Under the pieces are notes generated by a model. It searched no databases. It was not told the origin of the DNA and worked only from the letters and a program-made list of their open reading frames with translations. Of a DNA stretch of 64,000 bases, positions 1 through 64,000 are shown one piece after another. How positions within the stretch are numbered: position 1 is the stretch's first letter; every line of letters begins with the position of its first letter. The position numbers were made by a program, and so were the translations under genes. This DNA comes from Antedon mediterranea (Eukaryota; Animalia; Echinodermata), in NCBI RefSeq assembly GCF_964355755.1, contig NC_092673.1, positions 22,875,648 through 22,939,647 on the forward strand, read 5' to 3'.

Positions 1-150
1 AGATAATTGTTTTTTTTTATATAATATATTTTCTAAATTTTCACAAGCATTATATTAAAAAAAAAAAACAAGTATTGTTTGTTGTGGTATTTTAGCTTCC
101 ATTCTTAGTTATGGTAACTAAAATTACAATCTACATTAGTGAAATATTAC

Positions 151-396
151 CTGTAATTGGATCCGTGTAAGTCACCATAGCTTTTGTACGATCTTTTCCA
201 AATTCTACTGTAGGTTCACTCATTGAAGTAACTTTTCCCAAATAGAGGTCAAACGTTTCCTCATTTAATTGTTTTGGAAGATCAGTAATTAACAAACTAT
301 GCTTATCAAGAGGTCTAACTCGCTTCGTACAAAGTCTAACTGTCAATCTTGTTCCAGATAGCTCATGATGCTCCTGTTGAACCACTGCCTCAGCAA
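151..396 (-). CDS. Exon B' (duplicate) of PARP14/PARP10-like RRM-domain gene
   Basis: Minus-strand acceptor ...attttag|TTGCTGAG at 396 and donor ACAG|gtaata at 151. Length 246 nt, phase 1/1. Translates (I)AEAVVQQEHHELSGTRLTVRL...SLLITDLPKQLNEETFDLYLGKV...KAMVTYTDPIT, which is RRM-like. Near-identical to 8811-9056. Confidence 0.8.
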
Positions 397-426
397 CTAA
401 AATATAATTATGAATATTATACAATG

Positions 427-1514
427 AAACTATTGCTCATACAGGATAATTTACCAGGAAATAACCATGTAAACTATTGCTGCTACAGCATAATTTACCA
501 GGAAACAACCATGTAAACTATTGCTGCTACAAGATAATTTACCAGGAAACAACCATGTAAACTATTGCTGCTACGCATAATTTACCAGGACAGGAAATAA
601 CCATGTAAACTATTGCTGCTACAGGATAATTTACCGGGAAATAACCATGTAAACTATTGCTGCTACAGCATAATTTACCAGGAAATAACCATGCAAACTA
701 TTGCTGCTACAGGATAATTTACCTGGAAACAACCATGTAAACTATTGCTGCTACAGGATAATTTACCAGGAAATAACCATGCAAACTATTGCTGCTACAG
801 GATAATTTACCTGGAAACAACCATGTAAACTATTGCTGCTACAGGATAATTTACCAGGAAATAACCATGCAAACTATTGCTGCTACAGGATAATTTACCA
901 GGAAACAACCATGTAAACTATTGCTGCTACAGGATAATTTACCAGGAAACAACCATGTAAACTATTGCTGCTACAGGATAATTTACCAGGAAACAACCAT
1001 GTAAACTATTGCTGCTACAGCATAATTTACCAGGAAGCAACCATGTAAACTATTGCTGCTACAGCATAATTTACCAGGAAATAACCATGCAAACTATTGC
1101 TGCTACAGCATAATTTACCAGGAATTGACCATGTAAACTATTGCTGCTACTACAGGATAATTTACCAGGAAACAACCATGTAAACTATTGCAATGCTGCT
1201 ACATCATAATTTACCAGGAAATAACCATGCAAACTATTGCTGCTACAGCATAATTTACTAGGAAACAACCATGTAGACTATTGCTGCTACAGGATAATTT
1301 ACTAGGAAACAACCATGTAAACTATTGCTGCTACAGCATAATTTACCAGGAAACAACCATGTAAACTATTGCTGCTACAGCATAATTTACCAGGAAAATA
1401 ACCATGTAAACTATTGTTGCTACAGCATAATTTACCAGGAAACAACCATGTAAACTATTGCTGCTACAGCATAATTTACCAGGAAACAACCATATAAACT
1501 ATTGCTGCTACAGG
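427..1514. repeat. 44-bp intronic minisatellite, about 24-25 copies
   Basis: Unit ggataatttaccaggaaacaaccatgtaaactattgctgctaca repeated in tandem with minor variants. Confidence 0.95.
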
Positions 1515-1596
1515 GTAAAACAATTATAGATTTTAAAAATTGTCTCGATTGTATATTATTAAATTAATTTAAAAAAAAGTTTAATAATAAAAATAA

Positions 1597-3146
1597 CTAG
1601 ATTTAAACTCGTCACTACGGACGAGTTAGGTTATCCGCAGCGCAGACGCCACATGCACGTCATACGTTAGAATATGGCGCGCAGAAAAACGATTATGCCA
1701 TTGAAAAAATGTTAGTGCGCCCTCTATTTTGTGTCACGTCTATATATACAGTATACACTATACTGCACACGTACTACATACAGTTCAGAATAGGTGAAAA
1801 TAAGTGACCAAAGTTATTGACGCTTTTGAACATGATGACGTCATCACATTTTTTTAAACGGTAAATCATGCGAAAGATAATTGATTGACCTAGACAATAT
1901 AAAAAATGGAGGAAAATGGAATACGGATAAGTAGAGATGCGCTCTATTAAATGTGATGCGCTATGACGAAAGAGACAAAAATCCTATATTTTATATTCGA
2001 GTGGCCATACGATGACGTCACAATGACCGGTTAACCATTATTGATTCATGATTCGATATCTACAACTTATCAACTTCCAGAATCTGTAATTTTAAAAAAG
2101 TTAACCACGTAGTTTAGAATCTATTACAGTTTAAAAAAAGGCATAATTTTCACAAAATTTTGAACTTTTTCATAAAAACGAGTGCAAATTGTCTAATTCT
2201 ACGTGCTCGTATGTTGTGATTTTAGGTCGAAATTGTTTAAAAAGTTGATAAAATTACTAGAAAAGGCTGGAAAAACATAAATCACAATCATTTTTTAAAT
2301 GCTCAAAATGACATGAAACGCGTAGAAAGTTGATTGATTGATTAAAATTGATTTTACGCATTTTGAAATTTTAAACGCGCGTGCGCACGTAACTTTCTGT
2401 AAAACATGCCATTTTTAATCCATAGAAAGTTTGCGCTTGATATAACTTAAATTTCAATATAAAAGACCTTTTGGTTTTTAATCTACGACCAATCATTGAA
2501 ATTCATAAAATCGCGCGTAACTTACGCTGCGCAACTCCGACATCGTCTAAAAGCTTGGCTGCACATCTACAGCTACAGGTCAATGTCACAGTCAAAAGTG
2601 ACGGATATGTAAAGTTAAACACAAAGGGTAATTTGCATAGAACTAGTCAGGTGTATTACCGTATAAAAGAATTGCGGAGGAATGTAGTAATTACACCTCA
2701 CATCAACCTTGTAGAGAAGAGAGGTGTCGCACCTCAGCAATAATACAGATTGACCATTTGCTGCCCGTTGGGCTGAAGTTGGTACCAATACGCAACTGTC
2801 TGACCACCATTTGTAGTAAATCGTAAACCAAGCCGAGTATACACATGATTGTTTATGATTGGAATGTAATTGGTAGTGAACAAGTCCACGAAGAATTGAC
2901 CAGCGGACAAAGAAATAAAGACATTCAGTTGCTAATATTATATATCTTTATACTTTTAATTGCGTTCTTCAGTAGCCATATAGTTCACTTCAATCTGAGC
3001 GTGACTTATGAAAAAGTTATACAATCTTATGTTGGTCAGAATTAGAGATACGCTGCGAACAAAATTCGTGAAAAGAAAGAAGATTAAAGAAAAAAAAAAA
3101 AAGATCCTGACAATAACAAGGGGTTATCCGCCAAGTGCGGATAACC
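1597..3146 (-). mobile_element. Non-autonomous Helentron-type element (HINE/DINE-1-like), type A
   Basis: Absent from the paralogous intron (10190-10205 is the empty site). On the minus strand: 5' GGTTATCCGC-acttg-GCGGATAACC hairpin, then a T-rich tract; near the 3' end GCGGATAACC sub-TIR, AACTCGTC-cgtagt-GACGAGTT stem-loop and terminal CTAG. Inserted in a T-rich site without a clear TSD. Confidence 0.85.
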
Positions 3147-3182
3147 AATTATTTTTATATAAATTAATAATAAAAGACCTAC

Positions 3183-3396
3183 TTGTTAGTTGCTCAAATG
3201 TGATGTGTACCACTCCTGGTTTAACCAGCTGATGAGTTGCAATATGTCCACCACAAGAACGTCTCTTACATTCAAAGTACAACAATACTGTTTCCAAGGA
3301 GAGATCACCAAACGATACGACAATCAGCTGGGCATCACCACCAACGTCATCATCATCTGGAGGGTCATCACTAATATTGTCGAAAGATGTCGGACT
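3183..3396 (-). CDS. Exon A' (duplicate) of PARP14/PARP10-like RRM-domain gene
   Basis: Acceptor ttatcag|AGTCCG and donor ACAA|gtaggt. Length 214 nt, phase 0/1. Translates SPTSFDNISDDPPDDDDVGGDAQLIVVSFGDLSLETVLLYFECKRRSCGGHIATHQLVKPGVVHITFEQLT and joins B' in frame. Confidence 0.8.
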
Positions 3397-3906
3397 CTGA
3401 TAAATATAGGGAAATAAATAAAAACAACAAATGAGTGTCGTTTGCATACCCTGTGTAGTGCATCTGCAAAAATATGCGCATTCATTATGAGGATGTACAA
3501 TATATTTTATATATAATAAGTTATAATTCCTGCATTAATATTGTCCTGATTCATTTTGTTTATTTTTAATTTGTTTAAATTGGCAATTATCATTTTCTCA
3601 TTAAAACAATGTGTAGATATTAGGCTAGTGTGCATTAATACACAGTATCTCGCAAGTATCGACAGGCCACTCACTAAATATTCCTGGGGTTCTAGGCTTA
3701 TAAAATAACATTCCTAATTATTCTCCAAATAATTTCAAAACGTCTGTCTTAAAATTCCACGTAGGCCTACATACACAACATTTGAAGTTCGCATACGTAA
3801 CAACCCGATTAAAATCAATAGAACGTTCCAGACGATTTTTCTTCTTCATCAAAGCGTTTTGGACGAGAAAGTAAATAAAAAATAATAATAATAAGTAAGG
3901 ATCAAC

Positions 3907-4040
3907 CTTAAAAGAAACTGTATCTAGTTTCCATCGATCGTCATCTGACTTGACTTCGCCAATTTCATCATAGTAGCAACATATATCTAGATCTTTATCC
4001 TGAAGTTTCTGAAATTTCCTTTCACAGACTGATTTCACAA
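3907..4040 (-). CDS. Exon D of RRM-domain gene (C-terminal half of third RRM); 3' boundary uncertain
   Basis: Acceptor ttattgtag|TTGTGAAA is phase 1 and continues exon C: NYK-V-VKSVCERKFQKLQDKDLDICCYYDEIG... A candidate donor AAG|gttgat at 3907 is phase 0. Without that splice the frame reads on to a stop at 3718. Confidence 0.6.
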
Positions 4041-5359
4041 CTACAATAATAGAAATCCGAAAAATATTAATACTGTAGATAAAAGAATTTGAATTGATCT
4101 TAATTAGGAAAACATTTGTTTTTATATAATTATGTCTTTCTATATTTGGAAATTGATATTCCTAATATGGAAGATTATTCCCGCCACGATGTTGGTATTA
4201 AATTAGCCCAGGAAATGACGACAGAGCTTAATGGAGAAAAACGTGCAGCTGGAGGTGTGCGTTGATTGAGGTAAGTTTCGAAAGGAATCCGGCTTTTCTC
4301 ATCAGCACGAAACCTTTTTAAAAACTTACTGGTTGATTATTAATCTATCTTTTCTGAAAGTTTAAGCTTAATTGGTTCACCCTGTGGGACGGATTCAATA
4401 TTTGTTCAAAGCTGGGGATATATTCTAAGCAGACATGGATTTGTATGTTTAGTACAGGCTGTTTGGTTGAGTAATTTCAATCCATCAAAATCAGTTAATA
4501 TACCAAAATATGTTATTAGTAGTTTTGTTATTTTGGATTTTGTGCTAGTTTGGTAAATATTACAATATAATTGTAGATTATTAGCTTGTAAAAAAATGTA
4601 CCCAACTTGTATTATCTAGCCCACTTGACGAGAATCCAGTGCTATTTGTATGGATAGATAGGACCACATTAGGTTAGTGTTTAGTGACATATCGCCGACT
4701 TAGTCTATCAATGTGACGCACAATTATGTTTAAAATGTTGAATTTTATTATCCACTGAATTATCCTAGGCCTAAACCTTGTTGAAATTTAGGACTATTAA
4801 TTACGGAAAATGCTTTGCCAAAGAAAAAGACTATGGAATACTTTGTGGATGTCGAAAGTTTGTATATAATGCAGTGTGGTGGCGTCAGCCGAATTCGGTA
4901 CTATTTACAGCCATTGATTTTGTTATACATATACTTCTTTTTACTTTATAGTGAGAGAGAGATTATTTAGGTGGTTAGGTTTAGTTATATTTAGGAAGTA
5001 GTTGGGTTATCTTTCACATATGGAGTCCCCAACTTATATACGAAGAAAAATATTGGGACTTTACGAAATAAAAAGTGAATCGAATGAATAACATGACTTA
5101 AATCATACAAATTGCTCACACATTTTCTGTAATATTTGGATTCGTTTTGTGTCTGTTTATTTTTATTCATTTACATTTTTTTTATTTCAATGGCTTTAAT
5201 ATTTTGCATTTATTTTTTGTGGGAGCTTTAATTGTTTATCTTTTTTGCTTTGAAATTAAATTGTGGTCTAGTTTTGATTTTTTTGCTAATAAGAGGTGAC
5301 TTATTATTTTTCTGTTTTGAACTCGAATGTACTAAGCATTGATATCAATGGCCACATCA

Positions 5360-5655
5360 TTTTACTCACTTGTCTAGCCGTGATATACGAAATATATTGT
5401 GTTCCAAGGATAGGTGTAATTAATGAAAATTTCAACGACGTGATCAGTCGATCAGTTTGCCGGCTGCCTATACTAAACACTTTTAATTTGGCAGCTTGGC
5501 ATGGTATTTCTTGATCCGGCCATTGTGGTACACAACAGAGAAATTGTTGATACGTGACGTAACAACTCGTGAAACATGGTGGCTGTGAGACATCAACTTA
5601 CCGTTCAGCGGTTTCGGAGGAGATACGTAAAATTATGCGAATAATTAGATTAAAT
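5360..5655. repeat. Dispersed repeat family fragment
   Basis: Similar to 48315-48545 (aggataggtgtaattaat...acgtgacgtaacaactcgtgaaaca). Its 3' part (accgttcagcggtttcggaggagatacgtaaaattatgcga) recurs at 44660-44715 and 59392-59450. Confidence 0.7.
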
Positions 5656-6699
5656 TAATAGATAAAGCTGTACGCAGTTTAAAGTAGATAGTTATATTAC
5701 ATAGCCTATGTAAATACGTGATTGGTTAAAACTGCATCACATGACTACCGCTGAGAGGATCATATATCGTATATATTCTCGAGTACGATGAGATTGGCTG
5801 AGTAAATTTCGCGTAATTATCGTGAATATAATTAATATATTAATATAATATAATGAAAATTATCGTTTATATTAAACATATAAAATCCAGCAAATTCTCG
5901 AGTACGATGATATTGACTGTGTAATTTTCGTGTGGCAACACCAATCTCCATCCCCATCCACCCTCTGGATCTGGCCCTGGATCAGTGCGAGATAAAACGT
6001 TCCACTGTGGGCATGTGCGTCCAGCAATAACAAGATAAATGGTTAGATATTCAACCAAAAACCCATTGACTGGCAGCTATTTTTTGCTTCATTTACAGTT
6101 TATTAGGAAAATACCTGTACATTTTCTTTTCGATCCAATTTTTTATCAAAGTGGATAACCATTAGGTGCGACATTAAAATGACATATTCAAAAACAAATT
6201 TTTTAAGAATTATTTTGTCAGGGGGACAATACATCTTTAAAAGATTTAAATAATAAATACCTGATATTGAGAAAATAACGTGTTTTTACACTTTTAATAA
6301 TATATCTCAGACAAAAAAGCACTTGGCACGCCGGGAACTTGGCGTAGAAAACCAACACCAGGCTGGCGTTTTGGTTGGAATGTTTGGAATAATACATATT
6401 ACGTACAAGGAGTTGAATCGTGCAATGGAATCAACTTTCAGTAATAACACTAAGGTAAAAACCCATTTAGTAGGCCGGGCCCATAGAAAAGCCAATAATA
6501 ATATTTTTTCCACCAAAAAAATAGGGATCCCCTTGGATACAAGCCTGAATGAATTTAGCGATTTTGTACTTGTCGTCAGAAGATTAATAGATCTGTAAAA
6601 ATAATTTAATAGATATAATATTTTTGATTATATATATATATATATTTGAATATAACTTCTATTGTACAAATACAAGGCGATTCATCATGTACCACAAAC

Positions 6700-6936
6700 C
6701 TTTATAGTTTTGAAATTGTATTTTCGCTTTTTTTCTTTCCTGATCCAGATAAATATCAAATATTGGTCCTCCACCACTACTCCTATTGTTTTCAAAATAA
6801 AGCTTCAGCACCTCCTCAGTACATGACTTGTTCAAGTTCTTGACAATGATTGTGTCAGCAACAAACACTGTCTTTGCATTGATTATCGAACCTAACAGTT
6901 TTGTTTTTGTAATCTCTAATATCACCTTATCAATAT
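6700..6936 (-). CDS. Exon C of PARP14/PARP10-like RRM-domain gene
   Basis: Acceptor ttattttacag|ATATTG and donor AAAG|gtttgt. Length 237 nt, phase 1/1. Translates DIDKVILEITKTKLLGSIINAKTVFVADTIIVKNLNKSCTEEVLKLYFENNRSSGGGPIFDIYLDQERKKAKIQFQNYK, with the LYFEN.RSSGGG motif of PARP14/10-type RRMs. Confidence 0.85.
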
Positions 6937-7504
6937 CTGTAAAATAACAAACAATTTAGAATATATTAAAGGCAATTGACACACATCTCAATCTTATTAA
7001 ACAAAAAGTATTGATATATTTTGATAATTTAGTTTTTATTCAGTAATGTGTTTTAATGTCATTCAATTTTTACCCAAAAAAAAAAAACGGCCATCGCGCT
7101 GGACCAATGTTGTTAATGGCTTTGAACCCATAAAAAATTGAACTCTTCAGCTTTTTCTACAGCATGTAGCTACGTGGCTGTGCTTGGAATAGCGTCGCTT
7201 GATAACTATGTATGTAAATTGTACGTCATAAATCCCTGTAAACATATAGTTTAGCAGACCTTGATTTAAAAGAAGCGCCATGGCGCTGACGCTCCTTGGC
7301 GCTCCTGAAAACGATCAAAGGAGCGCCTAAAATAGCGCTCCCCAACCTGTTACAGTGCGTCATAAAAATATATATAATGATAAGAATATTAACCCCGAAT
7401 ACAGTCTATATATAGTCGCGCAAACGATCTTTGTTATGGCTACCCCAGATAGGCTAGGCGCGCCTACGATCTTTGATGTTGCGAGAAAAATATCGTAAAC
7501 AATT

Positions 7505-8187
7505 CATTTTAAATATAGTATCAGAACATTCAATCGGTCGCTCAAAAAGACTGCGGACAGAAGACCGTAATTATACAGACCTAGTTTTTTTGGTCACATG
7601 GCATGAAACGCGATACTCTCTGCTTTACCGCAACATCTCACATGTTTTTTTTTTAACTCAGTACAAGAGGGTGGCTGCCGACAATAAACAGTAATTAAGA
7701 TCGTGTACCTGGATTTTGTGTCACATGACACTCTCTGATCTTAACTGCTCACATGTTTTCCCCTCCAAATTCTGGTCGGGCCTTTTCTTATACACATGTC
7801 GTAATCATTTTAAAAGGCTTAAGCCTTTATGTTAAATCTTATAGTAATTAATATGGAATATATATTTATTTTGCATATATTTTGTTGGTGTCCTAGCCTA
7901 GGCTAGGTGTCGTTTTTATATTTCGCTAACCCAAGGTAGGATTAAATAATTTATAGTGTAGGCCGCCGAAACAAGACTAGATAGCCTCGATTCTCTCTCT
8001 GCGTGAGCTGAGGTCCACGGACCCGATGTCGTCGCGTCGGCGGATTTCCGTCCAAATTAGGATAACCGATGCGTAGGCCTAGCTAGGGTGGCTACAAAAA
8101 TTGATGTCTACTATCTTTAGATAGGATTTTAATTAGCAAACAATACATTGTTTGTTTGCATTGTCCATGCTTCTAAAGGTGATGACA
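7505..8187. repeat. Dispersed repeat, about 680 bp, second copy at about 40070-40748
   Basis: Colinear similarity from taaatatagtatcagaacattc...gtcgctcaaaaaga to ttgtccatgcttctaaaggtgatgaca. Confidence 0.8.
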
Positions 8188-8810
8188 ATGGTGTTTACTA
8201 ACCCTACGAACCACCCTACGATCGACGCGTAGATAATCATCATAACAATACATCGTAGACTACGTTCAGAGAACAATGACCTACGATGAATTTTACGTGC
8301 AAAAGTACCATTTCCGGCCATCTAGAGGTGTCATTTATCAAAATTCGGCTCGCCACAGGCCCAACCAGGGTGGGCCTGTGCCTCGGATACTTAATCAAAA
8401 TAATGGCTCTCTTCAACATATTGAGGAGAGCCATTAGGAGCTCGCCTCTTATATTTATAAATCAAGGTCTGGTTTAGGCTAACCATGTAAATTTCCCTAT
8501 ATGGGACCTAGAAATACATCAAATCATCAGTCACTCGAGTACTTGTATGCATACAAAGTGGTTACATTTGGAGTTGTTCTTATTAAATGACATATACTGA
8601 ACAGAAATATTACAAATTAATTAATCTCTAATACGTTAATAAATAGCATGCAAAAGTTTTCTAAACAATGTTTTTTTAATACAATATATTTTCTAAATTT
8701 TCACAAGCATTATATTAAAAAAAAAAAAAAAGTATTGTTTGTTGTGGTATTTTAGCTTCCATTCTTAGTTATGGTAACTAAAATTACAATCTACATTAGT
8801 GAAATATTAC

Positions 8811-9056
8811 CTGTAATTGGATCTGTGTAAGTCACCATAGCTTTTGTGGGATCTTTTCCAAATTCAACTGTAGCTTCACTCATTGAAGTAACTTTTTCCA
8901 AATAGAGATCAAACGTTTCCTTATTTAATTGTTTTGGAAGATCAGTAATTAACAAACTATGCTTATCAAGAGGTCTAACTCGCTTCGTACAAAGTCTAAC
9001 TGTCAATCTTGTTCCAGATAGCACATGATGCTCCTGTTGAACCACTGCCTCAGCAA
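8811..9056 (-). CDS. Exon B of PARP14/PARP10-like RRM-domain gene
   Basis: Acceptor attatag|TTGCTGAG and donor ACAG|gtaata. Length 246 nt, phase 1/1, in frame with exons A and C. Confidence 0.85.
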
Positions 9057-9180
9057 CTATAATATAATTATGAATATTATACAATGAAACCACAAATATA
9101 AGTTTCTCTATTATCCCAGGAGTGGGATTTCTTTTGAAATAATTATTTAGGAAATTTCGCAAAATTATGTTAAGGAATTA

Positions 9181-10122
9181 ATTGCTGCTACAGAATAATT
9201 TACCAGGAAATAACCATGTAAACTATTGCTGCTACAGCATAATTTACCAGGAAACAACCATGCAAACTATTGCTGCTACAGGATAATTTACCAGGAAACA
9301 ACCATGTAAACTATTGCTGCTACAGGATAATTTACCAGGAAACAACCATGTAAACTATTGCTGCTACAGGATAATTTACCAGGAATTGACCATGCAAACT
9401 ATTGCTGCTACAGGATAATTTACCAGGAAATAACCATGTAAACTATTGCTGCTACAGGATAATTTACCAGGAAATAACCATGTAAACTATTGCTGCTACA
9501 GCATAATTTACCAGGAAATAACCATGTAAACTATTGCTGCTACAGGATAATTTACCAGGAAACAACCATGTAAACTATTGCTGCTACAGGATAATTTACC
9601 AGGAAACAACCATGTAAACTATTGCTGCTACAGGATAATTTACCAGGAATTGACCATGCAAACTATTGCTGCTACAGGATAATTTACCAGGAAATAACCA
9701 TGTAAACTATTGCTGCTACAGGATAATTTACCAGGAAATAACCATGTAAACTATTGCTGCTACAGCATAATTTACCAGGAAATAACCATGTAAACTATTG
9801 CTGCTACAGGAAAATTTACCAGAAAACAACCATGTAAACTATTGCTGCTACAGCATAATTTACCAGGAATTGACCATGCAAACTATTGCTGCTACAGGAA
9901 AATTTACCAGGAAACAACCATGTAAACTATTGCTGCTACAGCATAATTTACCAGGAAACAACCATGCAAGCTATTGCTGCTACAGGAAAATTTACCAGAA
10001 AACAACCATGTAAACTATTGCTGCTACAGCATAATTTACCAGGAATTGACCATGTAAACTATTGCTGCAACAGGGTAATTTACCAGGAAATAACCATGTA
10101 AACTATTGCTGCTACAGGATAA
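9181..10122. repeat. 44-bp intronic minisatellite, about 21 copies
   Basis: Same unit as 427-1514. Confidence 0.95.
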
Positions 10123-10236
10123 TACAATTATAGATTTCAAAAATTGTCTCGATTGTATATTATTAAATTAATTTAAAAAAGTTTAATAATAAAAAATAAT
10201 TAATTTTGTAAAAATTAATATAAATAAAAGACCTAC

Positions 10237-10480
10237 TTGTTAGTTGCTCAAATGCGATGAGTACCACTCCTGGCTTAACCATATTAGAATCTGCAATAGG
10301 TCCACCACCAGAGCTTCTGTTACTTTCAAAGTACAGCAACACTGTTTCCAAGGAGAGATCACCAAACGATACGACAATCAGCTGTGTATTGTCACCAACG
10401 TCATCATCATCTGGATTGTCTTCACCAACGTCATCATCATCTGGATGGTCATCACTACTATTGTCGAAAGATGTCGAACT
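10237..10480 (-). CDS. Exon A of PARP14/PARP10-like RRM-domain gene
   Basis: Acceptor ttcatcag|AGTTCG and donor ACAA|gtaggt. Length 244 nt, phase 0/1. Acidic linker followed by QLIVVSFGDLSLETVLLYFESNRSSGGGPIADSNMVKPGVVLIAFEQLT. Confidence 0.85.
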
Positions 10481-11689
10481 CTGATGAATATAGGTAAATA
10501 AATAAAAACAACAAATGATTGTCGTTTGCATACCCTGTGTAGTGCATCTGCAAAAATATGCGCATCCATATGAGGAGGTACAAATTATTTTATATATAAT
10601 ATAAGTTATAATTCCTGCATTAATATTGTCCCGATTCATTTTGGTTTTTATATTTTTTTTTATTGGCAATTATCATTTTATCATTAAAACAATGTGTTAA
10701 TATTAGGCTAGTGTGCATTAATACACAGTATCTCGCAACTATCGACAGGCCACTCACTAAATATTCCGGGTGTTCTAGACTTACTATTAGACTAGACAAT
10801 TATACTATTTCAACCATTTTTATACACGAAGTATTCTTTGAAATATATGAAGTTCAACAATGAAAGCAATACTGGATATGTGGAACTTTATTGTGTTACA
10901 GACTTTACAAAAATAAAAAAACGCTAAAGAAAATTTATGCTGTGTGAATAATAATAATCTAGGGTGCGCATCAGAAAGTGTAGTCTGGGTTCCAGATGGA
11001 GTTTTGACTTAATATTTTGGCGTTTCATACGTATAATATTTGAGCTTGATCCGTCTGGCCAAATACGTACAAGTCACATGTTTTGACACAGAATCGTCAT
11101 GGAAAGACAGGAAAATAAAAGAATCAATAAAAATAAGAAAACATGGTAACACTATGAACAGAGACGACGGCGGTTTGGAACTCCCAAAATTGTACAACAA
11201 CTAAAGAGGAGGCCCCGACAATCCCATTTGGGAAAACCTGAACGATCTACAGATGGCGCTATACCATATACGAGATCTAATGGTAACAAGTCCAAGTCAC
11301 AGAGACTCACTCATGATTAAGCTGCGTCGTTGACCAGCGAAAGCTAGAGTAAAAAACGTAAGTTTACGAATTTTATTCGACTTTGGATCATCCAAAAGAA
11401 AATTTACTATTTAATATATTTTGTTTAGCACAAAGTACCTGTAGGTAAATTTATGGCCCTTGGGAATAAACCTAAAACCTTTAGTATTGCAATACTTGGA
11501 CAATACTGTAAATAACCATTTTTGGTCGCCATTTGAATCGCACATTTTTTATTGTGAGTGTGGGTACTGTTAGATATATAAACATACAGTATGTACAAAT
11601 AAACGTATTATTGTGAGTGTGGCTAGGCGCGTCCTACTGTTAGATATATAAACACGTCAATATACAAATAAACTTTAGTTGCTTCTCAC

Positions 11690-12160
11690 AACGTTTGTAT
11701 TAATTAATAATTACAAAAAATATAAATGTTGTAGTGGTGTATCGACTATGGCAGTGACAGTTTTAGCAAAGTATTAAATCACAAATGTGTTACTGTATTT
11801 AGTGGTATAGGCCTATATAACATGAAAACAATATTTTGTTACTGAGTGGATAAAGAATAATATTTTAAAATAGTTCCTCTTTGTACCTATCCTCTTCCTC
11901 ATCCCTTATCCCTTAACCCAAATGTTACATACAAAACACAAATTGGGTTTGTTTAAATGAAAAAAATAAAAAATTTGGAATAATTTTTTGACAATTTTCT
12001 CTTTCAGAGGCCTAATTCTCAGGGTGCTCAGTTTAGCTGACTACATAAATCATCGTGTCTATTTATTCGTTTCTCTAAACGACAATGTGTCATAGTCCTG
12101 CGGTACGTACATTTGAAATCGCCAATTTTTTTACGCTGATATTACTATGTATTCGAGAAT
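11690..12160 (+). mobile_element. Inverted, degenerate fragment of the Helitron at 14533-15832
   Basis: Reverse-complement similarity to 13135-13630 and 14588-15030 (e.g. catttgaaatcgcca, gtgtctatttattcgt, atcctcttcc). Confidence 0.7.
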
Positions 12161-12559
12161 ATAATAAATAAGTATATAAGAATAAAGTTAACAATAATCT
12201 TATGACGTCATAACCGTTATTTTAGTACTTTTTTTTAAATAATCATATTTTAAAAGTAGAAGTTTTTGCCTAAAAACCTGTTGCAGTTTTTAGGCATATG
12301 GGTTCTCGTACCAATGCATTTTACCACTCTGTTTTTATTTCCTTTCCGAGGTTGTGGGATACCCTCCCGATTGAAGTGACTGATTTGTGCCTTTTTGGTT
12401 CCTCTAAGTTTTTCCCTGCCTTATTTAATGTCTTTTGCTGTTAACTTGTTGTTTTTGACTGCACCAGAAGGAGAGTACTCGCATAGTGACTTGTCACTTT
12501 TCTACAATCCGCCAGACTGGTGTTAGTTTTCTTGTGTTTGTATTTTTTTTATTGTATTA

Positions 12560-12826
12560 TATGTTTTATATGTCTTCTGGAAAATAAATGAATTGAATTG
12601 AATTGAGGAGGCAAAGGCTCATAAATAACTTCACAGCAGTCAAATTGGATAGAAGAAATTGTGTGGATGAAGGATCTATGCTGGAAATTGACCTTTGTTT
12701 GTATTTTTTCACCTTTTTAGCATATTCATCTAAATATAGATATCGAATCGCGAGTTGAGTCTGACCACCTTCCAATTACATTCACTTTTCGTACTAAGTG
12801 GGTAGACTTGCCCAAAATGCCTTAAT
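12560..12826 (+). pseudogene. LINE APE-endonuclease remnant
   Basis: Plus-strand frame DIESRVESDHLPITFTF contains the SDH catalytic motif of APE endonucleases. Otherwise degenerate. Confidence 0.55.
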
Positions 12827-12871
12827 GCAAAGAAAAGAGAATATAGAGCCAGTCAAAAAAGGGATTTATTG

Positions 12872-14015
12872 AATCAGGATCTTTTTTTTTTCTATCTATT
12901 CTTATTTCTTTCCACGAATTTTGTCTGCAGCGTATCTCTAATACTTGTCAACATAAGATTATATAACTTTGTCAGAAGATTGACCTCTAACTGTAGATGT
13001 GCAGGAAACTTCGTTATTTGACATTAGAGTCGCGCAACATAAGTTACACGCAATTTTATGAAATTTTATGGTTGATCATAAATTATGAACAAAAAATTAT
13101 TTTGCAATGAAACCCTGTCGTGCCCACAGATGGTTCTCGAATACATATAATAGTGATTTCAGCGTTAAAAAACTGGCGACTTCAAATGTACATGCAGGAC
13201 TCGACAATAATACATGTCGTTTACAGGAACGAATAAATAGACACGGTGATTTATGTACTCAACTAAAATTAGCACCCTGGGAATTACTTCCGAAAGAAAA
13301 GCTTGTCACAAAATAAGACCAATTGTTTTGTAACAAACTGAATTTGTATTTTGTAACATTATGGTTGATGGATGGGGAAGAGGATGGATGCAAAGATGAA
13401 CAATTTTTTAATGTATTCTTTATCCATTTAGTAACGAAATATTAATTGTTTTCATGTTTTACAAATAATATACACTATAAACACGGTAAAACATTGCGAT
13501 TTAATACTTTGTTGAAACTGTCACCGTCATAGTCGATTGAAATAGTACAGTACATGTAACGATACATCACTAATACGTAACAACGTTTATATTTTTTTGT
13601 AATTACATTATTAATTAATACAAACGTTCAGAAGGAACTGTCAGCTATTAAAAACAATTATCGGAGGAGGAGATAGGAAAATGCGAAGCATCCTCGTATT
13701 ATTGTGTGCAGGTATTTTTTAAGAGGACATTCATTAGACAGTGTATACTACGGTCAGAAAACACCCCTATTTGGGGCAAATCGTTCAACCTAAATTCGTT
13801 TTAATTGTCAATGACTAATTATCTAACTGAATTTAATTAGTAAACAGGGTTACATCTGGTGGTTAAAATCAGTACCAACTTTATATACCATCGAGTAAAC
13901 ATTCTAGAAATAACGCGCGATTTATCGAATTTTGCCCTTACGTAAATTTATATATAGATACTGTTACCGCAATGATATAACCCAAACTCTGTCAAAGTGA
14001 CGAGTTCAAATCTAG
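12872..14015 (+). mobile_element. HINE type A, opposite orientation, 5' hairpin lost
   Basis: Starts caggatctttttttt... (reverse complement of the 3090-3110 end). Ends ...ataacccaaactctgtcaaagtgacgagttcaaatCTAG. Confidence 0.7.
13117..13958 (-). mobile_element. 3'-truncated copy of the canonical Helitron at 14533-15832
   Basis: Same 5' end (minus strand TCTATATATAAATTTACG) and colinear body. The terminal hairpin and CTAG are missing. Confidence 0.75.
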
Positions 14016-16038
14016 TCTTCTTTCTGTCATTTTTTTGTGGCTCGCGTATCTCTAAAATGTGTTAACATAACATTTCATAGCTTTGTCAACATATGGACAT
14101 TTAAATGCAGTTGTGCAGCATTTATTTTTTCCATACTGTCTAAAAATTTAAATAACGTCACTTATTTTCATCTTTACAGTATATTTCAATCTGTTATAGC
14201 TCGTCAGAATAAAAAGTGATAATCATTATTAAAATGTTTTCTGGCAGCTATTGGATTGTAGATACGAATTCATATGAACATTTTGAAAATCAGATGTTGT
14301 GACGTCATCATATGGCCAGTTGAATAAAAAAGGGGTATTTTCATCTTTTGCGTCATAGTTCATCAAATTTAAAAGAGCGCACATTTATATTTTACGTATT
14401 CAAATTTCATCTACACGTTAATATGTTGTTGCTGAGATAATTTCCTTTTGAAATTGCTATCTTCGTGTTTCATTTTGATACTGTCACCATGTTAAAAATT
14501 TGAATAAATGGCGGGTCTCGTAATTTCACCTACTAGATGGTACGCTCGCTTCGCTCGCGTACCATCTTGGTCGTGCCCACAGATTGTTCTCGAATACATA
14601 ATAATTTCAGCGTTAAAAAACTGGCGATTTCAAATGTACGTACCGCAGGGCAAATACATGTCGTTTAGAGGAACGAATAAATAGACAATGTGATTTATGT
14701 ACTCAACTAAAATTAGCACCCTGGGAATTACTTCCGAAAGAGAAACTTGTCACAAAATGAGACCAATTGTTTAAGTCAAATTTAAACAAACTTAATTTGT
14801 GTTTTTTATGTAACATTAGGGTTGAGGGATGGGGAAGAGGATGGGTGCAAAGAGGAACAACAATTTTTAAATATATTCTTTATCTATTTAGTAACGAAAT
14901 ATTAATTGTTTTCATGTTTTACAAATACCACTGAACACAGTAAAACATTGCGATGTAATACTTTGTTGAAACTATCACCGTCCAAGTCGATTGAAATAGT
15001 ACAGTACATGTAACGATACATCACTACGACGTGTATATGTTTATATAATGTAAAACAATTTGTGAAAACCACCTCTATTCGGGGAAAATCATAAATTCGA
15101 TTTAATCGTCAATAAATATTAAATTATCTAACTCAACTTAATAAGTAGGCCTAATGGTTTTCAATTGTTTCTTAGAGCCAATTCATACTTAAGTTGGTTC
15201 CTACCCTACCCACCAAAGTTGTTCTGCGTTTAGGGCATGTGATGTACCGTAGGCCTATCCTCTACTGGTTTTACAACGCTACTCATGCCAGTGAGAGAAG
15301 GGTGATGACGTGGGTGGTTTAATTGCAATAATAAAGATTTGTACATAATATACGGCGAGTGAAAACTCTAGCTCATTATCCGTTTAAAATCAATACATTT
15401 GTATAAACGTATATTAAATCTATCAAAATAGTATTTTTTAAAGAAAATCGGCCTGTCTTCAACATTATGATGCTGTACTCGAGCTGTTCAACCGGTTTTC
15501 AGCCATTAAAAACAATTATCGTAGGAGGAGATAGGAAAATGCGAAGCATTCTCGTATTATTGTCTGCGGGTATTTTTCAAGACGGACATCCATTAGACAG
15601 TGTATACCACGATAAAAAAACACCCCTATTTGGGGCAAATCGTTGAACCTAAATTCGTTTTAATCGTCAATAACTAATTATTGAACTCAATTTAATTAGT
15701 AAACAGGGTTACATCAAGTGGTTAAAATCAGTACCGAAAGTACGAACCAATTCTTTATATACCATCGAGTAAACATTCTAGAAATAACGCGCGATTTACC
15801 AAATTTTGCCCTTACGTAAATTTATATATAGATTCTACACTGTATGTAATATGTACACAGATTACACTGTGTATGACACAAAATAGACAGAATTCAGCAC
15901 TATAACAACATATCACATTCTTCAGTTCAGGTCATAATGGCATAATCTTTTTCTGTGTGCAATATTCCAACATATGACGTACACGCGGCGTCTGTTGTGC
16001 GGATAACTAACTCGTCAAATTGACGAGTTCGTGTCTAG
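14016..16038 (+). mobile_element. HINE type B, opposite orientation, interrupted by a Helitron
   Basis: Body is the reverse complement of the 25937-27548 type. Ends gcggataactaactcgtcaaattgacgagttcgtgtCTAG. Confidence 0.8.
14533..15832 (-). mobile_element. Canonical non-autonomous Helitron
   Basis: Minus strand: A|TCtatatata...AGATGGTACGC-gagcgaagcga-GCGTACCATCTAG|T. It has 5' TC, a 3' hairpin with CTAG, an A/T target and no TSD. Removing it restores the HINE-B sequence gtaatttcacct.ttctacactg. Confidence 0.85.
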
Positions 16039-16039
16039 T

Positions 16040-16900
16040 TATTTATTTCTCTCTTTACAAATTTGTGTAACAATTATCTCAAAAGTTTAATGTCAATGAT
16101 TACCAAAATTTCACAATATCATTCAAATAATTTTATAAGATTTTCAGGGTGACCACTCATCCGTGACATCATTTATAGGCCATTTTATGAAATCACATTA
16201 TCAATCATATCTCTATAACTAGTCATAAAATATCAATAAAAACGCATGTGTACACAGGGTCATGCATATGAAATCACACGTTAAAAATGTTAAAACCTCA
16301 AAATTAATTTTGATCAATTAAGAGCATGAATTAGGCCATATTTGCGTGTTTAAGAAAATTACTGTGCAAAAACAAAAGCTCGCGCATTACTTAGAAAGCG
16401 TATACATTACAATTTTGTTACAAATCACATTCTACTCACTATTCTTAATACATTTCCAAAATTTGAGTCTATTCCGACTTAGGTAACGCTATAGGAGCAG
16501 GTTAAAAATGCTCACATTAATTGCACAAAAGTGCTGAAAATGGTTAAAAATAAGGCATTTTTAAAATCAAAATTATTCTTCAGAATGCACGATGACCTCC
16601 AATTTGTTTAACTTATTCTGGAAGCCATTGAGTTGTAGATATTAATTCATGTACACATTTGACGTACAAAATGTTGTGACGTCATCAAATGCCCATTTGA
16701 ATTTAAAAATTAGGAGTCTTATATCTTTTTTTGTAGGTTATAACCCGATTTTTCCTCAAATTTAAGTATGTGCTTGTTTAATTATCTTTCTCATGAGTTG
16801 CCAGCATTTAATTTTGATGACGTTATCACGCGTAAAAAATAACGTAGGTCATGTAATTTCACCTTCAGCGTATATTTAAAAATCTCACAGCTTTTCAGAA
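16040..16900 (+). mobile_element. Older diverged HINE-related body
   Basis: Shares degenerate modules (gttgtagatat, tgtgacgtcatc, gtaatttcacct) with the reverse-oriented HINEs. A further piece lies at 17652-17975. Confidence 0.5.
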
Positions 16901-16929
16901 TTAGACCTTAATTGCTTTTTATAACTCAT

Positions 16930-17651
16930 TATCAGGGTTGCAACATCTAATTAAAATTTCTGAATGCTTTGCGGCCAAAAATGATATTGTTTACAATGCT
17001 AAGAAATCATCTTGTATGATAATCTGTCCTAAGTCACGGAGGATTCAATTGAAACCTATTATTACCATTAATGGCAAAAGCTTAGAATATGTGGACTCAA
17101 CCACATATCTTGGTCATGTTATATCCTTGGATTTATGTGATGAGTTTGATATAAAGCGGCAATACAGATCTTTGTGTATCCGAGCCAACTCCTTGGTCAG
17201 AAAATTTAGTATGTGTTCTATCAATGTGAAATGTGTTTTATTTAGAACATATTGTGTAAATATGTATTGTGCTACATTATGGTGCAACTAAATCAAGGTA
17301 CCTTGCGATCTCTCCAGGTATGCTACAATAATGGTTTAAGAATGTTGTTGCAAAGGCCTCGACATTGCAGTGCCAGCCTCATGTTTACGGAATGTAGAAT
17401 TCCCTCTTTTTATGAATTGTTAAGAATATCAATATATGGCCTGATGTGTAGACTTAATGCAAGCAAAAATATTTTAATCTCAACGATTATAAGCAATGTC
17501 TTAGTTAAGTCGAAGATGCTCTCCAGATGGAATGCCATCCTGAGATGAGTAGTAGTAATTTTGTTTATTTTATTTATTTCATTTATATGTAATTTACTTT
17601 CTATGGACCAGAGTTTCCGAAATAAAAGATTGATTGATTGATTGATTGATT
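16930..17651 (+). mobile_element. 5'-truncated LINE (ORF2 C-terminal part, disrupted) with (ATTG)n tail
   Basis: YNAKKSSCM...YLGHVI...RANSLVRKFSMCSINVKCVLFRTYC, a disruption at about 17290, and AATAAAAG followed by attgattgattg... Confidence 0.8.
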
Positions 17652-17977
17652 ATGAAAGCTGCTGAAATATAGATATGAAATCATATTCAAATTGTGCCTA
17701 TAGGATGATGTGACATTGTCATATGGCCAGTTGAAGTTAAAAAGTAGTTTTTTCATTTCTTTCGTCAAAGTTATACAAATTTCTAAGAACGTGCACCGCG
17801 CTTATAAATGCCAATTTTTTTTCCCAAATCTTATATTTTGTGCTCAATTAATTATCTTCCGAAATTGTCATCTTCAAGTTTATTTTGATGTCATACCAAA
17901 AAATTTGAACATGGTGTGGGTCCCGTAAGTTAACCTATGTTACACTGTACAGTATAGAGTATATGCTATGACACTAC

Positions 17978-18890
17978 ATGCAGATAATTGCACGAGTAAA
18001 TTCATCATTCGGGATCATGGAGTGGTTTAAATGTACAGCTGGGGTCCAACAGGGACTACTGTCATCTTTTCTTTTTAAATTATTTATAATATTAAATAGC
18101 GTTGATGATGTACAAAAAATACATCTTGGAGAGTGTTGTTTCAGTCATCTCTTTATTTGCATATAATCTTGCTCTTGTAAGCGATACAGTATTTGGTTTA
18201 CAAAAGAAACTAAACATGTTGTCTGTTTATTGCCACATGTTGAGTTTAAAGGTGAATATTGATAAGACTAAGATTATTGTTTTTAAACGTGGAGGTTGTC
18301 TCAAAAAGACTGAAAAATGGTGTTTTGAGGGGACTCAAATTAATGTCAGTATGTTTAAATACCTGGGCAGTATGTTGAGTTGAAGTGGTAACTGGAAAGC
18401 CCAACAACATACAGCTTCTCAAGCCAATATAAGGCGATGTTTGGACTTCGGAAAAGCCTACAAAGATTTTGTTATCTTCCCATTGATATTCTTTGAAAGA
18501 TATTTGATTCGAAAATTCTCCCTATTTTATTATACGGATGCGAGCTATTGGGGTTTAAAGATAATATTCTAATAGAAAAAATTCATTTAAAATTCTGTCG
18601 CTATGCCATGCCAATTCCAAAGACAGCTCCAAACCCTGCAAGGGGTGAACATAGAAGAAACACTTTCTTGCCAACTAGATCTATTATTAGTATTAAGTAT
18701 TGGCTGTATATTTTATCGTTGTGTCCAAGTAGATATTTACAGCAGTGCTAATTTTCAATATAACAAGGCACAAGGACAAACGTGCTGGGAGTTACAAATA
18801 AAATGTGTTCTTTATGCATGGTTTCGTATGCATGTCGTATGCATTTTATTTCAACTTCAACTTACAAAACTGACGAGATTCATTTAATAA
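17978..18890 (+). pseudogene. Degenerate LINE reverse transcriptase (left part)
   Basis: Frameshifted RT motifs: EWFKCTAGVQQGLLSSFLF, LFAY(D)NLALVS, LKVNIDKTKIIVF, FKYLG. Confidence 0.8.
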
Positions 18891-21800
18891 CTAGATTTGA
18901 ACTCGTCACTACGTACGAGTTAGGTTATCCGCAGCCCAAAGGCCACGTGCACGTCATACGTTGGAATATTGCGCGCAGAAAAACGATTATGCTATTGAAA
19001 ACAATGTTAGTGCGCTCTCTATTTTGCGTCACGTCAAAGTATATACAGTATACACTATATACTGTATACGTAGTACATACAGTTCAGAATAGGTGAAAAT
19101 AAGTGACCAAAGTTATTGACGCTTTTGGACATGATGACGTCATCACAATTTTAAAAACGGTAAATCATGCGAAAGATAATTGATTGACCTAGACAAAATA
19201 AAAAAATTGAGGGAAATGGAATACGGATAAGTAGAGATGCGCTCTATTAAATTTGACGAGCTATGATGAAAGAGAAAAAAATCCTATATTTTGTATTCGG
19301 GTGGCCATACGATGACGTCACAATGTCCGGTTAGCCATATCAATGCATGATTCGAGAAATAAAACTATCTACTTCCAGAATATGTAATTTAAAAAAAGTT
19401 CACCACGTAGTTTAGAATTTATGACTGTTTAAAAAAAGGTCTAATTTTGACAAATTTTTGAAGTTTTTCATCAAAAACGCGCACAAATTATCCAATTCTA
19501 CGTGCTCGTGTGACGTGATTTTAAGTCGAAATTGATTGAAAATTGATAAATTTACTAGAAAAGGCTGAAAAAACACAAATCAAGCAAAAAAAGGATGTTT
19601 TTGCGCTACGTGCGCACGCGCGCGTACAAAATTTGCGCACGCATGGGAAATTTTGAAATGCTCAAAATGACCTGAAACGCGTAGAAGTTGATTAGAAATT
19701 GATGTTACGCATTTTGAAATTTTAAACTTTCTGTTAAACATGCCATTTTTAATCCATAGAAAATTTGCGCATTATATGACTTAAATTTTCACCATGTTTC
19801 AATACAAAACGACTTTTAGTTTTTATTCTATGATCAATCATTGAAATTCATAAAATCGCGCGTAACTTACGCTGCGCAAGTCGGACGTGACCGAAAACCT
19901 TATTACGACATCTTCAGATTGAGGTCAATCTTCTGATAAAGTTATACAATGTTATGTTAAGAAGATTTAGAGATACACTAGCAACAACATTCGTGGAAAG
20001 AAAGAAGAAAATAGAAACTAGATTTGAACTCGTCACTACGGACGAGTTAGGTTATCCGCAGCGCAAACGCCACGTGCACGTCATACGTTAGAATATTGCG
20101 CGCAGAAAAACAATTATGCCATTGAAAAAATGTTAGTGCGCTCTCTATTTTGTGTCACGTCAAAGTGTATACAGTATACACTATATACGTACTACATACA
20201 GTTCAGAATAGGTGAAAATAAGTGACGAAAGTTATTGACGCTTTCGCACATGATGACGTCATAACAATTTTTTTAATGGAGAATCATGCGAAAGATAATT
20301 GATTGACCTAGACAATATAAAGAAATGGAGGGCAATGGAATACGGATAAGTGGAGATGCGCTCTATTAAATGTGATGAGCTATGACGAAAGAGAAAAAAA
20401 TCCTATATTTTTTATTTGAGTGGCCATACGATGACGTCACAATGTCCGGTTAGCTATATTGATGCATGATTCGATATCTACAACTCATCTAATTCCAGAA
20501 TGTGTAATTTAAAAAAAGTTCACCTCGTAGTTTAGAATCTATGACTTTTTAAAAAAAGGCATAATTTTCACAAATTTTTGAACTTTTTCATCAAAAACGC
20601 ACGCAAATTGTTCAATTCTACGTGCTCGTATGACGTGATTTTAAGTCGAAATTGATTGAAAATTGGTAAATTTACTAGAAAAGGCTGGAAAAACAAAAAT
20701 CAAGGAAAAAATTGATGTTTTTGCGCTACGTGCGCACGCGCGCGTAAGAAAAGTGCGCACGCGTGGGAATTTTTGATATGCTCAAAATGACATGAAACGC
20801 ATAGAAAGTTGATTAGAAATTGATTTTTCGCATTTTGAAATTTTAAACGCGCGTGCGCGCGTAACTTTTTGTAAAACTTGCCATTTTCTCTCCATAGAAA
20901 GTTAGCGCATGATATAAATTAAACTTTTGCCAAGTTTCAATTTAAATGGTTTAATAGTTTTCGATCTAAATTAAATACGCGAAATTCATAAAATCGCGCG
21001 TAACTTACGCTGCGCAACTCGGACGGTACCGAAAACCTTATTACGACATATTCAGATAGAGATCAATCTTCTGATAAAGTTACAAAATGTCATGTTGAGA
21101 AGATTTAGAGATATACGCGCAACAAAATTCTGGGAAAGAAAGAAGAACTAGACATGAAACTCGTCACTTTGACGAGTTAGTTATCCGCTCGACAAACGCC
21201 AAGTGCACGTCATACGTTAGAATATTGCACACAGAAAAATATTAAGGCATTAAGACCTGAACTGAAGAATATGATATGTTGTTATTTCTGAATTCTGTTA
21301 TTTTGTGTCATATAGTATACACAGTACAATCTGTATACATATCACAAACAGTGTAAAATAGGTGAAATTACGGGACCCGTATTTTATTGTAATTTTTAAC
21401 ATCTTGACGGTTTCAAAATGAAATGCAAAAGTAGAAATTTCTGAATGAAATTATCTCAGCAACAACATATTAACGTGTAGAAGAAATTTGAATACGTGAA
21501 ATATTGATGCGCGCTCTTTTAAATGTAATGAAATATAATGCAAAAGAAGAAAATACGACTTTTTTTATTTAACTGGCCATATGATGACGTCACAACATTC
21601 GATTGGCACAATTTACACATGATTTTGTATCTACAATACAATAGCTTCCTGAAAACGTTTTAATCGTGATTATCACATTTTTTTCTTACGAGGTATAACA
21701 GATTAAAATTTACTGTAAAGATGAAATTAATGACCAACGTAATTTAAATGTTTAGGCATGATGACGTTAAAAAAATTAAAAAATTTTTAATTAATGCAAA

Positions 21801-24800
21801 AGATAGTTGATTGACATAGAATATATTAAAATCGGGGTGAAAATGGACAACGAATAAGTGGAGATGCGCTCTATTAAATGTGATGAGCTATGACGAAAGA
21901 GACAAAAATCCTATATTTTATATTTGCGTGGCCATACGATGACGTCACAATGTCCGGTTAGCCATATTAATGTATGATCCGATATCTACAACTCATCAAC
22001 TTCCAGAATATGTAATTAAAAAAAAGTTGTCCATGTAGTTTAGAATCTATGAATGTTTTAAAATAGGCATAATTTTGACGAATTTTTGAACTTTTTCACC
22101 AAAAACGCGTGCAAATTATCTAATTCGACGTGCTCGTATGACGTAATTTTAAGTCGAAATTGTTAAAAATTTGGTAACATTACTAGAAAAGGCTGAAAAA
22201 ACATAAATCACGTGAAAAAAATATGTTTTTAACGCTACGTGGGCACCGCGTGCGTAAAAATTTTCGCGCGCGTGGGAATTTTTGACATGCTCAAAATGAC
22301 ATGAAACGCATAGAAAGTTTATTAGAAGATGATTTTTCGCTTTCTAAAATTTTAAACGCGCGTGCGCGCGTAACTTTTTGTAAAACATGCTATTTTTAAT
22401 CCATAGAAAGTTTGCGCTTGATATGACTTAAATTTTCACAAAGTGTCAAAACAAAATTATGTTTGGTTTTCAGTCTATGATCAATCATTGAAATTCATAA
22501 AATCGCGCGTAAGTCATGTTGCGCAACTCTGACGTCATTCAAAAATAGGAGGTGCACAAGTTCACGTAAATTTCGATATGTTGACAAAGTTACGATGTGT
22601 TCTGTTTACACGTTTTAGAGAAACGCGACGCACAAAAATGACAGAAGGAAAGAAGCATAATACAGAAAAGAAAAAAAAATATGATGAAACAGGACGATTA
22701 CAAGGAGTTATCCGCTACTAAGCGGATAACTAACTAGACATGAAACTCGTCAGTTTGACGAGTTAGTTATCCGCTCGACAAACGCCACGTGCACGTCTTA
22801 CGTTGGAATGTTGTACACAGAAAAAGATTATGGCATTATGACCTGAACTGAAGAATATGATATGTTGTTAGTGCTAAATTCTGTCTATTTTGTGTCATAT
22901 AGTATATACATTTTAAAGTACACAGTATAACACCTAATTTAAATTTTTAGGCATGATGATGTCATAAAAATTAAATATTTTTAACACATGCATAAGATAG
23001 TTGATTGACCTAGACAATATTAAAATCTCAGAGAAAAAGGAATACAGATAACGGTGATGCGCTCCATTTAATGTGAGGAGCAATAATGAAAGAGACAAAA
23101 ATCATATATTTTACATTCGTGTGACCATACGATGACGTCACAATGTCCGGTTAACCATATTGATTAATGATCCGATATCTACAACTCATCACCTTCCAGA
23201 ACATGTAAGTAAAAAAAAGTTTACCTCGTAGTTTAGAATCTATGATTGTTTAAAAAAAGGCATAATTTTGACAAATTTTTGAATTTTTTCATTAAAAACA
23301 CGCACAAATTGTACAATTCGACGTGCTCGTATGACGTAATTTTAAGTCTAAATTGTTTTAAAAGTTGATAAAATTACTATAAAAGGCTGGAAAAACATAA
23401 TTCACGCAAAAAAGATGTTTTTAGCGCTACGTGCGGACCACGCGCGTAAGATTGTTCGCGCGCGTGGGAATTTTTGACATGCTCAAAATGTCATGATCAG
23501 CGTAGAAAGTTGATTAGAAATTAATTTTGCGCATTTTAAATTTTAAATGCGCGTTCGCGCGTAACTTCGTGTAAAACATGCCATTTTTAGTGCACAAAAA
23601 GTTAGCGCAAGATATAAATTAAACTTTTGCTAAGTTTCAATTTAAATTGTTATATGGTTTTCAATCTATGTTAAATACGCGAAATTCATAAAATCGCGTG
23701 TAAGTCACATTGCGCATTTCTGAGGTCATTCACAATAGGAGGTGCACAACTTCACTTGAATGCCCATATGTTGACAAAGTTATGAAATGTTATATTTACA
23801 CGTTTTTGAGATACGCGAGGCACAAAAATGGAGGAGAAATGCGCGTGTGCACGTAAACTTCTTGTAAAACATGCCATTTTTAATCCATAGAAAGTTTGCC
23901 CTTGATATGACTTAAATATTCACCAATTGTCAATACAAAATGAATTTTATTTTTTATCCTATGATCAATCAATGAAATTCATGAAATCGCGCGTAAGTCA
24001 CGTTGCGCAACTCTGATGTCATTAAAAAATAGGAGGTGCACAACTTCACGTAAATGTCCATATGATGACAAAGTTATGAAATGTTATGTGTACAAGTTTT
24101 TGAGATACGCGAGACACAAAAATGGAGGAGAAAGAAAGAAGAATAATACTAGACATGAAACTCGTCACTTTGACGAGTTAGTTATCCGCACGACAAACGC
24201 CACGTGCACGTCATACGTTGGAATATTGCACACCGAAAAAGATTGTCATTATGACCTGAACTGAACAATATGATGTGTTGTTAGTGCTGAATGCTGTATA
24301 TTTTCTGTCATATAGTATACACAGTATAATCTGTATACATGTCACAAACAGTGTAAAATAGGTGAAATTACGGGACCCGTATTTTATTTTAATTTTCAAA
24401 AGGAAACGCGAAGGTAGTAATTTCGGAAGAAAATTATCTCAGCAACAACATATTAACGTTTAGAAAAAAATTTGAATACGTGAAATATTAATGCGCGCTT
24501 TTTTAAATGTAATGAACTATGACGCAAAAGATGAAAATATGACTTTGTTTATTTAACTGGCCATATGATGACGTCACAACATCTGATTGGCGAAAAGTTC
24601 ACATGATTTCATATCTACAATCCCATAGCTTCCTGAAAACGTTTTAATCGTGATTATCACATTTTATTCTTACGAGCTATAACAGATTAAAATTTACTGT
24701 AAAGATGAAATTAATGACGCTGTTAATTAAAATTTTTAGGCATGGTGACTTCATAAAAATTAAAATATTTTTAACTCATGCGTAAGATAGTTGATTGACC

Positions 24801-27756
24801 TAGAAAATATTAAAATCTCAGAGAAAAAGGAATACAGATAGGCGTGATGCGCTCCATTGAATATGATGAGCAATAACGAAAGAGACAAAAATCCTATATT
24901 TTACATTCGTGTGGCCATACGATGACGTCACAATGTCCGGTTAGCCATATTGATTCATGATCCGATTTCTACAACTCATCAACTTCCAGAATATGTAATT
25001 AAAACAAAGTTCACCTCGTTGTTTAGAATCTATGACTGTTTAAAAAAAGGCATAATTTTGACAAATTTTTGAACTTTTTCATCAAAAAACGCACGTAAAG
25101 TATCCAATTCAACGTGCCCGTATGACGTAATTGTAAGTCGAAATTGTTTTAAAATTTGTAAAATTACTATAAAAGGCTGGAAAAACATAATTCAATAAAA
25201 AAAAAATACTTTTAGCGCTACGTGCGCACCACGCGCATAAAATTGTTCACGCGCGTGGGAAATTTTGACATGGTCAAAATGTCATGATCAGCGTAGAAAG
25301 TTGATTAAAAATTAATTTTGCGCATTTTGAATTTTAAATGCGCGTGCGCGCGTAACTTTGTGTAAAACACGCAATTTTTTTTCCACAGAAAGTTAGCGAA
25401 TGATATAAATTAAACTTTTGCTAAGTTTCAATTTAAATTGTTATATGGTTTTAAATCTATGTTAAATACGCGAAATTCATAAAATCGTGCGTAAGTCACG
25501 TTGCGCATTTCTGACGTCATTCACAATAGGAGGTGCACAACTTCACGTGAATGCCCATATGTTGACAAAGTTATGAAATGTTATGTTTACACGTTTTTGA
25601 GATACGCGAGATACAAAAATAGAGGAGAAATGCGCGTGCGCGCGTAACGTCTTGTAAAACATGGCATTTTTAATCCACAAAAAGTTTGCCCTTGATATGA
25701 CTTAAATTTTCACAAAGTGTCAAAACAAATTTATACTTGGTTTTTAGTCTATGATCAATCATAAAAAATCATAAAATCGCACGTAAGTCACGTTGCGCAA
25801 CTCTGACGTCATTAAAAAATAGGAGGTGCACAACTTCACGTAAATGCCCATATGTTGACAAAGTTATGAAATGTTATGTTTACAAGTTTTTGAGATACGT
25901 GAGGCACAAAAATGAGGGAGAAAGAAATAAGAAAAACTAGACATGAAACTCGTCACTTTGACGAGTTAGTTATCCGCACCACGACAAACGCCACGTGCAC
26001 GTCATACGTTGGAATATTACACACAGATAAAGATTATGGCATTATGACAAGAACTGAAGAATATGATATGCTGTTAGGGCTGAATTCTGTCAATTTTGTG
26101 TCATATAGTATACATGCAAACACTACAGTATAATCTGCATACATATTACATACAGTGTAGAAAAGGTGAAATTATGGGACCCGCCATTTATTCCAATTTT
26201 TAACATGGCGACGGTATCAAAATGGAACACTTAGATAGCAATTTCAGAAGGAAATTATCTTAGGAACAACATATTAACGTGTAGAAGAAATTTGAATACG
26301 TAAAATATAGATGCGCACCCTTTTAAATGTGATGAACTATTACGCAAAATATGAAAATACAACTTTTTTTATTCAACTGGCCATATGATGACGTCACAAC
26401 ATCCGATTGGCAAAATGTTTACATGAATTCGTATCTACAATCCCATAGCTTCCAGAAAACGTTTTAATCATGATTATCACTTTTTATTCTGATGAGCTAT
26501 AACAGATTGAAATTTACTGTAAAGATGAAAATAAGTGACCCACGTTATTTACAATTTTCGACATGATGACGTCATAAAAATTAAATTATTTTTAACTCAT
26601 GCGAAAGATAGTTCATTCACCTAGACAATATCAAAATCGGGCTGAAAATAAAAAACGGATAAGTGGAGATGCGCTCTATTAAATGTGATGCGCTATGACG
26701 AAAGATATAAAAATTCTACATTTTATATTCGCGTGGCCATACGATGACGTTATAATGTCCGATTAGCCATATTAATGCATGATTCCATATCTACAACTCA
26801 TCAACTTCCAGAATATATAATTTAAAAAAAGTTCACCTCGTAGTTTAGAATCTATGAATGTTTAAAAAAAGGCATAATTTTGACGAATTTTGACAAATTT
26901 TTGAACTTTTTCATCAAAAACGCACGTAAATTATCCAATTGGATGTGCCCGTATGACGTAATTTTAGGTCAAAATTGTTCAAAAATTGGTAAAATTACCA
27001 GAAAAGGCTGGAAAAACATGAATCACGCGAAAATTTTTTATTTTCAACGCTACGTGCGCACCGTGCGAGTAAAAATATGCGCGCGCGTGGGAATTTTTGA
27101 CATGCTCAAAATAACATGAAACGCGTAGAAAGTTGATTAGAAATTGATTTTTCGCATTTTGAAATTTTAAACGCCCGTGCGCGCGTAACTTCTTGTGAAA
27201 CATGCCATTTTTTTTCCACAGTCAGTTAGCGCAAGATATAAATTAAACTTTTGTTAAGTTTCAATTGAAATTGCTATATGGTTTTCGATCTATGTTAAAT
27301 ACGCGAAATTCGTTAAAACGCGCGTAAATCACGTTGCGCAATTCTGACGTCATTCACAATAGGAGGTGCACAATTTCGCGTGAATGCCCACATGTTGACA
27401 AAGTTATAAAATGTTTTGTTTACAATTTTTTGAGATACGCGAGACACAAAATTGACAGAAAGAAAGAATAATACAGAAAAAAAAAAAAAAAAAAAAAAAG
27501 ATGATTTCATACAGTTACAAGGAGTTATCCGCTACTAAGCGGATAACTAATAAAGAAAAAAGAAAAAAAGATCCAGGACGATTACAAGGAGTTATCCGCT
27601 ACTAAGCGGATAACTAATAAGATAGAAAAAAAAAAAAAAAAAAAAGATCGTGACAATAACAAGGGGTTATCCGCCAAGTGCGGATAACCAAAAAAAGAAA
27701 AAAAAAAAAAAAGATCCTGACAATAACAAGGGGTTATCCGCCAAGTGCGGATAACC
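18891..27756 (-). mobile_element. Nested cluster of six HINE elements
   Basis: CTAG/stem-loop/sub-TIR ends at 18891 (A), 20018 (A), 21148 (B), 22734 (B), 24149 (B) and 25937 (B). Hairpin ends at 22731 (B), 27548 (B), 27615 (B), 27689 (A) and 27756 (A). Confidence 0.9.
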
Positions 27757-28150
27757 AATAATATTATGCATCCCTTTCCATTTACCATCAATTTAAAACT
27801 AATCTCTGTATTGAAGATTATTTTTGTGTACTGAAAAATCCACTCCACATCATTATGTTAACTAAGCAAGACTTGGTATTCTAGAATTTAGAATCCTAAA
27901 TAGGTAAAAGGATGAATGTGCCCTGTTTGGAACGTATTTGTAGACTATGTAACAGAGGAGAAGTAGAGGATGTCTTTCATCTTATTTTGAACTGTCCATT
28001 ATATAATCAAGAAAGAAATCGTCTCATTCCAAATTATATTTCAAATATGTTCTACTTTGTTTCATTATTTAATTAATAAAACCACCAAATACGATTAAGT
28101 TATTAGCAAATTTTATTAATTGTATGTGCTGTCAAGAAACAAACATTTTA
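27757..28150 (+). pseudogene. Degenerate LINE ORF2 C-terminal CCHC region (continuation of 17978-18890)
   Basis: VPCLERICRLCNRGEVEDVFHLILNCPLYNQERNRLIP at about 27918-28030. Confidence 0.75.
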
Positions 28151-28335
28151 TTAATTGGCACACTAAGAAATGTTTAAAGGCCACTGGCCTATATACAGAA
28201 TAAAGTCTCCCTTTTAGGAGAGTTTGCTATGACATTGCTATGTTTGAAATGTGGTAGTATTTTAAATATTGTTTCAACATTTTTAAAATTTACACATTTC
28301 TAAAGAATATAATTTAAAAAATAAAAAAAGTTTAA

Positions 28336-28879
28336 AGATGCATTGTCCCTTGAAACACAAAAAATGAAAAAAAAAATATTCTAAATTTAAATTGGCCATA
28401 TCAAAGTAATATTAAATTATTCACTTTAAGTCGAAAATTCGAGCCAAAAACAACAGTTTACGTAATTAACAGGTAAATTAATTAGATTACATTTCGTCTG
28501 AGAAATCGTCGCAAGCGAAAGTAAACAAAGATTTCAAACCATGAGTATACATTATGCATGATGCTAATTAGGATTGTTTACAACTCATCACGGTTGAGAA
28601 GGTTTTTTTCACACAGATCGCGAGGAAGTTTTATGATTATGCATACAGAGTAGCCAAACAAGTGCATTGCATTATGGGATATGTTTTGATTGAAAACTTT
28701 GACTGGAAGTCAAAGTTATTTTTTGAACAAAAAAACATCTGTATTTCGGTTAAATTATTTTTTTTTTGACTAATTTTTGGTGAAAGTTAATAACTATTAT
28801 GATACTTCAAAATGACCCACTTTTTTTCGAAATTTAAAAAAAAAAAATTGGGGGAATTAGTCAAAGGGACAATACATCT
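28336..28879. mobile_element. Kolobok-like MITE
   Basis: TTAA|AGATGCATTGTCCC...GGGACAATACATCT|TTAA. A solo matching end lies at 6222-6240. Confidence 0.75.
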
Positions 28880-29217
28880 TTAATGATTAAGTATTTTTAT
28901 TTTGTTCTTTTAAATGATGTAAAGTTACCGCGAGTAGTCCAAAAAGTTTCTTGCAAAAATTTTCAAATTACACAAGTGATTGCTTCGATGCCCTCTATAG
29001 TGTTATAATTAGATGTTACTGCAGTATTAACAATAATGACATAAGACAATCATTAGTGATTTGGTATTTATTGTCTCTCTCCTGAGTGAGAGTCAGAGTG
29101 AGTGTGTTTTAACAATTATTATACTAGACTATTAATAGTAACAAGCCACTCTCTGGGTCTCAAATATAGGCTGGTAAACACCATCCAGGGATGTTGTTCA
29201 GACATGTATGTTACAGT

Positions 29218-30934
29218 GGGTGTTTCGAAACTAGAGACCCGAGACCAGAGACCAGAGACCCGAGACCCAATACGAAAAGGGAGACCCCACTATACGAAAA
29301 GGGAGACCCCAAATATACGAAAAGGGAGACCCAAATATACAAAAAGGGAGACCCAAATATACGAAAAGGGAGACCCAAATATACGAAAAGGGAGACCCAA
29401 ATATACGAAAAGGGAGACCCAAATATACGAAAATGGAGACCCAAATATACAAAAAGGGAGACTCAAATATACGAAAAGAGAGACCCAAATATACAAAAAT
29501 GGAAACCCAAATATACGAAAAGGGAGACCCAAATATACGAAAATAGAAACCTAAAATATACAGTTATACGTCGGCCCAGAGCCGCCTTAACTGTAGAAAC
29601 TCAAAACCAAAGTTTTGTTCACAGTCAGTGTTTTAGGTCGGCCGAGGGTCGCCTTTCGAACGTTCACAACTGTCTTTCCGCCGAACAGGAAGATTCAGGC
29701 AGCTGGCTTGGCATGCTGGGAAGGGTATATTCTCAAAACACAATATAGTTGACCCTATGAAGGCGACCAAAACAATTTCAATCATTATCCAATATGACAC
29801 ATTACACAGTTAAAGCAGATGTTATAAACATCTGTATTATTTAATATACAGCCGAGAATTTCACATTCTATTTTTACTTCTTTCTGCATTAATTAATATT
29901 TACATTTTATTAAAATAGATGGGAAACCCCCACAAAAGATGGAAATATATAGGCCTATCAATTTACACAGCGTTAAAAGCTTCACAACACATATAATTTA
30001 AATAAATCCAGGCTACTGTATTATTCAATATTTTTTTACATCAAGTTTCTTCTTTAATATGATTTGTGAAAATATGTTTTCAATCAATACAATGAATCAA
30101 TGTACACTTATGTGGATAATGAAACAATGTAAAATTATAATTTTAATGGTAATGATATAATGATGATAGTAACGAGAGAATATATACTTTCACCCAAACC
30201 ATAAAAAATCCACCCTGGCTACGGGCCTGAATTGGCTGTCGGACATAACATAGTTTAAACTTGATTGCGCTCTAAAAAAAGAACTGAATATATTAAAAAA
30301 CGATATTCAATACATAAAAAAACCTCATATGCTCAAACTATAAGTAAGCTCACAACCTATTCTCATAAATTCAAAATTCTCATTCTGATAAAATACGCAA
30401 ATTTCATGAAACGTTGCGCAACTGTAAACAACATCATGGTAATATTTTGTTTGTAAGTTTTTGTGAAAAGCGATACACCAAAATGGCAGAAACCGTTCAG
30501 ACAATAACGCCACGAGCAGATAACCAGAAAGTTAAAAAAAACAGTAAAAAGACGTATTTAAGTTATCGAACATTTTGGTCTCCCTTTTCGTATATTTGGG
30601 TCTCCCTTTTCGTATATTTGGGTCTCCCTTTTCGTATATTTGGGTCTCCCTTTTCGTATATTTGAGGTCTCCCTTTTCGTATAGTGGGGTCTCCATTTTC
30701 GTATAGTGGGGTCTCCCTTTTCGTATAGTCCAGGGTCTCCCTTTTCGTATAGTGGGGTCTCCCTTTTCGTATAGTGGGGTCTCCCTTTTCGTATAGTGGG
30801 GTCTCCCTTTTCGTATAGTGGGGTCTCCCTTTTCGTATAGTGGGGTCTCCCTTTTCGTATAGTGGGGTCTCCCTTTTCGTATAGGGTCTCGGGTCTCTGG
30901 TCTCTGGTCTTGGGTCTCTAGTTTCGAAACACCC
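29218..30934. mobile_element. Foldback/MULE-like non-autonomous transposon with tandem-repeat TIRs
   Basis: TIR GGGTGTTTCGAAACTAGAGACC..., inverted arrays of the 22-bp unit aaatatacgaaaagggagaccc (29270-29545 and 30575-30885), and a perfect 10-bp TSD ATGTTACAGT. Confidence 0.92.
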
Positions 30935-31000
30935 ATGTTACAGTATTATATTAGGTGTTTTCAATAACATGACAATAGTTTTACCTCCTCACTGTTAAAT

Positions 31001-32544
31001 TGTCTATCACAAATCACAAGAAAAACCTATAAACGAAAACATTAAACCTATTGAAATGAAGTCTCCCTTTACAGGTGATGAAGTTGCCAAAGCAGCGAAA
31101 TGCTTAAAAAATAATAAAAGCCCAGGAAGTGACCAAGTATACTCTGAAATGGTAAAATATGCACCTATAGAAGTTTTTAACCACATAGCAGAAATATATA
31201 ACCAAACAGCTAAAACAGGAAACATACCTAAAGAAATCAACGAAGGCATATTGCATCCAATACCGAAACCAGGCAAGAAAAAAGGTCCACCAAAAAACAT
31301 CCGACCCATCATCCTACTGTCGGTTCTTAGGAAAATGCTAGCAATATGCTTACTAAATAGGATAAACGACAGATTAGATGAACATGTCCCTGTAACACAG
31401 GCCGCGTATCGCAGAGGACGAAGCACTACCGAACATGTACATACATGCAAAATGTTAGCAGAAAAGGCAATTGCGTCATCTAACTACGAAATAATATTAC
31501 TACTACTTGACATGACCAGTGCATTTGACACGGTGCGGAGGAATACTCTATTCGACATACTGACACATATATTACAAGATGATGAACTACACATGTTGAA
31601 AGTTTTGATAAACAATGTAAAATTAAGCGTTCGAATTGGAAAACAGACAGGAAAATTGTTTACTACTACACTAGGAGTACCACAAGGTGACTGTATGTCT
31701 CCGATACTGTTCACACTATACCTAGCAAAGGCACTCGAATCAGCAAACACAACACCACTACCCCTACAACAGCTTAATATCCAGATGCAGTATGCAGATG
31801 ACATTTCATTTATTAGCGACTCAAAAGAACACATAAGTAAAATAAAGAAAAATGTAACAGAGAAATTAGCAGAATTCAATCTAAAGATAAACGAAAGTAA
31901 AACAGAAGAATACCTAATAGGAAGAAACACCGATAGTAAATGGGAAGAATGCAAATACCTCGGTAGTAACTTGGACACAGAAAAAGACATTAAAAGAAGA
32001 AAATCACTAGCAGCTATGGCATATAACAAGCTGAAGCCGTCGCTAGAACACAAAACGATGTCTATAGACGTGAAATCCCGTTTGTTTGACGCATACATAG
32101 CAAGTATTTTCTTATATAACAGTGAACTCTGGGTACTAAACAAAAAATTACAAGAGAGTATAGATATATATCACAGGAAAATGTTGCGAAAGATGATAGA
32201 TATTAAATTAACAGATAGAGTGTGTAACACGAAAATATACGAGATAACAAAACAAGAAGAATGGAGTAAAAGAATTAAACGAAGGAGACTAAAATGGTAT
32301 GGACACATAATTAGATTACCGGATGATACCCCAATCAAACAAACAATGAAGGAAACTAACAGGAAAGTAAAACGACCCGTAGGAAGACCAAGAAATAACT
32401 GGATGAATCAAATAAAGAAAGACTTACAAGGACTAGTAGACACTAACACAATAACAAACCATCCTGCCATAAACAGAAAAAAATGGAAACAAATTGTGGA
32501 AAGCGTAATGTCGGAAGACGGAAAACGTTAGCAACAACAAACAA
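31001..32544 (+). mobile_element. 5'-truncated RTE-like LINE, young
   Basis: 10-bp TSD ACTGTTAAAT (30991-31000 and 32545-32554). Uninterrupted RT frame from the insertion start to the stop at 32531, then a caacaacaaacaa tail. Confidence 0.9.
31056..32531 (+). CDS. Non-LTR retrotransposon reverse transcriptase (N-terminally truncated ORF2)
   Basis: KSPGSD, RPIILLS, QAAYRRGRST, LDMTSAFD, GVPQGDCMSPILF, YADD, YLGS, RRLKWYGHI. Confidence 0.92.
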   Translation: MKSPFTGDEVAKAAKCLKNNKSPGSDQVYSEMVKYAPIEVFNHIAEIYNQTAKTGNIPKEINEGILHPIPKPGKKKGPPKNIRPIILLSVLRKMLAICLLNRINDRLDEHVPVTQAAYRRGRSTTEHVHTCKMLAEKAIASSNYEIILLLLDMTSAFDTVRRNTLFDILTHILQDDELHMLKVLINNVKLSVRIGKQTGKLFTTTLGVPQGDCMSPILFTLYLAKALESANTTPLPLQQLNIQMQYADDISFISDSKEHISKIKKNVTEKLAEFNLKINESKTEEYLIGRNTDSKWEECKYLGSNLDTEKDIKRRKSLAAMAYNKLKPSLEHKTMSIDVKSRLFDAYIASIFLYNSELWVLNKKLQESIDIYHRKMLRKMIDIKLTDRVCNTKIYEITKQEEWSKRIKRRRLKWYGHIIRLPDDTPIKQTMKETNRKVKRPVGRPRNNWMNQIKKDLQGLVDTNTITNHPAINRKKWKQIVESVMSEDGKR

Positions 32545-32685
32545 ACTGTTAAATACCTATATCAAAGATTGTGTGGAGCCGCTACACGGGGCAAGATAGA
32601 TAACTGCGTGAGTCGTTTGTAATCCATGGATGCCATTCCGGCGGACAAATATGAACCAGATAAGTTGTTATCAAGGCAATATCGT

Positions 32686-34728
32686 GGGTAGTAACAAAGT
32701 GCGAGGCAGCGAGGCAAGTCACAAATTTATGCGAGGCATCGTTTTACCATCATCAAAAAATGCGAGGCACCATTTTATCATTTCTCAAAATTGCGAGGCA
32801 GGAAATCACCGAAATTGAAGTAGCCTAGGCCCGCTAGTAGGCTAGTTCCCTTTTGCACCTGCCTTGTATTTTAACTCGAAATTTGTTAACCCATGGAACT
32901 ATAGTTCCATGGAACTATAGTTCCATGGTAAACCATGCTTTATCCTGAATACCACACCTTAAAATTAGTAGGCCTACTTTAATGAATATTAAATCTGTTA
33001 AATTTGTGATTTTACAGACGTTTTTCTCGCATACAGTTCACGAATTTCGCACACTCAATGTTCAATATTTTGGTTTCTATGAAACGCCAAAAGAGCAAAA
33101 TTAATTAGAGGGCTAAAAACTCTGTGGAATCTATATATTTAACACATAATTTGGTGAAGATTTTGTCAGTCAGTAAGGAAAAATGTTACTGTTGATACTG
33201 TGCACGGTTTCGTTAACCTTTTAAAGAATAACATAGAACAATTCATCATAATATCCTTAGTAGGATGTCCTAGGTCAAGGCAAGGTAGTGATGTTGATTT
33301 AGGATCGATTATTATTCTTTGAAAACAGAACAGTATCACTATCAGTGGTAACATTATTACAGTATTTTTATTGACAGATTAACAAATATATTGAAATAAA
33401 ACGTGTTTTTCACCAATAAATGCATGAGAAATTGACGGATTCCACTGAGTTTTAGTCCTCTATTATCGTAGAAACAACAATATTGAACATGCGTGAAATT
33501 CGCATGCGTGAAGTGTGCGAGGAACACGCCTGTAAAATCATTAATTTAGGGATTTATTTGTTACTTTTTATGTGATTCATTAAAGTACTCATGATGTACT
33601 TCTAGGTGTGGTATTCACACGATAAAGCCAGTTATCAAATTTGGAGTAAAAATACAAGCGAAAGAAACTAGCGCCAGGTTTATTAGTACGTTACATGGAC
33701 GATAACAATAAATAAAAATCGTAATATACCTAGCCTACTAAAACAGGAATAGCGTATCATTATTAAAATATTACACCAATTATTATTATATAAAAATTGA
33801 TTAAATTATTTTCTGCATAGGCCTCTGGGTTAGGGCTAAGCATATTAGCTAAAGTTTAATTTTGGGCCTAGTATTACGATTGTCGGACGTAAGTCTTTTT
33901 TACACGCGCTTCAGAATTCTCTCGCAATTTTTTTTCTTTGCGGATTTTATTTGATCGGCATATCAGTTACCTTTTATTCACCGCCAATTAGTGAACTTGC
34001 TGTTCATTTTATTTGCGAGAGAGGTACACGTGTTGATTTCCTAGAGAATGGAATTTCAAAAATGTCTTTTGGCACGCCGCTCAGAGAGAAGTCTGAAACC
34101 ACGTGCTATATACTGTAGGAGGGGAATCGCCACAAGGCCAAATCCTCTCAGGGCAGAATCACTCCGCCACTACTTGCTAAATAGTAAAGAGGGATTTTCA
34201 ATCTCTCACTAGGTCTACCGGATCGAGGCGTGGGTGTGTGACAAAATATTATTTTCACTCTGCTATGTTCGAGAGACATGTTAAATTAATTGTAAAGTGA
34301 ACACGCTCCAAATGGCAACAAACATGGCAGTCATTTGATGATAAGTGTCGCTATAACAATATTTTTATCGAAGTTGAAGACTGTCGTTCAGATTTTTAAA
34401 ATATGGCGCATACCGAATTACAGATGCACAACTTTTGAACAGTTTGGGCACTTTTGTAAAAGTAAAATTTGTCACGATATGACTTGAATGAAAAAAACAA
34501 TGGTTACATAAAAATAAACATGTTGAGTGTATACAAGAATCTATTTAGATACACTAGGCCTATTATACAAATATAAATAATTGATTATTATGCCTATAAT
34601 ATAGCATAATAGCACGTTAAGATATGCCTCGCACCTTTTTGAAATTGTAAACTATATATGCCTCGCACTTTTGGAAATGATAAAATGATGCCTTGCATGC
34701 CTCGCTGCCTCGCACTTTGTCAACACTC
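32686..34728. mobile_element. MULE-like non-autonomous transposon
   Basis: Imperfect TIRs (acaaagtgcgaggcagcgaggca / tgcctcgctgcctcgcactttgt) and a 9-bp TSD CAATATCGT. Confidence 0.8.
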
Positions 34729-35147
34729 CAATATCGTACGATGTCTCAGTCAAAGAATGAAGTTGTCTAACCAAGCATGTCAATGTAAACACACAGAATT
34801 AATCGGAAAGTGTCCAATCCCAAAGATACTTCGAGGTGGACCGCAAAATTTAAACCATTTAACCATTGTAAATCAAAATAAAAGGTGCTATAACCTACGT
34901 TTATCCAGATATGTTGTCCGCCCGCATGGAGTTCATGGATTTAAAGGGCGCGTAGGGTTATAAGATAGGAGCTTGGCAACAGTTATCTGTCTTGCGCCAT
35001 GTAGCATCACTATACAATCTTTGCGGGTCAGTCTAATTACCGAAAACAACCGAAAACAAACGAAAACAAACAGAAAACAAAATAAAAAAATCTAAATACC
35101 GAAAAAAAATTTGTATAATATTTTTGTTAATGTCGCCCTCTATTGAT

Positions 35148-36156
35148 GGGTGTCACGAAACCTAAGACCACGAAAGCTAAGACCCAAGACCTAAGATTAC
35201 AAATATTTATCTTTCGCACCTGCCTTGTATTTTAACTTCCAACATTTATTCTGAATACCACACCTTAGAATTGGCACTTTCATGAAAAAGAATCACATAA
35301 AAAGTAACAAATACATTTTTAAATTGATGATTTTACAGACGTTTTTCTCGCACACAAAATGACTAGCCTACAGTACACTAGTAGCAGTATACTGTAATGT
35401 AACTCCTCGAGCTCCCCATACTCAATGTTTTTGTTTCCATGGAACGTCAAAAGAGCAAAAATTATATAGAGGGCTGAAAACTCTGTTGGAGTCCATCTAC
35501 AGTGTGGATGGAACAATGTAAAATTAAAATTGTAATGATAATAGTATAATCATGCAAGTACGAAGAAATAAATACTGGCAAATAAATTTTAACTTAAAAA
35601 TCATGATAAGTTTTTTTGTTTCGTTTTCTTTCTGTTTTTATACTTGTACTATTATTGTTGCTCTTTTGGCGCTCCATAGAAACAAAAACATTGAGCATGG
35701 GGAGCTCGAGGAATTACATTACAGTATACAAAGAAACGTCTGTAAAATCATAAATTTAAAGGATTTATTTATTTGTTATTATGTGTTTCTCCTTCTGAAA
35801 GTACTTATAAGTCCTAATTTTAAAGTGTGGTATTCAGGATAAAGTTAGTCAACAAATTTGGAGTCAAAATACAAGAAAGGCAGGTGCGTAAGAAAAACAT
35901 CCTCTGAACCAACACATTGGAGTAAATATATACCAATTAAAGAAAAAATATACATTTACTCAACGGGCAAAAATAATGTGAGTTTATCTATGTTTTGCGG
36001 TAGTATTAAATTATATTTATGGTAATAAATGAAACCTACTGTGTTTAAAATTATGTATGGATAAACAAGTATTGTTTTTAAGCTGTAGTATATCTTAGAA
36101 TTTGTAATCTTAGGTCTTGGGTCTTAGCTTTCGTGGTCTTAGGTTTCGTGACACCC
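35148..36156. mobile_element. MULE-like MITE nested in the left TIR of 35025-37607
   Basis: TIR GGGTGTCACGAAACCTAAGACCACGAAAGCTAAGACCCAAGACCTAAGATTACAAAT and a 10-bp TSD CTCTATTGAT. Confidence 0.9.
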
Positions 36157-36509
36157 CTCTATTGATGGGTGTTTCTAAAGCTAAGACCATACAGAGAGAG
36201 GGTAAGACCAGGTAGTAGTGTAAAATACAACTCCCTGGTAAGACCATACAGAGAGAGAAAACTGCGCGCGCAAAAGCCAAGGAAGACCCTACGAAATGGT
36301 AGTGTGCACAAAATACAACTCAAAATCGTACAAATTCAATGAAATACACCGTAGACTACATTTACTTACAAAATCTATGAACACATTTCGTGTGTAGTCT
36401 TTTAAAAAACAAAGCATGATTTTACCTAACTTTGCGTTTTCGTCCCCGGTTTTTGTCACTTAAGTTAATACTGAATTGATTAAGGAAAAAAACGTTATTT
36501 ACTCGACTA

Positions 36510-37044
36510 CGGTCGTTAAAAGACCTGGATTATACAGAACGCCTAAAACGACTAAATCTACCAACATTGGCCTTTAGAAGATTACGAGGAGATATGATTC
36601 AAGTTTTTAAAATGGTGACAGGCCTAAGTGGTAGTGGAATGCGTAACTTCTTCCCTATGAAAACATACGAGAGAAACCTAAGAAGACATAGATACACCAT
36701 ATATAAGCGACGACCTAAACTGGATATCCGCAAGTACAATTTTTCTTACAGAATTGTTAACCTATGGAATAGTCTACCAGAGGAAGCCGTTATCACCACC
36801 ACAGTAAACGCCTTTAAAAATAAACTTGATAAATTCATTGAAAGAAAATACAACAAATTTACTTTTACGGGATAAAGTGTATTGCAGAAGAATTTAAATC
36901 AAGGAAACGAATGAAAAAAAAAAAAACACAAAAAAAAAACCATGCAGTGATGACTTGATGAAATTGGGAGGGCATGACATGTACCATACAGAAATGTATG
37001 GTCTACTTACGAGCCCGACAAGACAGGTGATTACAGGTGATTAC
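36510..37044 (+). mobile_element. CR1-like LINE 3' fragment
   Basis: YTERLKRLNLPTLAFRRLRGDMIQVFK...FSYRIVNLWNSLP...FKNKLD, with an acaggtgattacaggtgattac tail. Confidence 0.85.
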
Positions 37045-37955
37045 GGTAATTTTACTCAATAGATTTTATTGAATCCTTTATCGTGAGCTGGTTTTAAGTA
37101 TACATTATAGTCCCTAATATTAATATCAATATTCTTAAAAATATCATTTTTGTATTATTATCTTTGAAAATCTATAATTAAATTGATCATGATTACCATA
37201 GTCAATTTACTTTCTACTGTATACTATGGATTAACGTATTCACAATTATTGTGAGGAGTAAATGCGCTGGTTTCTGGATCAAAAATCAAAAGACTAAAAT
37301 TAAAATATTTTTATAGATTCTGTAAGTAAATGCGATGTTATCATAGATTGATTGTACGATTTTTAGTTGTATTTTGTGCACACTACTATTTCGTAGGGTC
37401 TTCCTTGGCTTTTCCGCGCGCGGTATTCTCTCTGTTATGGTCTTTAGAAACACCCTTCAATAGAGGGCGACATTAAAAAAAATATTATACAAAATTTGTT
37501 TTCGGTATTTAGATTATTTTATTTTGTTTTCGGTTTGTTTTCGGTTGTTTTTAGTTGTTTATGGTTGTTTTCGGTTGTTTTGTTGTTTTCGGTAATTAGA
37601 CTGACCGCAATCTTTGCCTATATTTGCATTGCGACGAACATTCGTGAAATGATGATGGGATGATGAAAGTTTCTGTGAAAGCTAGATATCATGAAATGAT
37701 TTTATATGCCTATTATGGTAAACACTTTACAAAGTAATGGGATTTTCCCCAACAGGAAAACTGGATCTTGTTATCATTAATGCCACCCTGCCCTGCGGCG
37801 TGGTAGTAATGCCGGTGGTATACCATAGCCTAGCTAGGCCCATATTGGCGTTTGCCATGTTCGCTCAAATACGAGTACAACAACTGGTCTTTGACTTTTG
37901 TTACTGTAGGCCTATGTACAGTAACTTAAAAAACACTGGGCAACACTCATAATAC

Positions 37956-38630
37956 GGGTCCTCCTAAATACCAAGACCTACCAAGAACTACCAAGAGTAA
38001 GACCTACCAAGACCTATCAATTTAAAGTTTTAATTTAACGAAATATGATATATATATACTTCTAATAGCATTTCCACCAATAAAACCTAAATTTTAGCGC
38101 GATATAGACAAGAAAAATGTTAAATAATCGACAAGCTTCGCGTTCACGAAACGAACTGAGTTGATGCATACATTGCGTCACAAATGTCCGTATTGCGTCA
38201 ACTAGTAAGAACTACCGAGACCTGTCAATTTAAAGTATTAATTTAACGAAATATGTTGTATATTATAGACTTCTAATAGCATTTCCAACAATAAAACCAA
38301 AATTTTTAGCGCGATATAGGCACCAAAAATGTTAAATTTAGGCCTACGACACAGGAGAGATGCGTCGAGTGTCAGTGAGCCATACTAGTTGACGCAATAC
38401 GGACATTTGTGACGCAATGTATGCATCAACTCAGTTGGTTTCGCGAAGCTTGTCGATATTTAACATTTTGGTGTCTATATCGCGCTAAAATTTAGGTTTT
38501 ATTGTAGGAAATGCTATAAGAAGTCTATAGATATCATATTTCGTTAAATTAACACTTTAAATTGACAGGTCTTGGTAGGTCTTGGTAGTTTTTGGTAGTT
38601 CTTGGTAGGTCTTGGTATTTAGGAGGACCC
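37956..38630. mobile_element. Foldback MITE, almost entirely palindromic
   Basis: GGGTCCTCCTAAATACCAAGACC...GGTCTTGGTATTTAGGAGGACCC, arms of about 250 bp, and an 8-bp TSD CATAATAC. Confidence 0.88.
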
Positions 38631-40069
38631 CATAATACCTGTCAAAATTTATATTTCAACAATTGTTGTTTCAGTATAACTACAAAAATAAAAACAGAGC
38701 AACAAAATACAGGATAATAAATAAATAAAAATAAATAAAACTTGCAGATACATCCTCATAGAGATGTCTGTAGCTTGTTTACTACATTAATTAATTAGTT
38801 GAGAGAGGTAATGCTGATAAGGCGTCATGTCCAAATGTTTTCAAACTGACAAAGCGCGTTAATCGCGTTTTCTTTTGTTTTAGCGTTAGCGTGAAAATTC
38901 TAAAATCGTCAGACCGTTTGGAAAATGGACAATATGCATAGCTTGTAATAGTTCCGCCCACTAACATGCTTGACTGATTTTTACGAATCGAAACGTCGTT
39001 GCGAATCGCTTCGTGAACGTCGTTTAACGATGAGTCATCACAAACAGGCCCAAACAATTCCCGTTTCAGTTTGCCTTTTAATTAAGAGAGTTTGTAGCTG
39101 AATTGTATTCCAGGGGTGGTGATCTCAAACATCATTCTAAAATGTTTATAAGTTCGTAACCTCAATAAATAATTTAATATTAATAATAAACAGGGGCCTG
39201 GAATGTTTTTTAGTCGCTTTCTTTTACATAGCCGACTGAAAATATCATTAGGAAGTTCATACGATGAACTAAGCACCTATAATAAGCAACACGATGTGCC
39301 ACGCCACCGGTGAACTATTCACATCTCACTTCTAAATGCATTAGCGAACGTCTACAGTAGCCGATCGATAAAATCTAAAAATAGCAGCAGTGAATGCTCG
39401 GCCGACCGTCGGTGTTCGCGCGCTCATAGATTGCAGGCCGATAACATAAGAAAGGTAAACTTTAAGTACCTAGATGTTGGTCACGCGATATCCCCTTTCT
39501 CCTCCTGTTCACAGCTCACATGTTTTTACTTCAAATTCTGCCGGTCGGTAATCTTATTTAGATCATTGAAAAGATGACTGATCATTAATTTAATTCATTT
39601 AATGTTTGATTCTATTTTTGTGCTTTATTTTATTTTGTTTATCTTTATAAATTTGATTTATTTTAATTAAATTTTTATTGTTATATATGTCTCGTCATAT
39701 TGTAATTTTGTGAGGGTCCCTAATGATCAGCTTCGGCTGGATGGACCACCCTCGTAAATATTCTTGAAAATAAATATATAAATCATTGGCTATTTTTCCG
39801 TTGCACAAGGGCCTAGTTGTATTAATAATAATTATTATTATACTTATTAAACAAGGAATGTGAAGGCTTTTGAGCTTTGTCGTCGCTGTATTTTTTAATT
39901 TGTTAACTAAGTTAGAATTTACTAGCATAATATAATACTGTAAAACCAGACACTTTTGTGACATAAAACTTTTGCAAATTTGAAAAAAAAAAATCCATTG
40001 TGGATGCGATCTTCGTATATATCGAACATCCGTCGATACAGAAACGATGCCCACAAAAAAGATGGTATT

Positions 40070-40748
40070 CTAAATATGGTATCAAAACGTTCAAGTCGCT
40101 CAAAAAGATTGCCGACAGAGAAGACCGTAATTAATACAGACCTGGGTTTTTTGGCATGAAACGCGATACTACTCGATGTTTTACCTCAACCTCTAACATG
40201 ATATTTTTTAACTCAGTACGGCCAGCCGTCCATTAGAGGGTGGTGGATGCTGTGCTGACGACAATAAAACAGTAATTAAGATCGTGTACCTGGATTTCCT
40301 CTATTTATATCTAACCTGTTCCCAGAATCCACTCGCATGTTTTTCCCACTCCAGATTCTGGTCGGGCCTTTTTCTTTACACAATATCTTAATCATTTAAA
40401 AGGCCTATGACTGGAAAATCTTAACATGGAATATATATTTATTTTGCATATATTTTGTTGGTGTCCTAGCCTAGGTGTCGTTTTTTTTATAATTCGCTAT
40501 TGAACCCAAGGTAGGATTAAATAATTTATAGTGTAGGCCGCCGAAACTAGGCTAGCCTGAACTCTCTCTGTGTGAGCTGAGGTCCACGGGCCCAATGTCG
40601 TCTCGTCGGCTGATGTTTCCGGCCAAATTAGGATAACTGATGCGTAGGGCGGCTACAAAAATTGACGTTTTCCAGCTTTAAATAGGATTTTAATTAGCGA
40701 ACAATGCATTGTTTGTGTGTATTGTCCATGCTTCTAAAGGCGATGACA
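40070..40748. repeat. Second copy of dispersed repeat 7505-8187
   Basis: Colinear similarity in the same orientation. Confidence 0.8.
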
Positions 40749-40899
40749 CATGACATTTTAAAACAAACGACGTTTAACGCTAAACGCGCGTCTAACGGCT
40801 AAACAATTACAGTGGGCGGTGGGCGGTACAATACTAAATGCATAAATTAATTAGCTCTTTTACGATCGTTGCACGCGTTAAACGATCAAGCTATCAACG

Positions 40900-42510
40900 G
40901 TAAGTAAGTAAGTAAGTAATATTTATTGCTTTCCAAATACAGTACAAATAAATAAAACAGTATAATGTAAATGAAATAAAAAGAGAAACATTAAATATAA
41001 AAATACAAGACTAGACAAGAAAATAAGCATGGAAAGCAGGGGATGGCCCTTTAAGCCCAGAGGCTTGTTTCCAAAGGGGTCCCCAACATAATAAAATAAT
41101 ATTACAATAATTATACAAAAATATGGATCTATTATTATTTTATACAGTATTACAAATTAATTTAATTACATGTTAGATTTTATGCCGAATTCTGATAATC
41201 ATTATTATTACAAAAATATCTACTATTATTTACAAGAAAAGTCAATCATAATTTTAGGTCTATATAATTTGCATATTTGTTAATAAAAATTTCTTAAGAG
41301 TCCTTTTAAAACTATTGTGTGTAAAAATATTTTTTATTTCTATTGGTAATTTGTTCCACAGTGTGATTGCATTAATAAAAAAGGTCTTACTAACAGTATT
41401 CATTGGAACAATAAAATTACAATCTTTACCTCTAGTACCATGGTTATGATTTATCCTATTAAAATTATTTAACATAAAGTCTGGACAACTTTTTGTATAT
41501 ATTGTCTGTACGTGTTGTAGTGTCATTTGTTCGGCCCTGGTTTTAACATCTAATAAACCAAGAAAAGTATAATCGTCTTTGGTGATATGGTATCTATTAT
41601 GTTTCCCTAAGATGAATCTAATTACTTTATTTTGTGTTCTTTGAAGTTTAGTACGGGAATCCGCGGTTGTACCCCAGTACCAGGATGATATAGCATAATT
41701 TATATGGCTTAGAGCCAGGGCTTCCATTATGAGTTTACGAATACAGCGATCAAAGTTACGACAATTCCTATACGCAAATTTAATACGACCATTAACTTTC
41801 TTAATAATTGTTGAGACAATTAATTCACTATTAAGCCTATTGCTTAGTTCGATACCAAGGTATTTTATAGAGCTATTCAAAGAAATTGTATAGCCATTGT
41901 AAAGGACGCTAAAATTTGTGTAGTTCTTGAGAGACATCCTGGGACCAAACAACATTAGTTCAGTTTTTCCCATGTGAAGTGATAAATTATTGTCAATTAA
42001 CCATTTATTACAATTAGACAGATCCCTAGCAAGATTTTTACTGATGATATCAGGATCATGATGAGCATTGACAATTGCACTATCGTCAGCATATTGCATT
42101 AACAATGATGAGACGGACATAGGCATATCATTCACGTAGATGAGGAACAGGAGTGGTCCCAGGATGCTCCCTTGTGGCACTCCACATACAATTTCTGAAG
42201 GCTCTGAAACAGCCCCACCAATATTGACTGTTTGATGTCTACATTCCAGATATGATTTAAACCAGCTGACAGATTCGATTCCAATTTTTCTGAGTTTCTT
42301 ACAAAGTAAGTCATGACTAACGCAGTCAAAAGCTTTTTGGATGTCAATAAGTAAGATACCAGTAAATTTCCCTTTCGCTGTTTGAGTTTTGATGAAGTCT
42401 GTCAAGTGAATTAAACAGTGATCTGTTGAAAAGGACTGTCTGAAACCAGACTGAAAACGATATAAAAGCTTGTTCCTTTCCAAAAACTCATTTAATTGTG
42501 AGTGAACAAA
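40900..42510 (-). mobile_element. 5'-truncated L2/CR1-group LINE
   Basis: RT ORF 41260-42483, then a 3' UTR ending AATAAATA-(TTAC)n at 40900-40927. Confidence 0.85.
41260..42483 (-). CDS. LINE reverse transcriptase (truncated ORF2)
   Basis: FQSGFRQSFST, IDIQKAFD, GVPQGSILGPLLFLIYVND, YADD, KYLG, LWNKLP. Confidence 0.9.
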   Translation of the reverse strand: MERNKLLYRFQSGFRQSFSTDHCLIHLTDFIKTQTAKGKFTGILLIDIQKAFDCVSHDLLCKKLRKIGIESVSWFKSYLECRHQTVNIGGAVSEPSEIVCGVPQGSILGPLLFLIYVNDMPMSVSSLLMQYADDSAIVNAHHDPDIISKNLARDLSNCNKWLIDNNLSLHMGKTELMLFGPRMSLKNYTNFSVLYNGYTISLNSSIKYLGIELSNRLNSELIVSTIIKKVNGRIKFAYRNCRNFDRCIRKLIMEALALSHINYAISSWYWGTTADSRTKLQRTQNKVIRFILGKHNRYHITKDDYTFLGLLDVKTRAEQMTLQHVQTIYTKSCPDFMLNNFNRINHNHGTRGKDCNFIVPMNTVSKTFFINAITLWNKLPIEIKNIFTHNSFKRTLKKFLLTNMQII

Positions 42511-42599
42511 AATTTAAAGGGCTATCACACTAACTACTAGAACAAACCTTACTAAGGATAAATCTGATAAGTATGGAGATAGAAAGTACTCAAAAACTA

Positions 42600-44350
42600 A
42601 GAAATTTTCAGATAGATAGACCTACTATAGAAGATTGACTGTGAAGCCAACTTGCACTTTCCATCCATTTTGGTGACCGTTTGACGCGGTTTGTACGTTT
42701 GGAAACATTTGGACATGACGCCTAACATTGTAGATCTAGTAACACATGCTTTCATTAAATATTTTTTACAATAAAAATCAAAGATTTCTCCGAATTTGTC
42801 ATTTTCAGTGAATAAATTGTCTAGCATAAAGTGGTGTTTTACTTCGTGAGATCCATAATAAAAATTATCCAAATACATACTTAAAGACCCCTTCCCTGCA
42901 ATTTTGGACGTTTTTTGGAAAATAATACATATATATCACTTTAAAAACATTAAACCATGTCATTCCTTGTCTTAAATGTACGTTTTATGGTAAATTATGA
43001 TTAAAAATTAGGAAACAATGCACTACCTAAGTAGCTCACGCCGATCGACCTCTCGTGGACGGTCTTAGGCCTAGCCTAGCTAGGCTTAGTTTTGTAGGCC
43101 TAGCTGGTAAACATTGGTAACGTACGAACATCATACGCTAGCTATATACCTAGCCTGACGTTGTATAGTTGCTGCATTAATTGTCTTTCTATTTTTGCCA
43201 GACTCCGTTGATACAAATTGGGGAAAACCCGGTATTTTCGCTGAAAAGTTAGGAGTCTTCCATTTGTTTTGGCCTCACGATCGATCGAAAAGTGGGCGAA
43301 TTACAGGTGAAAAACAAAAATATCAATCCGCGCGCAATGCATTTTGGGATTTATAGCGGGCCACTATAATTATTAGAATCGACTTATTTTTCACATTTTT
43401 AACCGTTTAAAGACGAAAAAAGTTATCGCAATAGGACCATATAGTATTATTTTTACATTAAATATAGTTTGTGATCTTAAATTAGATCTAAAAAACGTAG
43501 GGAAGGGGGCTTTAAATTATTGTCTATGAGGTTGTTCTTAAGATCTAAGTATACATCATTTCTAACAGAGTTTAATGAAGGACATTTAAATAAAAAATGG
43601 TTTACTGTTTCTTTTTCGTTAGTACTACACATCTTACATAATTCTGTGTTATGATTTGACCAGGATTGTCTACGACCCTTAAGATCTAGAGAGTTTGATC
43701 TTGCTTTAAATTTTAAATTGATACTCTTAAAATTAGTTTTATCTAACAAATATTGTTCAAGGTTTGGAGTTCTAGTATATTTCGTTAACGTTGTTTTGCA
43801 TTGGGTCTTTGAAAACCACTCGTTATGATCAACCTGTTTATTGTTTTTCCTAAATGGCTTTATCCAGTTAATAGATGGTTCTTGATTAAATTTGTCTATA
43901 AAATTTGTTTTATTTAAAATATCTTTTACATTGGATAACCAATGCCATGTCATACTTTCTTGAACAGATAAAATTGCCTTGAAAAGTAATCGAGACCACC
44001 TACAATCTTCCATATTCTTTAATCTGTTAAAATATTGAACTCTGTAATCATTTTGTAGGGAAACAATACTTTGCCATCCCAAATCACCATACAATGCTTC
44101 TTCGGGCAACATTTCTTGGGGCTTTTAGTATTATTATTCTAGCCATTTTATATTGTAGATTCTCAATTTTGTCTTGTGAGGTTTTCCCATTAACAGAGCC
44201 AAACAGAGCTAGCATAGTTTATGGTAGGTAGTCCGTTCATTTTCCAAAGCAAATCGCCATAGTAGACTCTGTTAAAGTCTACTTGTTCCGATATTATGGA
44301 TTTGATGTAGGCAATTATACAGTACGGTTACCTTTTTTAATTACTTCATT
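42600..44350 (-). pseudogene. Degenerate LINE ORF2 C-terminal region with CCHC knuckle, split by a MITE
   Basis: EALYGDLGW...RWSRLLF...FKARSNSL...CKMCSTNEKETVNHFLFKCP. The frame resumes left of 42881. Confidence 0.8.
42885..43511. mobile_element. Kolobok-like MITE
   Basis: TTAA|AGACCCCTTCCCT...AGGGAAGGGGGCT|TTAA; interrupts the LINE frame. Confidence 0.8.
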
Positions 44351-44927
44351 TATATGATATACATCATCAGGGTCAGAAAAACATCGATAAGCCTTGAAAT
44401 AAATAGACTTGTGGCAAGTCTACAGAAAGTGAGATACTGGTTGGTAAAGTTTGGCTAGTATGCGTTCCTATTTATGGGCGTCCCTGATATTGCGCAACAT
44501 GGCCAGCAGGCGGCGAAAATATTTTTCCAAAACTTTCTCTAAAGAGAGGGAGGGAGGGATGTGACATAACTCGCGAAACATGGCCGTTAACTGTTATTTT
44601 TTGTCTTTTTTATTGTCGGGTGCGGCCCCTCAATAAACTTTAGTGCGCCAATGTGAGCACGTACCATTCAGCGGTTTCGGAGGAAATACCTAAAATTATG
44701 CGACCAATTTAGTAGCATTAATAATAATAATATATGATGAGTTTATGACACGGTAAGGGAGATTTTAACTGACTATATTACAATGCACCGTATTTCTTAC
44801 GGCAGATATTTGAATAGATACAAATAAAGTAGGCCTACAGTATGTTACAAAATTTAATATACTACTTTGTATAACACAAAATACACTACTTGAACTTCTG
44901 GTCAAAGGTTTACATTCAAAAACCTAC

Positions 44928-44960
44928 CTCAGCAGACGATGATCCAATTCCAAGACTCAT
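44928..44960 (-). CDS. Candidate first coding exon of the RRM-domain gene (exon 44928-44988; MSLGIGSSSAE)
   Basis: Minus strand: ttttttaatttttag|GTGCAC...AAAACAAT-ATG AGT CTT GGA ATT GGA TCA TCG TCT GCT GAG|gtaggt. The phase-0 donor matches the phase-0 acceptors of exons A and A'. The link itself is inferred. Confidence 0.5.
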
Positions 44961-45600
44961 ATTGTTTTCTTGCTAAAACCCAGTGCACCTAAAAATTAAA
45001 AAATGTGATAGGTTTACGCTTCTGTTACGTGTTATACTCAATGCGATAACTGAACTTGTTTAGCTGCTAACGAGACTAATTTTTTTAATTTGCGGAACTA
45101 GAGATAGGGGCATAGATGTCATGTGTTGCGTGCGTCTGGCCAGATGAAAGGGGCTACCCGTACATTTATAGATCTTGTGCCGCACAATAATTAAAAAGAT
45201 GAAGGTGTTTCAAAATGACCAGGTACAATTACTTTGAAAGCATGGTGAAGGGATTTCAATGTACTGGTATATAGTGGCACATACTTTTGTGTTATATTCC
45301 TGTGCTTGGAGGATGACTGTTGTTGATGAAAGATTCTGTTGGTGAGAGGATGCATTAATTCCCCGTATGGGTAATGCATACTCTCACCAACAGAATCCTT
45401 CTACAGATGTTGATGTTGGAAGAGAATGTTGGGCCAGTGTCTGTACTCACATTAGCCATGTATGTGGCAACGCTGTTTAGTCTAATAATAGTGCATCTAT
45501 TTGTCTGATGGCTTAGTTTTATCAACTATGAACTTGTCTTGGAAAAAACTTATATAATAAAAATTGTCCTAAATATTAAAAACCTAACCCTCTCAATTAA

Positions 45601-47124
45601 AGGGGGGTTCCCGGTTTAAAATGAATAGTAACAAATATAAAATATATTTGTTTGTCTCGGTAAAAGTTTCAATTTATATAAGCGCCCAGTGAAGCAGAAC
45701 GAAGGCTGTGGAATGAGGCCAGATTACAAGTTAATCATACTGTGGTTACAGAATAGGAAATTCGTGAAATGGTCAATCTTCCGACGACTCGTTGCCATTA
45801 ACCATATCAATTACTTTTGTAAAATCATACTTATCTGATGTAATTTTAGTCGGTCTTCCCATTTATAAAGTCAATTTTCAATTGTGTAAAATCATTTGGA
45901 GATTCAGTTTATGTTTGCCGATTTTCGCACTGACTTAGGGAAAGCCTTCAAAATCAATGAAGCGTAATGTATACTGTACATTCCTGCTGAGGAGCGAGGC
46001 GACGATACACGTGCTCTCTGCTGCCCATGCCTGATAAGTAGATACAGTTAGTATACAATACCAAACTGGTCGGGTCGAGTATACCCCGTCTATAATCACA
46101 ACATGAACGATGTACAGTACTTGGTTGAAGGTCGACTCAACCTACCGGAATGGTATAGATAATATAGCTCGAATGAGAGAGTTGGAATATTTGTAAACAT
46201 AAGTATTGCTAATTTTAACAAGTGTAGCCTATAGTAAAAGGCCTGGTAGTATCAATTCGCATAGGGTCTAACACTAGCTAGCTCAATTTTTAACTATGCC
46301 GGATCGGCTAGTAGGTCTCCTTCCTACTACTAGGCCTAGGTCTATTTGCTTGATGTAGTATCCGCTTTTTAGGAGAGTAAGCTATTTTAGGCCTATACGA
46401 TCGGGACACCATACGTGCGGACGGCGATCGGACCTTGTTTTGCCTCAATATTTACAGACGATTTTGTAGAACGTTTTAAGTTTAGATTGTTTAGGAGTTT
46501 GGTTGATAGAATGGGTTTGGAATCCACTGAGTTTTAGTGTTATTTATGGGCCAATCGTCTAGTAGTAGTAGGCTAGCTAGGCCCACGGGCCCAATGTTTT
46601 AACGTAGCCATCGTGGCATGGCTCTCATCCATAAAAAAAAATGATTTAGGCTAGGCCTAGTACGTGAAGCCGATATTAATACGATCTGTACTATAGAGGT
46701 ATAAAAATAGTATAATTTATGACTCCATGATCTGTACTAAATTTTGTATTTCATTAAACGTCAAATAAATATATGCTACTACTGTTAGAAAATCTAAAAA
46801 AAATTTATTTCACAATGATTGGGTGGTAGTCGTTTGACAGAGGGGAGAGAGATGTAAATTAGTTGACAAACACAACGTACATGACTTCGCGAGTTTGAAA
46901 TCCACTGATGACGTGATTTTGTGAATATCTCTTGAATATTACTGAGCTTCCTTAAGCTGCTGAAAAACAGACTTTCCATAAATTTACCCTAAAATGTATA
47001 TGAAATTTTATTTTTTTAATTTCTCGTTATTACTTCTTCATTCTGACATGTCTATATTGTTATAATATTTTTTATTTAATAAATAAACGATATTTAAAAG
47101 CAATTTTAAACCCAGAATCCCCCT
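45601..47124. mobile_element. Kolobok-like non-autonomous element
   Basis: TTAA|AGGGGGGTTCCCGGTTTAAAAT...ATTTTAAACCCAGAATCCCCCT|TTAA. Confidence 0.7.
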
Positions 47125-50100
47125 TTAAATAATCTCTCTCAAACTCAAAAAAATCCAATCAGAACAGGGTTGACATCTTTTTTATACTCGTAAGTCCTAT
47201 CCATCATCTTCATGATCATTTTGAACTTTGAAATTTGTTTGGGTGACATTTCCGAGCATCCCAATGCTTCCGAACATGTTGCTTCTGAAGACATGCCGAA
47301 TGTGACAGGTCTTTTAAATAAAATATAAAAATTCACTTTTTGGCTCAGATATATACTGTTTCGTATGTTTTTCAGCGTTTCCACCAACCCGCTTGAAACC
47401 ATTCTAAGGCGTTCCATGCGAAACAATGTCAAATTGTTGGGTACAACGTAAAATTGTTGGCTACATACAACATACATTTCTGGAGAATTTTAGGTAATTA
47501 GCTGATTTTTCACTACGAAAGTAATTGAGAGTGTTACGTGTATGGCCTTTAGTCGTGTGCAGTGCCACCTACTGGTGGTTCCGGGAACATTGCGTCCAAC
47601 ATGGCATTTATTTTTAACCAGCAGCAGCTTTGAATCGCGGTGCGGTGCGCTCTAATAAACAAAACAGAAAGAATAAAAAAAGACAGGAATAATTAAACCA
47701 AACTATAACCATTTAACTAAAACTATTTGCAAGCAACAATACAATATTATAAATCTATCATTGGGAGTAGGCCTACTTTACAGAGTACCGTTTCTCACAT
47801 GAAGAGCTTAGATATTTTTTACAAAATTTCTCAAATAAACTATTGTTACATAATTTGCAAATACATGTGGTTTCATTTGAGCGCTTACATGTTACAATCA
47901 AGTTGTTTGATCTACAGTAGCCTTAAACTTTAAATAATACTTAAACTTAACTGGGACCATAACATTGTTTTTAATTATGTTCAGAAATAGTGTGTATGCA
48001 ATAGGTCACATTTACCTACAGGTGTATAGATAAAATAAAAAAGTGCACAAGTCGAATGAAAAATACAATGCAGCGGAAACACGACCTCATTGCCCATTGC
48101 TCACACATTTCCGTAATTGTTCATGTTCATTTGGATTCATTTTGTTTGTGTTTATTATTTATTTATTTACCTATTTTTTTATATGTTGCTAATTTTATAG
48201 GCCTAATTAAATTTTGGTCTCGTTTTCATTTTTTTGCTTTAAGAGGTGATACTTATTATTTACACATTTTGCGGATTCTAATTCCAATGTACCATTGATA
48301 ACAATTGCGACAGCATTTTACTCACTGAAATAGCCGTGATTTACGCAATTCGCTCTGTTCAAAGGATAGGTGTAATTAATTAAAACTTCAACGACACGAT
48401 CAGTTGATACGGTTGGCCGGCTGCCGAGACTAAACACTGTTTTAATTTGGCGGCCGGAATGGTATTTTGTAGACGGCATGGCAGTACACAACAGAGGAGG
48501 TTGCATAGTTGATACTGTACGTGACGTAACAACTCGTGAAACATTTCAAATTATTAATTGTTATTCGTCTTAGTGCAGGGCCTGATAGATCTGTGTTCAA
48601 TATGGTAAAATCGATCATCATGTTTTATTTTGGTCCCAATAAAATTGAGTATTCGGTATGGAGCATCGCTGATACGCTTGGGGTTGTGTTTACATTTATT
48701 TGTCTGTCTGCTGTTTATATGTGATGGCAATTTAAAAATCATTATTAAACAGTTTTTAAACTCTGTAATTGGTTCTGGTGATTTGTTACGTACTATATAA
48801 GGGATGAATGTTTATTTAGGCCTAATTTATTTTTGTTTTCAAAAAATACTTAAATTGTCTGTCAGATTATTGGGTTATAAATAAACGTTTCTTTTCTGTT
48901 TTTATACAAGAATAAATATTATTTTTTTGTTACAGAAGTAAATAATTGTTGTATTTAAAGTAAAATACAACAAGAATTCATACTTGTGCAATTGAAATTG
49001 AAAAATAAAAAATACTGAATCTGTAAAAAAAGATGATGTGCTTAATATTAAATAATTTAAATAAAAATGATGTCTAAATAATATTACTTTATTATACTAA
49101 ACAGACTCAATTTCTGTCACTTTAGTTTATTTTATTGCTGGGGGTCACTTCATCAAGCCTAGATGCTTCAAGTGTCAACAAATTGTATCCTATTGCAAAC
49201 AAAAACTTTACTATTATATGGACTGTTTTGATAATAATTCAATGATTATCTGACAGTGAATTACATAATACCAGAAATAATGTTTTGATTATTTGACAGT
49301 GAATTATTATAATACTGGCCTATGTTGACAGCAAGAACAATTCATTATTTATTGAACAAGATTTTACAGATTACTGTCTACATGCATCTATAATACTGTA
49401 TTATCAAATTTTTTCATAGACTCTCTTCTATCCCAGAGGTGCTTTGGGGTTTGTAAAGCATGACCCATCCTAGTTTACAAATAACCAAAAGTGTCGGGCT
49501 CTAGAACTATAACTGCTGCTTGCTTTAGATTCTGAATGAGTAATCCTCTTGGGACGTAGCTGGCTAAAGCAGCAGCGTGAAAAATCTAAAAATTAATCGC
49601 CGTGGCTAAAGATACGGTACCGTATCCTAACTTCCGATTACTAAAGATACGGTAAAATTGCATTACGTCATAATCAGCAAATGGGGTGCTGGTACGTGTG
49701 ACGTCATCGTATAAGGACTTTAGATTTTTTTCACATCGCGTCTGTAGAGAATGCCTATTGGCGGCGCCAGGCTGCATGGATGTGTGCGCTTATGATTCTG
49801 TGACTCAGCCTCGGGGCTATACCTAGTAATGTTGAATCCAGAATCGTCGATGCTGTAGTATGTAATAGAGCAAGATCATGTGATTGGTGGACGTTACATA
49901 AAGCGTTTAAATCATGCACTCAATCTCAAATATTATTTATACAACATTAAACACTTACACTACAGTAGAAATGTGTTGATAGCCAAATTATAAGTAAGGG
50001 AATTATAATTCAATGTTGCGTCTAGTAGTAGAGCAGTTAATGACATGAGCTGTGCATTTTATTACCAACGCATGAAACTTGGCACAAAGTTTCTTTGATG

Positions 50101-50968
50101 TATATAGATTCAAAATATCGGGGGGTGCCAAGTGTCCAACGTCCGGTATGGCGGCCATCTTGATTTCAAAATGGCCACCATAAAAACAAAAAATGTTCAT
50201 ATCTTGGCAACTATACACATTAGAGACTTAATTCTGGTCTCAAATTGTTCACAAACTATATATTTCTATTTGCTCTAATGAAAAGTTTCGTCCAAAAATG
50301 ACCGGAAATGACGTTTCTTACAGTTTAACCTTTGACCTCGTATTTGTATATCTCTGTAACTACTGGTCATTTTCAATCGATTTTGGTGTCATTTTGTTCA
50401 GAATAAATACATTTATATTTGTAGTAATGAAACATTTTCACATAAAATGACCGGAAATACAATTTATGACCTTTGACATTAATTTATTGATTTTTAATTA
50501 TGTGAATATACTGTAGGTGGTTTTTGTTGGTCTAAAGTGCACCTAATTTTGAACTTTAACCTGATAGGCGTAATTATATTAAATGATTAATGGACTTAAA
50601 TTGTATATAGTACATAAAATTGGTAAACATTGTGCTTGGTGGTACCATTAGTTCAATGATGTTGGCACCTTCTGATTCGCTAAAAGTTAGTTTGACAGAG
50701 GAAATAACATACATGTTATTGAATACCGTAAAACCTCGAAAAGGTGATAGTATGAGCTTCTTTTCGAGACAGACTGTATTTGATTGTCAAATGAATAGTA
50801 TGATGATCGTGTTTATATCAATATATTATTAATGACCTTACAAAGAACCCTTTCTATTTCAACAATTAAGCCACAGTTATTCTACAATAAAATTTATTGT
50901 TTTCAAGTGGTAGGCCTATTTTGATTGCATCTTATTTTTGTATGCTTCCTCGGTTAATATGGTCCTAA

Positions 50969-51248
50969 CCCTCCTTCTTTGTCTGTGGATGGTCTTATAC
51001 CCGCTTCTGTGTCTGTTGATCGTATTATTACACCCCTTTCTTTATGTGTGGATGGTCTTACACCCATTTCTTTGTCTGTAGATGGTCTTACACCACCCCC
51101 TTCTTTGTCTGTGGATAGTCTTTAAGCACCCTTCTTTGTCTGTGGATGGTCTTACACCACTTTCTTTGTCTGTGGACGGTCTTATACCCCTTTCTTTGTC
51201 TGTGGATGGTCTTATACCCCCTTCTGTGTCTGTTGATGGTATTACACC
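50969..51248. repeat. 30-bp minisatellite, left part
   Basis: Unit tctttgtctgtggatggtcttacacccctt. Confidence 0.9.
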
Positions 51249-51403
51249 TGTCATGATAATGTATATTACTAATACACCGCCCTCTATGTTTAATAAGGAT
51301 ACACGAATAAAAGTACACGGATGTAACATGGCCGACTAGAAACGAACCACGTTGTTGTGTTTGCTTATTGTAAATCGCCTCCTACCCCTCCACATATATG
51401 ACA
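51249..51403 (+). repeat. 5' LTR
   Basis: tgtcatgataatg...catatatgaca; contains AATAAA. Confidence 0.95.
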
Positions 51404-51474
51404 TGGTGACAGCGACGGGATTATTTTGATTATCGACACACATAGAAAGACGTCGAGTATACAGAAAACAAGGC

Positions 51475-53502
51475 ATGGCGAAATTAGCAGCGCCAGCCAA
51501 TTTTAACTTTTCCCAACCGGCGGCATGGCCCGAGTGGCGCCTCCGCTTTGAACGATATCGAACGGCTACAAAGCTACACAAGGAAGACGGCGATATACAA
51601 GTTAGTACCTTAATATATGCGATGGGGATGGAGGCTGAAACCATTTTCAAATCTTTTACCTTCACCGAAGATGAGGACAAACAAAATTACATTAAAGTAA
51701 GAGATAAATTTAATGAACATTTTATCCCCAAAATAAACGTTATTCACGAACGAGCACAATTCTTCCAACAACAGCAACGTGAGGGAGAAACCGTCGAGGA
51801 GTACGTGCGTGAACTATATGATATGGCTGAAAAATGTGATTTTCAAAGCCCAGTGGTCAAAAGCGAAAACATCAGAGATAGAATTGTCGTTGGTCTAAAA
51901 GACAAAAAGGTTTCAAAGGAACTTCAACTTATGACAAAGCTTACGCTTGAGGGCGCTATACAATTAGCAAGAAATGCTGAACTTGTTGATAAACAAATGG
52001 CAAACCAACTGGATTTTAGCTCATCCAGCAAAGTCGAAGCAGCTATTGCAAGCGTAGGACATGGTAGACAAACCAGCAGATACAGACCTAGGGTAAGCGA
52101 ACCTAGAATAAGTAATGACAATACAAACTATAAATATAACCACACCGGTGGAAGAAACACCCAACAATGTGGCCGGTGCGGATATGTACATCAAAGTACA
52201 ACCTGTCCAGCGAAAAGTGCAGAATGCCGTCGCTGCAACAAAAAGGGACACTTTGCAAAATGTTGCCGCACTAAAGGAGTGGGGGAACTATCATTGACAA
52301 ACGAACCAGTTGAGGAAGAGGAGGAGTACTTGTTAGATACTGTCACATGTAATGATAACGATGAGGAGCCTTGGCTAGTAAATTTGAAAGTTGGAAACAC
52401 TACGATCAAATTCAAAATTGATTCAGGAGCTGATGCTACAATAATATCCGAACATGCATATAATCAACTAAAGCCAAAACCAAAGTTAACTCCAACACAC
52501 ATTATTCTCAAGAGCCTAACAACAAAATTAGTGTCACTAGGCAAGTTTACAGTCAAAACAATGTATAACAATGAAAGTTACACATTTGATATCCATGTGA
52601 CTAGAGGAACTATGAGTAATCTATTAAGTCGCAGCACGTCGTCAAAGATGGGGCTTATTACTGCTAACATACAGGAGATCAATAGTACCACTATTGGACT
52701 GTGGAAAACTGAACCGGTAAAAATTCGTCTAAAAGAAGGAGCTGTCCCGTACCACATTAACGCACCGCGAAGAGTACCATTGCCTCTACTGCCAAAGGTG
52801 GAAAAAGAGTTACAGAAAATGGAAGAAGCCGGTGTGATTGAAAAGGTTACTGAGCCTACAGAATGGTGTGCCCCGATGGCAGTAACTCTAAAAAAGTCTG
52901 GGGATGCTCGTCTATGCGTTGATTTACGCCAACTGAACAAGTCCGTCCAAAGAGAGAGATATATTCTTCCAACGATAGATGATATAACACACAAGTTGGC
53001 GGGCGCCACAGTATTCTCAGCGTTAGACGCAACTAGTGGCTATTATCAGGTTCCGTTATGCCAAGAGAGTTCAAAACTCACAACGTTCATAACACCAATG
53101 GGACGATACCTTTTCAGACGACTGCCCTTTGGCATAACAAGTGCCAGCGAAATATTTCAAAGAAAGATGCAGGACATGCTACAAAACGTCGAAGGCATTG
53201 TTGTAGTGCAAGATGACATATTAATATCTGGACGCACAATGGTGGAACATGACAAAAGGTTACAGCAAGTTTACAAATTAGTTAATGAGGCTGGCCTTAA
53301 ATTAAATAAAAACAAGTGCCAAATCCGAAAACAAGAACTTATATACATGGGTGAGAAATTCACCGCAGCAGGCACAAGCGTAGACCCAAACAAGACAAAA
53401 GCTATCTGCAATCTTCAGTCACCAACAAATGTCAGCGAATTGAGACGTATACTCGGTATGGTTAATTACGTGGGTCGCTACATTCCTAATCAAGACCCAT
53501 GA
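51475..53502 (+). CDS. Gypsy Gag-protease-RT polyprotein (N-terminal part)
   Basis: Two Cys/His knuckles (CGRCGYVH..C and CRRCNKKGHFAKCC), protease IDSGAD, RT LDATSGYYQ / LPFGI / VQDD. Confidence 0.93.
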   Translation: MAKLAAPANFNFSQPAAWPEWRLRFERYRTATKLHKEDGDIQVSTLIYAMGMEAETIFKSFTFTEDEDKQNYIKVRDKFNEHFIPKINVIHERAQFFQQQQREGETVEEYVRELYDMAEKCDFQSPVVKSENIRDRIVVGLKDKKVSKELQLMTKLTLEGAIQLARNAELVDKQMANQLDFSSSSKVEAAIASVGHGRQTSRYRPRVSEPRISNDNTNYKYNHTGGRNTQQCGRCGYVHQSTTCPAKSAECRRCNKKGHFAKCCRTKGVGELSLTNEPVEEEEEYLLDTVTCNDNDEEPWLVNLKVGNTTIKFKIDSGADATIISEHAYNQLKPKPKLTPTHIILKSLTTKLVSLGKFTVKTMYNNESYTFDIHVTRGTMSNLLSRSTSSKMGLITANIQEINSTTIGLWKTEPVKIRLKEGAVPYHINAPRRVPLPLLPKVEKELQKMEEAGVIEKVTEPTEWCAPMAVTLKKSGDARLCVDLRQLNKSVQRERYILPTIDDITHKLAGATVFSALDATSGYYQVPLCQESSKLTTFITPMGRYLFRRLPFGITSASEIFQRKMQDMLQNVEGIVVVQDDILISGRTMVEHDKRLQQVYKLVNEAGLKLNKNKCQIRKQELIYMGEKFTAAGTSVDPNKTKAICNLQSPTNVSELRRILGMVNYVGRYIPNQDP

Positions 53503-55346
53503 CAGAATTGTTAAAAGACTCAAACGCATGGACATGGGGTCAAGTACAGGAAGACGCATTTGCGCAAATCAAGAAACTTATTACAGAAGCACAGACATTA
53601 ACGTATTATGACTCAACTAAACCAATCACCGTATCAGCAGATGCTAGCAGCTTCGGACTGGGAGCAGTCTTAATGCAAGAAGAGGAAAACAAATTAAAAG
53701 TGATAGCATATGCATCTCGCACATTGACCGAGAGTGAACGCAGATACGCTCAAATAGAAAAGGAACTATTAGCATCAGTATGGGCTAGTGAACGATTTCA
53801 TCGGTATCTCTGTGGACTAGAAAAATATGAGCTACTTACCGACCACAAACCACTAGTCCCACTCATCAACAGTACTGATCTTGATAAAATTCCTATAAGA
53901 TGTCAACGACTAATCATGAGGCTAATGAGATACAACCCCAAAGCAAAACACGTACCTGGGAAGGACATGGTTATTGCAGACACGTTGTCCAGAAGCCCTA
54001 TAAACACAAATGAATCAAACACAGAGCAAGCTGTAGCACTCTATCTAGAGTCAATAACAAACACCTGGTCAGTCTCTCCATCCAGACTTAAGCGGATAAA
54101 AGAAGCAACTAAACGTGAATGCCAAACGCTCATGAAAGTCATACTGGAAGGATGGCCAAAGCATTTCAGCGACACTCCTGATAGCATAAAACCATTGCAT
54201 AGTTTAGGAAGTCACTTCTCTATTGATGATGGAATTATAACCTTTGATGACAAGATATACATCCCCACTGTTATGAGAAGCGAAATCTTACAGAGAATTC
54301 ATGACGGACACCAAGGTGTTACAAAATGTAGAGAGCGGGCAAAATCATGTGTTTGGTGGAATGGCCTCAGTAAGGACATAGCTAACTTTGTTGAAAAATG
54401 TAGTCACTGTCAACTCTACAAGAGAACACAGAAGAAGGAGCCATTAATAACAACACCACTACCGGACCGACCCTGGCAACGAATAGCTACCGACCTATGT
54501 GAGTTTCAAAACAACCACTACCTCATAATATCCGATTACTTTTCAAGATATATTGAAATCACAAACCTTAAAAAAGTCACAACAAGCATGAGAGTAGTAG
54601 AAGCGATTAAAACTGTTTGCGCTAGATGGGGAATCCCCGAAACGGTCATCTCCGACAACGGACCCCAGTTCACTTCACGTCAATTTAAACTATTTGCAGA
54701 AGAATTTGGGTTTCACCATGTAACAACCAGCCCACACTTCGCACAAGCAAATGGTACAGCAGAGCGTGCAGTCCAAACAGCGAAAACTATGCTAAGACAA
54801 ACAGACCCAACGTTGGCACTTATGATATATCGATCAACGCCCATTGAAGCAACAGGCTATAGTCCTGCACAATTGATAATGGGACGCCAGCCGAAAACTA
54901 CACTACCAATACAAGTAAAGAAGCTTCAACCAGAATGGCCTAGCATAAACAAATTAAAGGAAAAAGATAAAGAAACAAAGAAACGTTACGAGCACTATTA
55001 TAATAAACGACACGGGACCAAATCACTACCAGAATTGGAACCAGGTGACGTTGTACGTGTTAAGACATGCCACGATAAAATTTGGTCGAGTCCAGTAAAT
55101 GTTGCAAGTGAAACAGATCATCCAAGATCCTACATTGTCCAGACTGCAAGCGGACAACTAAGGAGAAATCGTCAAAACTTACAGCAAAACACAGGTCACA
55201 CTGATACCCACCTAGAACAATATCAAAACCGTATTCCAGAAACCAACAACAACACTACAACCGACGTAGCATCACCACAACCAAACCAGAGCTACACAAC
55301 TCGTGCTGGACGTCGAGTGAAGTCAGTCAACAAACTTGACTTGTGA
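53499..55346 (+). CDS. Gypsy RNase H-integrase (C-terminal part, frameshifted)
   Basis: ADASSFGLGAVL, YAQIEKELLA, TDHKPL, HDGHQGVTKC...CSHC, SDNGPQF, AERAVQT. Confidence 0.93.
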   Translation: MTELLKDSNAWTWGQVQEDAFAQIKKLITEAQTLTYYDSTKPITVSADASSFGLGAVLMQEEENKLKVIAYASRTLTESERRYAQIEKELLASVWASERFHRYLCGLEKYELLTDHKPLVPLINSTDLDKIPIRCQRLIMRLMRYNPKAKHVPGKDMVIADTLSRSPINTNESNTEQAVALYLESITNTWSVSPSRLKRIKEATKRECQTLMKVILEGWPKHFSDTPDSIKPLHSLGSHFSIDDGIITFDDKIYIPTVMRSEILQRIHDGHQGVTKCRERAKSCVWWNGLSKDIANFVEKCSHCQLYKRTQKKEPLITTPLPDRPWQRIATDLCEFQNNHYLIISDYFSRYIEITNLKKVTTSMRVVEAIKTVCARWGIPETVISDNGPQFTSRQFKLFAEEFGFHHVTTSPHFAQANGTAERAVQTAKTMLRQTDPTLALMIYRSTPIEATGYSPAQLIMGRQPKTTLPIQVKKLQPEWPSINKLKEKDKETKKRYEHYYNKRHGTKSLPELEPGDVVRVKTCHDKIWSSPVNVASETDHPRSYIVQTASGQLRRNRQNLQQNTGHTDTHLEQYQNRIPETNNNTTTDVASPQPNQSYTTRAGRRVKSVNKLDL

Positions 55347-55636
55347 ACTTTTACACACAAAATATGTTGTGCAACGTTGTGCACCTTTATTGTTTAAGAT
55401 GGAATTCGTTATTTTGAACTTTTGGACATTGTTTATTAGTTAATGTTTCTGTGGCTCATGACTATTAATGACAATGCTATCGTCTCGATAAATAAGACCA
55501 ACAATACAGTATCAATACTTTAATGCATTTATTACTAATTAGCATAATAATATAGCACAACCACTGACTTAATAATATTTAATGATTTATACTATAATTA
55601 ATAATATTCTGTTCTTTGAACTCAAAGTAAGGAAGA

Positions 55637-55791
55637 TGTCATGATAATGTATATTACTAATACACCGCCCTCTATGTTTAATAAGGATACACGAATAAAA
55701 GTACACGGATGTAACATGGCCGACTAGAAACGAACCACGTTGTTGTGTTTGCTTATTGTAAATCGCCTCCTACCCCTCCACATATATGACA
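55637..55791 (+). repeat. 3' LTR
   Basis: Appears identical to 51249-51403. Confidence 0.95.
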
Positions 55792-56964
55792 ACACCCCTT
55801 TCTTTGTCTGTTGATGGTATTACACCCCTTTCTTTGTCTGTTGATGGTATTAAACCCCTTTCTTTGTGTGTGGATGGTCTTACACCCCTGTCTTTGTCTG
55901 TAGCTGGTCTTACACCCCTTCTTTGTCTGTGGGTGGTCTTACATCCCCTTCTTTGTCTGTGGATGGTCCGATGGTCCTACACCCCCTTTGTTGTCTGTGG
56001 ATGGTCTTATACCCCTTCTTTGTCTGTAAGTGGTCCTATACCCCTTTCTTTGTCAGTGGTGGATGGTCTTACACCCCCTTTGTCTGTGGACGGTTTTACA
56101 CCCCCTTCTTTGTCTGTGGATGGTCTTACACCCCTTTCTTTTTCTGTGGACGGTTTTATACCCCCTTCTGTGCCTGTGGGTGATCTTATACCCCCTTCTT
56201 TGTCTGTTGATGGTATTGCACCCCTTTCTTTGTCCGTTGATGGTATTACACCCCTTTTTTGTATGTGGATGGTCTTATACACCACTTTCTTGGTGTATGG
56301 ATGGTCTTGCACTCCTTTAATTTGTCTGTGGATGGTCTTACACCCCCTTCTTTATCTGTGGATGGTCTTATTTCTTTGTCTGTGGATGGTCTTATACCCC
56401 CCTTCTTTGTCTGTGGATGGTCTTATATCCCTTCTTTGTCTGTGGATGGTCTTCTCCGGCCCCTTCTTTGTCTGTGGATGGTCCTACACCCCCTTCTTTG
56501 TCTGTGGATGGTTCTACATCCCTTATTTGGCTGGGGATGGTCTTATACCCTCTTCTTTGTCTGTAAGTGGTCCTATACCCATTTCTTTGTCAGTGGATGG
56601 TCTTGTACCCCCTTCTTTGTCTGTGGACGGTCCTACGCCCCCTTCTTTGTCTGTGGATGGTCATATACCCCTTTTTTTTGTCAGTGGATGGTCTTAATTA
56701 TACCCCCTTCTTTGTCTGTGGACGGTCCTACATCCCCTTCTTTGTCTGTAGATGGCCTTACACCCCTTTCTTTGTCTGTTGTAGATGGTCTTATACCTCC
56801 TTCTTTGTGTGTGGATGGTCTTACACCCACTTCTTTGTCTGTGGATGGTCTTACACCCCCTTTTTTTGTCTGTGGATGGTCTTATACCCTCTTCTTTGTA
56901 TGTGGATGGTCTTACAACCCCTTCTTTGTCTGTGGATGGTCTTACACCCCCTTCTTTGTCTGGA
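55792..56964. repeat. 30-bp minisatellite, right part
   Basis: Same unit as 50969-51248; resumes directly after the Gypsy element. Confidence 0.92.
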
Positions 56965-58566
56965 CCCACTACTTTGATTGAATTAGACATTGTTTCTTGT
57001 ATGATTAGGAAGGAAACCAAGACCTTTAAAGTGAAAGTCCACAGGTGGATGCCTAAACAGGTCTTGTACAGAACAGTATATGGTAGGTCCATGTCACTAA
57101 TTTGAGGATTACTTGAATAATTATATTGAGATGTCTTTTACGAATTGATTTAGTTCGGATTTTGCTAAAACTTCAATGACTAGAGAAAATCGAGGAAAAG
57201 GATTCAGATGAAAGGTTTACAGCAAAGGCCCGGGCATTAGCATAAAAATGGAGTACATTTTTTTAGATGCAACGAAAAAACGATTGACACATCACAGTTT
57301 AGCAAACATGTCGGCATAGATGAGCTCAGTGATCTGTCATACTTTATGCCTATCCTATCACATCAAAAGTTAAAAATTCAAAATAATAATTCCGTGTCAT
57401 TTATTTCGGTAAAAAAATTAGGTGTTATACCAATTAAACCACATACAGTATGTTCACATAATTATATATGTCAAAGGTTATAAAGTGTATTTCCAGTCAT
57501 TTTATGTGAAAATGTTTCATTACTACAAATATAAATGTCTCTATTCTGAACAAAATGACACCAAAATCGATTGAAAATGATCAGTAGTTACTGAGATATA
57601 CAGATAAGAGGTCAAAGGTCAAACTGGAAGAAACGTCATTTCCGGTCATTTTTGGTACAAACTTTTCATTAGAGCAAATAGAAATATGTGGTTTGTGAAC
57701 AATTTAACACCAGAATCAAGTCTCTACTGTTTATAGTTGCCAAGATATGAACACTTTTTGTTTTTATGGTGGCCATTTTTAAATCAAGATGGCCGCCACA
57801 CCGGACGTTGGACACTTGGCACCCCCCGATATTTTGAATCTATATACATCAAAGAAACTTTGTGGAAAGTTTCATGCTTTGGTAATAAAGTGCACAACTT
57901 GGCTATTTTTATGGCGTTAACTGCTCTACTATAGTTCATTCGTCCATAGGCGCGCGGCCTATAGTTACTATAAGGGTTTTATTTTTATTACAAATTGCCT
58001 ATTTAGGCCTATATTTTTTAATAAACTTTGTTTACAGATGGTGATGGTGACCATAAACAAAAAGCAAATGCGGACAATAAAAGGGGCCCTCAAATACTAT
58101 GATTTAGACAATAGGCCTATAGCCCCCAGATCTTAGTTACACAAATCAGCGCACACATGCAGCTGGCCCCAGCCTGGCAAACAAACTCATATACCGAGGC
58201 TATATAGCATGGTTATAGTACGTAGTAGGCCTCTTTTGAAACAGTAAATTTCTGTATTCTAGAATTAAAATCAACATATTTTAGCCTTTCAATATAATAA
58301 CAGACGTAGGCCTAGGCTACATTTAGTTTTGTCACACGACAGGGATAATAGCGATAAATAAAGCATAATAAAGAAAATGTTAAGGCTTAAGCCGCCGGTT
58401 GATCACTGTTTTCGCGATATGAAAAAAATCCCAAGTCCTTATACGATGACGTCACACATGTACCAGCACCCCATTGGCTGACTATGACGTAATGTAATTT
58501 TACCGTACCTTTAGCAAACGGAAGTTAGGATACGGTACCGTATCTTTAGTCAAAGCGAAAATTAAT

Positions 58567-58732
58567 ACCGAAAACAAATTTGTATAATATTTTTTTTAAA
58601 TGTCGCCCTCTACTCATGATGGGTGTTTCTAAAGCTAAGACCATGCAGAGAGAAAACCGCGCGCGCAAATGCCAAGGAAGACCCTACGAAATGGTAGTAG
58701 TATAGTGTGCACAAAATACAACTCAAAATCGT
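58567..58732. mobile_element. Solo TIR fragment of the 35025-37607 family
   Basis: accgaaaacaaatttgtataat...gtcgccctcta...gggtgtttctaaagctaagacc...gtgtgcacaaaatacaactcaaaatcgt. Confidence 0.8.
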
Positions 58733-60106
58733 CCGCGGTCCGGTCCCGATCGTCTGTTCCCCACATCAAATATACCATCTTATGGCACATGTACTCACAC
58801 GCTTTTGTTCGTACCTGATGCTGTCCCGTCCGGGTACTGTCCGAAACCACTGCAACCTCCATGGACCATAGAATAGTCCATACCGTGTTGTACGCGGGAT
58901 GATATGATAAGCACTTTTGTTAATCGACTGAAAGTCGCGTATTTGGAGGATTCTGTGTTCATTTCACTACCCAAGACGTTTAACTTATTTATAAAACTTT
59001 TTTTTCGTTCCTTTCTGCCGAATCTGTCATTTCAGCCGCCGGTTATGGGAATTTCCAAATTCATGAAACGCCAAAAAGGACAAAATATGTGTTCTGTTAA
59101 AGAAGAAGCCTTATATTAACTTTTATATATGCATATTCTGATATTTCTTTTAATATGAATAATTAATTATTTCCTTTTTTACATTTGTTTGCTGCGTAAG
59201 ATAATTTGTTTATTATAATGGTCATGTTGAGAATTAAAACTCTCCCTCTCTCACCATACATTTGTCTTTAATTCTTCATTCCGGTGAAAACGCATAGTGA
59301 CCGCGCAGAGTCACTAAACTTTTTTTTTAGTGTTTAAAATTCAGAAAAAAATGTGCGGCCCCTCAATAAACGTGAGTATGCCAAATGTAAGCACGTACCA
59401 TTCAACGGTTTCGGAGAAAATACGTAAAAAATGCGAACAATTTAGTAGCATAAATATATAGATCTTTGACCATGGAGTGGTTTGGTCACCTACTATTATC
59501 AATTTGAATAAATCGATTAAACAACTCTGTTCTAGACATTCCATGTACTTGAGACAAAGGACCCAACCAAAATCACAATATTAATTAAGGGCTTCACGGG
59601 GTGTAATATAACCAGACTTGCCCCGAGTCTGTAGTTATTGTCGTTTCGATTTTTGTCAAGATTATACCTTATGAAATATATGCCAAAATATTCATCTTTT
59701 TATTAATATTAAAATGAAACTCAGACTAGTAAATATCGTGCCATTTGTCGTTGAAGCTTTTCTAGGTCTTAATTATCTTTCATTACAAACACTTTGCATA
59801 ATTTATACTTCCAAAATATATTACCTTAATAAACTGTATTAGATTAGATATAATTGGTGAAAACACACACCCTTGCTTTTTACACCTTTATGGATATTAA
59901 ATTCATCTGTCCTATCTAAGTTAAGTTTTCCCTCTTACACCTGCGTCCCAACAACCAACCACTGTGGTACATAACATAGGTTGTATATAGTTGACGTAAC
60001 AACTGGCAAAACATGGTCGTCGAGACGCCAAAGAAGTGTAATTTTTGCCTTTTAAAGTGTTTATCCCAGGTTCGTAACATAGCCTATCGTGTGCGGCTTA
60101 TAAAAA

Positions 60107-60380
60107 TAAGGCCATGTACATGGTTGCAGTCGCGTGCTCAAGTTAGTGTTTACCAAGCAACCGACCGACCGACATAGTGAACTGTATAAGAGTATAACAA
60201 AGGCCAACAGCCATAAGTCGCGTGCTCTCAGAAAAAAATAAACTTTCAAAAAGTAATGTACTTTAAAACTTGTCTGTACATCAAAACAGTTCAAAAAGTA
60301 CAGAAAAGCGATAAAACGCATAGTGATACAGGACCGACAGACCGACCGACCGACATATTGAGTCGCGTCCACGCGACTAA
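60107..60380. mobile_element. Short DINE-1/HINE-like elements of a second family (two joined copies)
   Basis: Repeated aaggcca...agtcgcgtgctc starts, (gacc)n microsatellites, and a terminal hairpin AGTCGCGT-cc-ACGCGACT. Confidence 0.55.
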
Positions 60381-60479
60381 TAAATAAGGGTGAGCATTAA
60401 TTTAGAACGAATAGTGCGTATACTTACGATATTGCAGTGCCAGCAACGTGTTAGTCTAGTAAGACTTCAAAATGTCAAA

Positions 60480-61790
60480 ATTGTTGTAAACAGGTTGGCT
60501 CTATATGTAATGTAGACGAGGAAGAATTAAACTACACTCTGATGAAGCAAGGCACACAGTTGATATTTTACTAAACGTAACAAGCAATTTATACAAAAAC
60601 ATCAACATAGCGTGATCAAATGTTTGCTTTGTACCATTGTCCTTGGTTAAAACTAGGCCCAAAATTGATAAGAATTTCTGTGAAATCTTGATAATGATGT
60701 GTAACTTTACAAACTATCACATCCGTCACAAATTACAAAAGAACAAACATACTAATCTTCTTCGAAAACATGTAGCTTTACAAAGCAAAATAAATCGCAA
60801 CAAAGGTCATATGTTAAATTTAAAACTCAATCTTTAATTAAATAATATCTATTAAGAAATATTGAATTTTCTTTTTCATAAAAACAAAATTACCAGTCAT
60901 CCGACTTTCAGAAACTTGGTTTAATATCAAATTATAAAATTACAACTGTGGCTGATCGTCAAGACCTACGAAGTGCTGGTGTTACATTTGTTACAATTCT
61001 GCTACTGTTCTTGAATTTTCTCAAAATATCAAATTACTTAACTAATTGTACTGAATAAACAATAACAAGACTTTAAATCTCATATATTCAAAATGTTAAT
61101 AGAATTAATTATATGGAAAGAATTTTAAAGATGGAAGACGAACGTTGGCCTAGGATATTACTGAAAACACTAGTTAAATTGACAGAGAACTTTAATGATC
61201 TATCATTTAAAATTTCATTTATGTGTTCAAAATATCATTGATAATTGTGGTACACATAATATTTTTTCTGATATTCGAAATGGTAATGATAACTTTGATG
61301 CCAACTGGGCTTCCAATACAAAAATAATTATGAAAGAAGATGGTAAATGTAAAACGTCAATTGAATATTATATGTAGGCCTATATAAAAAATGAACCAAA
61401 ACTTGAACAGTATCTACTTGATAAAATTGACTTTGAAGGAGCATCGTTAAAATTTAAGCTGCGATTAAACACCCTTCCCCTTGAAAGAAAAACATCTAAA
61501 TGGTCAAATGACCCTAATGCTAATGGTTGTTGTAAATTGTGCAACAGAAATGAAGAAACCATTATGCACTTTCTCTTAACATGTACGGTACCACTGTAGA
61601 AGAAGACAGAAAAGACCAAATTGCTAAATTCCAACTTTTGGAATGTAATCATTTTATTTCTATTTCTCTTTATTCAACAAAACCCTTCTTATTCTAGGAA
61701 ATGACCACCACCTTTAATCGACAAATTCTGTAAATCATTGGCTAAATCTTTATGGAAGAAGCGCTGTGCTATTTTAAACTACTAATGTCA
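60480..61790 (+). pseudogene. Degenerate LINE ORF2, related to 42600-44350
   Basis: ERILKMEDERWPRILLK and EPKLEQYLLDKIDFEGASLKFKLRLNTLPL...CKLCNRNEETIMHFLLTC. Confidence 0.72.
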
Positions 61791-62859
61791 ATGCTGTTGT
61801 GTTATGAATTGCTTTTCAACTTTTGTGTGTCATTTTGATTTCTGTTTAGTTAATGTTCATACGTTTTTAAGTATCTTTGTTATTTTATGCCTTAGTGTTG
61901 AGCATTACACACACCGTTATACTCTTTATTTTGATTCATACCATGAAATTAATTGTATTTATTTATTTTGTGTGTATCTAAACATTTTTATTTATTTTTA
62001 TTCTTTTTAAGTTTGTTTTATTAATTTTTTTTGTAAGACTTATGTTTTGTATTTCACACTACATTCTATTATTTTTACATTTATTTTCATTCATTTTTAA
62101 TTCAATAATTTTATTTATTTTTGTATGCTGTATTTCACACAACATTTATTTTGTTTCATTTTAAGTTATTATTTGGACGCACCTATATCATTAAAGTGTG
62201 CCACTGTTGTAAAAATGAAGCTTCTAGATGATTTCTACCCATAGATTTTGCTGCGAATAATACAGTTTTGTTTTCACTCCCGGCTGAACTGTCGTATTCT
62301 ATAGTCACCTTAAATTAACGTTTAAGGATTTGGCATTATGGCATTACATAAGTGCATAATATGATTATCATCATAAAATAGTTAATTACCAAATTCCGAT
62401 GTGATAATTAACCATAAAGTAGATCAGAGATTGTGCTTATGTAGCTCATTAGTAGCAAGTACATTTCTTTTTTATCAGCAAATTATTTACAATAAGATAC
62501 GATAACATGTGCGTGATCAAAATGTTTGCTATGATGCCATTATCTTGTGATTGCTGTAATTTGATATTGATCCTGATAATGTAGTTCCAGGTACTGTATG
62601 AATTGTTGATTTCTTGAATAAACGGTTTTTAGACCTATAAAATAAAAGAGGGGAACACTGGCTTTTAGCCATAGGAATTTAGTTCCCTGTTGTGTTTCCA
62701 TCCACTTACTTTGTGGTTGTTTTTCTTTGTTGATATTTTTTGCAATAAAGAATTATTTTATAACTTCTAAAGTACGGTAGATCCTTTTCATTTGGTTTCA
62801 TTGTTGGTGACAATTAACAATTAAATTATGTAAAACGTCGACGACGGAGGATATCACTT

Positions 62860-63800
62860 GTTGTGTCTGTACTTGGCCCACTTTTAATTTTAATTTATGT
62901 TAATGACCGGACAAATGTCAGCGAGAATCTTCAAGTGATATCCTTCGCCGACGACACTACCTTATTTTACTCATCTTCAAAGGTTGACAATTTATTTACT
63001 ACTGTTAACTATGAATTATCTAAGTTTAATGACTGGTTTATTTCAAATAAGTTATTGATTAATACCCTCAAAACTAATTACATATTATTCCATACTCCTA
63101 ATGATAAATTACAGATTGATGAAAACAAAGTGTCTCTAATGATAAAATAATTGAACGTAAACATGCAATCATCCTTTTAGGGGTTTACATCCAGGAAAAT
63201 TTGCAATGGACCAGTCATCACAATTATAATTTATAAAAAGATAGTGGTATTATAAATCGAATTAAACTTTTTTTTCCGGAATGTATTTTACTTTCTCTTT
63301 ATAATACACTTATTCTTCCTCTCATTTCCAATATTGTAATATTATCTGGGCATCTGATTATAAATGTAATATTGATACACTTATTTTGTTACAAAAACGT
63401 ATTGCTAGAATCATTACTTTTTCCCATTATCGAACCCCATCCAAACCTTTATTGAAACAACTTAATATGCTTAGTTTAAATGATCTTTATAAGCTACTAC
63501 AGACTGCTTCATCAGGTTCTACATTTATAGTAATTGTGTGTGTAATAATTAGTTATTATGAAATTATTTCATATAATTTTTTATTTATTAATAATAAACT
63601 TCCTCATTGTATGCTAGTAATGATTATAATTTGAGAATGACACGTTTATATGTTCCCTTTACAAGATTAACTAGAAATCAATTTTTTATTTCAATAGCTG
63701 GAACTTAACTATAGAACGATCTCCCTGTTAAAATAAAACTTTCTGTATCTTTAATTACTTTCAAAAAATCTGTAAAACGTTACCTATTAGCCATTTAAAC
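62860..63800 (+). pseudogene. Degenerate L2/CR1-group LINE RT remnant
   Basis: SVLGPLLILIYVND, FADDTTL, WFISNKLLINTLKT, LQKRIARII; multiple frameshifts. Confidence 0.8.
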
Positions 63801-64000
63801 TAAACAACTTACTTTGTCATGCTTAATATTTTATCACTTTCGGTTTTTAACAAGACTGCGTGCGTTTAAGTGAAAGATACTAAATGAATAATCTTGTGTT
63901 GAATATTTGTTGATAAGACTATCGATATTCATAGGCACAAGAGTCAATATTTTCGGAAAATAATTGGGCATCGTTGTCATTAATAACATCTTTAAAATTA

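What the first reader, a model, noticed from the sequence alone, without database searches (positions are those of the whole stretch)
18891..27756. Russian-doll nest of self-targeting rolling-circle elements with last-in-first-out end stacking
Seen: six left ends in the order A (18891), A (20018), B (21148), B (22734), B (24149), B (25937). Apart from the outermost and the 22734 copy, each starts inside the gaaagaaagaagaa tract of the previous element; the 22734 copy abuts the complete copy 21148-22731. The displaced right ends are stacked about 70 bp apart in reverse order: B (27548), B (27615), A (27689), A (27756). One B end is missing. The subtype base covaries between ends (A: GGTTATCCGC with loop caagt; B: AGTTATCCGC with loop tactaa). 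This is nesting, not head-to-tail rolling-circle concatemers. Inference: each element carries its own preferred landing pad about 50-70 bp from its 5' hairpin. That makes a self-renewing safe harbour that grows the intron, records insertion order (A before B) and generates a new array of about 70-bp hairpin units. I am not aware of this exact arrangement being described, but could not check.
Basis: partly seen in the sequence, partly recalled or inferred. Interest (0 to 1): 0.85.

Follow-up and report, generated by a model that had tools for sequence, protein, structure and literature searches.

The report
Rolling-circle transposons nested five deep
Six small gene-less jumping elements sit inside or beside one another with their cut-off front ends piled at one side, likely because each copy carries a T-rich patch that attracts the next copy; self-insertion was already proposed for this transposon group, so this is a clear example rather than a new kind of system.

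Summary
Un-nesting rebuilds three interrupted copies whose ends match in subtype; two copies are intact and one lacks its cap. The ends are those of non-autonomous Helitron2/HLE2 (HINE-like) elements on the minus strand. Insertions fall 67-84 nt behind a host's 5' end, in its T-richest tract. A decayed second nest (12.9-18 kb) reuses that tract, and contigs from two samples show pad-to-end and stacked-cap joints elsewhere.

Not supported: an inward age gradient; 'A before B' as a rule (the second nest has an A-like copy inside B); intronic position; 'safe harbour'. Ordinary T-rich targeting may explain the choice of site within an element. Whether more is needed (homing, local hopping, mobile composites) is open.

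Self-insertion giving repeated 31-85-nt 5' ends was proposed for Fusarium Helitron2, and read-through from an inner 5' end, which would explain the missing cap, for maize Helitrons. This scan already noted such nests at three other places in this genome and in at least four other genomes (unchecked notes). New variant of a known kind; interest 0.38.

The parts
18891..20017 (-). E1, subtype A: body and 3' end (subTIR, stem-loop, CTAG); outermost copy
   Evidence: outer junction crossed by contigs with 0 differences
20018..21147 (-). E2, subtype A: body and 3' end, inserted 67 nt from E1's cap end
21148..22733 (-). E3, subtype B: uninterrupted copy (1584 nt plus flanking TT), in E2's pad at 74 nt
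22734..24148 (-). E4, subtype B: 3' end abuts E3's cap; no 5' cap of its own; lacks an internal block of about 360 nt; shares a ~292-nt duplication with E5
24149..25936 (-). E5, subtype B: body and 3' end, joined to E4's pad about 71-74 nt from where its cap would be; single T after CTAG
25937..27550 (-). E6, subtype B: uninterrupted innermost copy (1612 nt plus TT), 67 nt from E5's cap end
27551..27617 (-). Displaced B cap (poly-T remainder and 5' hairpin) of E5, or an E4/E5 hybrid
27618..27691 (-). Displaced A cap of E2
27692..27758 (-). Displaced A cap of E1; outer 5' end of the nest
1597..3148 (-). Solo subtype A copy with an unrelated insertion (about 2585-3004); reference for an uninterrupted pad
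10185..10212 (.). Paralogous empty site for the solo A copy, in a duplicated segment: one AA where the filled site has AA on both sides
12880..17950 (+). Second, decayed nest in the opposite orientation: diverged relative > B relic (CTAG 16035-16038) > A-like relic (CTAG 14012-14015); caps lost
   Evidence: host 64-65% identical to the family and collinear up to the pad, z 8.8-11.9

Best explanation
Six non-coding copies with Helitron2/HINE-type ends lie nested up to five deep, each inner copy about 70 bases behind a host's 5' hairpin, likely because successive insertions chose the T-rich tract that every copy carries there. Shown: the end anatomy; the nested order; the junction positions; one TT at an empty site against TT on both sides of the filled site; a second nest using the same tract. 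Inferred: a RepHel transposase from an unseen autonomous HLE2 partner moves single strands; the element is best read as 5'-TT...CTAG-3' joined at A^T or T^T; each insertion brings a fresh pad and pushes the host's 67-74-nt cap outward, so caps stack in reverse order. The target is strand-specific, which would explain why all nested copies face the same way. The missing cap most likely reflects a composite copied from an inner 5' end through to an outer 3' end, or loss of one 67-bp unit from the stack.
For: Exact ends and rebuilt hosts. Hairpins of -11.3 and -11.4 kcal/mol 2 nt from the 5' end, and a 3' subTIR 31-32 nt from the end, upstream of a stem-loop, fit Helitron2 as defined in PMC3627910 (passages). 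Empty site. Of 9 3' ends in the window, 6 lie in a relative's pad, 1 abuts a cap and 2 lie outside. The pad holds the A-richest 30-mer of 5 of 5 copies, and the opposite strand has 0-1 comparably rich sites. Simulated random insertion gives P(>=6 of 9 in pads) from <5e-6 to 0.02 depending on the site rule. In run X6, pad-to-3'-end joints have depths 7542, 1220 and 323, and cap-to-pad joints have depths 282, 153, 138, 137, 34 and 29, against about 135-148 for unique flanks. In run X1, a different organism code, 2 contigs show a cap followed by a pad remainder and 1 shows an A cap followed by a 3' end.
Against: One cap is missing (6 3' ends, 5 caps). There is no inward fall in divergence. The tail swap test did not discriminate. 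The simulations are biased because the window was chosen for its nest. Under the strictest T-rich rule the excess is marginal (P 0.02-0.04), yet both outside sites are only 0.41-0.50 A locally, so no single composition rule fits all sites. No listed contig spans the inner junctions; X6 may be the assembly's own sample; contig depth is not copy number. No autonomous partner was seen and no genome was held.
Confidence: 0.78

Rival explanations
1. True homing: transposase bound to a resident 5' hairpin (or pairing with it) directs new insertions about 70 nt inside the copy, beyond what base composition gives.
For: Sites cluster at 67, 67, 74, about 71-74 and about 81-84 nt. None of the 3 precisely measured sites lies in the pure poly-T run at 45-60 nt, where most TT steps are. 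Pad hits exceed most composition nulls. Only 2 pad-like tracts occur in 48.4 kb of background.
Against: The mixed TTA/TTC part of the pad resembles the two outside sites (A^TTATT), so a sequence motif may suffice. HINEs are known to prefer T-rich targets (PMC4067079, passages). The window is ascertained.
Confidence: 0.25
2. Part of the nest was assembled elsewhere and arrived as a mobile composite (for example E5+E4, with one 5' cap and two 3' ends), so depth at this locus is not a pure record of local insertion order.
For: E4 and E5 are sisters (support 100/99, 8.9% apart) and together have one cap. A single pad-to-3'-end joint with the same single-T pattern reaches depth 7542 in one contig, about 50 times the unique flank. 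This route is proposed for maize (PMC3288121, passages) and Fusarium (PMC5148889, passages and section 10). It is compatible with the best explanation.
Against: The abundant joint is not the E4/E5 junction itself. Recurrent insertion at one site of a common pad would give the same contig. Deletion of one of three adjacent near-identical B caps, or assembly collapse, explains the missing cap equally well.
Confidence: 0.35
3. Not a nest: an array of 5'-truncated copies or rolling-circle concatemers plus an independent tandem duplication of 5' caps.
For: The two A caps are 97% alike. 5'-truncated Helitron2 copies are common in Chlamydomonas (PMC3627910). The subtype order would match by chance 1 time in 6.
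Against: Bodies differ by 9-22%. All breaks fall in the same tract, and the remainders continue the pad. Published rolling-circle arrays have many 5' ends and one 3' end (as summarised in PMC12628747). Only 1 of 5 inner junctions is head-to-tail.
Confidence: 0.07
4. Assembly artefact joining dispersed repeat copies.
For: The family is very abundant (summed contig depth 1e5-1e6 against 148), and no spanning read was seen.
Against: The copies are all distinct. The junctions are base-precise and follow the target rule. A second decayed nest and similar joints in another organism's run exist.
Confidence: 0.03

Closest known systems
Helitron2 / HLE2 non-autonomous elements (Bao & Jurka 2013, PMC3627910, passages read; HELIANO, PMC11417382, passages)
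   Same: Short asymmetric inverted repeats; 5' hairpin at the very end; 3' repeat just upstream of a second hairpin; insertion at T-containing steps; no coding capacity.
   Different: The 3' repeat lies 31-32 nt from the end (about 20-30 described). TTTT precedes only 1 of 6 caps. The ends read best as 5'-TT...CTAG-3', the signature given for proto-Helentron. No autonomous partner was seen.
HINE / DINE-1 non-autonomous Helentrons (Thomas et al. 2014, PMC4067079, passages; oyster Cg_HINE, PMC7492417, passages)
   Same: subTIRs, an inverted repeat at the 5' end, a 3' stem-loop, a short microsatellite-like tract behind the 5' hairpin, and preference for T-rich sites.
   Different: The passages read describe no insertion into the element's own tract ('nested' and 'inserted' occur 0 times in PMC7492417). 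There is no regular central satellite array here. Linkage to an endonuclease-bearing Helentron is untested.
FoHeli with multiple 5' termini, Fusarium oxysporum (Chellapan et al. 2016, PMC5148889; section 10 and passages read)
   Same: A Helitron2-type element whose first 31-85 nt are repeated, explained by self-insertion near the 5' end; here the caps are 67-74 nt.
   Different: There, several caps go with one 3' end and the nested intermediate was mostly inferred. Here bodies and 3' ends survive, five deep, in an animal.
Maize Helitrons with multiple termini from nested intermediates (PMC3288121, passages)
   Same: Nested copies; transposition from an inner 5' end through outer 3' ends gives composites lacking the outer cap.
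   Different: Those are HLE1 elements, and no fixed internal landing tract is described in the passages read.
MITE self-insertion multimers in rice and maize (review PMC5172404, passages)
   Same: Non-autonomous elements with a high frequency of insertion into their own family.
   Different: Those are cut-and-paste TIR elements; the passages read describe no stacked ends.

Membership tests
Helitron2 / HLE2 | 5' ATIR 0-2 bp from the 5' end, forming a 5' hairpin | tested here: met
   hairpin starts after TT, -11.3 (A) and -11.4 (B) kcal/mol
Helitron2 / HLE2 | 8-15 bp ATIRs matched between the two ends | tested here: met
   10-bp repeat; its first base covaries (G in A, A in B) in 6 of 6 copies with both ends, 3 of them rebuilt
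Helitron2 / HLE2 | 3' ATIR about 20-30 bp from the end, directly upstream of a hairpin | tested here: met
   31-32 nt in 4 of 4 ends measured, with a stem-loop following; at the upper edge of the described range
Helitron2 / HLE2 | Insertion between T and T (or TTTT^T/C), no true target duplication | tested here: inconclusive
   Empty site has one TT, filled site TT on both sides; 7 of 9 3' junctions have TT and 2 of 9 a single T; 6 of 6 caps have TT; TTTT upstream in 1 of 6. Fits 5'-TT...CTAG-3' at A^T or T^T
Helitron2 / HLE2 | Autonomous partner with the same ends and an HLE2-clade RepHel | not testable with these tools
   No genome held; no RepHel-like frame noticed among the 61 ORFs of 90 aa or more (by eye); no relatives in metagenome or viral scans
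HINE / DINE-1 (Helentron) | subTIRs, 5' inverted repeat, 3' stem-loop, microsatellite behind the 5' hairpin, T-rich targets | tested here: met
HINE / DINE-1 (Helentron) | Partner transposase carries an apurinic endonuclease domain | not testable with these tools
   no partner available
FoHeli-type multi-5' composites | Repeated short 5' termini | tested here: met
FoHeli-type multi-5' composites | Multi-ended units found at several loci with different flanks (moved as a unit) | tested here: inconclusive
   one joint at about 50 times flank depth, but its flanks cannot be read
Rolling-circle tandem arrays (Xiong et al. 2016; original not read, summarised in PMC12628747) | Tandem truncated copies of one template, many 5' ends and one 3' end | tested here: not met
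   6 3' ends and 5 caps; copies 9-22% apart

The most novel reading that the evidence does not exclude
HLE2 elements in this animal home to a fixed spot about 70 nt behind a resident copy's 5' hairpin by recognising the copy itself, not just T-rich DNA. The resulting nests are re-mobilised as multi-ended composites, and the piled 67-bp caps are a seed for satellite DNA built from transposon ends rather than from internal repeats.
Probability: 0.22. Interest if true: 0.65.

Novelty: new variant of a known kind. Interest (0 to 1): 0.38.

Why it matters
The locus preserves the nested intermediate that the Fusarium and maize papers had to infer. It gives base-precise junctions for HLE2 ends, whose exact termini and target were left ambiguous in PMC4067079; here they read best as 5'-TT...CTAG-3' at A^T or T^T. 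It makes a simple question testable with any assembly of this species: are pads hit more often than equally T-rich sites elsewhere? It also warns that such nests will be misannotated as tandem repeats. It does not reveal a new gene or enzyme, and the scan has noted similar nests repeatedly.

Tried and rejected
No whole genome was held, so consensus dating, nest counts and the partner search were impossible.

Collection scans found no relatives. Metagenome scan for the 3' end: 0 matches. Metagenome scan for the cap: 118 loci (scan stopped at 43 of 64 parts), none matching beyond the 24-40-bp palindrome. Viral scan: 1 unrelated match. Rfam: 0 matches.

Age test: private substitutions and end branches fall inward within subfamily pairs (E1>E2, E4>E5) but rise for E3 and E6; inconclusive. 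Copies also look mosaic between subfamilies. The tail swap test did not discriminate.

Intron test: PARP14-like RRM pieces lie only at 131-10669 (Pfam hit for 1 of the 4 such pieces sent among 11 proteins). A search for a full-length homologue found none. The 93 longer minus-strand frames listed were not scanned against Pfam, and no RNA run was sought because the one run search was used for DNA.

Contig tables were truncated to the best-supported rows, so missing joints prove nothing. A look-up of earlier findings by sequence found nothing, so I cannot say whether the other nests noted in this genome are the same family.

Literature: seven searches found no paper describing a deep intact HLE2 nest with stacked caps. 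Subscription papers (Xiong 2016, Jiang & Wessler 2001, Thomas & Pritham 2015) and all supplements were not seen, and the supplements of PMC5148889 may show closer cases.
Full report
Observation. The region holds six ends beginning with CTAG on the plus strand (18891, 20018, 21148, 22734, 24149, 25937) and five hairpin caps (ending 22731, 27548, 27615, 27689, 27756), exactly as reported. Subtype A ends carry G at the first subTIR base and a 5-nt loop; subtype B ends carry A and a 6-nt loop. Joining each interrupted part to the next remainder gives elements of 1194 (E1), 1204 (E2) and 1855 nt (E5). These align end to end with a solo A copy at 1597-3146 and with the uninterrupted B copies E3 (1584) and E6 (1612). 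E4 has no cap. The topology is E1 > E2 > {E3; E4 > E5 > E6}, five deep. Pairwise differences are 8.9-21.9%, so the copies are independent or old. The order of the stack alone has a 1 in 6 chance, and swapping tails did not discriminate. The case for nesting rests on all breaks falling in one tract and on the remainders continuing it.

What the element is. On the minus strand each copy starts TT, then a 10-bp repeat folded into a hairpin (-11.3 or -11.4 kcal/mol). It ends with the same repeat inverted, a stem-loop and CTAG, the repeat lying 31-32 nt from the end. This is the Helitron2 anatomy of PMC3627910 (passages), the HLE2 of PMC11417382 (passages) and the HINE layout of PMC4067079 and PMC7492417 (passages). 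Rfam gives nothing. The autonomous partner could not be sought because no genome is held, and collection scans found no relatives. The family is very abundant: summed contig depth is 1e5-1e6 against about 148 for the unique flank in run X6 (this is not a copy number). Earlier scan notes call the animal a feather star; I did not test that.

Target site. A duplicated segment gives an empty site for the solo copy: one AA on the plus strand, against AA on both sides of the insertion. All 6 caps are preceded by TT, but only 7 of 9 3' ends are followed by TT; 2 have a single T, as does the most abundant joint in the reads. The simplest reading (inferred) is an element 5'-TT...CTAG-3' joined at A^T (4 of 5 sites with both flanks) or T^T (1 of 5). 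On this reading E4 abutting E3 is a second use of the same site in E2's pad.

The landing tract. Insertions lie 67, 74 and 67 nt from the host's cap end, and about 71-74 and 81-84 nt for two hosts without caps. A second, decayed nest at about 12.9-18 kb, in the opposite orientation, has a B relic in the pad of a diverged relative (64-65% identity, collinear to the pad, z 8.8-11.9) and an A-like relic in the B pad. Of 9 3' ends in the window, 6 are in pads, 1 abuts a cap and 2 are outside. The pad holds the A-richest 30-mer of 5 of 5 copies, and the other strand has 0-1 similarly rich sites. Known T-rich preference (PMC4067079) could therefore explain both position and orientation once a copy is hit. 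Whether copies are hit more often than the rest of the window depends on the rule assumed. P(>=6 of 9) is below 5e-6 for loose rules, 5e-6 for two motif rules, 7.5e-5 at local A >= 0.6 and 0.02 at >= 0.7; P(>=5) without a seed copy is 0.0003 and 0.037 for the last two. The window was picked for its nest, so these are not formal tests. The two outside sites are only 0.41-0.50 A, so a strict T-rich rule cannot be the whole story either.

Elsewhere in the genome. On a 301-base stretch holding pad, cap and 3' end, run X6 shows pad-to-3'-end joints at depth 7542, 1220 and 323. It also shows at least six different cap-to-pad joints (282, 153, 138, 137, 34, 29), against 135-148 for unique contigs. 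A cap joined to an A 3' end across a short A run has depth 2551. Run X1, a different organism code with a word share of 0.14, shows a cap followed by a pad remainder (2 contigs) and a cap followed directly by a 3' end (1 contig). So nesting and stacking recur. Caveats: X6 may be the assembly's own sample, the tables are truncated, and no listed piece spans the block.

What did not hold. Private substitutions (967 columns) are E1 18, E2 15, E3 32, E4 23, E5 17 and E6 29; end branches are 0.054, 0.041, 0.100, 0.056, 0.037 and 0.064. Inner is younger within subfamily pairs but not across them; sister sampling and mosaic bodies confound this. 'A before B' is contradicted as a family rule by the second nest. 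PARP14-like RRM exons were found only up to 10669 and no full-length homologue was recovered, so 'grows the intron' is unshown. 'Safe harbour' is untested.

The missing cap. E4 and E5 are sisters (100/99) sharing a ~292-nt duplication. Copying from E5's 5' end past its own 3' end to E4's would give exactly one cap and two 3' ends, the route proposed for maize (PMC3288121, passages). Loss of one of three adjacent B caps, an originally 5'-truncated E4, or assembly collapse are alternatives. The data do not separate them.

Comparison and novelty. PMC5148889 (section 10 and passages) reports Fusarium Helitron2 copies with the first 31-85 nt repeated and proposes self-insertion. MITE self-insertion is known (PMC5172404, passages), and nested Helitrons are invoked for Paramecium (PMC13085455, passages). 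Rolling-circle arrays have many 5' ends and one 3' end (PMC12628747, passages) and do not fit. Seven searches found no paper on a deep intact nest with stacked caps, but subscription papers and supplements were not seen. This scan's own unchecked notes list three similar nests in this genome and six in other genomes; they are leads, not support. Verdict: real, it works like serial self-insertion of an HLE2/HINE-type element, and it is a new variant of a known kind. Interest 0.38; the homing reading has probability 0.22.

Noticed in passing
window 14533-15832 (minus strand); partial copies 13117-13958 and 11741-12159: A 1300-nt non-coding element with canonical Helitron1 ends (5' TC, hairpin, CTAG) inserted at A^T inside the B relic; removing it restores the B sequence.
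   Followed up: partly
window 131-10669 (minus strand): PARP14-like RRM exons (PF23085, E 2e-11 for 6662-6955) in a duplicated segment offset by about 7-8.7 kb, with 44-bp tandem arrays at 427-1518 and 9181-10123.
   Followed up: partly
window 2585-3004: About 420 nt of unrelated sequence inserted in the solo A copy; origin not examined.
   Followed up: no
window about 50950-57000, within inverted arms 50048-50479 and 57468-57899: Two long overlapping ORFs (51430-53502, 53490-55346) that look by eye like gag-pol of an LTR retrotransposon, flanked by repeats rich in a 30-bp unit. The whole lies between 432-nt arms that are 93% complementary.
   Followed up: no
window 29234-29551 and 30563-30919: Two arrays of a 22-bp unit in inverted orientation about 1.1 kb apart, foldback-like.
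   Followed up: no
window 30999-32531 (plus); 41260-42513 and 43477-44124 (minus): LINE-type reverse transcriptase frames; RVT_1 E 4e-33 for the first, the others judged by eye.
   Followed up: partly
E1-E6 bodies, about 1200-1350 alignment columns from the 3' end: Copies are mosaics: in one window E2 (subtype A) is nearest E6 (subtype B) and E3 is nearest the second duplicate of E5, suggesting exchange between subfamilies.
   Followed up: partly
L008, L024, L042, L052, L054, L074, L084, L098, L100, L105, L114: AT-rich metagenome contigs sharing a longer perfect palindrome around the same core and similar flanks; probably an unrelated dispersed repeat.
   Followed up: no
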